From: Candidatus Multivoradales bacterium
Lineage (GTDB): Bacteria; Acidobacteriota; Thermoanaerobaculia; Multivoradales; Multivoraceae
Length of the DNA stretch: 64,000 nt
NCBI GenBank assembly: GCA_965223325.1
Contig: CBDCWI010000002.1
Coordinates: forward strand, 2,304,001 to 2,368,000
Reading direction: 5' to 3'
The notes under the pieces are model-generated. The model did no database searches, was not told the DNA's origin, and saw only the letters and a list, made by a program, of their open reading frames with translations. Below are positions 1-64,000 of this stretch, in pieces. Each line of letters opens with the position of its first letter. The first letter of the stretch is position 1. Both the position numbers and the translations under genes were made by a program.

Positions 1-7
1 TGGAGAG

Positions 8-688
8 TCACCTATAGAGACCGTCGATCACCGCCAGGCCCGACGAATCGAAGCTGTCTGGCTCACCGGCGGCTTGCCAATCGAGGAAGTCGGCATCCGA
101 CAAGACCGTTTCACCATAGGGCTCGAGATCTCGAGGAAGCGCGACCGAGTACGTACGAAACCGGGTGACGACTGGTGCATAGAAGGCGTCGGCGATTGTT
201 CGTTGGCCCAAGAGCCACGGCCCATCGGCACCATGGGCAGAACGGAGCTGCTGCCACAGGGAGATGATGCGATCGATTCCCCGTTGGGTGTCTTCCGGCC
301 AGTCCTGCGCTTCAGAGCGGCGATGCAGGTTCATCGGCAGGTCGCGACGAACACCGCCGAAGCCGGAATGCATCTCAGAGGTCGCCGAGCGGGCAAGAGC
401 TCGCGTTCTACGGTCGGCCGGCCACAAACCAGCATCAGGCGCTTCTTCAGCCGCCCACTCGGCAATCGCCAGGCTGTCCCAGACTGTCAGGTCGCCAACC
501 GAAAGCGCCGGCACTGCTCCCGTTGGTGAAACCTCGAGAACCTCTTCGATGGCCAGCTTGCCGTAGCCGGGCTGACGCAGGTCGATCAAGCGCTCTTCGA
601 AGTCGATCCCCGCCCAACGCAACACCAACCAGGGGCGTAGCGACCAGCTCGAATAGTTCTTGTTGCCGACGTAGAGGATGGGTTTCAT
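8..688 (-). CDS. Glutathione S-transferase family protein
   Basis: N-terminal GNKNYSSWSLRPWL, VPAL and WDSLAIAE motifs, plus C-terminal TIADAFYAPV, typical of bacterial GST. Confidence 0.9.
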   Translation of the reverse strand: MKPILYVGNKNYSSWSLRPWLVLRWAGIDFEERLIDLRQPGYGKLAIEEVLEVSPTGAVPALSVGDLTVWDSLAIAEWAAEEAPDAGLWPADRRTRALARSATSEMHSGFGGVRRDLPMNLHRRSEAQDWPEDTQRGIDRIISLWQQLRSAHGADGPWLLGQRTIADAFYAPVVTRFRTYSVALPRDLEPYGETVLSDADFLDWQAAGEPDSFDSSGLAVIDGLYR

Positions 689-724
689 GGACGTTTCATC
701 CTGCCTTTGGAGTTGGCGCTCAGG

Positions 725-2647
725 TCACTTGACCCGGAACGCCAACACGGCATTCCCAGGCATCTGACCGAACAAGCTGTAGCCCGACTGCACCAGGAGC
801 ATGTCGCCTGCTAACTGCACGCCCGAGTTGTCGATCGCACCGCCGTGCGCGTCGATCCCGTTGACCGCCTCGTAGGCCTTGACGGTGTTCTCCTCCCACA
901 AGATCTCGCCGCTCTCTGGATGGAATGCGTAGACGGTCCCGTTGAGCGCAGCGGCGAACAACAGGTGCTCGCTCGACATCGGCGCGGCCGAAAAACTGTA
1001 CTGGAACGGGCACTCGGGCCACGGGTTGTCGCCGGCGCGAAGCTTCGCCATGTCGAGCTCACAGCCGCGCTCGGCCATGTGCGACCACAAGACCTCGCCG
1101 GTCTCGAGGTCGAGAGCGTGCACCCCCGGCCTGGGCGTGTAACCGGGGCGCGGAAAGGGCGGATCGGCGATCGGCACAAACACTCTGTCGCCTGCCACCG
1201 TGATCCCCCAGTGCACTCCGCCGAGCGCCGAGCCATCGCTCAGCCTCTCCTGCCAGAGCAGTTCACCGGTCTCCGGGTCGAGCGCGTGCACCTCGCCCGA
1301 CTTCTGACCGGCAACCAGGATGTCACGGCCGCCGGACGACCGCGCCAAGACAGCGGCAGCTCCAAAGTCGAAATCCGGACCCTTCTCGCGCGGACAGTTG
1401 GGACCGGCCCGGCGACCGCAGGCCATATTGAAGGCATCGAACTGCGTACCCTGAAAGGACCAGCGGATCGCGCCAGTGGTCATATCGAGAGCGACGATGG
1501 CGTCTGAAAGAGCGGTTGCCGGTGACGAGGTGTTCTCACCCGTGCCCACGTAGAGCTGGCCGCGCTCGGGATCGAGAGTCGGCGTCGTCCACACCGGCAC
1601 GCCCGATGGCCCCCACTGCTGAACGCCGGTCTCCGACTTGTAGGTCGGAACAGCCTCCTTGGTCATGTGGGTCGTCCACAGAATCTTCCCGTTCGCCGCA
1701 TCGAGTGCGAGGACGGCACCGTGACTCTTGCAACATTCGTACTTCGGATTGGTCGCCAAGACAACGCCAAACGCCGACAAGGGCACGAAGACCCGGTCAC
1801 CGTTCTCGTCGCTATGAGGCGCCGGAGTTCCGGTCAAGGTCGAAGCATCAAAAAGTGCCACCCGGGTCTGCCACAAGGGCTCACCAGTATGGGCGTTGAT
1901 GGCGTGCAGGGTGCCCGTCATATCGCCGACGAAAAGGGCCGTCTGCTCGCCAGCCTTGCCAACCGACATCGAGGTGCGCAGGGTCGTGCTCGCGTCGTAG
2001 TCCCACTTGATGCAGCCTGACGCGCGATCGAGCGCGAACACCGAACCCGAGACCGCAGCAACAAAGACCGTGTCTTCGGAAACCACAGGCTGGGAGCGCA
2101 CGTCGGCTACGTCGGGCAGAGCGAACGCCCAGGCGAGTTCGAGGCTGCCGACGTTCTCGGGAGTGATCGTCGAGTCGGGCTGGAATCGACTATTGCGAGC
2201 GTCGACTCCCCAGCCGGCGAGCGCCAGCGAACGAGTCGAGATCTCGCTGGACACCCCGGAGGCATCGCAGCGAGCACTTGCAGGGATCGCCGTTTTGTTG
2301 TCGCCGGCGCCGGTCAACCAGGTGGTGATGGCCATGAGTTCCAGGGTCGTCAGGCCTTCGGCTTCGGCCATCATCTTCCCGGCGGTCATCGAGGTCATGA
2401 CCTGATCGCCGCCCATCTGTCGCAGGGCATCCAGGCCAGGGCCGGTCGACTTGCCTTCCGCGCGGTGGCACACGAGACAGTTCTCGGCGAAGAGAGCCTC
2501 GCCATCGGGTTGATCCTGAACGCCCTCCTGCGCCGTAGCAGGGCCAGTGGCGGGAAGAAGCGACAGGGCAAGCGCCGCCGAGAAAACTGCTAGCACTCGG
2601 CGGTTGAACGAGAACAACGACACGGGGAGAACTGAAACAACGGTCAT
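725..2647 (-). CDS. Secreted quinohemoprotein (PQQ beta-propeller plus cytochrome c), polyvinyl-alcohol-dehydrogenase-like
   Basis: Signal peptide, N-terminal CLVCH heme motif, repeated ALD..TG..LW PQQ blades, vicinal CC (YECCKSHG) and GPDFDFG motif. Confidence 0.85.
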   Translation of the reverse strand: MTVVSVLPVSLFSFNRRVLAVFSAALALSLLPATGPATAQEGVQDQPDGEALFAENCLVCHRAEGKSTGPGLDALRQMGGDQVMTSMTAGKMMAEAEGLTTLELMAITTWLTGAGDNKTAIPASARCDASGVSSEISTRSLALAGWGVDARNSRFQPDSTITPENVGSLELAWAFALPDVADVRSQPVVSEDTVFVAAVSGSVFALDRASGCIKWDYDASTTLRTSMSVGKAGEQTALFVGDMTGTLHAINAHTGEPLWQTRVALFDASTLTGTPAPHSDENGDRVFVPLSAFGVVLATNPKYECCKSHGAVLALDAANGKILWTTHMTKEAVPTYKSETGVQQWGPSGVPVWTTPTLDPERGQLYVGTGENTSSPATALSDAIVALDMTTGAIRWSFQGTQFDAFNMACGRRAGPNCPREKGPDFDFGAAAVLARSSGGRDILVAGQKSGEVHALDPETGELLWQERLSDGSALGGVHWGITVAGDRVFVPIADPPFPRPGYTPRPGVHALDLETGEVLWSHMAERGCELDMAKLRAGDNPWPECPFQYSFSAAPMSSEHLLFAAALNGTVYAFHPESGEILWEENTVKAYEAVNGIDAHGGAIDNSGVQLAGDMLLVQSGYSLFGQMPGNAVLAFRVK

Positions 2648-2797
2648 GAGCTGAGATCTCTTGCTGTCAACGGGCCACTCTGTCGGGAATGCGCTCAGAT
2701 GCTATCGCGCCCTCTTCATGCGGGACGGCCAGTGCCACAACCCCCAGCAACAGCGTAGGCTCACCAGGTGGACACCCACAGCAGCTCGCACCGAACG

Positions 2798-4654
2798 ATG
2801 AGCACCTTGCACAAGGTGCTGCTCGCCCTCGTGCTGCTCGTGGCTGCGTTCCTGCGTTTTGCCGACGGCGGCGCCGGACTCGACGGCGAGCGCTTCTTCG
2901 ACGAGCGCTACAGCGTCAACAACCTTCGCCGGGCGCTTGACCCACAAGCGACTGCGCCCGCCAACTACTACTACCCGGCACTGTCGTACCTTCCGCAGTT
3001 GGCCATCGCCCGATGGTCTGGCGAGTCGTGGTTCGAGGGGCGGCAGCTCACACCAGCCGGCTACCGCCAGGCCCGTTCCGTTTCGACCATCTTCGGCCTG
3101 CTTTCGATCCTTTTCACTTTCATGCTCGGCCGCCACCTATGGAGCAGCAGCGTCGGGCTCCTCGCCGCGACCGTGGTGACCGCAGCGCCGCTCCATCTGA
3201 GGCTGTCGGTGATGTGGAAACCCGACGCTCTTCTCCTGGCTTCGATCCTGGGCGTCGTTCTTTTGACGCTCCATGCACTCGAGAACCGCAGTCGCCCCAG
3301 CCTTCGGCGCTACGCTTGGGTCGGTCTGGCCGTAGGGACCGCCCTGTCGAGCAAGCTCAACGGCGGGGCCGCGGCGCTCCCGATCGCGGCTTTTGGCCTC
3401 TTCTATGCACACCGCGATCGAAGGCACATTCTGGGTGTTGCGCTGGCCGCGCTCCTTGCGGCCGCTGTTTTTCTGGCGATCCACTCCGATCCTCGGCCTT
3501 ACTTCGACGCCCTGGCAGAGAATCAGGAGATCTACGCCAGCCAAACCGAAGCGGGGGCCGGAGCTGGCAAGGCTCTGCTCGATGCCGGCACAGTCCTGCT
3601 CGGGCCGGAGTTTCTCGGCCCTGTGGTCGGGCTCTCCGGAGCGGCCGGTCTCATCCTGCTCTTCAGTCCAAGCGGCCCCGCCAAGAGCCGGCGTGACCTC
3701 TCCGTCGCGCTGTCGTTTCCGGTTCTCTACCTGGCCATCTACCTCGCCACGACCCAGTACAGCAAAGCCAACAACCTGCTACCCCTCCTGCCCTTCGTGG
3801 GTTTGTGCGCCGCGGTCGCCTGGAGCGAGGGATGGAAGCGACTGCTGAACAGTCGGTCTGGCTCTCTGGGCGGCCGCCCGATGAAGGCCGCGACAGCGGT
3901 CGCCGCCCTCGCGCTGGCTGTTTGGCTTCTTGCGCCCGCTACGAAGCTGGTCTACGAGAACGTCGTTCCTACGACTCTCGATCTGGCATTCGACTCGGCG
4001 TTCGAGAGCGTACCCGGGCTCGAAGGGCGTGTTCTGGTCTTCGAAGAGCGACCGCGACGCGTCGCGCTTTTGCAACGCCAGCAGCGTGAGGCGCTTCGTG
4101 TTGGGCTCGAAGACTGGAACAACGTAGCGCTCGACCGAGCCGACGTCGAGATCCTCAATGCCTCACCCGAGCGCGCAAGTTTCTACGAGCAACGCATCAA
4201 CCGGAACCGAGCCGCAACGGTAACGAGAATTACATCGGGCTTCGGGCGCGCCCGCGGGCCAGAACAAGTCGTCATCGCGCACCCATGGCCCCACCTGGCC
4301 AGTCAGAACGCTACGTTCGTCGCCCGAGGAGTCGAAACTTCCGGGGAGAGAAGCTACGTCACCACGATCCCGACCGCCATCCGCAACGACCTCGTTGCCC
4401 TGGTTTCGTTCGAGTTTCTCCTGCCGCACGCCCTCAGCCCGGCGGGCGAGCTCACCGCGTCGATCACAATCGGGGGCGAGTCGCGCACTGGACTCATGAT
4501 TCGAGACCGCAAGACCCAGACGCGCTACCTGAGTCATCGCCAACCACCGTGCGCATCGGAGGCCTGCGACGTCGTGATTACCTTCGAGGGCGCGACCGCC
4601 TCTACCCTGCCGGCGAGGGTCGACGTCACGGCCCACTACTGGGCCGGCAGGTAG
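2798..4654 (+). CDS. Integral-membrane glycosyltransferase, GT-C fold (ArnT/PMT, family 39-like)
   Basis: DE motif after the first TM helix (FFDERY), YYYPAL, KPD and SSKLNG motifs, many TM helices and a soluble C-terminal domain. Confidence 0.7.
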   Translation: MSTLHKVLLALVLLVAAFLRFADGGAGLDGERFFDERYSVNNLRRALDPQATAPANYYYPALSYLPQLAIARWSGESWFEGRQLTPAGYRQARSVSTIFGLLSILFTFMLGRHLWSSSVGLLAATVVTAAPLHLRLSVMWKPDALLLASILGVVLLTLHALENRSRPSLRRYAWVGLAVGTALSSKLNGGAAALPIAAFGLFYAHRDRRHILGVALAALLAAAVFLAIHSDPRPYFDALAENQEIYASQTEAGAGAGKALLDAGTVLLGPEFLGPVVGLSGAAGLILLFSPSGPAKSRRDLSVALSFPVLYLAIYLATTQYSKANNLLPLLPFVGLCAAVAWSEGWKRLLNSRSGSLGGRPMKAATAVAALALAVWLLAPATKLVYENVVPTTLDLAFDSAFESVPGLEGRVLVFEERPRRVALLQRQQREALRVGLEDWNNVALDRADVEILNASPERASFYEQRINRNRAATVTRITSGFGRARGPEQVVIAHPWPHLASQNATFVARGVETSGERSYVTTIPTAIRNDLVALVSFEFLLPHALSPAGELTASITIGGESRTGLMIRDRKTQTRYLSHRQPPCASEACDVVITFEGATASTLPARVDVTAHYWAGR

Positions 4655-4676
4655 GCGGCGCCCCGCTATTGGACGG

Positions 4677-5582
4677 TCAGCCGCGGGGCGAGAACAGCGC
4701 GCGCGTGACGTACCAGGCGATCTTCGGGTTCTCGCGCAAGCGGCGCACCGAGTAGGCGTACCAGTCGGCACCGTAGGGCACATAGACACGGACCTTGTGG
4801 CCGTCATCGATCAGCTGCTTGCGAAGCTGTTCGGTGACCCCGAGCAACATCTGAAACTCGTAGCGGTCCCTCGAGAGCCCACGTTCTTCGATGCGCTCGA
4901 GCGCACCGCTGACCAGCACGTCGTCGTGCGTGGCGATCCCGGTGTAGACGTTGTGATCGAAGAGCAGGTCGAGTGCTTCGAGAAACTTCTCGCGAATCAC
5001 CCGGTCGCTCTGGTAGGCGATGGCCTCGGGCTCGATGTAGATCCCCTTGCAGAGGCGAATGTTGGGGTTGCTCTCGGGTAGTTCTTCCCGGATGTCGCGC
5101 GGGGTGCGCTTGAGGTATGCCTGGAGAACCGTTCCGACATTGCCGTACTTGGCCTGCATTTCGCGCACCATGCGAAGCGTCGCATCCGTGCACGGGTGAT
5201 CTTCCATGTCGACGCGCACAAAGTTGCCACGCTCCCAGGCCGCGACCACCACCTTTTCGAGGTTGTACAGACAGAAGCCTTCGTCGATCTCGAGACCCAG
5301 CAGGGTGAGCTTGATCGAGATGTTGGCGTCGAGACCTTCGCGCTCGATCGTCGCCAGCACGTTCATGTACTCCTCGACCGCCGCCTCGGCCGCACCACGC
5401 TCGGTGACTTCTTCGCCAAGGAGCGCAAGGGTCGCACACAAGCCGGCTTCGTTGAGCGCGCGAATGGTTTTGACCGCTTCATCGAGCTGTTCACCGGCGA
5501 CATAGCGCGACGCGACGGTACGCACGATCGGCTTCGGCACCAGCGGCAAGGCGCCGGCGATCACAGAATCCAGAATGCCCAA
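4677..5582 (-). CDS. Monofunctional proline dehydrogenase
   Basis: RYVAGE, SIKLTLLG, VRVDMED, RLCKGIY, IATHD, EFQMLLG and YVPYG..WY.YS.RRL.E motifs; TTG start. Confidence 0.93.
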   Translation of the reverse strand: MGILDSVIAGALPLVPKPIVRTVASRYVAGEQLDEAVKTIRALNEAGLCATLALLGEEVTERGAAEAAVEEYMNVLATIEREGLDANISIKLTLLGLEIDEGFCLYNLEKVVVAAWERGNFVRVDMEDHPCTDATLRMVREMQAKYGNVGTVLQAYLKRTPRDIREELPESNPNIRLCKGIYIEPEAIAYQSDRVIREKFLEALDLLFDHNVYTGIATHDDVLVSGALERIEERGLSRDRYEFQMLLGVTEQLRKQLIDDGHKVRVYVPYGADWYAYSVRRLRENPKIAWYVTRALFSPRG

Positions 5583-5601
5583 CTCGAGTCTCCGCCGGCG
5601 A

Positions 5602-6516
5602 TCAAACGTGTTCGTGTGCGTGGTAGCTCGAGCGCACCAGGGGGCCCGACTCGCAGTGGCTGTAGCCGAGGTCGAACGCCAGCTCGCGGATCTCGGCGAA
5701 GCGCTCCGGAGTCACGAAACGGTCGACTTCGAGATGATCGTGCGTTGGCTGCAGGTATTGGCCGACGGTGAGGATCTCGACCCCCGCGCCACGAACGTCG
5801 CGCACCGTCTCTTCGAGCTCGGCGTCGGTTTCACCAATGCCAACCATCAGTCCCGTCTTGACCCGCCCAGGGTACTCTCCCGCGTCGCGGCGACGCGCGG
5901 CCTCGGCCAGTAGGGCGAGCGAGCGCTCGTAGCTCGATCCGGGACGGGCCGCCCGGTACATCCTGGGCACGGTTTCCATGTTGTGCGAAAACACTTCAGG
6001 AAGCGCACCGAGCACGATGTCGAGAGCGTCGGGAACGTTGCGGAAGTCGGGAGTGAGCACTTCGACGGCGGTCTCGGGCGTGCGTTCCTTGATCGCACCA
6101 ATGACATCGGCGAAGTGCTGCGCGCCGCCGTCGCCCAGGTCGTCGCGATCGACCGAGGTGATCACCGCGTGCTGGAGGCCCATGGCCGCGACGGCTTCGG
6201 CGACGTGACCGGGCTCGGCCTGGTCGACCCCGGGCTCGGGGCGACCGGTCTTGACGGCACAGAAGCCGCAGCGCCTCGTGCAGGTATCACCAAGGATCAT
6301 GAAGGTCGCCGTACCGTGCTCACCCCAGCACTCGTAGATGTTCGGGCAGCGCGCTTCCTGACAAACCGTGTGGAGGTCCAGTCGGTCGACCAACGCCTTG
6401 ACCTCGCGATAGCGCGGCGGCGTCGTCAACCGGATCTTGAGCCACTCGGGGCGCGCTGTTCGCTTGGCGCGCGCCGCCTTCTCGGGCGCAATGCCGATTT
6501 TCACCAGGTCTGCCAT
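5602..6516 (-). CDS. lipA: Lipoyl synthase
   Basis: CQEARCPNIYECW, radical-SAM CTRRCGFC and C-terminal GPLVRSSYHA motifs. Confidence 0.97.
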   Translation of the reverse strand: MADLVKIGIAPEKAARAKRTARPEWLKIRLTTPPRYREVKALVDRLDLHTVCQEARCPNIYECWGEHGTATFMILGDTCTRRCGFCAVKTGRPEPGVDQAEPGHVAEAVAAMGLQHAVITSVDRDDLGDGGAQHFADVIGAIKERTPETAVEVLTPDFRNVPDALDIVLGALPEVFSHNMETVPRMYRAARPGSSYERSLALLAEAARRRDAGEYPGRVKTGLMVGIGETDAELEETVRDVRGAGVEILTVGQYLQPTHDHLEVDRFVTPERFAEIRELAFDLGYSHCESGPLVRSSYHAHEHV

Positions 6517-6591
6517 GGCATCTGAGTCTACCCGCCCAGGCGCCCTCGCGGCAGGTCCAGGGCGGACCGGAAAACCGAACCATCCCGGTCG

Positions 6592-6999
6592 TTACGTCGC
6601 CGCGAGGTCCTGATCCCAGAACGCGGCTTCGATCTTGTGGCCGTCGAGATCACGCACGAAACAGCCGTAGTAGGGGGCACCGTACTCTTCGCGCGGGCCA
6701 GGTTCCCCGTCGGGCTCAGCGCCGGCGGCGAGCGCCGCCTCCCAGAACGAACGCACCTCCTGCTTGCTCGCCGCAATGAAACCAAAGTGGGTTCCGTTGC
6801 CGACATTGGCCTCGTTGCCATCGATGGGGGTCTGTACCCAGAACTCCGGAAACTGTCGGCCGTAGGCCACCGCGCCCGGGTGTTCGAGCACGCGGGTTGC
6901 CCCGATGGTCGCGAGGACAGAGTCGTAGAACTTCGTTGCCTTGTCGAACTCATTGGTGCCGAGCGAAGTGTGGGACATGATGCTGGGGTTCTCGCTCAT
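6592..6999 (-). CDS. VOC (glyoxalase/bleomycin resistance) family protein
   Basis: SHTSLGTN..KA..FYD, GNGTHFGF, GAEPDGEPGPR and YYGCFVRDLDGHKIE motifs; GGAG upstream of the ATG at 6999. Confidence 0.88.
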   Translation of the reverse strand: MSENPSIMSHTSLGTNEFDKATKFYDSVLATIGATRVLEHPGAVAYGRQFPEFWVQTPIDGNEANVGNGTHFGFIAASKQEVRSFWEAALAAGAEPDGEPGPREEYGAPYYGCFVRDLDGHKIEAAFWDQDLAAT

Positions 7000-7066
7000 C
7001 AAGGAGATCTCCGTTGGAACTGATGGTTCGCGGGGCCAGCATAGCGCTAGTCGGTACACTGCCGGC

Positions 7067-7888
7067 ATGAAAGTCAAAGACAAAGTCGTTGTGGTCACCG
7101 GTGGAGCCAGCGGAATCGGAGAAGCGATGGCCGAACGCTTCCATCGCGACGGAGCGCGGCTCGTTGTCGTCGCCGATCTCGACGGTGAAGGTGCAGAGCG
7201 CGTCGGCACCGCGGTCGGCGGTTTCGGTGTCGGCCTCGACGTGCGCGACGAGGACGCAATCCAGAACCTCGTCGCCCGCACCGTGAAGGAGGCAGGCCCA
7301 GTAGACCTGTTCGTTTCGAATGCTGGCTACGTCACCGTTGGTGGCCTGGAGGTCTCCAACGACGAGCTCAACAACATGTGGCAGGTGCACGTCATGTCGC
7401 ACATCTACGCCGCCCGCGCGGTGTTGCCAGCAATGATCGAGCGCGGCGAAGGCTACCTCTTGAGCACCGCGTCTGCCGCCGGTCTTCTCAGCCAAATCGG
7501 CTCCCTCGCCTACTCGATCACCAAACACGCCGCCGTTTCTCTGGCGGAATGGATCGCCATCACCCACGGCCATCAGGGGATCAAGGTCTCGGTTCTCTGC
7601 CCGCAGGCCGTCGCGACCAATATCGGAGCCAACAGTCCCAGTCGCGACATCACGGAAGGGCCGGGCGTCGCCAGCGGCGACGGTGTTCTGTCGTCCGAGG
7701 AGGTCGCCGAGTGCGTCACCCAGGCTCTCGACGAGGAGCGCTTCTGGGTTCTGCCGCACGCCGAAGTCGCCGAATACACTCGCCGAAAAGCGACCGACAT
7801 CGACCGTTGGCTAGGCGGCATGCGCCGCTTCCAGGACAAGCTGTTCGACGGCCGGCCGTTACCTGGCGATTGGTTGTTGCCCGACTGA
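7067..7888 (+). CDS. Short-chain dehydrogenase/reductase (SDR)
   Basis: VVTGGASGIG, SNAG and catalytic YSITK motifs. Confidence 0.92.
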   Translation: MKVKDKVVVVTGGASGIGEAMAERFHRDGARLVVVADLDGEGAERVGTAVGGFGVGLDVRDEDAIQNLVARTVKEAGPVDLFVSNAGYVTVGGLEVSNDELNNMWQVHVMSHIYAARAVLPAMIERGEGYLLSTASAAGLLSQIGSLAYSITKHAAVSLAEWIAITHGHQGIKVSVLCPQAVATNIGANSPSRDITEGPGVASGDGVLSSEEVAECVTQALDEERFWVLPHAEVAEYTRRKATDIDRWLGGMRRFQDKLFDGRPLPGDWLLPD

Positions 7889-7898
7889 ATCGCCGCGG

Positions 7899-8789
7899 TC
7901 AGACGTCGAGACCGACATCTAGATTCGGTGCACTGTGGGTGAGCCAACCCACCGACATTTGATCGACGCCGGTGGCAGCGATCCCGGGTGCGGTCTCAGG
8001 GGAGATTCCGCCTGAAGCTTCGGTGAGCACGCGACCGTCACAAAGCGCAACCGCCTTCTCGAGGCCTTCGAGGGTGAAGTTGTCGAGCAGGACGGCATCG
8101 ACACCGATCGCCAGGGCCTCTTCGAGCTGTTCGAGCGAGTCGACCTCGAGTTGAATCTTGACCATGTGCCCCACGCCAGCGCGAGCCCGGGCGACAGCCT
8201 CCTCGACCGAGCCGGCAATCGCGATGTGGTTGTCTTTGATCAGCACCGCGTCGTCGAGACCGAAGCGGTGGTTCGTGCCACCGCCGCAGCGCACCGCATA
8301 CTTCTCGAGCGCCCGCAGTCCAGGAGTGGTCTTGCGCGTGCACACGATGCGCGTACGTGCGGCCCCGAGCGACGCCACCAGGTCGCGGGTGGTGGTGGCG
8401 ATTCCACACAGGCGACCGAGCAGGTTGAGGGCGGTGCGCTCGGCGGTGAGAATCGCGCCGGCGGGCCCCTCGATGCGCGCGATCTCGGTGCCCGCCGCAG
8501 CGTCTTCGCCATCGTCGACCAGGATGGTGATCTCACAGGCAGGATCGAGCAGGCGAAAGACCTCGAGTGCCGGCCGCACACCAGCGACGCGACCCGGCTT
8601 CCTCACCACGACGCGTGCCACGGTCGTAGCTGCGGCCGGAACGATCGCCTCGGTGGTCAGGTCACCGGCTTCGCCGAGATCCTCTTCGAGCGCCCGCCGT
8701 AGGAGCGGCTCGACGATGAGACGATGCGGAGGGCGCAGACTGTTGCGCGCGGTGGAGTTGCCTGAAGCGGAGTTGCCCGAAGTGCTCAA
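7899..8789 (-). CDS. nadC: Nicotinate-nucleotide pyrophosphorylase (carboxylating)
   Basis: EDL...GDLTT, CTRKTTPGLR, NHRFGLDD.VLIKDNH and LLDNF motifs. The TTG start overlapping the nadB stop (TTGA) is inferred. Confidence 0.95.
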   Translation of the reverse strand: MSTSGNSASGNSTARNSLRPPHRLIVEPLLRRALEEDLGEAGDLTTEAIVPAAATTVARVVVRKPGRVAGVRPALEVFRLLDPACEITILVDDGEDAAAGTEIARIEGPAGAILTAERTALNLLGRLCGIATTTRDLVASLGAARTRIVCTRKTTPGLRALEKYAVRCGGGTNHRFGLDDAVLIKDNHIAIAGSVEEAVARARAGVGHMVKIQLEVDSLEQLEEALAIGVDAVLLDNFTLEGLEKAVALCDGRVLTEASGGISPETAPGIAATGVDQMSVGWLTHSAPNLDVGLDV

Positions 8790-10531
8790 GCGCCTGCTTC
8801 CTGAACCGCGCGCCTCTCCTCGGGCGCCGGGATAGGACCCTCGAACACCACCTGGTTTCCTTCGACGCGAAGTGCCAGGCGACGCTGCCAGAGGGCGCGC
8901 GCACGCGGGAAGTCGGTGCGGTAGTGACCGCCGCGACTCTCCTCGCGACGGAGCGCGGCACGCGTTACCAGGCGCGCGACGAGGACCATGTTGCGCAGCT
9001 CGCCGGCCTCCCGGGTGTGCACTTCGCGCCAGCTGCTGGCGGTGTCGCGCGCGATCGCGTCGATGTCTTCGCCCGCGGCGGTGAGTCCCTCCGCGTCTCG
9101 CTCGAGGGCGACGTGCTTCCACATCACACTGCGCAACCGCGCGCGCAGAGCGTGACCGGGGCCAAGAGCGCGCCCGGCGAGGCTCAGGCCGCCATCGCCA
9201 GCGATCCGCCGGTTCGTGGGGCCGGCCCGGTCGGAGTGGCCAGCGAAGGCGTCGATCTCGATCTGGGCACCAACCCGGCTGCCGAAGACCAGTCCTTCGA
9301 GCAGCGAGTTGCTCGCCAGCCGGTTCGCACCGTGGACGCCCGATGACGTCACCTCACCCGCTGCCCAGAGGCCAGGAAGCGACGTTCTGCCCTCGGCATC
9401 CACGGCGACGCCACCCATCGTGTAGTGGGCCGCCGGCGATACCGGCACGGGCTCCGTGAGCGGGTCGATTCCCACCGCTTCGCAGCTCTCGATCAAAGTC
9501 GGGAACCGACGCTCGAGATCCTTCAGGTGACGCACGTCGAGAAACGTCTCATGACCCGCTGCCCGGTGCCGCACGATCGTGCGCGCCACCTGGTCGCGCG
9601 CGGCCAGTTCGCCTTCGGGTAGAACGGCGGCAACGAAGCGTTCGCCCTTCTCGTCGATGAGATGACCTCCGGCACCGCGCAGTGCCTCGGTGAGAAGCGG
9701 CGAACCCTCTAGCCGATCGAGATCGGGAACTGCCAGCGAAGTGGGGTGAAACTGCACGAACTCCATATCGAGCAGGCGCGCGCCGGCACGGGCCGCCATC
9801 GCCATGCCGTCGCCGGTGACTTCGGCTGGGTTGGTGGTGTGCGCATAGAGCTGGCCGAGGCCGCCGGTAGCCAGCACCGTCGCCTCGGCGAAGATGGCGA
9901 CGCGCCGCGAGCCGGTCTCCGAGAGCTCGATCCCCACCACCCCCACCACCGAGTCGTCGCCGGCCTGGTTGGCAGCGAGCAGAAAGTCGACCGCAAAGAA
10001 GTGCTCGGCGATTTCGACATGGTCTGTCCGGCGAACTGCTTCGGAAAGCACCCGCACTACCTCGGCGCCGGTGCGATCGCCCCCGGCATGCAGAATGCGC
10101 GCTCGTGCGTGGCCACCTTCGCGGCCGAGGGCCAGCTCGCCCTCACTGTCGAGGTCGAAGCGCGCACCGAGCTCGAGGAGCCGCTCGATCGCCGCCGGCG
10201 CCGCGCCAGTAACCTGAGCGATCGCCTCGGCGTCGCCCAGTCCGCGCGCCACCCGCTCGGTGTCTTCGGCGTGCAGGAGAGGAGAGTCGTCTTCACCCAT
10301 CGCCGCCGCGATGCCACCCTGGGCCCAGGGGCTCGAGCCACTCGCCAACGCCCCCTTGGTGACTAGGAGCGTTGAACGCGGCGTTGCACCCAAGGCAACC
10401 GAAAGGCCCGCAACCCCGCTTCCGAGCACCAACACTTCGGTGTACCGCACCTCCTCGATGTCGGCCCCCTCGAGGCCAGTGCCTTCAAGGACGCTGCCTT
10501 CGAGGGTGGTGTTTGATTCGGTGAGCTTCAT
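8786..10531 (-). CDS. nadB: L-aspartate oxidase
   Basis: GSGVAG FAD motif, SPWAQGGIAA, EFVQFHPT, TEALRG, AHYTMGG, GVHGANRLASNSLLE and ESRGGHYR motifs. Confidence 0.96.
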   Translation of the reverse strand: MKLTESNTTLEGSVLEGTGLEGADIEEVRYTEVLVLGSGVAGLSVALGATPRSTLLVTKGALASGSSPWAQGGIAAAMGEDDSPLLHAEDTERVARGLGDAEAIAQVTGAAPAAIERLLELGARFDLDSEGELALGREGGHARARILHAGGDRTGAEVVRVLSEAVRRTDHVEIAEHFFAVDFLLAANQAGDDSVVGVVGIELSETGSRRVAIFAEATVLATGGLGQLYAHTTNPAEVTGDGMAMAARAGARLLDMEFVQFHPTSLAVPDLDRLEGSPLLTEALRGAGGHLIDEKGERFVAAVLPEGELAARDQVARTIVRHRAAGHETFLDVRHLKDLERRFPTLIESCEAVGIDPLTEPVPVSPAAHYTMGGVAVDAEGRTSLPGLWAAGEVTSSGVHGANRLASNSLLEGLVFGSRVGAQIEIDAFAGHSDRAGPTNRRIAGDGGLSLAGRALGPGHALRARLRSVMWKHVALERDAEGLTAAGEDIDAIARDTASSWREVHTREAGELRNMVLVARLVTRAALRREESRGGHYRTDFPRARALWQRRLALRVEGNQVVFEGPIPAPEERRAVQEAGA

Positions 10532-10599
10532 TCCTGGCTCCGGTTCAGAGGGTTGGTCTGCGAGTTCCAATGGCGTATCGATCGGTTGAAGGGCGCGGT

Positions 10600-11664
10600 T
10601 CAGTTGACTGGCGCACCCGGCGTGCGGGTGATCTTGACCTCGAGCATGCGCTCGACCGCCCGGCGCGCACGCTCGGCGACGTCTTCCGGAACCGTGACCT
10701 CGTGGGTCATGTTCTGGAGCGAAGCCAGGATCTTCGGCAAGGTGATGCGCTTCATGTGCGGGCACAGGTTGCAGGGGCGCACGAACTCGGTCTTCGGGTT
10801 GGCGACCGCGACGTTGTCGCTCATCGAGCACTCGGTGATCATCACCACGCGCTCCGGCGCCTTGTCAGCGACCCAACCACTCATCGCCGAGGTCGAGCCC
10901 ACGAAGTCCGACGCGTTGCAGACTTCGGGCGGACACTCCGGATGCGCCAGAACCACCACCCCCGGGTAGCGCTCGCGCGCATCCTCGATGTCACGCGCGG
11001 TGAAGCGCTCGTGAACCTCGCAATGACCCTTCCAGAGAATCAACTCGACGTCGGTCTGGGTCGCAACCCAGTTGCCGAGGTACTCGTCGGGCAGAAAGAT
11101 CACCCGGTCGACACCCAGCGACTCAACCACGTCGACCGCGTTGCCCGAAGTGCAGCACACGTCAGACTCGGCCTTCACCTCGGCCGAGGTGTTGACGTAG
11201 GTCACCACCGGCACGCCCGGGTAACGCTCCTTGAGCAGCCGAATGTCGGCACCAGTGATCGAGTCAGCCAGCGAACACCCGGCACGCATGTCCGGTATGA
11301 GCACCGTCTTCGACGGATTGAGGAGCTTCGCAGTCTCGGCCATGAAGTGCACCCCACAAAGAACGATCACCGAAGCGTCGGTCTCGGCCGCCAACCGCGC
11401 CAGGGCCAGCGAGTCGCCCGAAAGATCGGCCACCCCATGGAAGATCTCGGGCGTCTGGTAGTTGTGCGCCAGGATCACCGCGTCGCGCTCCTTCTTGAGC
11501 TTGTTGATCGCATCGATATAGGGCGCATGCACCGCCCACTCGATCTCCGGAATCACGTCCCGTACACGCTCCCAGGCATCCGCGGTGGCAAGTGCCACCT
11601 CCGGCGTATAGAGCAGGACGGAGTTCTCGGCTGCTTTGTTGGAATCGGAAGCTCTGGCGGTCAT
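10600..11664 (-). CDS. nadA: Quinolinate synthase
   Basis: [30 protein letters not shown] and CPHMK motifs. Confidence 0.97.
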
Positions 11665-11700
11665 CGGGTGAGGTCTCCTGAACTCGCAGTCTGCGAAATA

Positions 11701-11721
11701 TTATGCTCGATCTGAGCATAA
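11701..11721. promoter_or_regulatory. NadQ-type operator box 1
   Basis: Palindrome TTATGCTC-GATCT-GAGCATAA upstream of nadA; matches the published NadQ consensus ttATRCTCnnnnnGAGYATaa. Confidence 0.85.
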
Positions 11722-11765
11722 AGATCGGTCAAGAACAGCCGATTCCTAGGAGAATCGGCCAGCTT

Positions 11766-11786
11766 TTATGCTCGATATGAGTATAA
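11766..11786. promoter_or_regulatory. NadQ-type operator box 2
   Basis: TTATGCTC-GATAT-GAGTATAA; overlaps the predicted -10 element of the nadA promoter. Confidence 0.85.
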
Positions 11787-11809
11787 GGTCCTGAGAACAC
11801 TCTTGTCAA
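11780..11809 (-). promoter_or_regulatory. Sigma70-type promoter of nadABC
   Basis: Minus strand TTGACA-N18-TATACT. Confidence 0.65.
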
Positions 11810-11865
11810 GAACTTTCGTGGGCTCCTTCCTGGGCGACTCGAACTGGGAGTCTGTCGAACAGAGG

Positions 11866-11895
11866 TTGACAGTGGGCACGCAGAAGTACATACTT
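11866..11895 (+). promoter_or_regulatory. Sigma70-type promoter of vapBC with overlapping palindrome
   Basis: TTGACA-N17-CATACT ending 6 nt before the ATG; palindrome AAGTA-CA-TACTT over the -10. Confidence 0.6.
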
Positions 11896-11900
11896 TTCGT

Positions 11901-12161
11901 ATGAAACGTACGTCTCTTACGATTGACGAGCAGCTGCTGCAGGAGGCCCAGCGCTTGAGTGGCGAACGCAGCTACTCTAAAACCGTCGACCGGGCTCTGC
12001 ACGATTTCGTCAAGCGCATCAAGGCCCGCAGGATCCTCGAGCTGCGTGGCAGAGACCTATGGCGAGGCAGCCTCGATGAGATGCGCGGTGATCAGCCGGG
12101 CCGGGCCACAGGACCGGTCGCGGCAGTTCGGCAAGACGAAGTCGCAGAAGGCGATCCGTGA
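11901..12161 (+). CDS. vapB: Type II TA antitoxin, VapB family (RHH-like)
   Basis: MKRTSLTIDEQLL..A pattern and W.G.LDEMR tail; overlaps the PIN gene (GTGA). Confidence 0.85.
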   Translation: MKRTSLTIDEQLLQEAQRLSGERSYSKTVDRALHDFVKRIKARRILELRGRDLWRGSLDEMRGDQPGRATGPVAAVRQDEVAEGDP

Positions 12162-12547
12162 TCCTCGTCGATACCTCGGTCTGGATCGAGTTCTTCAACA
12201 GTTCGAGCGACCTCGACCTGGAAGCTGCCATCGACTTCGATGACATCGTGACCTGTCTGCCGGTTGTCCAGGAGATCCTGCAGGGCTTCGACAATGAGCG
12301 CGCCTATCGCCTGGCCCAGGAGGCACTGGCGAGCTTCCCGATCGTCGAGTCCCCACTCTCTCTGGAGGTCTTCCACGAGGCCGTTGACCTCTACCGCTCC
12401 GCCCGGCGCAGTGGCCACACGATCCGGTCGAGCGTCGACTGCCTGATCGCCGCCTGCGCAAGACGTAACGCGCTCACGATTCTTCACCGCGACCGTGACT
12501 TCGATGCCCTCGCACAGATCGCGCCGCTCGAAGTCGTCCGGATCTAG
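12158..12547 (+). CDS. vapC: Type II TA toxin, PIN-domain VapC
   Basis: MILVDTSVWI, QEILQG, SSVDCLIAA and LHRDRDF motifs. Confidence 0.92.
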   Translation: MILVDTSVWIEFFNSSSDLDLEAAIDFDDIVTCLPVVQEILQGFDNERAYRLAQEALASFPIVESPLSLEVFHEAVDLYRSARRSGHTIRSSVDCLIAACARRNALTILHRDRDFDALAQIAPLEVVRI

Positions 12548-12567
12548 GACGGCCCCTGCCAGACAGC

Positions 12568-12608
12568 GAAAACGGCGCCCCGGGTTCTCACCGTGAGCGC
12601 CGTCTCGC
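12568..12608. terminator. Hairpin between convergent vapC and the DsbA-like gene, possible terminator
   Basis: ACGGCGC...GCGCCGT stem with extensions; weak U-tract on the minus strand. Confidence 0.4.
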
Positions 12609-12626
12609 CTTTCTCGGGGTGAGCCT

Positions 12627-13469
12627 CTAGTCGGAAGTCTCCAGCGCGTTGTCGAGCGCTGCTTTGAACTCGTTGAACGCCTTCGCGCCACGCAGGAATG
12701 TCACGCCAGTGACCTTGGTGGGATCATTCGGGTCGGTTCTGGCCACCACGAAGCTCGGCGTTCCGCTGGCGCCGACCTTCTGCGCCTGCACCATGTCATT
12801 GCGAACCGACTTGGCGTAGGTCTCGGCTTCCATGCACTGCTCGAACTCGGCAACGTCGAGACCGAGCGTTTCGGCGTGCGCATTGATGGGCTCGATCTTC
12901 TTCTGGTTGGCAAACAGCAGATCGTGCATCTCCCAGTACTTGCCCTGGTCGTTGGCACAGTGCGTCGCTTCAGCGGCCGTAAAGGCGTCTTTATGAATCG
13001 ATTCCAGCGGTAGATCGAGAAGGGCGTAGCGGATCTTGCCGGTGTCGACGTACTCCTTCTGGATCTGCGGCAGGGTGTTCTGGGTGTAGCGGGCGCAGAA
13101 CGGGCACTGATAGTCGGTGAACTCGACCAGGGTGACCTTCGCGTCCTCGTTGCCCTTTAAAACGTTGTTGCCAAGGTCGATCGTCATGCCTGCAACCGAC
13201 GGGCCGGTTGGGCGCGCGGGTGCTGCCGCGGCGGGCCGGGCAGCGAGCTGCTTGGAGATCTCCTCGAGCTGCTTGCGAATCTCGGCCTGGCCGGCCTGTA
13301 GAGCATCGATCCGGCGTTCAAGGTCGATCTCGCTACGAATCGCGTCCTGCCCCGCCTTCAAGGCCTCGATCTCACGACGGAGTTCCTCCTGGTCCTTCTG
13401 GGCCGCGAGCGGGGCGACGAAAAGGGCACCGAGACTGACGGCGACCAGAATGCGTTTGGTGTGCTTCAT
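12627..13469 (-). CDS. Secreted DsbA/thioredoxin_4 family protein with N-terminal coiled coil
   Basis: Signal peptide, coiled-coil segment, EFTDYQCPFC, QGKYWEMHDLLF and SGTPSF (cis-Pro) motifs; AAGGAG RBS. Confidence 0.88.
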   Translation of the reverse strand: MKHTKRILVAVSLGALFVAPLAAQKDQEELRREIEALKAGQDAIRSEIDLERRIDALQAGQAEIRKQLEEISKQLAARPAAAAPARPTGPSVAGMTIDLGNNVLKGNEDAKVTLVEFTDYQCPFCARYTQNTLPQIQKEYVDTGKIRYALLDLPLESIHKDAFTAAEATHCANDQGKYWEMHDLLFANQKKIEPINAHAETLGLDVAEFEQCMEAETYAKSVRNDMVQAQKVGASGTPSFVVARTDPNDPTKVTGVTFLRGAKAFNEFKAALDNALETSD

Positions 13470-13671
13470 CGTTTCTATCTCCTTTGAAAACTCTTGCCTC
13501 GCGCGATTCGATGCGGAGGCTCGACTCTGAACTTGACGGTGCGGTGTTTCTTTTCGGTACCGCTTGGGCAAACAACACGGCCCGCCGGACGAGGAGGGTT
13601 CCCTGAATCAGGGCTTCAATGAAGAGTCGACGTTTCCGCGGAAACGTCTTCGGCGGTTTGGCCAAAAAAAC

Positions 13672-13687
13672 AGCAATCCCCGTGCCA
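13672..13687 (-). promoter_or_regulatory. Sigma54 (-24/-12) promoter
   Basis: Minus strand TGGCACGGGGATTGCT, an exact match to TGGCACG-N4-TTGCW, pointing at the DsbA-like gene. Confidence 0.75.
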
Positions 13688-13760
13688 TGGAACGAAGCTT
13701 CACAGCGGCATAGGAATGTTGAGAAGAACCTATCTTACGCACCCGGTTCTCCGCCGGCAG

Positions 13761-16169
13761 TCACGGTTCATAACTCCACCCGTCCACCATCAAGCCGTTG
13801 TTTTTCGAGTAGCCCACCTGGCGCAAGGTAATGAGTCCTTGTGCATCGCGCACCAGGGTGGTTGGCGTGCCACTAACCTGATAGGCGATCTGGCTCTGGC
13901 GCAGTGGATCGACCGCGACGACGGAGAAGAAGGCCTCGTCCCAGCCGTCGAGGAAGCTCGAAACCTTCTCGGAGCTCTCATCGCTGATCGCCACCACCGG
14001 TAGGCCGCGACTCTCAGCAAACGCCAGGACCTCAGGCACCGCCGCCTTGCAGGGGCCACACCACGTCGCCCAGAAGAAGAGCACCGCGGGCTCCGAGGCG
14101 GCGGGCGCATCGCCACGAACCAGCTTCAGATTGTCAGGCAGCCGCGGCGCCGCCTCCCCCACCGTCGGCGGGCCAGTGAGCTCCGGCCACACGCGCGGGT
14201 ACGGCTCGAGTTCGAGATGGGCCAGGAAACGCTCGTCGCGATCGAGCGAGGAACCCAGCCTGACCACCTCGATCGGCAGCGGAACGCCCTGCGCCGAGAC
14301 CATCGTCCACTCTTTGAGCTGGCGCTGGGTCTCGAACAGGCGACCGGGCGGCCCGAGAAGAACGTCACCTGGCTCGAAGCCGGCGCGCTCGGCTGGAGAG
14401 TCGGGGTAGATGACGTCGAGTAGGGTCGCGCCTTCGGGAAGGTGGCGCGCTGCCCGCACATCGGGCGAAAGCGGCCTGAAACGCACGCCGAGCCAGGACG
14501 GCTGCAGTTCCTTCGCCAACAGCAAGTCCTCTTCGAGACCAGGGAAGGCATTGGTCACCCGCACAGGCGGCTCGTCCATCGCGTTGCCAAGGCCAATCTC
14601 GAGGCTTTCGCACTCCTTGAGCGCCGCCAGCGCCGCCTGCTTGGCTTCCAAATCAGGCGCTTCCATCAACGTCCTGCCGGCAATCGACACGAGGATGTTG
14701 CGCATCCGCTGGAGCACCGCCATGCGCACCTCGAGCCGGTACTCAGCCTCATCACCCTCGAGGGCGTTCTGCTCGAGGCGCTCCAGACGCTCGCGCAAGG
14801 AGCGCCGGTAGTAAACATAGTCACTGGTGTGATCGAGCACCTGCTCGAGCAGCCACGCACGACTGGTCGCGTCCAGATTGCTGAGCGCATTCTTCGACAG
14901 GCGCTTCTCGAGCTCGGGATGTTCTTCCGCAACCGCCCGCAGGATTCCTTCCTTGAGGTCAACCAGCGTTTCATTCCAACGCTTAGTGTAGGTCGCAATC
15001 TCCTCGCGCAAGGCCTCCAGATCCGCCACATAGCCCGCCATCTCAGCCAGGCTGCGCGGGCTGAAGGTGCCATAGGCATCGCCCAGCCGATCGAGGAGAC
15101 GGATCTCGGGCTCCCAGCGCGCCCGGTCGCGCCACGCCTCCTCGAGGAGCAAGTCGGCGAAGGCGTCGAGCTCGAGATTCGCGGCAGTCGCAGCAGCCTC
15201 GAGCGTGCGCAGGAGGTAGAGGTCGCTGGTGGCCAGGGGGATATCAGGCGTCGCGTCGGTTTCGATCACCTGCCAATGCGCCTCTGCCGTCGTCTCGACG
15301 CGGTCGAGCGCTTCGATGAACCGAAAGGCATGGCCGATGCGATCTCGATCGCGACCTTCCGGGTAACAACCGTAGGCCCGTCGATCACGGGTGGTCGAAA
15401 AGAAGCCGCACACCGAGCCGTCGGGCTCTGAGCCATCGGGGTCGAAGATCAGTTCCGCGAAAGAGCCGGAGTAGCACTGCGACATGACCATCGTGGTGCT
15501 GGTGGTCTCGGGCAGGAGGCCAAGCATTGAGCGCAGCTCTTCGACCGAGAGCTTCTCTTTCCACATTGAGATGTGGTTGTTGGCGGGGTCTTCCTTGTTG
15601 AGGGTGCCGTGGTCGGTGACGAAGAGGAAGAGTTTCTGGCCCTGTCCCTCTGAACCCTGAAACCTGGTGAACTCGCCCTCGAGGGCCGAGATAGTGGCCT
15701 CTTCAAAGCTTGGACCGCGCCACGTCGTATCAATCAACTCGGTCTGTGGGCGCAGGCGCTTACCGGCTCGTGTGCCTTCGATCAACCGGTAGCGATCGGG
15801 TTTTGGATCGCGCCGGGCCAGGTCCTTACCGGGGTCCTTGCCGTCGGCAGAGAGAATCGAGATGGTGTGGTTCGGGAAACCCGCAGCCAGCAAGTGCCTC
15901 GTCAGGTCTTCGAGGTGGTTCAGATGAGAAAGATAGTTCGAAGTGGGATTGTGGCCGCCGTTGAGGAGGATGGCGTTCGTGATCTTCGCTTCGGCCGTCG
16001 CGTCGTTGGTTCCGGTCGGATAGGAAGCGGTCGAGCCTTCAAAATGAGCCGGTTCCTCTGCCATTGCCTTCGCCGCAGTCGAAGCGGCAAGGAGAGGAAG
16101 CAAAGCCAGGACGGCCGCCACCCGACGAGAGAAGCGTCCCACGGAGATCGCAAGAAATCCTCGAGGCAT
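13761..16169 (-). CDS. Secreted multidomain protein: clan CD (C13/legumain-like) peptidase, helical region, PDZ, TlpA-like thioredoxin
   Basis: FLFVTDHG and MVMSQCYSGSF His-Cys dyad; PDZ (WLGVRF...SPAERAGFEPGDVL); FWATWCGPC and SGTPT. Start codon uncertain. Confidence 0.75.
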   Translation of the reverse strand: MPRGFLAISVGRFSRRVAAVLALLPLLAASTAAKAMAEEPAHFEGSTASYPTGTNDATAEAKITNAILLNGGHNPTSNYLSHLNHLEDLTRHLLAAGFPNHTISILSADGKDPGKDLARRDPKPDRYRLIEGTRAGKRLRPQTELIDTTWRGPSFEEATISALEGEFTRFQGSEGQGQKLFLFVTDHGTLNKEDPANNHISMWKEKLSVEELRSMLGLLPETTSTTMVMSQCYSGSFAELIFDPDGSEPDGSVCGFFSTTRDRRAYGCYPEGRDRDRIGHAFRFIEALDRVETTAEAHWQVIETDATPDIPLATSDLYLLRTLEAAATAANLELDAFADLLLEEAWRDRARWEPEIRLLDRLGDAYGTFSPRSLAEMAGYVADLEALREEIATYTKRWNETLVDLKEGILRAVAEEHPELEKRLSKNALSNLDATSRAWLLEQVLDHTSDYVYYRRSLRERLERLEQNALEGDEAEYRLEVRMAVLQRMRNILVSIAGRTLMEAPDLEAKQAALAALKECESLEIGLGNAMDEPPVRVTNAFPGLEEDLLLAKELQPSWLGVRFRPLSPDVRAARHLPEGATLLDVIYPDSPAERAGFEPGDVLLGPPGRLFETQRQLKEWTMVSAQGVPLPIEVVRLGSSLDRDERFLAHLELEPYPRVWPELTGPPTVGEAAPRLPDNLKLVRGDAPAASEPAVLFFWATWCGPCKAAVPEVLAFAESRGLPVVAISDESSEKVSSFLDGWDEAFFSVVAVDPLRQSQIAYQVSGTPTTLVRDAQGLITLRQVGYSKNNGLMVDGWSYEP

Positions 16170-16292
16170 CAGGACTCCAACCGTTCGGCTGACAGAGAAA
16201 GCGCGTCGGAGCGAGTAAGCCCTCGATCCGACCGCTGCCACTACACCATAGGCGAAGCCTATGTCGGCCATAGCACCTCTTAGAAGGTCAAA

Positions 16293-16314
16293 GGAGGGCG
16301 CCGAAGCGCCCTCC
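16293..16314 (-). terminator. Intrinsic terminator after the Cys-rich gene
   Basis: GGAGGGCG-cttcgg-CGCCCTCC followed by a short TTT on the minus strand. Confidence 0.55.
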
Positions 16315-16360
16315 TCCGCCATGAACCCATACGGGTCTTCATTTCAGGTTGCCGATACCG

Positions 16361-19300
16361 CTAGGGAGAAACGCAGCTGAAGAGGTCGTCGGCCTGTGCG
16401 GCGCCCTTGCTCCCCTTCTTCTTCGGCGGCCTTCGCGCCTCCTCGCACATGCTCGGATCTGCTGAGGTGTTGCCCAGCGCCAGGTAGGACTGCTCGAGCT
16501 CCCAGGAGTGGCAGTTGAGGGGTGTGGCAACACACTCGTTCTCGGCCCAGGGACAGGCTTCGGTGGAGCAGTCCGCGCCCGAGGCCGAACAGGTCATTGT
16601 CACACCGTCGTCCTGCAACTCACACTCATCGACATCGCAACTCGGCGCGTCTGCACCACACTCCTGGTCTGGGACGGCAGAGCACGTGCCGGTATAGCAG
16701 TAGCCCTCCATCTCGCCGGTGTAGACAAACGTTCCGCCGTTGTTGTAGCAGTCGACCTGCGCCGAGCACCACACCTGTTCGTCTCGAAGGTCGTCGGTAT
16801 CGTCGCAGGCCAGGTTGCACATTTCGAACAAGGCCTCGACGCTCGAACCGTCGCAGACCAGATCGTTCTGTGCATCCGGAAGGCCATCTCCGTCGATGTC
16901 ATCGAGAGTGTCGTCGCCGTCACCGTAGCCGCTGACCACACAGTTGGCTGCCATCGTAATCAGGTCACGCGCCAGCTTGTTCCGCTTGTCCTTGCCGCTG
17001 TCAATGCAGATGCCCTCGATCGCACAGGTATCGACGGGGGGCGTGGCTGACGGCGGATTGATGCTGACTCCACAGACCTGGAACTGCGTCGCAAGTCCAA
17101 GGCCCGGATCGAGCGCCGCACCGATCACGAGCGCCAGGTTGTCTGGATGAGTGCCCCAGTAGCCAGGCGTTCGACAGACCTCGACCAGGCACATGTCGCC
17201 GTCGGGCTCTTCGACGTTTGAACAACCCGTCACCGAGTCACATGTGTCGGTAGTGCACTCGTTGCCGTCACTGCAGTCGACCGGCGGACCCTCGCAGACA
17301 CCGTTGACACAGAAGTCGCCGCCGCCCGCGCGATCACCGGTACAGGCGTCGTCGTCATCGCATGAGATTGGTGGGTCGTCGGGAACGTTCGCATTGACGC
17401 ATTCGCCCGTGTCCTTCTCGCACGAGTCGTTCGTACATAGGTTGTCGTCGTCACAGTCCTTCGACGAGTCGTTGACGCAAGCTCCGTCGGCATCGCACAC
17501 ATCGAGGGTACAGAGATCGTCATCCTCGTTGCACGGAGTATCGACCGGTTCGTTGTTCGGCTGGCATTCGCCGGTGGCGTCGCACGTGTCGGGGTTCGTA
17601 CACTCATTGTTGGTGCCTGAACCACACGCCGTGCCGGCTGGCTTCGGACCGCCACCGCCGCAGGCACCGGCAGTGCAAACCTGACCGTCGTTGCACTCAT
17701 CGCCAGAGTCCCCACACGACGTATCGTCGGGAGCATCGTTCGGCTGGCATACGCCTGAGGCGTCGCAGGTGTCGGGGTTCGTGCACTCGTCGTTGGTGTC
17801 CGAGCCACACGCAGTGCCGGCCGGCTTCGGACCGCCACCGCCGCAAGCACCGGCAGTGCAAACCTGACCGTCGTTGCACTCATCGCCAGAGTCCCCACAC
17901 GACGTATCGTCGGGAGCATCGTTCGGCTGGCATACCCCTGAGGCGTCGCAGGTGTCGGGGTTCGTGCACTCGTCGTTGGTGTCCGAGCCACACGCAGTGC
18001 CGGCCGGCTTCGGACCGCCACCGCCGCAAGCACCGGCAGTGCAAACCTGACCGTCGTTGCACTCATCGCCAGAGTCCCCACACGACGTATCGTCGGGAGC
18101 ATCGTTCGGCTGGCATACCCCTGAGGCGTCGCACGTATCGGGGTTCGTGCACTCGTCGTTGGTGTCCGAGCCACACGTCGTGCCGGCTGGCTTCGGACCG
18201 CCACCGCCGCAAGCACCGGCAGTGCAGAACTGACCATCGTTGCACTCATCGCCAGAGTCCCCACACGACGTATCGTCGGGAGCGTTGTTCGGCTGGCATA
18301 CCCCTGAGGCGTCGCACGTGTCGGGATTCGTGCATTCGTCGTTGGTGTCCGAGCCACACGTCGTGCCGGCTGGCTTCGGACCGCCACCGCCGCAAGCACC
18401 GGCAGTGCAGAACTGACCATCGTTGCACTCATCGCCAGAGTCCCCACACGACGTATCGTCGGGAGCATCGTTCGGCTGGCATACGCCTGAGGCGTCGCAG
18501 GTGTCGGGGTTCGTGCACTCATTGTTGGTGTCCGAGCCACACGCCGTGCCGGCTGGCTTCGGACCGCCACCGCCGCAGGCACCGGCAGTGCAAACCTGAC
18601 CGTCGTTGCATTCATCGCCAGAGTCCCCACACGACGTATCGTCGGGAGCGTTGTTCGGCTGGCATGCGCCTGCTCCGTCACAGGTGTCAGGATTCGTGCA
18701 CTCGTCGTTGGTGTCCGAGCCACACATCGTGCCCGACGTCGCGAATCCGCCGTCGACACACGCACCGTTGAGACAGACGTCGGCAGGTACACAGACGTCG
18801 CTTCCGTCATCGCCGCAAATCATGGAGTCTGTGTCGCTGAAGTCAGGATCACCACATTCTCCTGCCCCATCGCAGTAGAGGTTTACGGCGCAAACACCGG
18901 TCCCGTCCGTACCACAGCCGCTAGTCGTTGGCTCGTGGTTGGGAACGCACATTCCTTCCCCGTCACAAGTGTCCGGATTGGTGCAGGCGTCGTCTGTATC
19001 GTCACCACACGCTACCCCCTCGCCCTTGTTGCTGATGTCGCAAACCGCAACCGACACGGTGTTGATTACGCAAGCACCAACCTCGCACTGGTTGGCCGTT
19101 GCAGCACAGGCTGCGTTGAAATCAGGATCGTCGCAGTCCTCAGCCGTGACGAGGCAATCTGAGCGGACCGACGGGTTCGATTCCGAGGGAAGCGTGCACA
19201 CGTCTTGGAATTCCGGTGTACCCGTAAAGTCAAGAAAGTCGACCCAGCAGAGCACTGTCGTGTCGGTGCCGACCGTCTCAGGGTCGCCGTCGTCGAACGG

Positions 19301-19792
19301 GCCTTCTGAAGAGTACGAGACCTCGCATATCGTCGCGGGGTCGTCAACAGGCACACCGCCTACGCAGCTAAGTGGCGCAGTGTTCTCGCACGTCAGGACT
19401 TCATACGAGAGTTCGTCAACCGGACCGTTCCCACCGGCGGAATTGATCAGAGTCACTTCGATCGCGTAGTTCGAGTTCCCATCGCCATCAGTGTCGTAGT
19501 AGATCTGAGCATCGAGAGTATTCGCCCCACTGACAGTCGTATCGTCGAAGTTGAAACTAACGTGCTCCTCGTAGGGATCATTGTCTCCAAGGTCGCGACA
19601 TAGGTAGGTGAGATCTTTCTGCCCCGCCTCGTCATCCGCACCCTGGAAATCGGCCGTACAGGTCGTAGGCGCGGGTTCTTCGGCCGCTACCAGTGAAGCG
19701 GCTCCGAAAACCCCGACAAGGCCCATGGCCAGAGTCATCAGACCCAGGTTCTTTGCGCCGAAGCGCCTTCTACAGTTCGCGATACTTCCCAT
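16361..19792 (-). CDS. Large secreted Cys/Asp-rich repeat protein (~1143 aa)
   Basis: AAGGAGG RBS, signal peptide, six near-identical 61-aa repeats with 8 Cys each, then CDDxxxCTxDxC (Dictyostelium/myxobacterial-like) repeats. Confidence 0.85.
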   Translation of the reverse strand: MGSIANCRRRFGAKNLGLMTLAMGLVGVFGAASLVAAEEPAPTTCTADFQGADDEAGQKDLTYLCRDLGDNDPYEEHVSFNFDDTTVSGANTLDAQIYYDTDGDGNSNYAIEVTLINSAGGNGPVDELSYEVLTCENTAPLSCVGGVPVDDPATICEVSYSSEGPFDDGDPETVGTDTTVLCWVDFLDFTGTPEFQDVCTLPSESNPSVRSDCLVTAEDCDDPDFNAACAATANQCEVGACVINTVSVAVCDISNKGEGVACGDDTDDACTNPDTCDGEGMCVPNHEPTTSGCGTDGTGVCAVNLYCDGAGECGDPDFSDTDSMICGDDGSDVCVPADVCLNGACVDGGFATSGTMCGSDTNDECTNPDTCDGAGACQPNNAPDDTSCGDSGDECNDGQVCTAGACGGGGPKPAGTACGSDTNNECTNPDTCDASGVCQPNDAPDDTSCGDSGDECNDGQFCTAGACGGGGPKPAGTTCGSDTNDECTNPDTCDASGVCQPNNAPDDTSCGDSGDECNDGQFCTAGACGGGGPKPAGTTCGSDTNDECTNPDTCDASGVCQPNDAPDDTSCGDSGDECNDGQVCTAGACGGGGPKPAGTACGSDTNDECTNPDTCDASGVCQPNDAPDDTSCGDSGDECNDGQVCTAGACGGGGPKPAGTACGSDTNDECTNPDTCDASGVCQPNDAPDDTSCGDSGDECNDGQVCTAGACGGGGPKPAGTACGSGTNNECTNPDTCDATGECQPNNEPVDTPCNEDDDLCTLDVCDADGACVNDSSKDCDDDNLCTNDSCEKDTGECVNANVPDDPPISCDDDDACTGDRAGGGDFCVNGVCEGPPVDCSDGNECTTDTCDSVTGCSNVEEPDGDMCLVEVCRTPGYWGTHPDNLALVIGAALDPGLGLATQFQVCGVSINPPSATPPVDTCAIEGICIDSGKDKRNKLARDLITMAANCVVSGYGDGDDTLDDIDGDGLPDAQNDLVCDGSSVEALFEMCNLACDDTDDLRDEQVWCSAQVDCYNNGGTFVYTGEMEGYCYTGTCSAVPDQECGADAPSCDVDECELQDDGVTMTCSASGADCSTEACPWAENECVATPLNCHSWELEQSYLALGNTSADPSMCEEARRPPKKKGSKGAAQADDLFSCVSP
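17552..18724 (-). repeat. 183-bp coding tandem repeat, 6 full copies plus a partial copy
   Basis: Unit encodes CGSDTNDECTNPDTCDASGVCQPNDAPDDTSCGDSGDECNDGQVCTAGACGGGGPKPAGTA; copies are near-identical in DNA. Confidence 0.95.
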
Positions 19793-20445
19793 CGTCGCCT
19801 CCTTCATTTGGACAGGGACACAACAGGCGGGCTGCTGAACGCAGGTGCCCGCCCCGATTCGCTGCCAGTCACCAATGGTTGGAGACCGCAACACAGACGT
19901 TCGCGCACACCGAGACCTGACTTCGGGCACCAACCGGCACTCTCGAAATCTGTTCTTGCTCTGGAGTGGTGCTCGTCTCGCACGTTGCAGCCTCAATTTC
20001 CCGACCAGGGTCGGGGCAATTCTCGGGACTGACTCTCCAGACAAAAAAAAACGCGAGGCGGCGGTTCGAGCACTGCTGTTTGGCAGCGCGGGGCGCGGGG
20101 AGGACTGACTTCGATGAGACCCGAACTCGGCCCACGGCCATCGCTGAGAAGAGCACTCTAGTCACAGTCAGCAACATATGCAAGAAGGCCAAGAAGCGAA
20201 CCATTCAAGGGATCCACCGCAACCTGGCAACTGAGACAGTCCGGGTACTGTCGGAGCCCGAGACCAGTACCTACGCCCAACCCGGAGGGCTCTTTTCACC
20301 TTCCTGGGCTCCTTTCCCGGACTGGCGCTTTCTTGCTGGCGTCCCGCTCGATGAGCCCGCTGCATTGTCATATCTATCGACGTTGAGCTATGTTACAGCG
20401 GACTCCTACTCCACACCTCAAGGCGATTCCATTCGGGAGGATTCC

Positions 20446-21648
20446 ATGCACATGCTCCACTCCACCAACGCGTCGCTAACAGGAAGCGGCCTTCGACGGC
20501 CGCTCCTCGCAATCGTTGCGACCTTCGCAGCAATCTGGTTCACGCTCCCGGCACTTGCACAGACCGAAGCGACCAAGAGTGAATCTGCTCGCGCGCGCGG
20601 CTGGGTCTCCCATGCCGTCGACGCACAACCCATCGCTCGCGAGCGCAGCCACACGGGAGACGTGCCCCTCTGGGACCAGGGTGATTTTTCGACCACTGAC
20701 AGCAACAACATCTCGAGCTATGTCGTCGCAATGGACATCAGTTTCAGTTCCACAATTCGTTTCGACGGCTTCACGATCTGGCTGTCTGATGACGAGGTGA
20801 ACGACAACGGAGTCCTCGATAGCTTCGCGGGAACGATCTCGTGGGCATTCATGGCCGATGCCGCCGGCGAACCTGGCGATGTTGTCGTAACGGGCCACTC
20901 CGCGATGCCGGACTTGACGGACATGGGCTTTCAGGACGCCTTCGATGCCGACCTGTTCCAGCTCGATCTCGACGTTCCGGCGCTACTGCTCGATGCGGGG
21001 GACTATTGGTTTGCCATTCACGAGGGGCAGTGGGGAGACGCCGACGACGACTCCCCTGTCTGGTGGCAGCACCCGGCGACCACGGTGGGAGTTCCAGGTC
21101 GGCGCAATTTCGACGAGCAGAACCTCAATGACAATTGGGAAACTGCCGGCGACTCAGCTTTCGTTCTCTACGGCGACGGCCTCGATCAGAGCCAGAGCGC
21201 AATGAGCACCAGCGTGACAGGAACACTGGCGCAGTCTTTCAAGCCCAGCGTGCTCTCACTCTCCGGGGTCAGCCTTCTGACCGTCGGCTCGGGCACGGAG
21301 GCCGTCAGTGCCTCGGTCTGGGACGAGCTCCCCAATGACGGTGGAGTCCTGCTCGCTGAGGGCGGAGTTGCAAACGCCAGTCTGGGAGATTGGGTGGAGA
21401 TCTCCTGGCAACCCATCGATGTCGACCCTTCCGAGGATTACTTCATCGTTCTGCCCGCGCATGGGTTCTCCGTTGCAGCGCAGGACGCGAACCCCTATGC
21501 CGATGGCCAGGCCTACGAAGGTGCCGTTTACACACCGAATGCCGCCCGCGATTTGGCTTTTCGTACCTGGGCAACCTATCCGATTCCGTTCTTCGCCGAC
21601 GGTTTCGAAAGCGGTGAAACAGACCGTTGGACGAAGACGGTTCCCTGA
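20446..21648 (+). CDS. Secreted hypothetical protein with C-terminal FADGFES motif
   Basis: GGGAGG RBS, signal peptide, two beta-rich PEP-CTERM-cargo-like domains; ends IPFFADGFESGETDRWTKTVP. Confidence 0.75.
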   Translation: MHMLHSTNASLTGSGLRRPLLAIVATFAAIWFTLPALAQTEATKSESARARGWVSHAVDAQPIARERSHTGDVPLWDQGDFSTTDSNNISSYVVAMDISFSSTIRFDGFTIWLSDDEVNDNGVLDSFAGTISWAFMADAAGEPGDVVVTGHSAMPDLTDMGFQDAFDADLFQLDLDVPALLLDAGDYWFAIHEGQWGDADDDSPVWWQHPATTVGVPGRRNFDEQNLNDNWETAGDSAFVLYGDGLDQSQSAMSTSVTGTLAQSFKPSVLSLSGVSLLTVGSGTEAVSASVWDELPNDGGVLLAEGGVANASLGDWVEISWQPIDVDPSEDYFIVLPAHGFSVAAQDANPYADGQAYEGAVYTPNAARDLAFRTWATYPIPFFADGFESGETDRWTKTVP

Positions 21649-21971
21649 CCAAAGCGCTCTCGCCTGCCGCCGCCTCGGGCGACGTGTGATTCTTGCGGCG
21701 CAAACACAAATCGATCGGCAAACAGTTCAGAGAGCAATAAAGCGCTACTCGTCGCACGGAGGGAGGATTCTAAGGCCCTGTCTCGAAAAGAGTTAGGCGA
21801 AACAATGCACAGATCTTCATATCGCCGCAGCTCTCTATTCGGGGTTTCCTTGGCGCCCATAGACAACAGTGACATGATCACGCCGGTTTTGGCTCCATTG
21901 TCCTGTTAGCGACTGTTCCACCCGCCTAGCTAGAGTCTGCAGAATTCCCCCTTCAACAATAGGAGGTTCTG

Positions 21972-22880
21972 ATGACTCTCGTCCTCGAACTGCGGCGGCG
22001 ATGGCCGCTAGCCTGCGCATTGATTCCCGTTCTCGGAATCTGCGTCCTCTCCGCCCCGGCCACCGCGCAGGTCGGGCCCGGATCTGAGCTCTTCCAGATC
22101 GGCACGCCTGGTGCGGCCACGGTCGTCGGCAACGCCGACCTGCCCGGCCTCGATTGGGCCGACCTGTTCGACAAGCACGGCCGCACAACCGAATTGGCGG
22201 CCGCCGGGTCACTGGTCTTGTTCGACCAGGACTACGTCTCCAAAGGCGAGGGCTTCGAAGGCAGCGCTGCCGCCGGCCACGGCTTGTTCAACAACGGCAT
22301 CGCCGAGAGTGATCACGACCTCAGCAACGCCTACTTCTACGAGACAACGAACGCGAGTGGCGAGGCGCACCTCTTCATCGCATTCGAACGCCTGGCAACG
22401 GGCGACAGCAAGGTGTGGTTCGAGCTCAACCAGGATCGCCAGAGCATGGGGCGCGGTGGCTACACCAAGAACGTTCCATGGACGGTCGACGGTGAACGCA
22501 CTGTCGGCGACCTCGGTGTAGCTCTCGAGTTCTCCGCCAGCCACATTGCCGGAGTCCTGGTCCAGGCCTGGGACGGCTCGAGCTGGCGCACTCTCACCGA
22601 GCTCGGCGGCGAAGGTTGCGGCGACGGAGACAACTTCTGCATCGCTACCAATGTGGCCGCCATTGAGGGCGGGCCCTGGCACGTCAAAGGCAACGGCAAC
22701 GCCGGTGGCGGGAAAGGTAAGGGAAAAGGCAACGCCAACAAAGGCGATCTCGAAGCCCAGACCTTCATTGAAATGGGAGTGAACCTCGGCGCCCTTCTGG
22801 GAGCCAACCCTGAATACGCGACGGCACAGGCCTGGACGCCTCAGGACATGATGCTTTGCCACCTGTGGGGAGCACGCTGA
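21972..22880 (+). CDS. Secreted hypothetical protein
   Basis: AGGAGG RBS, signal peptide, FELNQ..RTVGDL motif, Gly/Lys patch GGGKGKGKG; stop overlaps the next start (TGATG). Confidence 0.75.
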   Translation: MTLVLELRRRWPLACALIPVLGICVLSAPATAQVGPGSELFQIGTPGAATVVGNADLPGLDWADLFDKHGRTTELAAAGSLVLFDQDYVSKGEGFEGSAAAGHGLFNNGIAESDHDLSNAYFYETTNASGEAHLFIAFERLATGDSKVWFELNQDRQSMGRGGYTKNVPWTVDGERTVGDLGVALEFSASHIAGVLVQAWDGSSWRTLTELGGEGCGDGDNFCIATNVAAIEGGPWHVKGNGNAGGGKGKGKGNANKGDLEAQTFIEMGVNLGALLGANPEYATAQAWTPQDMMLCHLWGAR

Positions 22881-25800
22881 TGAAGAACCTCACCAGTCGC
22901 TATGTAACTCCACTCATCGTTTTCACGGTTCTCGTCCTTCTCGGCTCGGGGTCACCCGTCGCCGCACAGACCTGTATCCAGGATCTTTCGGACTTCGGCC
23001 TGCAATGTACGGCCAAGGACGTCAAGGTCACCAACATCGAAACCGCCAGTGGCGAAGAGCTGGCCTGCCCAGTGGGTGAGGAGATCGAGGTCGACCTGGT
23101 CGCCACTCTGCTCGCCGGCGCGCAGGAGCGCTACGACATCGGAATCTTCGTTTCCGAGAATGAGTTCGCCAATGCCCAGGAAGGCATGTGCGGCGTCTAC
23201 ACCCTCGAACCCACAACGACAGATCCCGCCCTCGCCGGTCCGATGGGGCCCTTCCTCGAGCTCGAGACCTACCCCGACATGTGCGGGGATATCGGCGCCG
23301 AACAGACGGTCATGTACCACTTCACCGCAACGGTCTCATGCGTCGACCTCGACGACGACGGCCTGGTGGATATCGAGACCTGCCTGTCATGGGAGAACAA
23401 CAAGAAGAACGACGACGGGTGCGAAGCACCCGACCCGAATGATCTCGAGAACTTCCAAGCACTACCCGGCACGCCGTCGAAGTGCCGCTGCGAAACCGCC
23501 AACGTCGGCAACCTGGTGGTGGCACCGAAGCTCTCGGTAAAGAAGGAAATCGAGGGCAGCCCCGCATCCGTTCCCGACAACTTCACCGTGGTCGCCGACG
23601 GGCCGGATGAGACGGATCCCGATCCCGACACATCGACCCTCGACGTTCCTTCCGACGGAACACCTGTTGCAGTCCCCGACACCACCATCGGCACCTGGAC
23701 GTTGACTGAAGACGTGCCGATGGGCTGGGAGTTCAAGAGCGTCAGCTGCACCGACGGTACGACCGGCGCGGCCGGTTCGGTCAGTGTCGACCTCGACTAC
23801 GGCGACGAGGTGGTCTGCACCTTCACCAACCGGCAGCTGCCGGGCAACATCATCATCGAGAAGCAGGCCGACTTCGATCCCACGAAGTCCTTCAATTTCA
23901 CGGGCCCAGCCGATTCCTCGTTCTCTCTCCAGGACGGTGAAGACACGGGAATGCAATACGAGGGTCTCGCTGCGGCTACCTATCAGTTCTTCGAACTGGT
24001 TCCTGACGACTGGAGCCTGACAAGCATCGTCTGCACCGATGGATCGTCTACGTCAGAAGTAACGGACACCGACGGCAACCCTGGCATCAGCATCGACCTC
24101 ATGCCGGCAGAGACGGTTCGCTGCGTGTTCACCAACGAGCCCAACGACGGCACCATCAAGATCGTCAAGCACACTGGTATTGAGACCACGCAAGACTTCG
24201 TCTTCAGCGGTGTCCCGACCCCGGACGGTACCGTCACGATCAACGGCACCGATGCCAGCGGCATGAACATGACGGCGGAGATCCCGGCTTCACCGGGTTC
24301 GTACACCATTGGTGAGAACGTCACTCCTGGTTGGTCGCTCACCGGCATCGAATGTACGCCGTCGACCCTCAATGAAGAAAAGGACCTCGCGAACCGGCAG
24401 ACGACGTTTACGTTGCCGCCGGGGGTGGACGCGGTGTGCACCTTTACCAACGAGGAAGACAAGAAGGGCACCTTCAAGGTGGTCAAGAAGATCGTCGGCT
24501 ATGACCCCGGCACAGATGCCGGCGTCTTGTTCGATTTTGACGTGCCATGGTCAGACGACCCGATTCAACTCGGGCACAACAGCATGGCATCGATGGAGCT
24601 CGATCCCGGAATGGTCACCGCCGCGGAAGACGTGGTGAACATGCCGGAGGGCTTCACCTTCGTCGGTGTCCGGTGTGTGAGCGACGCTGACCCGGAAAAC
24701 CCGGAGGTGGCCACGAGCAGCGACGACGCGGAAGTCACGGTCGAGTTGATGGCCGAGGAGACCATCACCTGTACGTGGACCAACAAACGCGTCCCAGGCA
24801 CCGGCAGTATCACGGTCACCAAACAGGCCGAGGACGACTGCCATGCGATGTTCGACTTCGACGTCAGCTGGCTCGAGTCCGACAGTCCGTTCGACCTGTG
24901 GCTCATCGATGCGGATTGCCCGCCGAATGAACATCCAGCGGACATGCTGATCCACGAGAGTGGCGAGCTGGAAGCGCCGATGACCTACACCATCGAGGAA
25001 ACCTTCGTCCAGGACGGTTGGTTCCTTGCCGACATCCAGTGCACAGTCACCGGAGACGGCGGCTCGACCTGGACTCCGGACGTTACGAACCACACGGTGA
25101 GCATCGACCTCGAACCGGGTGACAACGTGCACTGCGTGTTCTACAACGAGCCCGAGGTCCCAGGCACTGGCAAGCTCACTCTCCGCAAGGCAACCTGGCC
25201 GAAGGACTGCCACGCCATGTTCGACTTCGACGTCAGCTGGCTGGACAATACGCCCTACGACCTCTGGTTGATGGAGTGGACGTGCTACGGCAACGAAGCG
25301 CCAATGTTCGAGCTGCCTGCCGGCATTGAGCACACGGTGATCGAAACCTTCATCCAGGAGGGTTGGGCCCTCGATGACATCATCTGCACGAGCGATATGC
25401 CGCCGCCACAAGTCGATATCGACGTCGCGAGCCGCACGCTCAAGGTGACCCTCAGACCCGATGAGAACGTGGTTTGCACCTTCAAGAACAAGGAGGTGAC
25501 CGATGGAACCGGCACCATCATCGTCAAGAAGGATGCACTGAAGAACTACGACGACACCCTCATGTGGGACTTCGAGCTCAGTGGTGGCGATCTTCCGGCA
25601 CCGGTTCAGACCTGGCTCGGAGACGAAGAAAGCACCACCTGGCCTGGCCTCACACCGGGCAACTACTGGCTCAAGGAGCTGTGGGGGCCAAGCGGTTGGC
25701 ACGTGCAGGAGATCGTCTGTAAAGACGAGACCGGCCAGTGGGTAGCGCATACCTATAACGGCCACATGGTCGACATCGACCTCCAGCCGGGGCAGACCAT

Positions 25801-26191
25801 CACCTGTACCTTCGTCAACGCGAAGGACAGCCACATGTACTTCTCGAAGCAGGCGACGCCTGACACGCAGGTGCCGTTCCGCTTCGTCTGGGGCAAGGTG
25901 GTCTACACCGACAGCGGCTGGTCCTATCAGTCGTACTCGTCCTTCGACATGCGTGATGGTGAGATAAAGCATCCCACCCAGAGCATGCCGAGCGGTAAGT
26001 ACTGGCTGTTCGAGTACGCCAGTAGTGGTTGGCAGGTCGACAAAGTGGTCTGTGGCGGGCAGGTGATGCCGGTCTACAGCGCCACCGCCAGAGACAGCTA
26101 CGGCAATCTCCACCCCGGCAAGTTGATCAAGTTCGACCACACCGCTGGCGAAAGCATCACTTGTACCTTCTACAACGAGCCCTGCGAGTAG
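22880..26191 (+). CDS. Secreted surface protein with 8 prealbumin-like/SpaA (CnaB-type) repeats
   Basis: Signal peptide, Cys-rich N-terminal domain, eight units of the form G.I.I.K ... W.L..I.C ... C(T/V)F.N. Confidence 0.8.
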   Translation: MKNLTSRYVTPLIVFTVLVLLGSGSPVAAQTCIQDLSDFGLQCTAKDVKVTNIETASGEELACPVGEEIEVDLVATLLAGAQERYDIGIFVSENEFANAQEGMCGVYTLEPTTTDPALAGPMGPFLELETYPDMCGDIGAEQTVMYHFTATVSCVDLDDDGLVDIETCLSWENNKKNDDGCEAPDPNDLENFQALPGTPSKCRCETANVGNLVVAPKLSVKKEIEGSPASVPDNFTVVADGPDETDPDPDTSTLDVPSDGTPVAVPDTTIGTWTLTEDVPMGWEFKSVSCTDGTTGAAGSVSVDLDYGDEVVCTFTNRQLPGNIIIEKQADFDPTKSFNFTGPADSSFSLQDGEDTGMQYEGLAAATYQFFELVPDDWSLTSIVCTDGSSTSEVTDTDGNPGISIDLMPAETVRCVFTNEPNDGTIKIVKHTGIETTQDFVFSGVPTPDGTVTINGTDASGMNMTAEIPASPGSYTIGENVTPGWSLTGIECTPSTLNEEKDLANRQTTFTLPPGVDAVCTFTNEEDKKGTFKVVKKIVGYDPGTDAGVLFDFDVPWSDDPIQLGHNSMASMELDPGMVTAAEDVVNMPEGFTFVGVRCVSDADPENPEVATSSDDAEVTVELMAEETITCTWTNKRVPGTGSITVTKQAEDDCHAMFDFDVSWLESDSPFDLWLIDADCPPNEHPADMLIHESGELEAPMTYTIEETFVQDGWFLADIQCTVTGDGGSTWTPDVTNHTVSIDLEPGDNVHCVFYNEPEVPGTGKLTLRKATWPKDCHAMFDFDVSWLDNTPYDLWLMEWTCYGNEAPMFELPAGIEHTVIETFIQEGWALDDIICTSDMPPPQVDIDVASRTLKVTLRPDENVVCTFKNKEVTDGTGTIIVKKDALKNYDDTLMWDFELSGGDLPAPVQTWLGDEESTTWPGLTPGNYWLKELWGPSGWHVQEIVCKDETGQWVAHTYNGHMVDIDLQPGQTITCTFVNAKDSHMYFSKQATPDTQVPFRFVWGKVVYTDSGWSYQSYSSFDMRDGEIKHPTQSMPSGKYWLFEYASSGWQVDKVVCGGQVMPVYSATARDSYGNLHPGKLIKFDHTAGESITCTFYNEPCE

Positions 26192-26259
26192 AGGGCCCCT
26201 GGAACAGAGCCCACGCGCCAGGTTGAGGCTTCGACGCCTTAGACCTGGGAAGTGAATCC

Positions 26260-26305
26260 GGCCGGCTGGATCCGCTACTAGCGGAAACAGCCGGCCTCTT
26301 TCTTT
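26260..26305 (+). terminator. Intrinsic terminator
   Basis: GGCCGGCTG...CAGCCGGCC stem with inner TCCGCTA/TAGCGGA, followed by TCTTTCTTT. Confidence 0.65.
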
Positions 26306-26321
26306 GCGATCTCTCCGACCG

Positions 26322-27305
26322 TCAGACGGTGCGTGTACCTGGAAGACCGACCCCGGGCGCCGGGCGCTCGCGGACGACTTCGCGCCTGAAGCGAAACAAC
26401 TCCGCCGGCCGGCCGACTCCGCTCGGAGCCATCTGGCCTGTCCCTTCGACCAATCCACCGCGCTCGACCAGCCGGCGGAAGTTCTGCTTGTGGAGGCGCA
26501 CACCCGAAAGGGCCTCCACCAGCCTCTGTAACTGCAGCAGGGTGAAGGTCTGGGGCATGAGCTCAAAGACCAGTGGGCGGTACTTGAGCTTGCCGCGCAG
26601 CCGGCTGATGGCGGTCGCCAACATGCGGCGGTGGTCGAGCGCCATGGCGGTTCCGAAGCGCGGCGTTTCTTTTGTGGTTTCGACCCGACCGGAGCGTTCG
26701 GCTTCGGCGACCAGCCCGGCCTCCCAAAGGAGCTCGTAGCGCTCGAGGCAGCGCTCCTCGTCCCACTGGCCGCTACCGTGACCGAAAGCGATCTCGACGC
26801 GCTCGCGGCGGTCACCGCTCTTGTCCTTGCCCGCCCATGCTTCGAGCGCCGGCACGATTCTCGAGTTGAGCAGTCGAGGCCGGCCACCGCGCCAGTCTTC
26901 CCACGGCAAGAAGCGATAGCAGTCACGCCAGCGGGCCGAGACACCTTCGGCCAGGGCGTGCTCATGTACCAGGGCGAGGTAGGCCAGCGAGACTTGGCGA
27001 TCGGCTTCGCCGAGCTCGGGATCGCGATCGAGATCACCAAAGGTGTATAGCTGTTCGACGTAGCCGATCTCGAGGCCCGTCTGTTCGCGCACCCAACCGC
27101 GCAAGCCCTTCTCGAGCGTCCGGTCGGCCAACGGATCGAGCGGACCGTAGGGCAAGGCCGGGTCCTCGCTTTCGTCGCCAAACGCCTTGACCTCGACGGT
27201 CAGGATTCTCGGCACCTCGTCGGTCACCGCAACGATCACCGCGTTCAAACCAACGCTGACACTGCGCCCCACATAGGCCTTTCCACCCGGAGACGGAGCG
27301 GTCAC
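26322..27305 (-). CDS. nadQ: NadQ/NrtR-family Nudix plus winged-helix NAD regulator
   Basis: GYVEQLYTFGD, FLPWEDWR, ERYELLWEAGL, DHRR.LATA..RLRGKLKYRP, FTLLQLQ, HKQNFRRL and GRPAELFRF motifs. The GTG start overlapping the lipB stop is inferred. Confidence 0.85.
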   Translation of the reverse strand: MTAPSPGGKAYVGRSVSVGLNAVIVAVTDEVPRILTVEVKAFGDESEDPALPYGPLDPLADRTLEKGLRGWVREQTGLEIGYVEQLYTFGDLDRDPELGEADRQVSLAYLALVHEHALAEGVSARWRDCYRFLPWEDWRGGRPRLLNSRIVPALEAWAGKDKSGDRRERVEIAFGHGSGQWDEERCLERYELLWEAGLVAEAERSGRVETTKETPRFGTAMALDHRRMLATAISRLRGKLKYRPLVFELMPQTFTLLQLQRLVEALSGVRLHKQNFRRLVERGGLVEGTGQMAPSGVGRPAELFRFRREVVRERPAPGVGLPGTRTV

Positions 27306-28084
27306 TGGGCGGCGCGCTTCTCTTGTCGATCCGCCAACCAGTGCTCGGTGAGATCTTCGATCGGCCGTTCTAGACGCTCCGGACTGACATGGCCGAAAGG
27401 TTCGAGGCCACGCTCGAAGACGTCGCCGAAGTGGCGCGCACACAGACCCGCAACATTTTCGACTGTCGGGCAGCGCAGTTCGTAGGGCGCCAGGCACTTT
27501 TCGACCGAGGTGATGCTCGAGCTGGTCAGGCCGCACGGCGAGATCAGATCGAAGTAGGTGAGGTCGGTATTCAGGTTGAGCGCGAAGCCATGGGTGGTTA
27601 CCCAGCGCTTCAGGTGCACGCCGATCGAGGCGATCTTCTTCTGCCCCACCCACACGCCAATGGGGCGCTGATCGTCGGAGTGCTCGGCGTGCAACTGCAG
27701 GTCAGCGAGGGTGCGAATGAGCACCGTCTCGAGGTCCCGCACGTAGCGGCGCACGTCGCGACGATCCGGCCGCAGGTCGATCACCGGATAGCCAACCAAC
27801 TGACCCGGGCCATGAAACGTCGCCTGCCCCCCTCGGTCGCTCTCGATGAGCTCAACGCCTCGGGCTTCGAGCAACTGCCTGGGAACAAGGACTCCTTCGA
27901 GGGAAGCGTTACGCCCCAGGGTGACCACCGGGGAGTGCTCGAGCAGAAGGAGAGCTCCGGGGTGGGTCCCGGCTAGGACCATTGCGCGCAGCTCTTCCTG
28001 AATACGCACAGCAACCTGGTAGCCCACCCGCCCGAGATAGACGACTCGGATGGGCGGCCTGGAGGAACGAGAGCCCGACAGCAT
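27302..28084 (-). CDS. lipB: Lipoyl(octanoyl) transferase
   Basis: LLEH.PV.TLGR, RGGQATFHGPGQLVGYP, KIASIG, THGFALN and PCG motifs. Confidence 0.95.
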   Translation of the reverse strand: MLSGSRSSRPPIRVVYLGRVGYQVAVRIQEELRAMVLAGTHPGALLLLEHSPVVTLGRNASLEGVLVPRQLLEARGVELIESDRGGQATFHGPGQLVGYPVIDLRPDRRDVRRYVRDLETVLIRTLADLQLHAEHSDDQRPIGVWVGQKKIASIGVHLKRWVTTHGFALNLNTDLTYFDLISPCGLTSSSITSVEKCLAPYELRCPTVENVAGLCARHFGDVFERGLEPFGHVSPERLERPIEDLTEHWLADRQEKRAAQ

Positions 28085-28137
28085 CCCCCGATTCTAGTCG
28101 GTCGCGGGCCTCTGCCCCCGGAACCTCCCGGAGGCGC

Positions 28138-29463
28138 TCACCCCATCGGGTCGAGCTCGGTCCACGGGTCGGTCACAAGAACCCGCTTCATCTCTACCAT
28201 GAAGCGCTCGGCGTCGGCGCCGTCGATCAACCGATGGTCGTAGCTCAAGCACAGGTAGGCCATTGGACGGATCGAGATCGAGTCGTTACCGTGCTCGTCG
28301 GTGACGACGACCGGGCGCTTCTCGATCGCACCCAGGCAGAGAATCGCGACCTGTGGCTGGTTGATGAGCGGCGTGCCGAAGAGGCTCCCGAAGACACCCG
28401 GGTTGGTGACCGTGAAGGTACCGCCCTGGATCTCTTCGGGTTTGAGCTGGCGGGCGCGGGCGCGTTCGGCCAGGTCGTTGGCGCGCTCCGCCAGGCCAAT
28501 GATGTTGAGCTGGTCGGCGTTGTGGATCACGGGAACGATCAGGCCCCAGTCGAGCGCCACCGCCATCCCGAGATGGATGTCGCGCTTGTAGATGATGTCG
28601 GTGCCTTCGATCGCGGCGTTGAATTTTGGAAACGCCTTCAAACCTTCGCAGGCGGCGCGAAAGAAGAACGGCATGTAGGTGAGTTTGGTGCCGGTCTTCT
28701 CCAGGAAACCCTTGCGCGCCCGCTGGCGTGCCGCAACGACACTCGACAGGTCGACGTCGAAGACCGTCGCGACGTGCGCCGAGGTCTGCTGGGAATACAA
28801 CATGTGCGCCGCGGTCAAACGACGAATCCGCGACATCGGCTCGCGGGTTATGACCTCGTTGGGGCCATGCGCCTTGACCGAGTACTCAAAGCCCGGCGGC
28901 AACCACGTCCCGGCAGCAGCCACTCCCGAAGCCGCTGCGGCCGGTACCGACGGAGCAGCACCTGAACGTCGCAGCTCGAGGTAGGCCTCGATATCTTTAC
29001 GGGTCACTCTGCCGTGGACACCGGTGCCAACGACCTCTGCCAGGTCGACGTTCTCCTTGGCGGCGATCTTGCGCACGACCGGACTCGACGACACCCGCAC
29101 GCGTTCTTCGAGCGTCGCGGTACCGCCGCTTGCCGAGGGTACTCCCGCGGTACCTGCTGGGTGGGGTGCTACTTCCGAGTTTGAGCGCGCCGCTGGCTTG
29201 GCAGGGGCTTTCAGAACGGCTTCACCCTCGGCACCAATCGCGCCGATCACCGTATCGACCTCGACGGTTTCCCCCTCCCCGAACTTGATCTCGAGCAAGA
29301 CCCCCGACGCCGGCGCCGGCACTTCGGCGTCGACCTTGTCGGTCGAGATCTCGAGTAGAGGCTGATCACGCTCGACCGTCTCGCCTACAGCGACCAGCCA
29401 TCTGGTGATCGTTCCTTCGGCAATCGACTCCCCCATCTGGGGCATTACGACTTCAGTAGCCAT
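28138..29463 (-). CDS. Dihydrolipoamide acyltransferase (E2, SucB-like)
   Basis: One lipoyl domain (STDKV), E3-binding domain (GTGVHGRVTRKD), GGTFTVTN and SYDHRLIDG motifs. Confidence 0.93.
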   Translation of the reverse strand: MATEVVMPQMGESIAEGTITRWLVAVGETVERDQPLLEISTDKVDAEVPAPASGVLLEIKFGEGETVEVDTVIGAIGAEGEAVLKAPAKPAARSNSEVAPHPAGTAGVPSASGGTATLEERVRVSSSPVVRKIAAKENVDLAEVVGTGVHGRVTRKDIEAYLELRRSGAAPSVPAAAASGVAAAGTWLPPGFEYSVKAHGPNEVITREPMSRIRRLTAAHMLYSQQTSAHVATVFDVDLSSVVAARQRARKGFLEKTGTKLTYMPFFFRAACEGLKAFPKFNAAIEGTDIIYKRDIHLGMAVALDWGLIVPVIHNADQLNIIGLAERANDLAERARARQLKPEEIQGGTFTVTNPGVFGSLFGTPLINQPQVAILCLGAIEKRPVVVTDEHGNDSISIRPMAYLCLSYDHRLIDGADAERFMVEMKRVLVTDPWTELDPMG

Positions 29464-29475
29464 CGTCTACTCCGA

Positions 29476-30864
29476 TCAAACGTGGACGGCTCGGCCGCTC
29501 GCGGCAAGCGCCGCCTCCGCCATCGCCTCCGACAGAGTGGGATGCGCGTGCATGGTGCGGAAGATCTCTTCCGCCGTGGCTTCGATGCGTAGGGCTACGC
29601 AGGCTTCAGCGATGAGGTCGGTCGCGTGGGCGCCGACAATGTGAACCCCCAGCACCTGGTCGTACTCGGTCTCGCGCACGATCTTGACGAAGCCCTCGGT
29701 CTTGCCCAGGATCGCCGCCTTCGCCAGGGCGGTGAACGGGAACTTGCCGGCCTCGACGGTGAAACCGCGCGCCTTGGCTTCTACTTCGGTCAAACCAACG
29801 CTCGCTACTTCAGGGTCACAGTAGGTGCACGACGGGACACGGTCGTAGTCGAGAGGCTCGACCCCTTCGGCGCCTGCCATGTGTTCGGCCGCCAGCACAC
29901 CTTCTGCCGAAGCCTTGTGCGCCAACCAGGGCGCGCGCACCACGTCACCAATCGCGTAGATCGACGGCACAGATGTGCGCATCCAGGCGTCGACGGCGAT
30001 CACGCCGTCGCGAAGCTCGACCCCGGCGGCCTCGAGACCGATGTCCTGGATCACCGGCGCGCGGCCAATCGCAACCAACACTTTCTCGGCTTCGATCGCT
30101 TCGCCGTCGCCTTCGAGGGTGACGGTCGCACCCTTCTTCGAAGGCTCGACTCTCTCTACTCCAACTCCGAGCACCAGCTTGATGCCGCGTTTCTTGAACG
30201 CCCGGGCGAGCTCCTTCGAGACGTCGGCATCTTCGACCGGCAGCAACCGGTCGAGCTTCTCGACCAGGGTCACTTCGCTTCCAAGCGACTTGAAGATCGA
30301 AGCGAACTCGACCCCGACCGCCCCCGCTCCGAGCACCACCAGCGACTTCGGCACCTTCTCCAGAGCGAGAATACCGTCGGAGTCAAAGACCTTCTTTTGA
30401 TCAACCGGCATCGACGCGAAGGCCCGCGGCGTCGAGCCGGTGGCAATCAGAACGAAGCGGCCCTCGAGAACCGTGCTGCCGTCTGGGGCGGTGACTTCGA
30501 CCTCGCCGGCCGCCTTCAAGCGACCAAAGCCCTGATACGTCTTGATCTTGTTCTTCTTGAACAGGTAGGCAATTCCTTTTGCGTTCTTGTCGATGACGCC
30601 CTGCCGGAAAGTGCGCGCTCCAGCACCATCAAACGACGCAGCACCGGCCTTTACACCGAAGGTCTTGGCGTGGCGGATCTCGTCGATCAGGCTGGCCGTA
30701 TGAAGCCACGCCTTGGTGGGAATGCAACCGCGATGAAGACAAGTTCCGCCAAAGGCAGGGTCCTTCTCGACGACGGCTACATTAAGCCCTAGTTGCGCGG
30801 CACGAATGGCCGCAACATAGCCACCCGGGCCAGTTCCAATGACAATCAGATCGAAGGTTGACAT
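29476..30864 (-). CDS. lpdA: Dihydrolipoyl dehydrogenase (E3)
   Basis: GTGPGGY, GGTCLHRGCIPTK, GAGAVGVE and HAHPTLSE motifs. Confidence 0.96.
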   Translation of the reverse strand: MSTFDLIVIGTGPGGYVAAIRAAQLGLNVAVVEKDPAFGGTCLHRGCIPTKAWLHTASLIDEIRHAKTFGVKAGAASFDGAGARTFRQGVIDKNAKGIAYLFKKNKIKTYQGFGRLKAAGEVEVTAPDGSTVLEGRFVLIATGSTPRAFASMPVDQKKVFDSDGILALEKVPKSLVVLGAGAVGVEFASIFKSLGSEVTLVEKLDRLLPVEDADVSKELARAFKKRGIKLVLGVGVERVEPSKKGATVTLEGDGEAIEAEKVLVAIGRAPVIQDIGLEAAGVELRDGVIAVDAWMRTSVPSIYAIGDVVRAPWLAHKASAEGVLAAEHMAGAEGVEPLDYDRVPSCTYCDPEVASVGLTEVEAKARGFTVEAGKFPFTALAKAAILGKTEGFVKIVRETEYDQVLGVHIVGAHATDLIAEACVALRIEATAEEIFRTMHAHPTLSEAMAEAALAASGRAVHV

Positions 30865-30925
30865 GATTCTTCCAAGTTGAACGGCCTACGAATCGCAGCG
30901 AGTCTAGCCGAAGCAAACCCCCGAG

Positions 30926-32092
30926 ATGACCGATTCTGGCCCCATGACTCCCCCACATCCAGCAGAGCCCAACCGACTCGGCCTGGTCCTCACCGGCGGC
31001 GGTGCCCGCGCCGCATACCAGGTAGGCGTCCTGCGTGCCATGGCGCAGCGTTTCCCCGATCTCGACTTCGACGTTCTAACGGGCGTCTCAGCGGGGGCGA
31101 TCAACGTCGCCCACCTGGGGGGCCACCCGGCAGCCTTTGATACCGCGATCGAAGAGCTGGCGGAGCTCTGGCTTTCTCTGCGGCCCGATGAGGTCTTCGA
31201 TGTCGACGCGCCGTCGCTGCTCTGGAAGATTTTGCAGTTCAACCTGCGCATGCTGCTGGGCGGGTTTCGCGGCGCCCCCGAAGTGCGCGGTAGCCTCGAC
31301 ACCAGGCCGCTACGCAAGTTCCTAGAAGGCGCCCTCGCTCCTGACCAGAACGGCAGGCTGGCGGGAATCGAGCGCAAGCTCGACTCCGGTCGACTCGACG
31401 CGATCGCGCTCACGACCATCGAGTACAACACTTCACAGACGGTCACCTGGGTCGAGGGCCGCGGGGTCGATCACTGGGAGCGCACCCACCGCCTCAGCCG
31501 CGAATGTCACCTCTCGCTCGAACACGTCATGGCGTCGGCCGCCCTCCCGCTGATCTTCCCCGCCATCGAGCTAGAAGGCAGCTACCACGGTGACGGCGGC
31601 ATCCGCCTCTCCGCCCCCCTCTCGCCAGCGATCCACCTCGGAGCAACCAGAATCCTCGCCGTCTCGACCCGCTACCGCCGCCCACCCGGCCCGCGCACCG
31701 AGGTCGACGTGATCGGCTACCCACCCCCGGCACAGATCGCCGGCGTGCTCTTGAACGCGATTTTCCTGGACAACCTGGACCAGGACGTCTCCCGCGCCGA
31801 GCGCCTGAACCTGCTATTGGCGAACGAAGCGCGCGGAAAACTAAGGCCACTAGATCTAGTCGTAGTACGCCCGTCAGAAGACCTGGGCCGCCTGGCCGGC
31901 GAATTCGAAGCCCAGCTCCCGAGCCTGTTCCACTTTGTGGTCCGCGGCTTCGGCTCGAGCAAGACCAAGAGCCCGGACGTTCTGAGCATGCTGATGTTCC
32001 AACGCAACTACGTACAACGCCTGATCGAGATTGGCGAGCACGACGCCGAAGCAAGAATGACCGACCTGGTACGCCTGGTAGAAAGCGGGTGA
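30926..32092 (+). CDS. Patatin-like phospholipase
   Basis: GGGARAAYQ oxyanion motif, GVSAG nucleophile and DGG motif. Confidence 0.92.
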   Translation: MTDSGPMTPPHPAEPNRLGLVLTGGGARAAYQVGVLRAMAQRFPDLDFDVLTGVSAGAINVAHLGGHPAAFDTAIEELAELWLSLRPDEVFDVDAPSLLWKILQFNLRMLLGGFRGAPEVRGSLDTRPLRKFLEGALAPDQNGRLAGIERKLDSGRLDAIALTTIEYNTSQTVTWVEGRGVDHWERTHRLSRECHLSLEHVMASAALPLIFPAIELEGSYHGDGGIRLSAPLSPAIHLGATRILAVSTRYRRPPGPRTEVDVIGYPPPAQIAGVLLNAIFLDNLDQDVSRAERLNLLLANEARGKLRPLDLVVVRPSEDLGRLAGEFEAQLPSLFHFVVRGFGSSKTKSPDVLSMLMFQRNYVQRLIEIGEHDAEARMTDLVRLVESG

Positions 32093-32378
32093 GACCTCCG
32101 TCCTTGCCGCTTTCTGATTGGTTGGTGCTCGTGGCTGTCGAGATGGGAGGACGGGGCCGCGCGTGGCGCCGGTGGGCGACGACCCAGGGCACGGCGGCGC
32201 TTCTTCGGACTGCCATGGGTAGCCTCGCCTGCGCTCGCCGGCCGCAGGTCGGTCGCCGCCAGCGAAGGTGTTGCTAGTTCGGCCGGCGAGAGCACCCTGG
32301 ATCGTCGCCCACGCGGCCCCCCGCGCTCTCGCGGTACTACGGCGGCAGAAAAGCGGCACCTAGACGGACGGGAGTCTC
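32091..32378 (+). other. ~290-nt nested inverted-repeat structure, candidate ncRNA
   Basis: Helices 32091-103/32366-78, 32105-16/32346-58, 32153-60/32313-20, 32172-89/32295-312 and 32234-44/32280-90. Confidence 0.55.
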
Positions 32379-32596
32379 TGTTAGGACGGGGGATCGCGCA
32401 GGCCGCTCCGACCGGGCGGCCTAACACGACAACTGACAGAGAATCGAGAGGCGCGCGACCCCAAGGGGCGCTTTCCAGGTTTCGTTGTAGACCAGACGGA
32501 AACTAGGAACAGCTCGGTGATGCCACTCCGGCGACACCTCCCCAAAGCACCGACGAGCACCTGGAGAAGCTTCTGCGCCAGCCGCCGGAGGCGCGG

Positions 32597-33396
32597 GCAT
32601 GAAGGCGCGATGTGCGAAGCACGAGCGTGCACCCCCCCTCACCCCCACTTGAACGCGAGGTGTACTCCGAAAGGGCGGAGGGTGGAGCGAGGGACTGCCC
32701 GTGTAGCAATCAGGCGGGAAGGGCGCAGGATCCAGCTTAGGTGTGCACGGGGTGCGTGGCGGATCAGGGCGGGCAAGTGTTTGAGCGGAGCATCGACACA
32801 GAAACCAGGCCGCAGGTGACGCAACGGGCCCAACAAAACCACCACCACACGCACAGCGAAGCGCAGCGAGTTTTGCCCGCCCCCGCCACGTGCCTCGGGC
32901 ACACCTTAGCTGGATGCGCCGGCCGTCGCGGAGCGGGCAGGCCCTCGCTCCACCCTCCGCCCGGCGACCCGGCACAACCCGCGAACAACACTCTCGACGC
33001 TAGCCGGAGAAGGCGCGCGCATGAAGGCGCGATGTGCGAAGCACGAGCGTGCACCCCCCCTCACCCCCACTTGAACGCGAGGTGTACTCCGAAAGGGCGG
33101 AGGGTGGAGCGAGGGACTGCCCGCGTAGCAATCAGGCGGGAAAGGCGCAGGATCCAGCTTAGGTGTGCACGGGGTGCGTGGCGGATCAGGGCGGGCAAGT
33201 GTTTGAGCGGAGCATCGACACAGAAACCAGGCCGCAGGTGACGCAACGGGCCCAACAAGTACCACCACACGCCCAGCGAAGCGCAGCGAGTTTTGCCCGC
33301 CCCCGCCACGTGCCTCGGGCACACCTTAGCTGGATGCGCCGGCCGTCGCGGAGCGGGCAGGCCCTCGCTCCACCCTCCGCCCGGCGACCCGGCACA
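32597..33396 (+). repeat. Two tandem ~380-bp non-coding units (period ~420 bp), each an extended hairpin
   Basis: Copies at 32597-32976 and 33019-33396 differ by a few substitutions and one short indel; long internal inverted repeats. Confidence 0.92.
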
Positions 33397-33479
33397 TCCT
33401 CACAATCCCGAACCGATCATCCCAACCACGACCAACCACAAACGCAGCAGCCAAGACGCCGGCCTACAAGACGCCGAAA

Positions 33480-34559
<1,080 letters not shown>

Positions 34560-34701
34560 GCGATGGATCTCCTTCTGGGAAACGGGCACGGGCCACTGGA
34601 ACGGACCTCCAGTGGGCTCGCGCGATCCCCGCGGCGCCTCTAAAAATTGTTCCGCAGATGGTAACAGTCGAACCGGGCGTCTTCTTCGGTGTCTTCTGCT
34701 G

Positions 34702-35292
34702 TCAGGCCGGTGCGAGGCCTAGCCGTTCGAGCAGGTTGCGAAGGATCCAGGCCATCGGGCCGAAGATCCGGTGACGCCCGACATGCCAGACCTCTTCCTC
34801 GAAGGCCTGGCCCTCGTGCTCGAAGACCTGCTGCTCGACCAGACGCGGAGAAGCGACTGCCACCAGGGGCAAGCCAAGAACGAAAGAGCGCTCCAGTGGC
34901 GAGCCGTCGCCGCCTGGACTGGGAACCGCCGCCACGCAGGGCAACATGCTGGTGCCATCGGCGAGGCCGATCGCATCCAGTTCGCCAATCCGCAGGACCT
35001 CGTTGGACCCCAGGCCGAGTTCACCTTCGGCTGATCGCGCCGCGGCCTCCCAGGGGTTTTCTCCTTTGGCGTAGGCGCCGGCTGGGAAGGCAATGCCCGA
35101 GGCTGCCAGAGTTTCGATCTCGGGTCGCTCCGAGACGTAGACCCAGAGTTCTCCGGCCTCGACATAGAGCGGCACCAGAACGGCAAGAGAGTCGTCGGCA
35201 CCGGCGGCACTTGCGCCATTGCCAGACGGTAGAGGGTGCGGTGGCGGCTCGGCAAGGCGTTTCTTGAGTTCGAGAATCCAGGAAGAGGTCAT
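34702..35292 (-). CDS. CoA-pyrophosphatase-like Nudix-fold protein with degenerate Nudix box
   Basis: [28 protein letters not shown] and IFGPMAWIL resemble the NudL/PCD1 family. Confidence 0.7.
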
Positions 35293-35302
35293 GGCGCTTG
35301 CA

Positions 35303-36823
35303 TCATAGAGCCTGCGGGCGCAACTCTTCATCGACGAGCTCGACCTCGAACCGTTCTCGGCCCTCTGGCGATGCGCCGGGCAAGAGGAGTCGGAGGCGAT
35401 AGAAGAACCAGTCGCCCCTTGCCCACCAAACGGCGTGGACCGCTTCGGGCCTGTCGAAGCCAATCTCGAAGCGCACGTCGCCGTCTGCTTCGAGCATCAA
35501 CTCGCGGACCTCAGCGCCTTCGAGACCGAGCGAACTGGGCACGTTGTCACCCCCAACCCGGGCGACGAGCCGGTCGAGTGCCCGCGGAGCTGCGACCAGG
35601 ACTGTCGCTGGTTCGTCAGCCTCGACTTCGAACACCCCGCGTGCTCCCGCCGTCGCACCGGCGCGGGTCCAGATGAAGAGACCGGCCGGGGTCAGCTGGC
35701 CTTCGTCAGCGAGCGCGAAACGTTGGCTTGTCGGGGCAGGCAAGCGGCTCTCGAGGAAGGTGCGACCGCGTTCGGCGTAACGCAGCTCGAGCACCCGGGC
35801 CGTGTCAGGAAGACGCGGGGCAACCCAGTCACCTGGAAGCTGCGGCGAAGCAACGACCAGGGCCAGGATCCCACTGGCCAGAACCAGACTGACGCGAATG
35901 TGGTTACCAGCCAGAAACCAGAAGGCCGGGAAGACAACCAGGAACGAACGCGGGAGGTGTGCGCCCGCCCCTTCGCCAAACCAGAAGTCGAACGGCCAGA
36001 GGGCGAGTGGCGCGAGCAGAATGACCGCCAGCGCCGCCAAGAGCGCCATGCGTGCGCGCGAGGCCTCGAGACCAAAGAGCGGCAACACGACGCCCGGAAA
36101 CGCAACCAGAAACCCGACCGTCGAGCCCAGAAAGAGGAGCAGCAGGTTGCGGCGCAGGAGAGCTCCGTCGAGCGATGCGCCACTGAAGGCTTCTTCGACC
36201 CCTGCCGCCACCATCCCGTCGAGGGAGGGCGTCGCATCACCTGTGACCGCACCAAACAGCACCGCACCCACGCCGATGCCCGTTACGACACCACCCAGGT
36301 ACGGCACCAGGGCACGGACCAGGCCCGTTCGCCTGAAGGGTAGAACCGCGATCGCCGCCAGGGCGAGGGCGAGATGAATTGGAAACGTGGTCGCCGAAAG
36401 GCCCAGGCCCACACCTGCTACTCCCCAACGCAGAGGTGTCCAGAGCGAGGCCGCGCCGTCCGAAGGGTCGTAGACATCGCGCACGACCACCTCACCCGGC
36501 CGTCGGTCGATGAAGATCAGGGCCAGCGCCAGCGCTGTCGAGGCGGAGAGGAGTACCAGGCGAGGTTCTTTCTGAAGGGCGTGGCCGTAGCGTGAGGCGA
36601 GGATGAGAATCGCAACCATCAACGGTGCTGCCGAACCCACCGATCGTGAAAGGGCGAAGGCGGCGAAGCCAGCGGCTACGACCAGCAACACACCTGCGGT
36701 CAAGCGCATCGCTGTGTCGGTCGCGCCCTCGGCTGAAGCAGACGGGAGCGCGGCAGCAAGCACCACCACACAAACCACCACCAGGACCGCCCAGCTGGCG
36801 TAGCGCGAGGATTCAGGATGCAT
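35303..36823 (-). CDS. Multi-pass membrane protein, possibly GT-C-like
   Basis: About 10 hydrophobic segments and a soluble C-terminus; overlaps the upstream glycosyltransferase stop. Confidence 0.6.
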   Translation of the reverse strand: MHPESSRYASWAVLVVVCVVVLAAALPSASAEGATDTAMRLTAGVLLVVAAGFAAFALSRSVGSAAPLMVAILILASRYGHALQKEPRLVLLSASTALALALIFIDRRPGEVVVRDVYDPSDGAASLWTPLRWGVAGVGLGLSATTFPIHLALALAAIAVLPFRRTGLVRALVPYLGGVVTGIGVGAVLFGAVTGDATPSLDGMVAAGVEEAFSGASLDGALLRRNLLLLFLGSTVGFLVAFPGVVLPLFGLEASRARMALLAALAVILLAPLALWPFDFWFGEGAGAHLPRSFLVVFPAFWFLAGNHIRVSLVLASGILALVVASPQLPGDWVAPRLPDTARVLELRYAERGRTFLESRLPAPTSQRFALADEGQLTPAGLFIWTRAGATAGARGVFEVEADEPATVLVAAPRALDRLVARVGGDNVPSSLGLEGAEVRELMLEADGDVRFEIGFDRPEAVHAVWWARGDWFFYRLRLLLPGASPEGRERFEVELVDEELRPQAL

Positions 36824-38642
36824 GCCGCGCGCCCTCCCGAATTGCGGACCCGGCCGACCAGGCCCCTTCGAGCTGCGAAACCAACTGGGCTGGATCCTGG
36901 TCTTCGCTGGCAGTCGACGCAATGATCGGGGTGCGCGCATTCCCTGCTAGCAGCGCGCCCTCGACGACGTGCGCAGTGATCGACAATCGAACCGCCCCCA
37001 GCGGCCGCCGCAGCTCGATCTCGAAGTCGTAACTCTCACCCGGGTCGAGGTCGCGTGGCAGCCGCAGCCACGGTCGATGCTCGAGCTCGCAGCCGCTACC
37101 GTCAAGAAGGGCGATCGCGAGCGCGATTCCTCCCGCCCCTCGCCGACCGGCAAGCAGGCGGCAGAAGCCGGTGTTGGTGAGGCGAACGACGAACGTCCGT
37201 CGCGTACCGGGATCCCAACGGAGAGACACTTGCTCATCGCTCGAGTCGCTTGCCACAAAGCGGAGCTCCGCTGCCGGCCGCGTCCAGGTCAGCGACGTCG
37301 GTCGTCGTGGGGTGAAACCTCCTCGCCCGCCGGGCTCACCGTTACCGCCGGCTCTGTGCTCGCGCTCTTCATCCAAGAGCTCCTCGATGGCTTCCACCAT
37401 CGCCCTGGCGGCGGCATCCGGGTCGTGTTGGCGCTCGATCAACTCGCGCGCCGCGCGACCGGATGCTTCGATCCGGCCAGAATCTGCAAGCAGTTCCGCA
37501 ACCGCAGACGCCAGCGCCCGAACCTCTCCGCCCCCTCCGCCCTCTCCGCTCTCCACCTGCGCGACCGCTGGCAATGGGATCTTTACCACCGACCGGTCGT
37601 CGAGTTGGGCGAACTGGGCGTAGTCTGAAACCACAGCGCCCCGACCGAGCGCAAAGATTCGCAGCAACGAAGCCGACGTCTCGCCTGCTGTCGGGTAGCG
37701 CAGGTTGACGCACAGGTCAGTGGCGCGAATCGCCGGTGCAAAGTCTTCATCCGAGAGAAAGCCGGTGACCTGCACGCGTTCGGCAACGCCATGCTCGCGC
37801 GCCAACTCCATCAGGCCCTGACCCGGCGAAACCTCACCGCCGATCAACAACCAGACATCGGCGAGACGAGGGTCGGCAAGTGCTTCGACCACGACTCGGG
37901 TGCGCTTGATCGGAGTCTGGAAACCAAAGGAACCCAGCACCGTGGCACTCTGCGGGATGCCGTAGCGATCGCGGAGCCGAAGCGCCTTCTCATCCAGCGA
38001 AGCATCGAGGGCGGGCGCCGGCATCGGCATGGGCACCGGTCTGACACGTGCCGCCCCACCGAGCTCTTCTCTCACCGTCTCGGCTGCCCATTCGCTGTGC
38101 ACCAGGATCCCGGCCTGCCGCTCGAGCAGGACACGGTTGGCGGGCAGCGCGAACATCGGCGCATCTCCCCAGGCCGACCAGCGACGCGGCAGCGCAACCG
38201 CACCACCGACCCAGCCATGACAGGCGGTCAACTCCGCCACATAGGAGGTCATGTCGCCGCTCGCCAGGGTCCGTTCCACCAGGAGGTGATGTAGCCACAC
38301 GTCGTGCAGGGTCACGATTCCGGGGTGGGCGAGGGCGAGGTCACGAATCTCCTCGTGGTGACGGTTGTTCCCCATCTGGAAGAGCGGCACCGGCTTGCGG
38401 ACCCCGAGACGGCCGGCCTCCGACGGGTCGGCGGTGGCCTCCTTCCATAGGACCGGTCTGAAGCGCCGGCGCACCTCTAGTGAAACTTCTTGCCCGGGAA
38501 CTCTTACGACGGCCACCGAGGCGTAGTTCTCGAGCAATGGCAGAAGATCGACGCTGTAGTCGGAAATCCCCGAGCGCACCGGCGGCAGGGGGGAAACGTA
38601 GGCCAGGACCAGCCGCCCGCCTCGCGAATTGTCCTTCGCCAC
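36813..38642 (-). CDS. Glycosyltransferase family 4 with C-terminal Ig-like domain
   Basis: SPLPPVRSGISDYS, QMGNNRHH, TLHD, FGFQTPIKR and NLRYPTAGETSA motifs. Confidence 0.88.
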   Translation of the reverse strand: MAKDNSRGGRLVLAYVSPLPPVRSGISDYSVDLLPLLENYASVAVVRVPGQEVSLEVRRRFRPVLWKEATADPSEAGRLGVRKPVPLFQMGNNRHHEEIRDLALAHPGIVTLHDVWLHHLLVERTLASGDMTSYVAELTACHGWVGGAVALPRRWSAWGDAPMFALPANRVLLERQAGILVHSEWAAETVREELGGAARVRPVPMPMPAPALDASLDEKALRLRDRYGIPQSATVLGSFGFQTPIKRTRVVVEALADPRLADVWLLIGGEVSPGQGLMELAREHGVAERVQVTGFLSDEDFAPAIRATDLCVNLRYPTAGETSASLLRIFALGRGAVVSDYAQFAQLDDRSVVKIPLPAVAQVESGEGGGGGEVRALASAVAELLADSGRIEASGRAARELIERQHDPDAAARAMVEAIEELLDEEREHRAGGNGEPGGRGGFTPRRPTSLTWTRPAAELRFVASDSSDEQVSLRWDPGTRRTFVVRLTNTGFCRLLAGRRGAGGIALAIALLDGSGCELEHRPWLRLPRDLDPGESYDFEIELRRPLGAVRLSITAHVVEGALLAGNARTPIIASTASEDQDPAQLVSQLEGAWSAGSAIREGARHAS

Positions 38643-38653
38643 GCCCGGGACCT

Positions 38654-39767
38654 CTAAGGCCCTCTCTCGGCCGGCCCATTCATCTGCGTTTTGAGCCACT
38701 CTTCGATGAACGGGTCGACATCTCCGTCGAGGACGCGGTTGGCGTCGCCGACCTCGAAATTGGTGCGGTGGTCCTTGACGCGCTGCGACGGATGCAGGGT
38801 GTAGCTGCGTATCTGCGAGCCCCACCCGATCTCCATCTTCTCGCCCTCGCGCTGCGCCTGCTCTTCGGCACGCTTCTCGAGTTCGAGTTGGTAGAGGCGC
38901 GCCCGCAAGACCTTCATCGCGGTGGCTTTGTTCTTGTGCTGACTGCGCTCGTTCTGACAGCTGACGACGATGCCCGTTGGGTTGTGCGTAATGCGCACCG
39001 CCGAATCGGTGACGTTGACGTGCTGCCCGCCGGCGCCCGACGAGCGGTAGGTGTCGATGCGCAGGTCTTTCTCGTCGAGATCGATCTCGATCTCATCGTC
39101 GATGTCGGGATAGGTGTGCATCGACGCGAAGGCGGTGTGACGGCGCGCCGCAGCGTCGAAGGGACTGATGCGAACCAGGCGGTGAACGCCACTCTCACCT
39201 TTCAAGTAGCCGTAGGCATACTCACCCCGCACGGCACAGGTGGCGCTCTTGATGCCTGCCTCTTCTCCGTCTTGACGTTCGAGCAGCTCGACCTCGAAGC
39301 CACTACGCTCCGCCCAGCGCAAATACATGCGCAGCAGCATCTCGGCCCAGTCCTGGGAGTCTGTGCCGCCGGCACCAGGATGGATCTCGAAGATCGCATC
39401 GCGTTCATCGTCGGGCCCGGAGAGCTTGAACTCGAGCTCGAGTTTCTCAACCCGCGCGCCGACTGCCTTCAAGAATGAATCGAGCTCTGCCCCGGTTTCC
39501 CCTTCGCCGGCCAACTCCCGCCAGGCGCCGAGATCTTCGGCGTCACTCTCGAGCTGATCGATCGCACCAAGGCGTCGTTCGATGCTCTTGCGCTTGCGCA
39601 CCAGCGGCGCACTGGCCTGTGGGTCCTCCCAAAAGTCGGGGCGCTGCATCTCGTGGTCGAGAGATTTCAGCTCGTCTTCGAGGGGGGCGCGGTCAAAGAT
39701 ACCCCCGAAGGTGGAGTAGCCTTTCCGCAAGGTCATCGAAGCGTTGGGTCAGTTCATGTGAAAGCAC
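38654..39767 (-). CDS. prfB: Peptide chain release factor 2 (programmed +1 frameshift)
   Basis: 24-codon first frame from the GTG at 39767 ends CGGGGG TAT CTT TGA C; SPF and GGQ motifs lie in the +1 frame. Confidence 0.97.
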
Positions 39768-39800
39768 GATGTTCTCGAGGTTGCCAGCGTTCTCACCGGC

Positions 39801-41393
39801 TCAACTCGAACCAGGGCGCCGGATCGCTGTGAACCCTATCGCACCGAGGAGCACCAGAACGGCGATGCCGGGGACCAACCACGGCAGTCGTACGAACGGT
39901 GTCAGGCCCTCGCGCCCGGCAATCGGCGCCCGCAGAACACCGCGCTCGCCGACGCCGAGCTCGGCGGCAATCCGGCCGCGCGAATCGATCACCGCCGAAA
40001 CGCCGGTCAGGGCCGCCCGCAGGAGAGGACGACCATTCTCCGCAGCACGAAACTGTGCCGCCCGCAGGTGTTGCCGCGGAGCGAAGGTATCGCCGTACCA
40101 GGCGTCGTTGGTGATGGTGGCGAGAATCGTGGCACCAGAACGCGTTCGCTCCACGACCTCGGTCGGAAAGACGATTTCGAAGCAGATCGACATTCCGATC
40201 CGCGCGTCACCCCAGGGCAGGAGTGCGAGCTCCGTTCCCGGAGAAAAGTCTCCGGCCTCACGCGCCAGGCCCGAGATGAACGGCAGTAGATCGCCGAGCG
40301 GAACGTACTCGCCGAACGGCACCAGGTGCAGCTTCTCGTACCGCCCGCGCACACCGTTCTCGTCGATGGCAAACGCCGCGTTGCGCACGACTTCTTCATC
40401 CTGCCAGGCGGCGCTGTTGAAGATCGCCCAGCAACCGCCAGACACCGCATCGAGCAGGTTGCGGCGAACGACGGTGAACGTCTCCCAGCCGTAGGGGTAG
40501 AGCGCACTTTCAGGCAGGAGGAGGAGTGCACCGGGTTGGTCACAGAGCGGTTCGAGCTGCGCGATCAAGTTCTGGTAGTCCTTTTGACTTGCGACCTCGT
40601 TGAAGACCGGGCGAACGGGAATGTTTGGCTGGACAACGCGCACCGGGCCGCTCTCGCCAACCTGTCGCGTGCCGTTGTCGAGCCGCGAGGTGACGAAGAT
40701 CAAAGCCGCGACTGCAGTAACGACGCCCAACACTGCGGTCTGCACGCGGCGAACGGAATCCAACGCCTCCAGCCTCCAGGCGAGCCACAAGAACGCCAAC
40801 GCACCATTGACCGCCACCACGCACCACGAAAGACCCCAGCTGCCGATGAAAGCCGTCGCTTCCAGTGCACCCGGAACCGACACCGCACCGTAGGCGGCGA
40901 GATTCCAGGGAAAGCCACTGAACATGTACTGGCGCACGATCTCGAGGACGACCCAGAGGGCGGGCAGGGCGAGGATCACCATACTCAGCTGTGCGCTGAA
41001 GACGCTTGCTTTTGCGCTGGCGCTCCTCGCCAACCGGCGCGCGAGGGCATTGCCAAAGCCGGCGAAGAAAGCGTGGTAGCTCCCCAAATAGAGCCCCAGG
41101 ACCAGCACCAACAGCACGCCCACGACGACCGGCAGCCCGCCGTAGGTCACCAGGAAGCGGTACATCCACGACACCGAGACCAGCCAGGCGACCGCACCGT
41201 GCAACCAACCGAGTAGGAAGGCGCGCCGAGCCGAGACCCCGGAATCGAGCACTAAGACGACCAGCGGACTCAGTCCCACCCACACCAGGAACGGGTCTGG
41301 GTGCGACCGGAAGACCAACCCCCACAGGGCACCGAACAGCGCCATGATCAAAGGGAGCGCCACACCGCGCCTCTGTATGGGGCGAACCTTCAC
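39801..41393 (-). CDS. lnt: Apolipoprotein N-acyltransferase
   Basis: GFPW, VQPN, PES, KLHLVPFGEYVP, ICFE and TNDAWYG motifs. Start uncertain (41393 or 41432). Confidence 0.93.
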   Translation of the reverse strand: MKVRPIQRRGVALPLIMALFGALWGLVFRSHPDPFLVWVGLSPLVVLVLDSGVSARRAFLLGWLHGAVAWLVSVSWMYRFLVTYGGLPVVVGVLLVLVLGLYLGSYHAFFAGFGNALARRLARSASAKASVFSAQLSMVILALPALWVVLEIVRQYMFSGFPWNLAAYGAVSVPGALEATAFIGSWGLSWCVVAVNGALAFLWLAWRLEALDSVRRVQTAVLGVVTAVAALIFVTSRLDNGTRQVGESGPVRVVQPNIPVRPVFNEVASQKDYQNLIAQLEPLCDQPGALLLLPESALYPYGWETFTVVRRNLLDAVSGGCWAIFNSAAWQDEEVVRNAAFAIDENGVRGRYEKLHLVPFGEYVPLGDLLPFISGLAREAGDFSPGTELALLPWGDARIGMSICFEIVFPTEVVERTRSGATILATITNDAWYGDTFAPRQHLRAAQFRAAENGRPLLRAALTGVSAVIDSRGRIAAELGVGERGVLRAPIAGREGLTPFVRLPWLVPGIAVLVLLGAIGFTAIRRPGSS

Positions 41394-41441
41394 ACCGTCA
41401 CCCCAACGACTCGGAGCCGCTGCGGCGCCCACGGCGCCAGG

Positions 41442-42083
41442 TCATGGAGTGCGTGCGGTGATCCAGGTATCGAGGCGGTAGCCCTGACGAATCCTGGTGG
41501 CCTCACGATCGGCCACGTCGCGCTCGTCGAACGGGCCGACCCGCACGCGGTACATCGTACGACCGTCGACTTCGACGGGTGACAGGAAGGCGTTGAACCC
41601 GCCACCGCGCAGCCGGTCGACGACCGACTCCGCTTGCGGGGCGTCCTGGCTCGAGAAGACCTGGATGATCCACGGCCCCGTCGACGCGTCGTCGCTGGCC
41701 GACGCCGTTGCAGCGGGCGGACTCGCCGCCGGTTGGGCCGCCGGAGCCGTCGTCGTAGTGGAGGTCGCGGGGGCCGGTGCCGGCACGCTGGTGGTAGCGC
41801 GCGCCGGGGTAGATGGCTGACTGGCAGGCTGCGAGGCCGGCTCGGCGGCACCAGCGTTGTCACGCTCGCCATCCTCACCGAAGAACTCGAACGGATCTCC
41901 GCCGCCCTCGAGGCTCTCGTCGACCGAAGCATTGACCGCTGTTGGAGCGTCTGTCTGACGACCGAACCAGACTCCCGAAAGGAATGCCCCCACAAGGGCA
42001 GCGAGCGTCACGAAGAACACCAACAGAACCTGGCGGTTCGTCAGCGCAATCTCGTACCAGAGCCCCTCGTCCTGTTCACTCAT
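41442..42083 (-). CDS. SPOR-domain cell division protein
   Basis: Single TM helix, Pro/Ala/Thr linker, C-terminal IQVFS...YRVRVGPF. Confidence 0.88.
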   Translation of the reverse strand: MSEQDEGLWYEIALTNRQVLLVFFVTLAALVGAFLSGVWFGRQTDAPTAVNASVDESLEGGGDPFEFFGEDGERDNAGAAEPASQPASQPSTPARATTSVPAPAPATSTTTTAPAAQPAASPPAATASASDDASTGPWIIQVFSSQDAPQAESVVDRLRGGGFNAFLSPVEVDGRTMYRVRVGPFDERDVADREATRIRQGYRLDTWITARTP

Positions 42084-42125
42084 GTTCTTCGCACGTGCTG
42101 TTCATCGATGGTGCGCGCTCCAACC

Positions 42126-42893
42126 TCAGCTTTGACCGCTCTTGCCGCGCTGGAACGCCTCCAGCAGGTCGATCGGCAGCGGGAAGAGGATCGTCGAGTT
42201 TCGTTCGGTCGCAATCTCGGCGAGCGTCTGCAGGTAGCGTAGCTGCAAGGTGGTGGGGTTGAGGCTCATCGCGTCAGCCGCCGCTGCCAGGGCCTGTGAA
42301 GCCTGCTGCTCACCGTCGGCATGAATGATCTTGGCGCGCTTCTCACGCTCGGCTTCGGCCTGCTTGGCCATTGCGCGCAGCATCTCCTGCGGAAGATCGG
42401 CGCTCTTGACCTCGACCATCGAGACCTTGATGCCCCAGGGGTCGGTCTGCTGGTCGATGACTTCCTGCAGCTGGTCGTTGAGGCGCTCGCGATCGGAGAG
42501 CAGCTCATCGAGCTCCGCCTGGCCGAGAATGGCGCGCAGAGTCGTCTGGGCGAGCTGACTGGTGGCGTAGAGGTAGTTCTCGACCTCGACGACCGCTTTG
42601 TTCGGGTCGACGACGCGGAAGTAGACCACCGCATTGACCTTCACCGACACATTGTCGCGCGTGATGACGTCCTGCGGCGGCACATCCAGAACGACGGTGC
42701 GGAGCGACACACGCACCAGACGATCGAGCGGCCAGAAGACGAACACCAGCCCCGGACCCTTGACGTCCTCGAGCAGGCGGCCGAGCCGGAAGACGACGGC
42801 GCGTTCGTACTCGGGAAGTACCTGAATCCAGCGGCTGAGAAAAATCAGGCCGCCAACAAAGAGCGCCATGATGAACGGCAAGAAGGCTGTCAT
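42126..42893 (-). CDS. Slipin/SPFH (stomatin-like) protein
   Basis: [26 protein letters not shown] and QAEAERE.RAK motifs. Confidence 0.94.
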
Positions 42894-42958
42894 TTCATTC
42901 TCCTGGTTCGAAAAAGAGCTTGGCCGGGACCTAGACCGTCGCTGCCGTACTGTCGGGA

Positions 42959-44380
42959 TCAACAGGCGGTAGACTCGACGCCCACCGCGCGCACGCGCAG
43001 CATGAGACCGTCGACGGCGATGACCTCTACCATCTGCCCGGCTGTGATCGGGGCGTCGGAGATGACGTTCCAGAGTTCTCCGTGAACCATCACTTTACCC
43101 CGCGGCGCAATGTCGGTTCGCGCTTCACCGCGCTTGCCCACCAGGCCTTCCTCGCCAGTTACCACGCGCCGGCGAAAGGCGCCGAATGCAAGCCGGCCGA
43201 GGAACACAACGAGGATCAAAGAAATCAGCGTCACCGCCGCGATCAGCCCGCGGCTGACCTGAAGAGCAGGATCGGCAGAGCGAAACAGGAGCAACGAACC
43301 AAGAACCATCGACACCAGCCCTCCCACGGTCAACATGCCGAAACTCTGTACTTTGATCTCGAGCACGAAGAGTATGACCGCCAGCCCGATCAGGCCGACC
43401 GCCGCCCAGTTGGTTGGCAGGACCGAAAGCGCGTAGAAACCGAGCAACAGGCAAAGCACACCCACCGCGCCGGGAAAGATCGACCCCGGGTTGGAGATTT
43501 CGGCGTAGATGCCGATCCAACCGATGCCGAGCAACAGGTAGGCGATGTTGGGGTCGGCGAGGACTCCGATGGCGCGCTGGAAAGGCGACAGTTCGCGGCG
43601 GCGTATCGATGCACGTGCCGTTTCAAGCGTGAGTACCTCGTCGTCGCGGGTGACCGTTTGCCCGTCGATGTCCTGGAGCAGGCTCTGTAGGTTGGGCGAG
43701 ACGAAATCGACCAGGCCATTCTCGAGCGCCTCGCTGGCGGTCCATGAACGACTCTCGAGTACCGCAGCCTCGGCCAGTGCCAGATCGCGGCCATTGCGCT
43801 CGGCGAGCGAACGAACGTAGGCCGCGGTGTCCTGCTCGACCTTCTCGCCCATCGACCCTTCGATGTCTTCGCCCTGGCCGCCGACCGGGTGCGCCGCGCC
43901 GGTGTTGCTACCCGGTGCCATCGCCGCAACATCAGCCGACATCAGCAGGATGAACCCGGCCGACGCCGCCTGGGCACCCGCGGGGCTTATGAAGATCACC
44001 ACTGGCGTCCTCGACTCGAGGATTGCGCTGGTCATCTTGCGGGTCGAGTTCAGTGCTCCACCAGGGGTCTCGAGCTCGATCACTAGCGCCTCGGCGCCCG
44101 CGGCGTCAGCATCTTCGATCGCCTCGAGCAGGAACTCTTCGGCGACCCGATGAATCGGCGAAGCGATGCGAATGACCACGACCTCGCCCACCGCCTGCCC
44201 GTCGCTGGGAGCACCGACAGCCCGATCGGTCGTACCGCTGCCTTCGGCCTCTCCTTCGGCCAGGACGATGCCGCTCACCCTTGGCGAAGAAACCAACAGC
44301 ATCACGAACACCACCAGCGCCAGTGCACCAGAAAGTGCCCGCACGTCGACTCCCAGAAGGTAGCGGCGAAGGCGAATCAC
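42959..44380 (-). CDS. nfeD: NfeD membrane-bound serine protease (STOPP)
   Basis: LETPGG, AASAG and TGAAHPV motifs, TM region, C-terminal OB fold (GELWN); adjacent to the slipin gene. Confidence 0.92.
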
Positions 44381-45150
44381 GGCAGCTTCACATCTTCCGG
44401 ACTCTCGAAGACCGTGCGCGGGACGTCGTCCCACACCTTGATGTCGGCGATGGCAGTTGCAAAGCGACCCTCGGTGCCACGGCTGCCCGAAATTTTGACG
44501 TTCTTGTATTGCTTCCACTCAGCCCAGGGCGTCTTGAACTGCGGCGCCTCGTCGGCAGCGGTCGGAAAGTAGGCCCACTGCTCGACCAGGCCGCTCTCGC
44601 GCCCGACCCACACGTGGTACTTGTTCTGCGGGGTCACGCCGACACCCTTGAAGGTCATCTGAATCATGTCGGCGGCACTGCCTTCGTCGGTCTCTCCTTC
44701 GCCGACATACTTGAGGGTCACCCCCGAGTCCTTGAGCTTGTAGGGCATGACCAGCCAGTAGGAGTCATTGACCCAGGCCTCGTAGCCGTCCTTGAGGGCC
44801 TTGGCGAGCTCGTCACCCTCGAGGGCGGTACCGTTGTTCCAGGCGCGCCCCTCCTTCGTGTTGATGTTCATCAACACCAGACGCGGTCCCTGCTGAAAGC
44901 GAATGTCGCCGGTGTAGCGGTCCCAGACGTGGTCGCGAACACCGAAGAAGCGCCAGCCGATGTAACGCGTGCGATCCCAGGCATCGCGACCTCCCATCGC
45001 CTCCATCACGCGGTCGGCAAGCTCGATCGCCTGGGCATCAGACCCCTCGACGTCGAACCCGGGCGCCGGCGGGTTGTCCATCGCGCTTGCCGCACCAGCT
45101 GCGAAAGCGATTCCAAAACAAAGAGCTGCTATGCCTAGAAGTCGATTCAT
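44377..45150 (-). CDS. Secreted conserved hypothetical protein
   Basis: Signal peptide; MGG..AW, WVNDSYWLVMPYKL.D.GV and GVGVTPQNKY motifs. Confidence 0.75.
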   Translation of the reverse strand: MNRLLGIAALCFGIAFAAGAASAMDNPPAPGFDVEGSDAQAIELADRVMEAMGGRDAWDRTRYIGWRFFGVRDHVWDRYTGDIRFQQGPRLVLMNINTKEGRAWNNGTALEGDELAKALKDGYEAWVNDSYWLVMPYKLKDSGVTLKYVGEGETDEGSAADMIQMTFKGVGVTPQNKYHVWVGRESGLVEQWAYFPTAADEAPQFKTPWAEWKQYKNVKISGSRGTEGRFATAIADIKVWDDVPRTVFESPEDVKLP

Positions 45151-45246
45151 TGTGGTCTCCTGCCCACCGGCCACACTCGCCGCTGGAAAGGAGGGCGCTG
45201 TGGTCCGAGAGAAGCGGTCACTCGAGGAACGTGGCCCCAGTCTAGT

Positions 45247-47678
45247 TCACTGCCCAGGTGTCTTGACGTAGAAGAGCGTTTCCTGACCAGCCTCGAGGCG
45301 GCGCTCGCGAAACTGCATGCCAAGCCGTTCCATCACCGCAACCGACGCCACATTCGGGGCATCGGTAGCGGCAACGATCTCCCGCAGCTCCGCGAGCTCG
45401 AAGCCGAACGCGATCGCGGCTCGCGCCGCCTCGGTGGCATAACCACAACCCCAGGTTCGCGGGTCGAGGCCCCAGATCAGTTGCAGCTCGGGCGGCTCGA
45501 AGAAGTAGGCGAAGCCGACGAAACCGATCACCTCAGCCGGCGCGTCAATGAGGCGGATCGTCCACTGGCCGAGCCCATCGCTCGCCCACAGTTCCAGAGA
45601 CGCCCGCACCGCCTCCGCGACCTGCTCACGACTCCAGATCTCATCGTCGAAGAGGTACTTGCGTACTTCGGGTAGGCCCCAGAGCGCCTGCAGCGTGTCG
45701 ATGTCGGACGCGTCGTAGGGAACCAACTGATCGCGGTAGGAGCGCCGGTTGCCCGGCGCCCCCCGCACAGATCCCAGCGTGCACTGCTAATGCACTGGGC
45801 TCCTGCCTCAGGTATTGACGACAAGTCGCTCATCAGGCCAGGGATGTTGGACTCGGGCTTTGGGTAGGTAGTGGGCCACCAGGGCCCACATCCGTTTCCA
45901 GGACGTGCGGTCTTTGTCACTGCGTCGGCGCAGAGCGCGCATCCAGTGCCGAATGACCTCCTGTCGAAAGGCGTTCAACGCCGCTGAGTTGCCGGGTACG
46001 CCGTAGTAGGCATTGAAGCCTCGCACCACGGATCCCAGCCAGAGACCTTGCTCTGGTAGCGGCGAGTGTCGGTGTCCCAGAAGGGCCGTACCGACAGCCT
46101 TCAGTGTCCTGCGGATTCGGTGGCGGCTCGTGATGCGCTTCAGCAAGAACCTCCCTCGACTAGACTGCGCACAGCAGTGCGTAAAGCCTAGAAACTCGAA
46201 GGTCTCCGGCCGCCCGAGACCTCGCGCGCGTCGGTTGTAGGCCGCAAAGCGGCCAAACTCCAGCAGGCGCGTCTTCTCGGGTTGGATCTCCAACGAGAAG
46301 TCACGGAGTCGCAGGTTCAGTTCCTCGAGGAATCGTTCTGCCTCCTCCTGCCTCTCAAATCCAACGATGAAGTCATCCGCGTAGCGCACGAAGATCATGT
46401 CCCCAAGCGCGTTGCGTTTCCTCCACTGCTGGACCCAGAGATCGAGCACGTAGTGCAGGTACACGTTCCCGAGGAGAGGCGAAATCGTCGCCCCCTGAGG
46501 AGTCCCCCGCGTGCTCGCGTGCCACTTACCGTCTTCCATCACTCCGGACCTCAGCCATTTCTGGATGAGGCGAAGGATCCTACGGTCTCCGATACGGTGC
46601 TCGAGAAACTTCACCAGCCACTCGTGGTCCAGGGCATCGAAGAACCCACGAATGTCTGCGTCGAGCACCCAGTTCACCTTCCGCTTTGTGATTCCAACGA
46701 ATAGCGCATCCAAAGCATCGTGCTGGCTGCGGCCTCGCCTGAATCCGTATGAGTACCCGAGAAAGTCTTCCTCGTAGATCGCATCCAACACCGAGACGAC
46801 GGCGCGCTGAAGGATCTTGTCCTCCAACGTGGCGATGCCAAGCGGTCGGAACCGCCCATCCGATTTCTCGATGTAGACGCGACGAGTCGCACTCGCCCGG
46901 TAGCTCCCACGGTGGACACGAGAGTGCAGGTCCTCGAGATTGCTCAGCAAAGATTCTGCGTACTCGCTCCATGACACTCCGTCCACTCCTGCCGCTGCGT
47001 CTCGGTGCAACACGTCAAATGCGCTCCGGAGTCGCTCGACCGTGATGTGGTGAAGAAGCGCTGTGAACTTCACTTCCTTGCCCCTGCGGGCGGCTTCTCG
47101 TACACGGCCCAGCGCATTGCTCGCACTCTCCATCCGGCTCTGTGTCCGGGGTGCGTTTTGCTTGCCCGTGTTCCCCTTGGCCAGGCCCCTTCCCTCCACC
47201 GCCTCCGCCGCTGGTCTCCCACCGTTGTTCGACGACTTCGCAGGTACTACGGGCCTGTCTGACTTCCGCCATCCGTGCGTCATCGGCTTACGGCCTCTAG
47301 CCTTCCCGATGCGGACCAGATACCCAACTGGCCAGATCGCGGATCTCCCGGTTCTCGCGCATGGAGATTCCACACATGCACAGGGTCTACGACCGCGGGG
47401 AGTCGCCGCAGAGCTCGCGATAGCGCGCTACGGAGTCTCGCCTTCCGCTTCGCTTGACAGCGTCGGCACTCCCAAATTCTTATTTCGCGGCTCAATACCC
47501 GGCCTGTGTGTGCCCCTGTCAACGCTTCACCGCACCCTCGCGGGAGCCGGCGCATGACTCGGGGACCCTCTGGGTCGCTACCCCTTCGAGGGTGGGACTC
47601 TCTCATTCCTTTCTCCATGCCGGTTTATCCCGGCGTATCCAAGCGCTCGGTGCTCAGGCTGCCCTCACTCGGGATCAA
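45247..47678 (-). CDS. RimJ/RimL-type GNAT acetyltransferase split by a group II intron: join(47678..47640, 45729..45247)
   Basis: 5' exon (M)IPSEGSLSTERL joins in frame to QLVPYDASD..., restoring the TERLxLxP motif; WGCGYATEAA and N.AS..V.ERLGM motifs in the 3' exon. Confidence 0.8.
45730..47639 (-). mobile_element. Group II intron (~1.9 kb, IIB-like)
   Basis: Domain V GAGCCCAGTGCA...GCACGCTGGGATC, domain VI ending CCTACCGCGAT, 5' region CGCCGGGATAAACCGGCATGG, EBS1 loop (T)CAAGCG complementary to the 5' exon end CGCTTG(G). Boundaries are +/-1 nt. Confidence 0.9.
45808..47283 (-). CDS. ltrA: Group II intron reverse transcriptase/maturase (no endonuclease domain)
   Basis: RPLGI, SYGFR, DADIRGFFD, GTPQG, RYADD and FLGF motifs plus maturase X domain. 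Confidence 0.95.
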   Translation of the reverse strand: MTHGWRKSDRPVVPAKSSNNGGRPAAEAVEGRGLAKGNTGKQNAPRTQSRMESASNALGRVREAARRGKEVKFTALLHHITVERLRSAFDVLHRDAAAGVDGVSWSEYAESLLSNLEDLHSRVHRGSYRASATRRVYIEKSDGRFRPLGIATLEDKILQRAVVSVLDAIYEEDFLGYSYGFRRGRSQHDALDALFVGITKRKVNWVLDADIRGFFDALDHEWLVKFLEHRIGDRRILRLIQKWLRSGVMEDGKWHASTRGTPQGATISPLLGNVYLHYVLDLWVQQWRKRNALGDMIFVRYADDFIVGFERQEEAERFLEELNLRLRDFSLEIQPEKTRLLEFGRFAAYNRRARGLGRPETFEFLGFTHCCAQSSRGRFLLKRITSRHRIRRTLKAVGTALLGHRHSPLPEQGLWLGSVVRGFNAYYGVPGNSAALNAFRQEVIRHWMRALRRRSDKDRTSWKRMWALVAHYLPKARVQHPWPDERLVVNT

Positions 47679-48903
47679 AGCGGACGCTCTCCTCATGGAC
47701 GAGGTTCCCGGCCGGGTCGAAGACGCGCAGCATGACCTCGCGGTCGGCGTTTCTCGCGGCAAGAGACTCCAGCTCGGCCTCGGCGATGGCGAGCTCGAAA
47801 CGCCCGTCTGAAGCAAGTGGGATGGGGTTGCCATTGAACTCCAGGCGATAGCCATCGAACGTCAAGGGCACCGGCCGCTCGGGCGCTGGCCTCGCGGCCC
47901 TGGCGAAGTCACCATCCTGCCGTCTCTCGTCGCGTTGCCGAGACGAGCGCTCGGCGCGTACCTCCTCTGCCTCTGCGACGTCCTCTTTTGGCGTCTGCCG
48001 CAACAGCCCGATGATCCTTACTCCGGTTGCGAGTGCGCGGTCTTCGGGCGCCGCTTCGACCTCACCGCTCGTCGATTGCCGCAACGCATCCACCATGAAG
48101 GGCTCAAGCTCGTAGGTCATGTCATAGGTGACCTGCGGGCGCTCTCGAACAGCGGTGGCCAGCCGACCCACGCGTTCGCGTGGCGCAGGCGAAGATGGCG
48201 CCTCGGCAGAAGTAGCGGCGCTGGTTGGTGCGGGGGCTGCCGCCGGGCTCGGTGCCCGCGCATAATCTTCGCCGACCACACCGTCCTTGTGTTCGGAACC
48301 CTCCAGCGCGTCGGCTTCGACCGCCGCAGCTTGCGGCAATACCTTTCGCTTCGCCACCGCATCGCCCGTAGCCCCGGACGAGACCTTCAGGTCACCGACA
48401 ACGATGGCTTCGTCGGCAGGCTCGCTCGGCGGCGGCGCACTTCGGTCTGAGAACGAAACGCTCTCATCGGGGCGCACGTCCACCGTTTCCAGCTCGCTCG
48501 CATCATCCGATGAGACGGCTCCACCATCCGCAGCCTGGCTTTCTTCATCTCGGTCGAGCAGGCCAGCTTCGCCCTCAGCGACCTCCTGAGCAGCCACCAT
48601 CTCCTGTTCAGAGGGCGATGCCATGTCCGTCGCTCTCTCGAGACGCGCCGGGTCGAGGAGACCCGAGCGCGCCGCGATCCAGCCTGCGAAAGCCACCGCG
48701 ACCAACGAAGCGGCGAGCAACATCCAGGGCTGCACGCCCCCGCGCCGCGCCGGGTCCTCTTCCTCGCTCTCACCAACCGCAGCGCGCGGGAACCGATCGT
48801 CAGGGATCGCCTGCTCGAGCCGTGAGAGGAGTTCGGGACTCGGCCGCGTCTCCTGCTCGGGAACGGTGTTCCGCAGCTGCCTTTCGAGTTCTTGACGGTT
48901 CAT
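47665..48903 (-). CDS. Putative anti-sigma factor (single TM helix, low-complexity periplasmic region)
   Basis: Overlaps the ECF sigma stop (ATGA); W.LLAASL TM segment. Confidence 0.6.
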   Translation of the reverse strand: MNRQELERQLRNTVPEQETRPSPELLSRLEQAIPDDRFPRAAVGESEEEDPARRGGVQPWMLLAASLVAVAFAGWIAARSGLLDPARLERATDMASPSEQEMVAAQEVAEGEAGLLDRDEESQAADGGAVSSDDASELETVDVRPDESVSFSDRSAPPPSEPADEAIVVGDLKVSSGATGDAVAKRKVLPQAAAVEADALEGSEHKDGVVGEDYARAPSPAAAPAPTSAATSAEAPSSPAPRERVGRLATAVRERPQVTYDMTYELEPFMVDALRQSTSGEVEAAPEDRALATGVRIIGLLRQTPKEDVAEAEEVRAERSSRQRDERRQDGDFARAARPAPERPVPLTFDGYRLEFNGNPIPLASDGRFELAIAEAELESLAARNADREVMLRVFDPAGNLVHEESVRFDPE

Positions 48904-49529
48904 GGCCTGCTCTCCTGCCCGCTCACATCATCGTCTTCGAGGTCGGCGCCCAGCAACTTGTAGGCCCGTCGCAGGCGCTTGCGAATCGCAACTGCACTGA
49001 TTCCTTCGAGCTTCGCGATCTCAGCGGCACTCAAGCCGCCCCAGAAGCGGGCGGTCACGGTGTAGCGCAGATCTTCGGGCAGAGCGAGGACAGCGGAACG
49101 CAGCTGCTGGCGTTCCTGGTGCTCAATAGCACTCGTCACTTGCCCGGGCTCGCCGCTACGGAGCGACTCCGCCTCACCCTCCTCGAAAGATCGAGTGCGA
49201 GCGGGCCGCCGAATGTGGTTGAGAAATGTGTTGTAGGCGATGCGATAGAGCCAGGTCGACAGCTTGGCCCGACCGTCGAAGCTCGAAAGAGACCGCCACG
49301 CCCGGGCATAGGTGTCCTGCGTCAGGTCCTCAGCCAGGGCACGATCTCCACCCGTCAGCTTGACCAGCGAAGCAAAAACCAGCTCATAAGTCCGCCCCAC
49401 CAGTTCTTCCGCCGCTCGCCGATCTCCCGCCAGCAAGGCCGCGAGCAGCTCCTCCTCCGACGCACCAACGTCAGAAAGAAGCGCCGGCCCATGAGCAGGC
49501 GAGCTGGGGTCGTGTTGCTGCGCCGTCAT
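48900..49529 (-). CDS. ECF RNA polymerase sigma factor
   Basis: AEDLTQD, F.G.AKLSTWLYRIA.N and region 4 (SAAEIAKLEG..AIRKRL.RA) motifs. Confidence 0.9.
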   Translation of the reverse strand: MTAQQHDPSSPAHGPALLSDVGASEEELLAALLAGDRRAAEELVGRTYELVFASLVKLTGGDRALAEDLTQDTYARAWRSLSSFDGRAKLSTWLYRIAYNTFLNHIRRPARTRSFEEGEAESLRSGEPGQVTSAIEHQERQQLRSAVLALPEDLRYTVTARFWGGLSAAEIAKLEGISAVAIRKRLRRAYKLLGADLEDDDVSGQESRP

Positions 49530-49606
49530 CGGTATCACGAGGATAGGACACCCAGGCCCTGCAAAGCGAAACCATGGCCAAGCAGAAAGCAGGAATCTCG
49601 AAGCAG

Positions 49607-49795
49607 ACTCCGTGCGCCCCACAGAGTTCGTCCGCGAACGCTCCGGGCGCACTCCGTGCGCCCCACAGAGTTCGTCCGCGAACGCTCCGGGCGCACTCGG
49701 TGCGCCCCACAGAGTTCGTCCGCGAACGCTCCGGGCGCACTCGGTGCGCCCACAGAGTTCCTCTGCGAACGCTCCGAGCGCACTCCGTGCCCTAC
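49607..49795. repeat. REP-like tandem array, 44-bp unit, about 4.3 copies
   Basis: Unit ACTCCGTGCGCCCCACAGAGTTCGTCCGCGAACGCTCCGGGCGC; the minus strand reads GTGG/GTAG plus a GGCGCAC-GGA-GTGCGCC hairpin. Confidence 0.85.
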
Positions 49796-50274
49796 CCGCT
49801 ACCCTCGTACATCGCCGGTAGCTCACGAACTTCGCTGCTCAAAGCCAAGAACGGGTTTACGACCCGAACCGAACCATAGTGACGACCGTGCTCGAAGTCT
49901 TCTGAGATGATCTCGGGAATCCCACCGACCTCAGCATAGGCCCAAAGATGGGCATCGAACCAGGAGAGCTGGTACGCCGAGACTCCACGCAAGGCAAAGA
50001 TCAAGACCTCTTCATCGGGATAGACAACCGGGAACTGCCGCATCCAGTCTTCAGCGGCTAGCAAGGCAGCCTCGAGCGGCAGCAGAGGCTCATCGCCCAG
50101 GTCGGGACGGGGTCTGATGACCGCGGCAACGAACTCGAGAATCGCCTGATGAGGCAACAAAAGGTCACCCGACACGAGACCGCGCCGCAAGATGCTAGTC
50201 GCCACCTCCTGCTTCGCCGCATCTCGTGGGTCGTGACGATAGACGAGAATATTGGTGTCAATCAGACTCGCCAC
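49792..50274 (-). CDS. PIN-domain toxin
   Basis: LIDTNILVY, QAILEF, SWFDAHLWAYA, SEDF and VVNPF motifs. Confidence 0.9.
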   Translation of the reverse strand: MASLIDTNILVYRHDPRDAAKQEVATSILRRGLVSGDLLLPHQAILEFVAAVIRPRPDLGDEPLLPLEAALLAAEDWMRQFPVVYPDEEVLIFALRGVSAYQLSWFDAHLWAYAEVGGIPEIISEDFEHGRHYGSVRVVNPFLALSSEVRELPAMYEGSG

Positions 50275-50551
50275 GGCGATACAGATCCTCTCGGCTCCAG
50301 TCCCGCCTCGTCGTCAGCTGGGCTGGCAGCTTCAGCGTTTCCTGCCTTCTGCGCTGCCGTGCCGTCGCTTCGTCAAAGAGGCGTAAGCGTTCGGCCTGGC
50401 TGAGTTGGGTCTCGGTACAACGGCGGGGTGGCACGATCCGGATGAACTCCCCGGCCGCTTGGAAATCGATCTCGTCTCCAGGAACGATCCCGTACTCGTT
50501 GGCGAGGACCTTCGGAAGGGTGACCTGTAGTTTTGAAGTCACTTTTGCCAT
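50258..50551 (-). CDS. AbrB/MazE-family antitoxin
   Basis: MAKVTSKLQVTLPK...GIVPGDEIDF and C-terminal WSREDLY.R; overlaps the PIN gene. Confidence 0.9.
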   Translation of the reverse strand: MAKVTSKLQVTLPKVLANEYGIVPGDEIDFQAAGEFIRIVPPRRCTETQLSQAERLRLFDEATARQRRRQETLKLPAQLTTRRDWSREDLYRRGESD

Positions 50552-50557
50552 CTCCTT

Positions 50558-50581
50558 ACTATAACAAGGACGCGATCCTTG
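50558..50581 (-). promoter_or_regulatory. Extended -10 and palindromic operator of the AbrB-PIN pair
   Basis: TGtTATAGT 6 nt before the ATG; CAAGGA-N5-TCCTTG palindrome at 50565-50581. Confidence 0.45.
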
Positions 50582-50592
50582 ACCAGCTCGCG

Positions 50593-50635
50593 CGCACGGC
50601 GATGCCGCGCACGGTAGGGGGTAAGTTTTGACGGC
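50593..50635 (+). repeat. 43-bp hairpin repeat, copy A
   Basis: CGCACGGCGATGCCGCGCACGGTAGGGGGTAAGTTTTGACGGC. Confidence 0.9.
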
Positions 50636-50840
50636 AACGCCGTACTGGGCGGCGCGCCGAGTTCCGGAGCACTCCGTCGGCCTCCTTTACGACCTCAGGG
50701 GGTTGTCGGGAGGGCTGAAACCTCGCTTTCACCACCCCTCCAACCGCGGCACTCCACCCGAAAGACGCAGCTCCGCCATTGCACCGGTAGGCGCGTTCCC
50801 CTCGAGCCGTCAACCACCTCTTCGTCGGCAGCCCGGACCG

Positions 50841-51805
50841 TCAGGGACCGTCGCGAGCACCCGGCCCAGGCACTTCCAGGGCCACAAACGGCAACGGGCT
50901 TGGGAAAGTCCCTGGCGGAAACTTCGCCTCCAGGTCACCACTCCACAGAAGATCGCGCGCCGTGCGATGCGCCCGCCTCACCGCATCGAATACCGAAAGT
51001 AGCCGATTACGCTCGTGCGAGTCCGACGCGATGACCCGGGGCCTCGGCCCCCAATCGAGCCTCCGCGGGCGGCGCATCGGACTCACTTGCGTCGTTTTGT
51101 AGGCACCGCGAGGCCTCGTGCCCTTTCGCTTGTGGCGCGCCCGGGTCTCGTCCTCGATCTCAACAATCATGCCGCGGGCCCAGTCGAAGTACTCCTCGTC
51201 AGGGAGGTCCTCGAAGCACGGAAGCTTCGATAACACGACCGTCTCGTGGCTCGAGAAGTCCTTATTCGCTCAAACGACGACCGGCTTTCGAAAAACGGGC
51301 ACGACGAAGCGCTGAACGATCGACCCAGGTGCCCTCGAGCTCGAAGGTCCCTGACCAGAGTGCCTCCCCTACCGACACGCCTGGCCACTTGCGAGGTGAA
51401 GACACCAACCCCGCCTTGCAACCCTGGGCAAGGATGTAGCGGAAACGACGGCAGAGGTCCTTCTTTGCGTGACCGGGAAACGACGTCTTGACGGCCCCTC
51501 CCACTTCGGCCCCTTGAACCCCCGCAGGATCCGCAGTTCCACACTCGTCTGGTGCTGAATGCGCCGCATGAAATCGGCCAGCTGCTGGGCGTCGCGAGCG
51601 CCCAGCAGAAGGTGAGCATGGTTGACCTGGTAGTCCAGGGCGTGGATCCGGATTTCGGTCTTTCGCTGCGCGCGGCCGATGATCCCGACCAGCAGATCGC
51701 GTAGGCGTGACGATGGCGCCAACAGGAAGAACCCGTTGACGATACGCCTTCGACGACTCCCCAACCACTTCCGTCGGTGGGGACATACCTCAGTTGATGG
51801 GCCAT
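50841..51805 (-). pseudogene. Decayed HUH/Y1 transposase (REP-associated tyrosine transposase-like)
   Basis: Fragments in four successive frames: MAHQLRY..., FLLAPS...NHAHLLL (HUH), RYILAQG..GLV.SP.KWPG (catalytic Tyr region), LPCF...FPPGTF; at least three frameshifts. Confidence 0.8.
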
Positions 51806-51945
51806 GACTCTTCGCACGGAACCATCGATGCCTTGCAGGGAGCCGAATCCTATCGGATGACCCTCGCCATCGACCAACTGTCATTTGTGAATCGGGCTAC
51901 ACGTCAGGTCGGTGGCGAGTCCCGGTCCTGCGCCACGACTTCGAC

Positions 51946-51988
51946 TCAAAACTTACCCCCGACTGGGCGCGGCATCGCCGCGCGATCT
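51946..51988 (-). repeat. Hairpin repeat, copy B (inverted)
   Basis: Minus strand AGATCGCGCGGCGATGCCGCGCCCAGTCGGGGGTAAGTTTTGA. Confidence 0.88.
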
Positions 51989-52143
51989 CGTCCAGACCGT
52001 ATGGATCGACGAAACGGACTGGGTTGTTCAGAACGTAGGCGTACAGATTCCAACTCTGGGGCAGCGAGAGGTCGCCGCCAATGGGGTCAGTGGAGGTGAA
52101 TCGTGAGTAGGTTGGGTAGTAGTAGCGAGCATGCATGTAGTCG
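51989..52143 (-). pseudogene. Orphan Rhs core-end stub
   Basis: DYMHARYYYPTYSRFTSTDP...PQSWNLYAYVLNNPVRFVDPYGL, cut by repeat B a few codons after DPxG. Confidence 0.85.
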
Positions 52144-52719
52144 CTACTTGCCCACGGTTTCCAATCTGGCTGTGACCCTCTCCAGAATTCTCTCGTCGGA
52201 GACCTTCGAGCGGGATCCCGTACCCAATATCTCAGCCCACTCGAAGCCGACCGCCCGGGCTAGACCTTCCAGCGCGGTCTCGGCAATGACGCTGCCCTCG
52301 GGCGCGCTCACATAGGTCGAGTGCCCTTCGAGTTCGCGCAGCATCACGATGTCATTATTCAATCGGAGATGAGCACCAGCCACTGAGATAGCCGAGAGCC
52401 GGCAGTCATCTTCGGCATCCCACTCTCGCCCGCCAAGGTCCGCCATGATCTCGTCGCGATAGTCGGCTGACAGGCCCCAGTCGTTACAAAGCACAGATAG
52501 TGCTAGCGCGTGCGTCATCGGATCCGTTCGACAGCCGAGAAATCGCACCACCAGATCGCGATAGCGGATGGCCTGAGCTGCACCAAGGATATTGAGCAGT
52601 GTGTAGGCGTCGCCCTCGCCTCGCACGAGTCGTGCCGCGATCTCGTCAAGCTCATGCGCCGAGATGCGCCCGTCTTGGGCTCGCCGCAATGCGCCCGAAA
52701 GGTCCTCCGCGTTCATCAC
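52144..52719 (-). CDS. Putative immunity protein for the orphan toxin (helical, HEAT-like)
   Basis: Starts 3 nt after the toxin stop; alpha-helical composition. Confidence 0.7.
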   Translation of the reverse strand: MMNAEDLSGALRRAQDGRISAHELDEIAARLVRGEGDAYTLLNILGAAQAIRYRDLVVRFLGCRTDPMTHALALSVLCNDWGLSADYRDEIMADLGGREWDAEDDCRLSAISVAGAHLRLNNDIVMLRELEGHSTYVSAPEGSVIAETALEGLARAVGFEWAEILGTGSRSKVSDERILERVTARLETVGK

Positions 52720-52722
52720 TTG

Positions 52723-55108
52723 CTACTTGGGAACGAACTTCCTGGACTGATCTAGGAGCTTGCTGGCATCAGCAAGTTCTCTGGTTAGGGCTTCACGCTC
52801 CGCTCGTGGAAGATCGACTCCGCTCAGCTTGGTGTTGATCGCGGAGATTCGGTTCTGAAGCCCCCGCTGGGCGTTGCGAACCTTCTGGACGTGATCGAAC
52901 GGCGTCCCGTCTGGCTTCACGGAGACGACTTCGCCCGCTAGCTCTCTTCGAGCTGCGTCAAGGGTCTCTGGAGTTAGATGCTCTTTGAACCTATCAGTCT
53001 TTCGAACTGCGGTCCCGACGACCCGATTCCCGTCGAGTGCCTTGTCCGCAGCCTGAAGACCGTCGATGAACCGACCGCCAACCGACGGCACGAACGGTAG
53101 CGCCGCTCCGGCGACATCGAGTACGGCCCCGAGGATGTTGCCGAACGATGGATCGTTCCGTGCCTGGTTGATCGAGATCCCCGCCATCGCGACGTCAAAG
53201 ACGATCTCGGCGGCCTCTCCGTCGGGATCGACGTTGATGATCGGATTGTTCCGAACGTAGGCATAGCGGTTCCACGACTGCGGGAGCATCGGGTCGTAGC
53301 TCTCGCCGCTCGGGTCGGTGGAGGTGAATCGCGAGTACGTGGGGTAGTAGTAGCGAGCATGCATGTAGTCGAGGTCATCCTCAGCCGAGCCGGTGTGGTT
53401 GAAGTCACGCTCGTGGCCGGTGAATTTCCACTGCAGGCCGTCCTGGTCTGACGTCGTCGCTTCGCGTCCGTAGGGGTAGTAGACGTCGTAGGCGACTTCG
53501 TTTCCGCCTGCATCAGTGGTCTGGCGCACGGTGCCGAGATGGTCGGTGTGGAGGTAACGGCGGCCTTCTGAGGTTTCGGCAGCCAGGACCCTGCCGAGGC
53601 CGCGGATGGTGTCTTCGTAGGTGAAGACGCCGTTGTCGGTGGTGTACTCGCGTAGCACCTGGCCGCCCAGGTCGCGGATCGCCCACTGGCTGCGTGCGGC
53701 CAGGTCGTACTCCCAGATGCGCTCGCCCGAAGCGTCGTAGATGTAGACCGCTGAGGTCTGTTGGCTCGGTGGCGAGGTCGACCCGTCGTCTTGCACGCAC
53801 GGGTTGTCGGGGAAGACCGAGCTGGCGCAGAGGACCTCGCCGAAGGCGCCGTAGCGGAAGATGCGACCGTCGGCCTCGACGAGGCTTCCGTCCTGCTGGT
53901 AACTGGTGCCGGCGACGGTCAGTCGGTTGGTGTGTTGACTGGTTGGGGTCGCACGGCCTCCGCCACCTGCCGTCCTCTGGAGGTTGCCGAAGACGTCGTA
54001 GGTAAACACCTGGCGGCGCTCGATGCCGGCGCCGTTGCGGGCGAGGTGCACTCCCGCCTCGGCGAGGCGGTTGACGGCGTCGTAGCGGTACCAGGAACCG
54101 CCGATCGAGAGGATGTTGCCTGAGCCGTCGTAGGTGTAGGTGCCGGTGGACCAGTTGCGGTTGCTCCCTACACCGCTTGTCGAGATGCGCCGAGGGCGTC
54201 TCTTGCTGTAGGGGTCGAGGGTGTGGGTCTCGGTGACGCCGTTTCTAAACGCGATGCTTACGAGGGCCTGGTTCCGGTGGTAGCCGACGGAGTCGAGGTA
54301 GCCGGGCACCTTCCGCAGGAAGCCGCGGCCGTACTCGAAGCTCACGCTCCGTGACGGAGCGGGATCGTTGGTGCAGGGTGTCGCGTAGCCCCCTCCTTCA
54401 CACTTCGGGTAGTGGATTCTGGTGGTCGCTCCCAGGTCGTCGTACTCGAAGCCCTGGCTGAAGGCGTTCGACAGGTTGCCGTTGACGTAGACCCCGGTTC
54501 TTCGAGACGACGCGAGGCCGCCCCTGCCCCTGTACTCGAGCTCCTGCTCGACGCGCACGACGTGGTCTTCGCGGTCGGGCCGGTAGAGCGTCAGGTGGTT
54601 GTGGCGGACCAGGCGGGTGACTTTGCCGCCGCTGCGGTTGCTTCCCGAAGAGGCGTTCGACCACTGCCACTCTTTGAGTGGCAGGAAGGCAGCCTCCTCG
54701 TTCTGGCAGTCACCCGCGAAGCTGAAGTCGATGCGCACCGCCCGGCCCGCCCCGTCATAGCGGTGGCAGAGCTTGCGCCAGGCGTCGCGCACGAAGCCGA
54801 CGTTGCCGAGGGCGTCGTAGTCCGAGTACTGGATCTCTTTGGGTGCATGGCCCGCCGTGCGCTCGGGATGGTCTTCTCCGACCAGGAAGCCACGCAGGTC
54901 GTAGGAGAAGGTGCGCTTCTGGCTCACTCCGCCGTGGCTGGTGGTTACGGTGCGCAACCGATCGGCATGGTCGTAGCCGTAGGTTGTGTGGACGCGCGCC
55001 TTCGCGGCACCGGCTGAGTGCTCCTCCACCTTGTAGAGGCGACCGAACGCGTCGTAATGGAGGCGCTTGGGGATGCTTTCGAGCGTGACGTCGCTGCCGC
55101 TTCCTCCC
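52723..55108 (-). pseudogene. Orphan, 5'-truncated Rhs with Ntox28-like C-terminal toxin
   Basis: Open frame duplicating part of the main Rhs core, DPDG cleavage site, and C-terminal KEHLT...AARREL.GE...KPDG.PFDH...V.NA..GL resembling polymorphic toxin type 28. Confidence 0.8.
53346..55108 (-). repeat. 1.76-kb direct repeat of 56765-58527 (Rhs core)
   Basis: Same offset of 3419 bp at both ends; highly similar with scattered substitutions. Confidence 0.93.
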
Positions 55109-55174
55109 CGGCGCACCACGGGCTGGCTGAACACCAGGTACGCGCGCCCGCCCGAGGCCGCATGCTCCTGGTGT

Positions 55175-55534
55175 CTACCCTTCTCTGAGATCTTCCAACA
55201 AGCATCCGAGCTCGTCGTCGCCGGTCAGTTCGACTGCACTCTCCAGCGCCTTCATCGCCTCGGTCTCCCTACCGAGAGACCAAAGCGAGTGGAAGAGTGC
55301 GCCGTGCGCCAGCAGCGAACTTGGATTCAGCGTCAGAGTCTCATCAAGTATTGGCACTGCTTCTGCTGGCCGTCCCGCTCGCCATAGTGTCGTGCCCAAG
55401 AGGCCCAGGACGACAGGGTCCTTTCCCGAGGATGATTTCAGGTCGAGAAGAATCTCAATCGCTCTCTCCGGGTCGGTTTCTTTGATTGCAATCGCCTCGG
55501 CGAGGCGATCGCAAACCGTCTTACTCCTCTTCAC
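55175..55534 (-). CDS. TPR protein, putative orphan immunity protein (paralog of 55796-56173)
   Basis: AIAIKETDPERAIEILL...GLLGTTLW...EAVP.L...P.S..AH..LFHSLW..GR aligns with the upstream paralog. Confidence 0.8.
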   Translation of the reverse strand: MKRSKTVCDRLAEAIAIKETDPERAIEILLDLKSSSGKDPVVLGLLGTTLWRAGRPAEAVPILDETLTLNPSSLLAHGALFHSLWSLGRETEAMKALESAVELTGDDELGCLLEDLREG

Positions 55535-55670
55535 GATTCTCTCCTGGGTCGTCGAACTCCCGAATCGCATCGGCTGTGAGTCGATTCGGCTTGCTTACGT
55601 GGTCGAAGCAATCCTGTGACTTTGTTGGGCTGTCGATGATCACGCCCGTCGTCCTGCCCTGTCGAAGATC
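55521..55670 (-). pseudogene. Start-less remnant of a variant of the main Rhs C-terminal toxin
   Basis: Translates DLRQGRTTGVIIDSPTKS...DDPGENREEE*, against the main toxin's DLRRGKTDGVIIDSIEKS...GLRDEDE*. Confidence 0.8.
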
Positions 55671-55712
55671 GCACGGCGATGCCGCGCACGGTAGGGGGTA
55701 GGTTCTGACGGC
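55666..55712 (+). repeat. Hairpin repeat, copy C
   Basis: AGATCGCACGGCGATGCCGCGCACGGTAGGGGGTAGGTTCTGACGGC; 41/43 identical to copy A. Confidence 0.9.
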
Positions 55713-55795
55713 GGGGGCAGGTTTTCACAGCGTCGCCGGGCCCCGACTGTGCGCAGCATCCTCCTACCCACCTCCGCGGGGCCGTAAGGATTACT

Positions 55796-56173
55796 TCAGC
55801 CCGAGAGGTTCTCCGAGGCTCCTTCAATGGAAACGAGGAGATCGGCGAACTCGCTAGAGCCGGTTCGACGCACCGCGTCCCGAAGAGCTGCAACTGCGTC
55901 TGCCTTTCTGCCCTGATCCCACAGTGCGTGGAACAGAACCCTGTGCGCGTTCTCCGAGTTCGGCGAGCTCTGCAAACAACTCCGAAGGTGCGGTACCGCT
56001 TCTCGAGGCCGCTTTCTGGACCACAACAGGCTCCCAAGAAGCCCAGCGATCACGGGATTGCCGCCGAACTCCTGCCGTACTGGCAAGAGAAGGTCAATCG
56101 CGGCGTCCGGATCGTCCGTCTTGAGCTCGATCGCGGCTTCCAGAACCTCGCGTTCTCGTTTACTCATCTTCAT
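55796..56173 (-). CDS. TPR protein, putative cognate immunity protein of the main Rhs toxin
   Basis: Overlaps the Rhs stop; TPR-like helices (GLLGSLLW...EAVPHL...PNSENAH..LFHALW..GR..DA). Confidence 0.8.
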   Translation of the reverse strand: MKMSKREREVLEAAIELKTDDPDAAIDLLLPVRQEFGGNPVIAGLLGSLLWSRKRPREAVPHLRSCLQSSPNSENAHRVLFHALWDQGRKADAVAALRDAVRRTGSSEFADLLVSIEGASENLSG

Positions 56174-59100
56174 CGCGAAGACCCCAATCTTCCAGGGCGT
56201 CGTCGAGAGTTCGGATCCTGTCGAGCGCGTTTTGAGCTCGCCGCTCCGATTTCTCGATACTGTCGATGATAACGCCATCTGTCTTCCCTCGCCGGAGATC
56301 CGACTGCTTCTTCTCGATGCTGTCGAGCTGATCCAGGGCGTCGCTACCTGTTTCGATGGTGCGGCTGTCCCTGCCGGTTTCCGAGGACTGACCTTCATCG
56401 TCGACATCTGTCGCGTCTTCGTCTGAACGGGAACTCCGAAAGATGTTCGCTATCGCATCCCGAGCTGCTCGTCCAAGGTCGATCAGAGCTTCAGCACCCT
56501 CACGCAGATCCTCTTGCACGACTTCCAGGTTTGTCATCTCAGGCTGTACCGGGTTGGGGCTGGATGCCCAAACGGCTACTGCTCCTGCAGCCGCAGCGGT
56601 AGCGCTGACCACAACAACAGTGCTCGAGACCGGCTCTCGCCCGTCAGGGTCGACCTTCGTCAGGGGGCTCGCAGTTGCGTACGTATATTTGTTCCAGGTC
56701 TGCGGAAACCCGGGCTTCCCCGAGTTGATCGGATCAGTTGTTGTAAACCGGCCCAGCCCCGGCGAGTAGTAGCGAGCATGCATGTAGTCGAGGTCATCCT
56801 CAGCCGAGCCGGTGTGGTTGAAGTCACGCTCGTGGCCGGTGAATTTCCACTGCAGGCCGTCCTGCTCTGACGTCGTCGCTTCGCGTCCGTAGGGGTAGTA
56901 GACGTCGTAGGCGACTTCGTTGCCTTCTCTATCGGTGGTCTGGCGCACGGTGCCGAGGTGGTCCGTGTGGAGGTAGCGGCGGCCTTCACTCGTTTCGGCT
57001 GCCAGGACCCTGCCGAGGCCACGGATGGTGTCTTCGTAGGTGAAGACGCCGTTGTCGGTGGTGTACTCGCGTAGCACCTGGCCGCCCAGGTCGCGGATCG
57101 CCCACTGGCTGCGCGCTGCCAGGTCGTACTCCCAGATGCGCTCGTCCGAAGCGTCGTAGATGTAGACCGCTGAGCTTTGTTGACTCGGTGGCGACGTCGA
57201 CCCGTCGTCTTGAACGCACGGGTTGTCAGGGAAGACCGAGCTGGCGCAGAGGACCTCGCCGAAGGCACCGTAGCGGAAGATGCGGCCGTCGGCCTCGATG
57301 AGGCTCCCATCTTGCTGGTACCGGGTGCCGGCGACGGTCAGGCGGTTGGTGTGTTGACTGGTCGGGGTCGCACGGCCTCCGCCACCTGCCGTCCTCTGGA
57401 GGTTGCCGAAAACGTCGTAGGTAAACACCTGCCGGCGTTCGCTGCCGGCGCCGCCGCGGGCGAGGTGGACTCCCGCCTCGGCGAGGCGGTGGACGGCGTC
57501 GTAGCGGTACCAGGAGCCGCCGATCGAGAGGACGTTGCCTGAGCCGTCGTAGGTGTAGGTGCCGGTGGACCAGTTGCGGTTGCTCCCAACACCGCTTGTC
57601 GAGATGCGCCGAGGGCGTCTCTTGCTGTAGGGGTCGAGGGTGTGGGTCTCGGTGACACCGTTTCTAAACACGATGCTTGCGAGGGCCTGGTTCCGGTGGT
57701 AGCCGACTGAGTTGATGTAGCCCGGGACTTTGCGCAGGAAGCCGCGGCCGTACTCGAAGCTCACGCTTCGTGACGGGGCGGGATCGTTGGTGCAGGGTGT
57801 CGCGTAGCCCCCTCCTTCACACCGCGGGTAGTGGATTCTGATGGTCGCTCCCAGGTCGTCGTACTCGAAGCCCTGGCTGAAGGCGTTCGACAGGTTGTCG
57901 TTGACGTAGATCCCGGTTCTTCGAGACGACGCGAGGCCGCCCCTGCCCCAGTACTCGAGCTCCTGCTCGACGCGCACGACGTGGTCTTCGCGGTCGGGCC
58001 GGTAGAGCGTCAGGTGGTTGTGGCGGACCAGGCGCGTGACTTTGCCGCCGCTTCGGTTGCTTCCCGAAGAGGCGTTCGACCACTGCCACTCCTTGAGCGG
58101 CAGGAAGCCGCCCTCCTCGTTCTGGCAGTCACCCGCGAAGCTGAAGTCGATGCGCACCGGCCGGCCCGCCCCGTCATAACGGTGGCAGAGCTGGCGCCAG
58201 GCGTTGCGCACGAAGCCGACGTTTCCGAGCGCGTCGTAGTCCGCGTACCGGGTCTCTTTGGGTGCATGGCCCGCCGTGCGCTCGGGACGATCCTCGGAAA
58301 CCAGAAAGCCGCGCAGGTCGTAGGAGAAGGTGCGCTTCTGGGTCACTCCGCCATGGCTGGTGCGCACCGTGCGCAGTCGATCGGCATGGTCGTAGGTGTA
58401 GGCCGTTTGCACACGACTCTTCGCGGCACCGGCTGAGTGTTCCTCCACCTTGGAGAGACGACCGAACGCGTCGTAGTGGAGGCGCTTGGGGATGCTTTCG
58501 AGCGTGACGTCGCTGCCGCTTCCTCCCGCGCCGACTTCGGACCATTCGGTGGTCAGCCGGATCCCGCGATAGACGAACCGTTTCTGGTGCACCTTCCCCT
58601 CAGGGGGACGAATCACCCGTGCGCGCCCGAACGGGTCGTAGGAGAGAAACTGGGTGCGTTTCGAGGTGTCGCCCCACTCGGAGACGAACCGGCGGTTGCC
58701 GCTCGGGTCGTAGCCGATGATCCGGTTGCTCCAGATGCCGCCCGGGAGCAACCGGCTCTCGAGGTTCAAGCGGCCCAGATTGTCAAAGCGCACCCGCTCC
58801 CGGGCGAGATCTCCACCGGTGCGCTTCCCGTTGGGGCGGTAGTGGGTATAGACCCAGCCACCGTCGTTTCCCTCGGGCCTCGTGTAGCGATACTCGAGCC
58901 AGGTCGTCTGGTCGGGTTCGAGACGACGGATGCGCCCCAGGCGATCGAAGCTGTAGTCGATACCGAGACCCGATCCATCGGTCGAGCGGCTCAGATACCC
59001 GGTACTCGGATCGACCGTTCCCGAGAGCTCGACCGGGTAGCCCACAAAACCCGCACGGCTGAGCGTGCCGTAGCGATAGCGCGCCTCGCGCACGTAGGCA

Positions 59101-61922
59101 GGAGCAGCGGCGTCGGCCGAGTGGAGGTCGCCACCGTAGATCCGCTCCGTGATGCGGCGCTCAGCAGCACCGAAGGCCTGGCGCGACCAGCGGGTGCGCA
59201 CATCGCCGGGGCTCGTTCCCGAAGCCTGCTCACGAACGCGCTTGTGGGAAAGAAAACCCGTTCTCGGATCGAAGCCGTAGTCGGTGCGTGCCTTGACACC
59301 ACCTTCCTCGATGGTCTTGTACGTGTAGGTCCCGAGAAGAAACGGCTGACCCGGATCGCCCTTGGGCCAGGGGCTCCAGGGAGAGAGCCCACAGGCACCA
59401 CCGGGGAGAGCCACTCCATCGTTGTCGACCCGCAGGACGCCGCGCGACGGGTGATGTTCGGTGCGGGCGATCTTGAAAAGACTCCCGGGAAGATTCCCGC
59501 CCGTCACCTGGCGACGGTAGTTCCCGTAGCCGTCAAAGCAGGTCTTCTCTTCGTAGGTGAAGCGGTTCCCGTCGTCGAGGTAGCGCGTGTGACTCGAGCG
59601 CTCCCGACGGTTGCCGCACGAGCTCAGCGGCTCGCACGACTCCTTGTTCCACTCCCAGCGGCTAAAGACCTGACGCACCACCGGGCAGTTGCCCTTCCCA
59701 TCGCAGTCGAGGATCTCGCGCGACAGGTAGCGTTTCTCGGTGGAGTTGGGGAGCGTGTCGCTCACGTGGCGTGAGAAGGGAAGCCCCTGCTCTTCGCTGC
59801 GGTAGCCGTCCCGCGACTGGATCCCCCTGCTCCCCGCCATCCAGCCCGAGAAGTAGTGCCGCTCCTTGTCGCCGAGCGGAGTGGTGACCGTGGTCGTCGT
59901 GTACTGCTCTTTTGTCTGGTCGCTGGGGTTGGAAGGAGAGCAGACGCTCTCCACCGAGGAGTGGGTTGCGTTCTCGTAGCGCCAGCGGCCGAGATCGGCT
60001 CCCGAATGAGCCCGGCGTTCTCTCGTTGCAACCCCCGGGGTCGTTGGCGGGGTGACATTCGGGGTTCCCGGGGGCGTGTCCTCACAGGAGACGATGACCG
60101 GGATCTTCCACTCCCGCCAGGTGTAGACCAGCTTCCCGAGGGTCGGAAGGGTGAGACTCGAGAGCATGCCACCAGTCGTTGCGTTCCCCGCCGGGCCGCC
60201 GGGGCCACCCCAGTAGCGCAGGGTGTAGGGCCGGGTCGTACCAGCCTCGGGAGAGGTCAAAGAACGCAGAAGCGGCACCGCGACGTGCCCGCCGCGGTAG
60301 TCGTTGATGGGCCGTGGAATCGAGGCCGCTCCCGGTTCGTAGCCGAAGACCCAGGTGGCTCGCTCGCCCCCGAATGCCGCCAGGTCAACCGTCTGTGGCA
60401 GATGACGAGTCACACCGTCCCAGGTGCGAGGAGCCCAGGTCGCCGTGTGCTCGCGGCCGACCGTGTCGGTGATCTTCGACCACTGGCGACCGCTCCCGTT
60501 GTAGTGCACGGTGAGCGCATTGCCGAAGCGGTCTTCGATGCGGGTCAGCCGATAGAGCGGCCGCGTGCTGCCGGCGACACTGAAGGCGGTGAAGGTGTGG
60601 AGCTCACCGCTCCCGAAGTGGATGCGCCGGGTGTTGTCGCCAATGAGCTCGAGGCGCAGGTAGCTTCCGTCCCTGGTTTCGTACCAATCACCGCCGATTC
60701 CGTAGAAGGAGTGGTCGGCGCCATCGGGACCGCTGTAGACCCAGAGAGGACCGGGGTTCCAGTGACCGCCCTCGTTCGGGGCGAAGAGCTCGCCCAGGGA
60801 GAAGCGCCAGCCGATCCCGGCGTTGAAGCGCGTCGACGCCGAGGCCTCGGCCCCGGCCGAGTTGCTCTCCCAGTCCCAGAGGCGGGAGTTATAGACCAGG
60901 CTGAAGCCGTACGAGAAGCCATCGCCCACCGGGTAGGTGATCCCGATCGGGATGGTGAGCGACAGGTTGCCGTTGAACAGGTTCACCTGGTCGAGGTCAT
61001 TCCACTCGTACAGCTGGTCGGCATCGAAGCCGCGCTCGAAGTTGGGGAGCTTGCCGCCCGTCTCGGTGTTTCGACCCTGAGCACGCGCTCTGGATGCGGC
61101 CTCGGTCGTCAAGTGAACGGAGCGTTCGAAGGCCTCTGCTGTTTCGGTGCTGTCGAGGGCACCGCCTCCAGCCAGCAGGACGGCGTTCAAACGCACCACG
61201 AAGAAGTCGAGCGCACGCGGGGCGAGACCCACCACCACGTCTCCTTCTTCGAGAGCCTCGGGCGGCGCTGTGCTCGAACCCCGGCCCACGAAGTCGGCCA
61301 GCTCGACGAGCGCTTCCCCGTTCTCTTCTTCGTCGCGGTCTGTTTCCTGCCCGTCGACCGCTTCGTGGGCCCAGACACCCCCGCCCGAGGAAGTGGAGTT
61401 CTCGGGCCGCACGACCCAGAACTGCATGCGCCCAGAGCGCGCGTGCAGCACATCCGCCAGGCCGTCGCTGGTGAAACCCGAAGAGCGCACCAGCTCCCGC
61501 GGAGACGGTATGGCGCGCGGCTTGGCACCGCCCAGCCCCGAGCCGATCGCAGCACCGGTCGACAGGTCGACGGCCATCCACACCGACTCTGGTGCCACGA
61601 TGTCGCCGTTCTCCGGCACAAAGCGCACGACACCGTCGCCGTCGCTGTCATCGAGAAGCTCTTCGGTTGTCGCGGTCTGCCAGAGCGAACCGTTGAAGAA
61701 CCGGCTATGGCCCACCAACAGAATGCGCTCGCCGGCCGCGACGCCCCGGACGACGACCGCATCGTCTTCGGCGTAGAGCGAAAGGCCGTCGTTCGTGGCG
61801 GCGATGGCGGGGCTCGGCAGGAGCCCGAGAAGCGCAAGCGCTGCTAGGGCGACCAGCCCTGTGAGCCGGCAAGGGCCAGAACTAAACCGAAACAGGGAAA
61901 CAAAGAGCGACGGACGATGCAT
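56160..61922 (-). CDS. Rhs/YD-repeat polymorphic toxin (1920 aa) with Sec-type signal peptide
   Basis: Signal peptide, VNLFNGNL motif, YD repeats, HTDHLG, FTGHERD, DYMHARYY and DPDG, then a ~155-aa C-terminal domain. Confidence 0.92.
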   Translation of the reverse strand: MHRPSLFVSLFRFSSGPCRLTGLVALAALALLGLLPSPAIAATNDGLSLYAEDDAVVVRGVAAGERILLVGHSRFFNGSLWQTATTEELLDDSDGDGVVRFVPENGDIVAPESVWMAVDLSTGAAIGSGLGGAKPRAIPSPRELVRSSGFTSDGLADVLHARSGRMQFWVVRPENSTSSGGGVWAHEAVDGQETDRDEEENGEALVELADFVGRGSSTAPPEALEEGDVVVGLAPRALDFFVVRLNAVLLAGGGALDSTETAEAFERSVHLTTEAASRARAQGRNTETGGKLPNFERGFDADQLYEWNDLDQVNLFNGNLSLTIPIGITYPVGDGFSYGFSLVYNSRLWDWESNSAGAEASASTRFNAGIGWRFSLGELFAPNEGGHWNPGPLWVYSGPDGADHSFYGIGGDWYETRDGSYLRLELIGDNTRRIHFGSGELHTFTAFSVAGSTRPLYRLTRIEDRFGNALTVHYNGSGRQWSKITDTVGREHTATWAPRTWDGVTRHLPQTVDLAAFGGERATWVFGYEPGAASIPRPINDYRGGHVAVPLLRSLTSPEAGTTRPYTLRYWGGPGGPAGNATTGGMLSSLTLPTLGKLVYTWREWKIPVIVSCEDTPPGTPNVTPPTTPGVATRERRAHSGADLGRWRYENATHSSVESVCSPSNPSDQTKEQYTTTTVTTPLGDKERHYFSGWMAGSRGIQSRDGYRSEEQGLPFSRHVSDTLPNSTEKRYLSREILDCDGKGNCPVVRQVFSRWEWNKESCEPLSSCGNRRERSSHTRYLDDGNRFTYEEKTCFDGYGNYRRQVTGGNLPGSLFKIARTEHHPSRGVLRVDNDGVALPGGACGLSPWSPWPKGDPGQPFLLGTYTYKTIEEGGVKARTDYGFDPRTGFLSHKRVREQASGTSPGDVRTRWSRQAFGAAERRITERIYGGDLHSADAAAPAYVREARYRYGTLSRAGFVGYPVELSGTVDPSTGYLSRSTDGSGLGIDYSFDRLGRIRRLEPDQTTWLEYRYTRPEGNDGGWVYTHYRPNGKRTGGDLARERVRFDNLGRLNLESRLLPGGIWSNRIIGYDPSGNRRFVSEWGDTSKRTQFLSYDPFGRARVIRPPEGKVHQKRFVYRGIRLTTEWSEVGAGGSGSDVTLESIPKRLHYDAFGRLSKVEEHSAGAAKSRVQTAYTYDHADRLRTVRTSHGGVTQKRTFSYDLRGFLVSEDRPERTAGHAPKETRYADYDALGNVGFVRNAWRQLCHRYDGAGRPVRIDFSFAGDCQNEEGGFLPLKEWQWSNASSGSNRSGGKVTRLVRHNHLTLYRPDREDHVVRVEQELEYWGRGGLASSRRTGIYVNDNLSNAFSQGFEYDDLGATIRIHYPRCEGGGYATPCTNDPAPSRSVSFEYGRGFLRKVPGYINSVGYHRNQALASIVFRNGVTETHTLDPYSKRRPRRISTSGVGSNRNWSTGTYTYDGSGNVLSIGGSWYRYDAVHRLAEAGVHLARGGAGSERRQVFTYDVFGNLQRTAGGGGRATPTSQHTNRLTVAGTRYQQDGSLIEADGRIFRYGAFGEVLCASSVFPDNPCVQDDGSTSPPSQQSSAVYIYDASDERIWEYDLAARSQWAIRDLGGQVLREYTTDNGVFTYEDTIRGLGRVLAAETSEGRRYLHTDHLGTVRQTTDREGNEVAYDVYYPYGREATTSEQDGLQWKFTGHERDFNHTGSAEDDLDYMHARYYSPGLGRFTTTDPINSGKPGFPQTWNKYTYATASPLTKVDPDGREPVSSTVVVVSATAAAAGAVAVWASSPNPVQPEMTNLEVVQEDLREGAEALIDLGRAARDAIANIFRSSRSDEDATDVDDEGQSSETGRDSRTIETGSDALDQLDSIEKKQSDLRRGKTDGVIIDSIEKSERRAQNALDRIRTLDDALEDWGLRDEDE

Positions 61923-62178
61923 GGCGACTCCCGAGTCGCTCCCGCAACGCGAAGTCGCGGGAGAGCAGGAGTCGCTCTACTGCTAAGCCGGTTCGATCAA
62001 GGACCCCAGTAGGGCCCTCGTGCCGGAACCGACCGCGGAGCGTTCGTCACGGATGACGAGACGAGCGACTCCCGCCTGGTGGCAAGAGAACTCGCGAGTG
62101 TCCGTACATGAGTTTCAACGAAGACTCCACGCCCAAAAAGCGACCGCGGAGTCCAAACAAACAATAGAAGAGAGTCCG

Positions 62179-62207
62179 ACAATACAACTTGAATGTTGAA
62201 TCGTCAA
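62179..62207 (-). promoter_or_regulatory. Sigma70-type promoter of the Rhs gene
   Basis: TTGACG-N17-TATTGT on the minus strand in an AT-rich patch; the spacer holds an ATTCAA direct repeat. Confidence 0.55.
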
Positions 62208-62339
62208 CTGGCCCAGCGAACTTCACCCCCATCGGGGCCCACTGCGCCCGGCTCTGTAACGCCCAGACCCCGTTTCCGGAAAGCACTCATCAAGCGCACT
62301 ACAGCGCCCTCGTGAGTGAAGAAGCTCATGGGTCTCAAC

Positions 62340-62363
62340 GCCGGGAGGTCCCCGCCTCCCGGC
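62340..62363. terminator. Hairpin downstream of the transporter
   Basis: GCCGGGAGG-tccccg-CCTCCCGGC; weak U-tract. Confidence 0.5.
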
Positions 62364-62395
62364 ATTTCTGGTTGCCTTCGCTCCGGCGAACGCTC

Positions 62396-63910
62396 CTAGC
62401 GAACTCCGTGCGTCATCCTGTTGATCAGCGGAGAGAGAACCAGGAACACCAGGCCCGAAACGATCGCCACCATCGCAACGGTGCTAAAGAGCTGCGACAC
62501 CGGCATCGACTCGATCCGGGCACCGACCAGGCCAGCGATCAGGTTGCCCAGGGCGGCGCCCATGAACCAGGTCCCCATCATCTGGCCCACCAGGCGTTCC
62601 GGTGCCAACTTGGTCATCGAACTCAGTCCCACCGGGCTCAAACAAAGCTCGCCGACCGTGTGGAAGAAGTACGTCACCACCAACCACCTCATGCCGACCA
62701 GAGGAATCGAGCCGTCGGCGTTCGGAGTCGGTGCGCCCCAGGCGAGAACCAGGAAGCCAACGCCGAGCAGCACCAGTCCGAGAAAGAACTTCACCGGAAT
62801 CGAAGGGTTGCGCTTGCCGAGCCACACCCAGAGACTTCCGATCACCGGCGAGAGGAGAATGATCAGCATCGAGTTGACGTTCTGCACCGAGCCGGCCGGA
62901 ACTTCAAAGCTGCCCACCATACGATCGGTGAAGTCGCGCGCGAACAGAGTCATCGAGGAGCCGGCCTGCTCGAAGCCCGACCAGAACAGCGCCGCGCCGA
63001 GAAACAAGAGCGCACAGACCGCAACCCGACCGCGCTCCACCTTGTCGCGACACACGAAGGCGATCACATAGGCAAAGTAGACCAGCGACAGGGCCGTAAC
63101 GATGTAGCCCGTCAGGTCAACGAACCCCAGCGGCCCGCCCTCGGGCGCCTGCATGAAGAGCAACCGGCCACTCGAGACCAACCACCAAACAAGAGCCGCC
63201 AGCGCCACAAACACTCCAACACCAGCCATCAGCTGGCGCCAACCGGTCGCGATGCGCTGCGGGTCGTTCTCAGAGTCCGCCAGGTCACCGGCACCCTCCA
63301 GCTGGCGCTGCCCGTACCAGTACTGAATCACGCCCAGGGTCATACCAATCGCCGCCGCACCGAAGCCCAGGTGCCAGTCGTACTTCTCGCCCAGAAAAGG
63401 GCAGATCAACTGACCGAGGAACGCACCGAGGTTGATGCCCGAGTAGAAGATGCCAAACCCCGCGTCGCGCCGCGCGCCACCCTCGGGGTAGAGATCGCCA
63501 ACGATCGCACTGACGTTCGGCTTCAAGAGCCCGGTTCCCACCGTGACCAGAAACAAACCAGCGAAGAACGTCGACTGGCTGTTGATGAACAGGCAGTAGT
63601 GGCCCAGGGCGATGACGATTCCGCCCCACAGCACCGCCTTCTTCTTGCCGATCAAGCGATCCGCCACCCAGCCGCCAGGCAAAGCCAGGGCATAAACGCC
63701 AAAGGTATAGAGCCCATAAACCGCCGACGCCATCGGCACGCCCATGCCAAAGCCGCCGTTGGCGACCGCATCTGTCATGAAGAGCACCAGGAGCGCGCGC
63801 ATACCGTAGTAGCTGAAGCGCTCCCACATCTCAGTAAAGAAGAGTGTCGACAGCCCACGGGGATGCCCCATGAACTGTTGTCCAGACGGAATCGGATCAG
63901 CTGTGCTCAT
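62396..63910 (-). CDS. Proton-dependent oligopeptide (POT/PTR) MFS transporter
   Basis: GHPRGL..LFFTEMWERFSYYGMR, GTGLLKPN, FYSGINLGA and GELCLSPVGLS motifs. Confidence 0.95.
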   Translation of the reverse strand: MSTADPIPSGQQFMGHPRGLSTLFFTEMWERFSYYGMRALLVLFMTDAVANGGFGMGVPMASAVYGLYTFGVYALALPGGWVADRLIGKKKAVLWGGIVIALGHYCLFINSQSTFFAGLFLVTVGTGLLKPNVSAIVGDLYPEGGARRDAGFGIFYSGINLGAFLGQLICPFLGEKYDWHLGFGAAAIGMTLGVIQYWYGQRQLEGAGDLADSENDPQRIATGWRQLMAGVGVFVALAALVWWLVSSGRLLFMQAPEGGPLGFVDLTGYIVTALSLVYFAYVIAFVCRDKVERGRVAVCALLFLGAALFWSGFEQAGSSMTLFARDFTDRMVGSFEVPAGSVQNVNSMLIILLSPVIGSLWVWLGKRNPSIPVKFFLGLVLLGVGFLVLAWGAPTPNADGSIPLVGMRWLVVTYFFHTVGELCLSPVGLSSMTKLAPERLVGQMMGTWFMGAALGNLIAGLVGARIESMPVSQLFSTVAMVAIVSGLVFLVLSPLINRMTHGVR

Positions 63911-64000
63911 GACGGCTCCAAACTTCAGGTATTGGGCGGAAAGTCAGGCGATTCCAGAAGACCCGGCACCCACCAGGCCCTCGAGAGCAACCAGAACCCG

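Follow-up and report, generated by a model that had tools for sequence, protein, structure and literature searches.

The three hairpin repeats that lie in the Rhs array of the window (the whole 64,000-nucleotide stretch) are the terminal inverted repeats, ~45 bp long and each with a hairpin, of a lineage-specific insertion sequence (IS) of ~1.39 kb. We hold the reading as a whole, i.e., rare IS ends, two insertions into the Rhs array and toxin genes truncated there, with a probability of about 0.7. The repeats had been described in a sequence-only reading as A, B and C, and all three were recovered where that reading had placed them: repeat A at 50593-50635 (+), B at 51946-51988 (-) and C at 55666-55712 (+). 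The arms of A and B are 39 nt long and 90% complementary, with a spacer of 1314 nt, those of B and C 43 nt long and 86% complementary, with a spacer of 3677 nt, and A and C form a 43-nt direct repeat (95%). The window has 3 copies of their 13-mer core, GGCGATGCCGCGC, where 0.62 would be expected, and 0 of 100 shuffles gave as many as 3. As a check on the assembly, the junctions of A, B and C are bridged by independent short-read contigs (four public runs from one study). The features are as follows, in the order of the window.

50593 to 51988, minus strand: IS1, a full-length, decayed copy of 1396 bp, with the transposase gene running from end B to end A
50593 to 50635, plus strand: end A, the terminal repeat of IS1 located 3' of the transposase gene; outermost it reads the non-canonical GCGC, not GATC
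50840 to 51877, minus strand: Y1/HUH transposase gene, frameshifted, its pieces in three reading frames (PF01797, 24.5 bits on one frame)
51946 to 51988, minus strand: end B, the terminal repeat of IS1 located 5' of the transposase gene; its GATC is canonical and its 7-bp hairpin perfect
51989 to 52142, minus strand: Rhs core stub (DYMHARYY...VDPYGLDE) of 51 residues, toxin domain missing, cut at end B
52144 to 52719, minus strand: 191-aa ORF, candidate immunity gene of the Ntox28 orphan
52723 to 55134, minus strand: orphan Rhs module of 803 aa with YD repeats, Rhs-associated core and Ntox28 toxin domain
55175 to 55570, minus strand: imm2, a TPR protein 44% identical to the TPR protein after the main Rhs gene
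55521 to 55670, minus strand: variant toxin C-terminal fragment of 49 residues, aligning with the C-terminus of the main Rhs toxin
55666 to 55768, minus strand: Delta-IS2, an internally deleted sister copy of ~103 bp in the same orientation as IS1
55796 to 56173, minus strand: imm1, a TPR protein of 125 aa, its start overlapping the main Rhs stop codon
56160 to 61922, minus strand: main Rhs gene, encoding 1920 aa; its toxin tip belongs to no known family

Each repeat is laid out as GATC, a 7-bp hairpin with a GAT loop, and a GGTnGGGGGTAAGTTTTGA tail. Ten full-length copies of the IS are present in the genome with a mutual identity of 88-100% (most pairs 88-95%), together with many truncated copies; IS1 is 88-92% identical to the other nine. 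The association of the repeats with a transposase, as the sequence-only reading proposed, is thus borne out, as they are the terminal repeats of this IS. Searching the genome with nhmmer gives 65 matches to the ends, 47 of them with E below 1e-3. These 47 significant ends make up 11 loci, and 28 of the 47 are found within two variable islands of defence type, which hold GmrSD-, Eco57I- and SbcCD-like genes and from which Rhs sequence is absent. Solo ends, i.e., repeats without a full IS, exist elsewhere in the genome, with mismatches in the stem, and no target duplication is evident at the IS copies. A wider occurrence of the repeat in relatives was not found: it has no match in the same-genus genome, and of 299 further genomes from the order 292 have none and 7 have one or two matches, all at 2 mismatches. 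An empty site was not found either.

The IS encodes a single Y1/HUH transposase of 323-347 aa and has no tnpB gene. Between A and B this gene is decayed, as had been read from the DNA; compared with an intact copy, the IS1 transposase contains three frame-breaking indels (a loss of 7 nt at ~51747, a 1-nt loss at 51490 and a 1-nt gain at 51264). Intact homologues, which the same reading had called for, do exist, as open frames of 323-347 aa are present in 8 of 9 full-length copies that were examined. An intact copy matches PF01797 (Y1_Tnp) with 26.6 bits (curated cut-off 23). Among 16 relatives N88-H89 of the HUH motif is nearly invariant and H91 is found in most (VNHAHLLL), and Y150 (RFRYILAQG) is invariant in 16 of 16; by analogy, these are the putative catalytic residues. 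For the predicted model (pLDDT 79.9), the best Foldseek match to a solved structure is 4er8, a REP-associated tyrosine transposase (E=6.8e-4, target TM-score 0.58), and further matches are the ISDra2, IS200 and IS608 transposases (top set 4er8, 2xo6, 2f4f and 2vjv, probability 0.99-1.00). The predicted fold is accordingly closest to that of a REP-associated transposase. At the sequence level no match was found in the PDB, and the NCBIfam equivalog REP_Tyr_transpos gives 31.6 bits, far below its cut-off of 80. The family is very rare: out of a collection of 5.8 billion proteins, 7,044 candidates were scored, and 17 of these have an E of up to 0.001; one homologue, 35% identical, carries the source name RayT. 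The transposase also has a C-terminal extension of ~180 aa.

Every full IS copy has its hairpins on the outside and its tails directed inward, yet the hairpins of B and C both point at the 3.7-kb block between them. The block is therefore outside both copies and B and C are no functional end pair; it is ordinary orphan-array DNA, flanked by two IS copies of the same orientation, and the idea that B and C are inverted ends around it has to be given up. The sequence AGATCGC, which borders the block at both B and C, had been pointed out as shared by the two. It is the conserved terminus of the IS family, as GATC adjoins the hairpin in 21 of 39 ends, 10 of these 21 with a preceding A. Repeat B is predicted to fold into a 7-bp stem with a GAT loop, while A and C have a G-to-A change in the stem, and their hairpin differs from the predicted minimum-energy fold. 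This stem variant is rare (3 of 39 ends) and, since A and C have it in common, IS1 and IS2 can be regarded as sisters. Delta-IS2 joins one complete end of the A type, C (55666-55712), to a partial end in inverted orientation (55741-55768); the latter lacks the outer stem arm and is a weak match (E=0.026). Delta-IS2 folds into a long hairpin of -29 kcal/mol, and an equally good fold is obtained in 6 of 200 shuffles.

The array has the layout of an Rhs locus, i.e., a main gene with YD repeats and Rhs-associated core, a DPxG end, an immunity gene and orphan modules. The 803-aa orphan is 93.7% identical to the main Rhs gene at the DNA level over 1763 nt. Judged by position only, the 191-aa ORF, for which a family search gave no match, may be the immunity gene of the Ntox28 orphan, and imm2 is probably that of the truncated toxin. 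Both truncations that had been reported at the repeats are confirmed. At B, the 51-residue stub (Rhs_assc_core, 53.6 bits) ends just after its DPxG site with ...VDPYGLDE, where an orphan paralogue reads CGAGATCG at the aligned position. At C, the variant toxin C-terminus begins as a 49-residue fragment that aligns to the end of the main toxin, its first codon overlapping the GATC of the repeat. Beyond end A there is a MazE/PIN pair, not the remainder of the toxin gene, with the mazE-like start codon 41 nt downstream of this end.

We suggest that two sister IS copies inserted, in equal orientation, into the orphan part of the Rhs array, each at a native GATC within an orphan toxin gene. Insertion at GATC can be proposed because uninterrupted paralogues, only 71-77% identical near the junctions, have a GATC in register with both of them (CGAGATCG at B and GGATCT at C), and GATC is sparse, at only 6-7 per kb. 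At three nested junctions the native sequence, as reconstructed, has only the G in common with the terminus. IS1 (A-B) would afterwards have gathered its frameshifts and lost the A-side terminus plus the downstream remainder of the toxin. IS2 would have been reduced to a stump of ~100 bp, consisting of C and the partial inverted end, and would have lost its other terminus plus the upstream part of the split toxin gene. That deletions next to the termini caused the loss of these gene parts is suggested because A and the partial end 55741-55768 have non-canonical outer bases or lack them, and because MazE/PIN lies beyond A. By analogy with IS608/ISDra2 and TnpA-REP, a single strand may be nicked beside the hairpins.

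The closest known elements are similar only in part. Like the IS200/IS605 family (IS608, ISDra2), this IS has one small HUH/Tyr transposase with a Y1_Tnp match and, as predicted, the same fold, and a hairpin at each end beside a conserved tetranucleotide, comparable to the guide tetranucleotides 5' of palindromes described for that family (PMC8266576); target duplication is not evident here. However, the protein is 323-347 aa long, where the solved transposases have about 130-160 aa, there is no tnpB, and the family is very rare. Members of IS200/IS605 typically have different subterminal hairpins and no terminal inverted repeats, whereas the two ends here are ~45-bp inverted repeats of each other (39-43 nt, 86-90% complementary). 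The H-repeats of E. coli (H-rpt) are of a DDE-type family (ISAs1), not HUH/Y1, and are not known to have hairpin ends. These IS-like repeats are noted beside Rhs C-terminal tips (PMC3032704), and the likeness is that a transposase-type repeat is embedded between orphan Rhs tips, which follow intact rhs genes; the transposition of H-repeats is said in the same source not to have been observed. With IS200/IS605, RAYT genes between inverted REPs and the E. coli H-repeats known, the earlier statement that no system like this had been described is too strong. As in other Rhs loci with a main gene and orphans, there is a main gene (1920 aa), an orphan (803 aa, Ntox28), a core stub and a small ORF after each toxin. 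Two orphan boundaries here, however, come from IS ends and not from core recombination, and every orphan of a second array starts at an IS-like end.

In this second Rhs array (G000:C2:2017-2038 kb), each of the 4 orphan modules has its start exactly at a related hairpin end. Their mutual homology starts at the outer terminus (G)ATCGC, with no similarity upstream, and covers a leader of ~165 nt and then a core fragment (EARFYDP...VDPDGR). A fifth leader unit is present at another Rhs locus, on the other contig. All five units have the identical leader/core junction, and five different sequences adjoin exactly one common terminus. A conserved non-coding upstream segment is shortened by 81 nt, with the break exactly at one terminus. 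The only recent duplicate among them, units u2 and u5 (u2/u5), has a leader that is ~88% identical and a nearly identical toxin part; it ends inside the toxin ORF and is mosaic, which fits homologous recombination. Three of these four leader hairpins have mismatches in the stem; two leader ends were folded, and only u4 gives a 7-bp stem. At C1:1720-1724 kb, chimeric Rhs and IS scraps lie between unrelated genes, and one end there has the stem variant otherwise private to A and C of the window. At a third Rhs locus the Rhs gene is followed by an immunity-like ORF and, 83 nt further on, by another Y1-type IS. The immunity genes of three different Rhs main modules each have a Y1-type end or IS nearby, within about 30-630 nt. 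In the genome, clusters of ends occur within 3 kb of 3 of the 6 Rhs loci, as is reached in 111 of 200,000 uniform random placements, a lenient null since any dispensable DNA tends to accumulate IS copies. The repeat family is thus nearer to Rhs loci in this genome than random placement would give, and the expected enrichment at Rhs/immunity junctions is supported in part, by these three loci and by the second-array orphans.

From such observations it can be speculated that the hairpin ends are nick/join sites where Y1 transposases, acting in trans, capture, shuffle or move Rhs toxin-immunity cassettes, or that the outer ends of two same-orientation copies mobilise the intervening DNA as a composite element; Delta-IS2 and IS1 do flank the block in direct orientation. 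Capturing, moving or inverting cassettes was also the route proposed in the sequence-only reading. Integron attC sites offer an analogy for it, as folded single-strand hairpin sites at cassette boundaries, here those of the four second-array orphans, but an integrase-type recombinase and an attI-like site are absent, there is one boundary per cassette, and the hairpins are partly degenerate, with stem mismatches in the leaders and in A and C. The terminus-exact starts of the four orphans and of the fifth unit, and the upstream segment that ends early at a terminus, argue for such a route, yet the ends are oppositely oriented to Rhs transcription in the two arrays, and the one recent duplicate stops inside a toxin ORF. 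Likewise, the scraps at C1:1720-1724 kb include an end with the A/C stem variant, but most Rhs/IS joints in scrap loci are inside the IS (positions 465, 528, 703, 805 and 1187) and not at its termini. The third-locus IS speaks for the route as well, and the closeness of end clusters to Rhs loci has to be read against the lenient null. No copy of the block was found, 8 of 8 tested junctions are unique in the genome, and no cassette is bounded by ends on both sides, as the second-array orphans have one end each. Neither excision nor inversion joints of the block, which had been suggested at AGATCGC, are seen in the short-read contigs of 4 runs, in which rare forms would be invisible, and no comparable Rhs-end arrangement was found in the other genomes or metagenomes searched. 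We consider this route unlikely.

Equally, the closeness to Rhs might have no mechanistic meaning, if arrays and IS both collect in DNA that is dispensable and tolerates rearrangement, and the leader is one old IS relic spread with the core by homologous recombination. The ends in the two defence-type islands, the age of the copies (most pairs 88-95% identical) and the u2/u5 mosaic agree with this, and the leader/core junction common to all five units indicates a single origin. However, five sequences at one terminus need five terminus-precise events, and the Y1-type ends or IS near the immunity genes of three main modules do not fit well either, so this explanation, too, is a rather improbable one. 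Still further from the data is a domesticated REP/RAYT system (REPtron), whose solo ends would not be relics of transposition but would serve the host, e.g., by terminating transcription or stabilising mRNA between toxin cassettes. The IS is similar to REPtrons in its gene between two inverted hairpin repeats, as a RAYT between REPs, the conserved tetranucleotide at the 5' foot, the solo hairpins elsewhere, the best structural match (4er8) and the homologue named RayT. But the whole unit is multi-copy (10 copies) and decays like an IS, with about 47 clustered ends, while RAYTs are described as typically single-copy and REPs as abundant and dispersed (PMC5581495). The tetranucleotide is GATC and not GTAG, the one with a described role in REP/RAYT systems (PMC8266576), the score for the RAYT equivalog is far too low, and solo ends have stem mismatches. 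We find a host function of this kind very improbable.

We thus favour the two insertions of a rare IS into the Rhs array, with truncation of the toxin genes. Insertion and random decay alone do not explain the frequent ends at Rhs loci, beside which this IS family lies unusually often in this genome, or the terminus-exact starts of the second-array orphans. For the array in the window, A, B and C are no new cassette-moving machine; they are the ends of an insertion sequence.

Three copies of a hairpin repeat of about 43 bp, A, B and C, lie in the window where the sequence-only reading had placed them, and they are above chance: their 13-nt core occurs 3 times against 0.62 expected, a count reached in 0 of 100 shuffles. 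A and B bound IS1, a copy of an insertion sequence (IS) of about 1.39 kb, while C sits in a stump of about 103 bp, delta-IS2. The 3.7-kb orphan Rhs block lies between B and C.

Hairpin repeats in the window
50593-50635, plus strand: repeat A, terminal end on the transposase-3' side of IS1
51946-51988, minus strand: repeat B, terminal end on the transposase-5' side of IS1
55666-55712, plus strand: repeat C, A-type end, part of delta-IS2

A and B form inverted arms of 39 nt (90% complementary, spacer 1314 nt), B and C inverted arms of 43 nt (86% complementary, spacer 3677 nt), and A and C are direct repeats with 95% identity. B is predicted to fold into a perfect stem of 7 bp closed by a GAT loop. 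In A and C, a stem G is replaced by A, and a fold other than the hairpin is predicted as the best. Directly before B stands a 51-residue Rhs core stub ending in VDPYGLDE, and adjoining C is a 49-residue toxin C-terminal fragment, which aligns to the end of the toxin of the main Rhs gene. The junctions of A, B and C are all spanned by short-read contigs from four public runs of one study.

Both the other copies of the family and the Y1/HUH character of its protein identify the repeats as terminal inverted repeats of an autonomous IS200/RAYT-type insertion sequence. In this genome of 6.69 Mb in two contigs, C1 and C2, of which the window is C2:2304001-2368000, the A-B unit has nine more full-length relatives and many truncated ones, and the ten full-length copies are 88-100% identical to each other. 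Open frames of 323-347 aa are found in eight of the nine full-length copies examined. IS1 is without one: compared with an intact copy, its gene has lost 7 nt at one place and 1 nt at another and has gained 1 nt. The transposase scores 26.6 bits against Pfam Y1_Tnp (cut-off 23) and matches the NCBIfam RAYT model weakly (31.6 bits, cut-off 80). In an alignment of 16 relatives, Y150 is invariant, N88-H89 nearly so, and H91 is present in most. Against PDB sequences, phmmer found no meaningful match (best E-value 0.44). The AlphaFold model (pLDDT 79.9) has as its best match among solved structures 4er8, a REP-associated tyrosine transposase, followed by the ISDra2, IS200 and IS608 transposases. 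The family is rare: 17 proteins, several of them from this genome, reach E <=0.001 among 7,044 candidates scored out of a collection of 5.8 billion proteins. In total, the genome contains 29 Y1_Tnp matches belonging to several distinct families.

A profile of the ends finds 65 matches in the genome, 47 of them with E below 1e-3, in 11 loci. More than half of these 47 (28) fall in two variable islands, C1:2122-2143 kb (about 2122-2144 kb) and C2:4443-4491 kb, which encode defence-type genes (GmrSD-like, an Eco57I-like methylase and SbcCD-like). The islands also have segmental duplicates in common, one 500-nt IS flank being 100% identical between them. Two pairs of copies have common flanks (500 nt at 100% and 207 nt at 99.5%) and are thus segmental duplicates, not independent insertions. 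No target duplication is present in the flanks of the full-length copies.

All full copies have the same geometry, i.e., GATC outermost, then the hairpin, then a tail directed inward, with the transposase read from the B-type end towards the A-type end. The outer termini of B and C both point at the 3.7-kb block; thus, the block lies outside two elements of the same orientation. That C belongs to a stump, and is not a bare solo end, follows from an inverted partial end at 55741-55768, which consists of loop, inner stem arm and tail (a weak match, E=0.026) and pairs with C into a long hairpin of -29 kcal/mol, equalled by 6 of 200 shuffles. The stem variant of A and C occurs in only three of 39 ends, the third carrier being at C1:1720956, which makes IS1 and IS2 sister copies. 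Since GATC adjoins the hairpin in 21 of the 39 ends, with an A before it in 10 of these 21, the AGATCGC common to B and C is a feature of the family. Its proposed role as a special site of joining is therefore rejected; it is the family terminus. The sequence-only reading was right to associate the repeats with a transposase, as they are IS ends, but B and C are no functional pair, as the block is outside both elements, and nothing shows movement of a toxin-immunity cassette. We also considered a single IS, split by a simple insertion, with B and C as its ends. This is rejected, because as a continuation of the stub at B, the fragment at C falls about 100 residues short.

We suggest that the truncations arose in two steps, in which each element would have inserted into a gene and a deletion starting at one of its termini would then have removed the adjacent part. 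This is suggested by the absence of the missing gene parts beyond either element. Past A lies a MazE/PIN pair, not the missing toxin part, and the outermost bases of A are GCGC in place of GATC. The far end of delta-IS2 lacks the outer stem arm and lies 27 nt past the immunity-like TPR gene of the main Rhs gene. In uninterrupted paralogues, a GATC is in register with both the B and the C junction: the Ntox28 orphan reads CGAGATCG at the position where the stub meets B, and the main toxin reads GGATCT where the fragment meets C, with only 6-7 GATC per kb. These paralogues are only 71-77% identical near the junctions, and at three nested junctions, the native sequence has only a G in common with the terminus. 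The in-register GATC fits insertion at native GATC sites, albeit not securely. Such insertion would be analogous to the use of a set tetranucleotide as target or guide in IS200/IS605 elements and of GTAG in REPs (PMC8266576).

Both ORFs of the pair beyond A are on the minus strand: 50258-50551 encodes a MazE/AbrB-type antitoxin and 49792-50274 a PIN-domain toxin. The antitoxin start codon is only 41 nt downstream of A's outer terminus, and the promoter region of the pair may therefore come from the IS or have been displaced by it. Four tandem 44-bp units occupy 49607-49794, with the PIN gene on one side and an ECF sigma-factor gene on the other. The second half of the unit has about 72 dispersed genome matches at <=6 mismatches (a raw count, not controlled by shuffling), and a further copy of the repeat is at 62386-62412. 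It looks like a separate, truly dispersed REP-like family.

The genome contains six Rhs loci by the Rhs-associated core model, and clusters of ends lie within 3 kb of three of them, which 111 of 200,000 uniform random placements reach. The expected enrichment at Rhs loci thus holds as a non-random closeness, but uniform placement is a lenient null model, as IS copies gather in any dispensable DNA. Two scrap loci, C2:4529-4534 kb and C1:1720-1724 kb, contain Rhs pieces 83-97% identical to genes of the window, interleaved with IS pieces. Most of their Rhs/IS joints are internal to the IS, and none of the joints recurs elsewhere in the genome. In locus L003 (G000:C2:4521000-4538000), a clean inversion has joined IS position 805 reciprocally to the Rhs site equivalent to window 57214 (joints at 12311 and 13219), while a second, independent Rhs/IS joint, in locus L002, is 13 nt away in Rhs coordinates. 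Both are within a small potential hairpin (ACCCGTCG...CGCACGGGT), which may be a local breakage hot spot. L003 also contains two identical degenerate end-like hairpins (2093-2145 and 7197-7249), 5104 bp apart, each upstream of a 620-625-aa ORF without family match, in a 5.1-kb tandem duplication.

A DNA search with window 50200-56200 found the IS in none of 31 related genomes, only Rhs-core and MazE-like similarity. Among 300 genomes of the order, the end pattern at <=2 mismatches gave 34 matches in this genome, 1-2 matches in seven of the other 299 (among the matches listed, all with two mismatches) and none in the rest. Two exact end patterns had 0 matches each in genome_contigs and in metagenome_contigs, where exact matching misses diverged relatives. 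Over 49800-56800, neither IS1 nor the block is excised or inverted in the short-read contigs of the four runs, but since contigs cannot show rare forms, this speaks neither for nor against mobility; other joints in the contigs come from other IS/Rhs copies, e.g., the C2:4533.6 kb junction. The empty alleles, IS-carrying relatives and rearranged joints that the sequence-only reading had pointed to were thus not found in these genomes and contigs. At window 52324, inside a 191-aa immunity-like ORF, the contigs of all four runs are 6 nt shorter, either a strain difference or an assembly difference.

Two further Rhs loci bear on what the ends do.

Further Rhs loci and a second type of element
L016 (G000:C2:2012000-2029999), 4378-13658: second Rhs array, main gene with an open frame of 3705 aa and four orphan modules
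L017 (G000:C1:1779000-1793000), 5620-9660: Rhs gene of the third Rhs locus, followed by a 193-aa ORF (immunity-like)
L017, 10321-11748: different Y1-type IS, inverted ends of 33 nt (85% complementary), 368-aa ORF weakly matching Y1_Tnp

The Y1-type IS of L017 lies 83 nt past the immunity-like ORF. The most pronounced pattern is that of the second array (C2:2017-2038 kb): in front of each of its four orphans, all of which start with MGRFLTEDPVFGDLSDPPSLHWYTYGKVNPTVWVDPDGR, lie a related hairpin end and a conserved leader of about 165 nt; a fifth leader unit is at the third Rhs locus. Homology among the four orphans begins exactly at the outer terminus of the end and continues through the leader into the core fragment, while upstream of the termini the four units have no similarity. 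A conserved non-coding segment upstream is shortened by 81 nt, exactly at one terminus. No orphan toxin of the array has a Pfam match, and no sigma-70 promoters were found in the leaders (L016 5300-14400; 1 site in the region against 1.1 expected).

It can be speculated that Y1/HUH (RAYT-like) hairpin ends are boundary sites of Rhs toxin-immunity cassettes, at which transposases acting in trans would nick single-stranded DNA at GATC and drive the insertion, deletion and exchange of orphans. For polymorphic toxins, such a route would be the counterpart of the cassette handling of integrons, guided by hairpins and acting on single strands. It would explain why all four orphans of the second array and the fifth unit elsewhere start exactly at an end terminus, why such an element lies just past the immunity gene in three Rhs main modules, and why Rhs-IS chimeric scraps exist at distant loci. 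However, with respect to Rhs transcription, the ends of one array are oriented opposite to those of the other. No cassette has a second boundary site, and the only recent duplicate, a mosaic produced by recombination, stops within the toxin ORF. Further, three of the four leader hairpins have a stem mismatch (of two leader ends folded, only that of unit u4 forms a 7-bp stem), and the leader has only about 30-45 nt in common with the ends of two IS families of this genome, the rest being unrelated to the interiors of these families. We therefore regard cassette handling as improbable and retain it because the present data offer no explanation for leaders that begin so precisely at a terminus in the second array. 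If they do reflect transposase action, this would point to a new way of handling toxin cassettes, in a pattern seen in one genome only.

Among known systems, the mechanism of IS200/IS605 elements, together with RAYT genes between inverted REPs, is most like that of the insertion sequence described here. Compared with IS200/IS605, this element has long terminal inverted repeats and a larger protein. RAYTs are described as typically single-copy (PMC5581495), while this element is multi-copy, scores below the RAYT equivalog cut-off and has GATC rather than GTAG. In E. coli, IS-like repeats (H-rpt) are on record among Rhs tips (PMC3032704). In a full-text literature search, no HUH/IS200-type element at orphan polymorphic-toxin cassettes stood among the titles and abstracts listed.

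The Rhs orphan array is thus disrupted by a rare Y1/HUH insertion sequence, which is built like a RAYT gene between inverted REPs, is multi-copy in the manner of an IS and belongs to a very rare protein family. Gain, displacement and loss of orphan Rhs modules are usually ascribed to homologous recombination through the conserved core. An HUH-type insertion sequence that lands in orphan toxin genes and removes adjacent DNA is probably a second, ordinary contributor at this locus.
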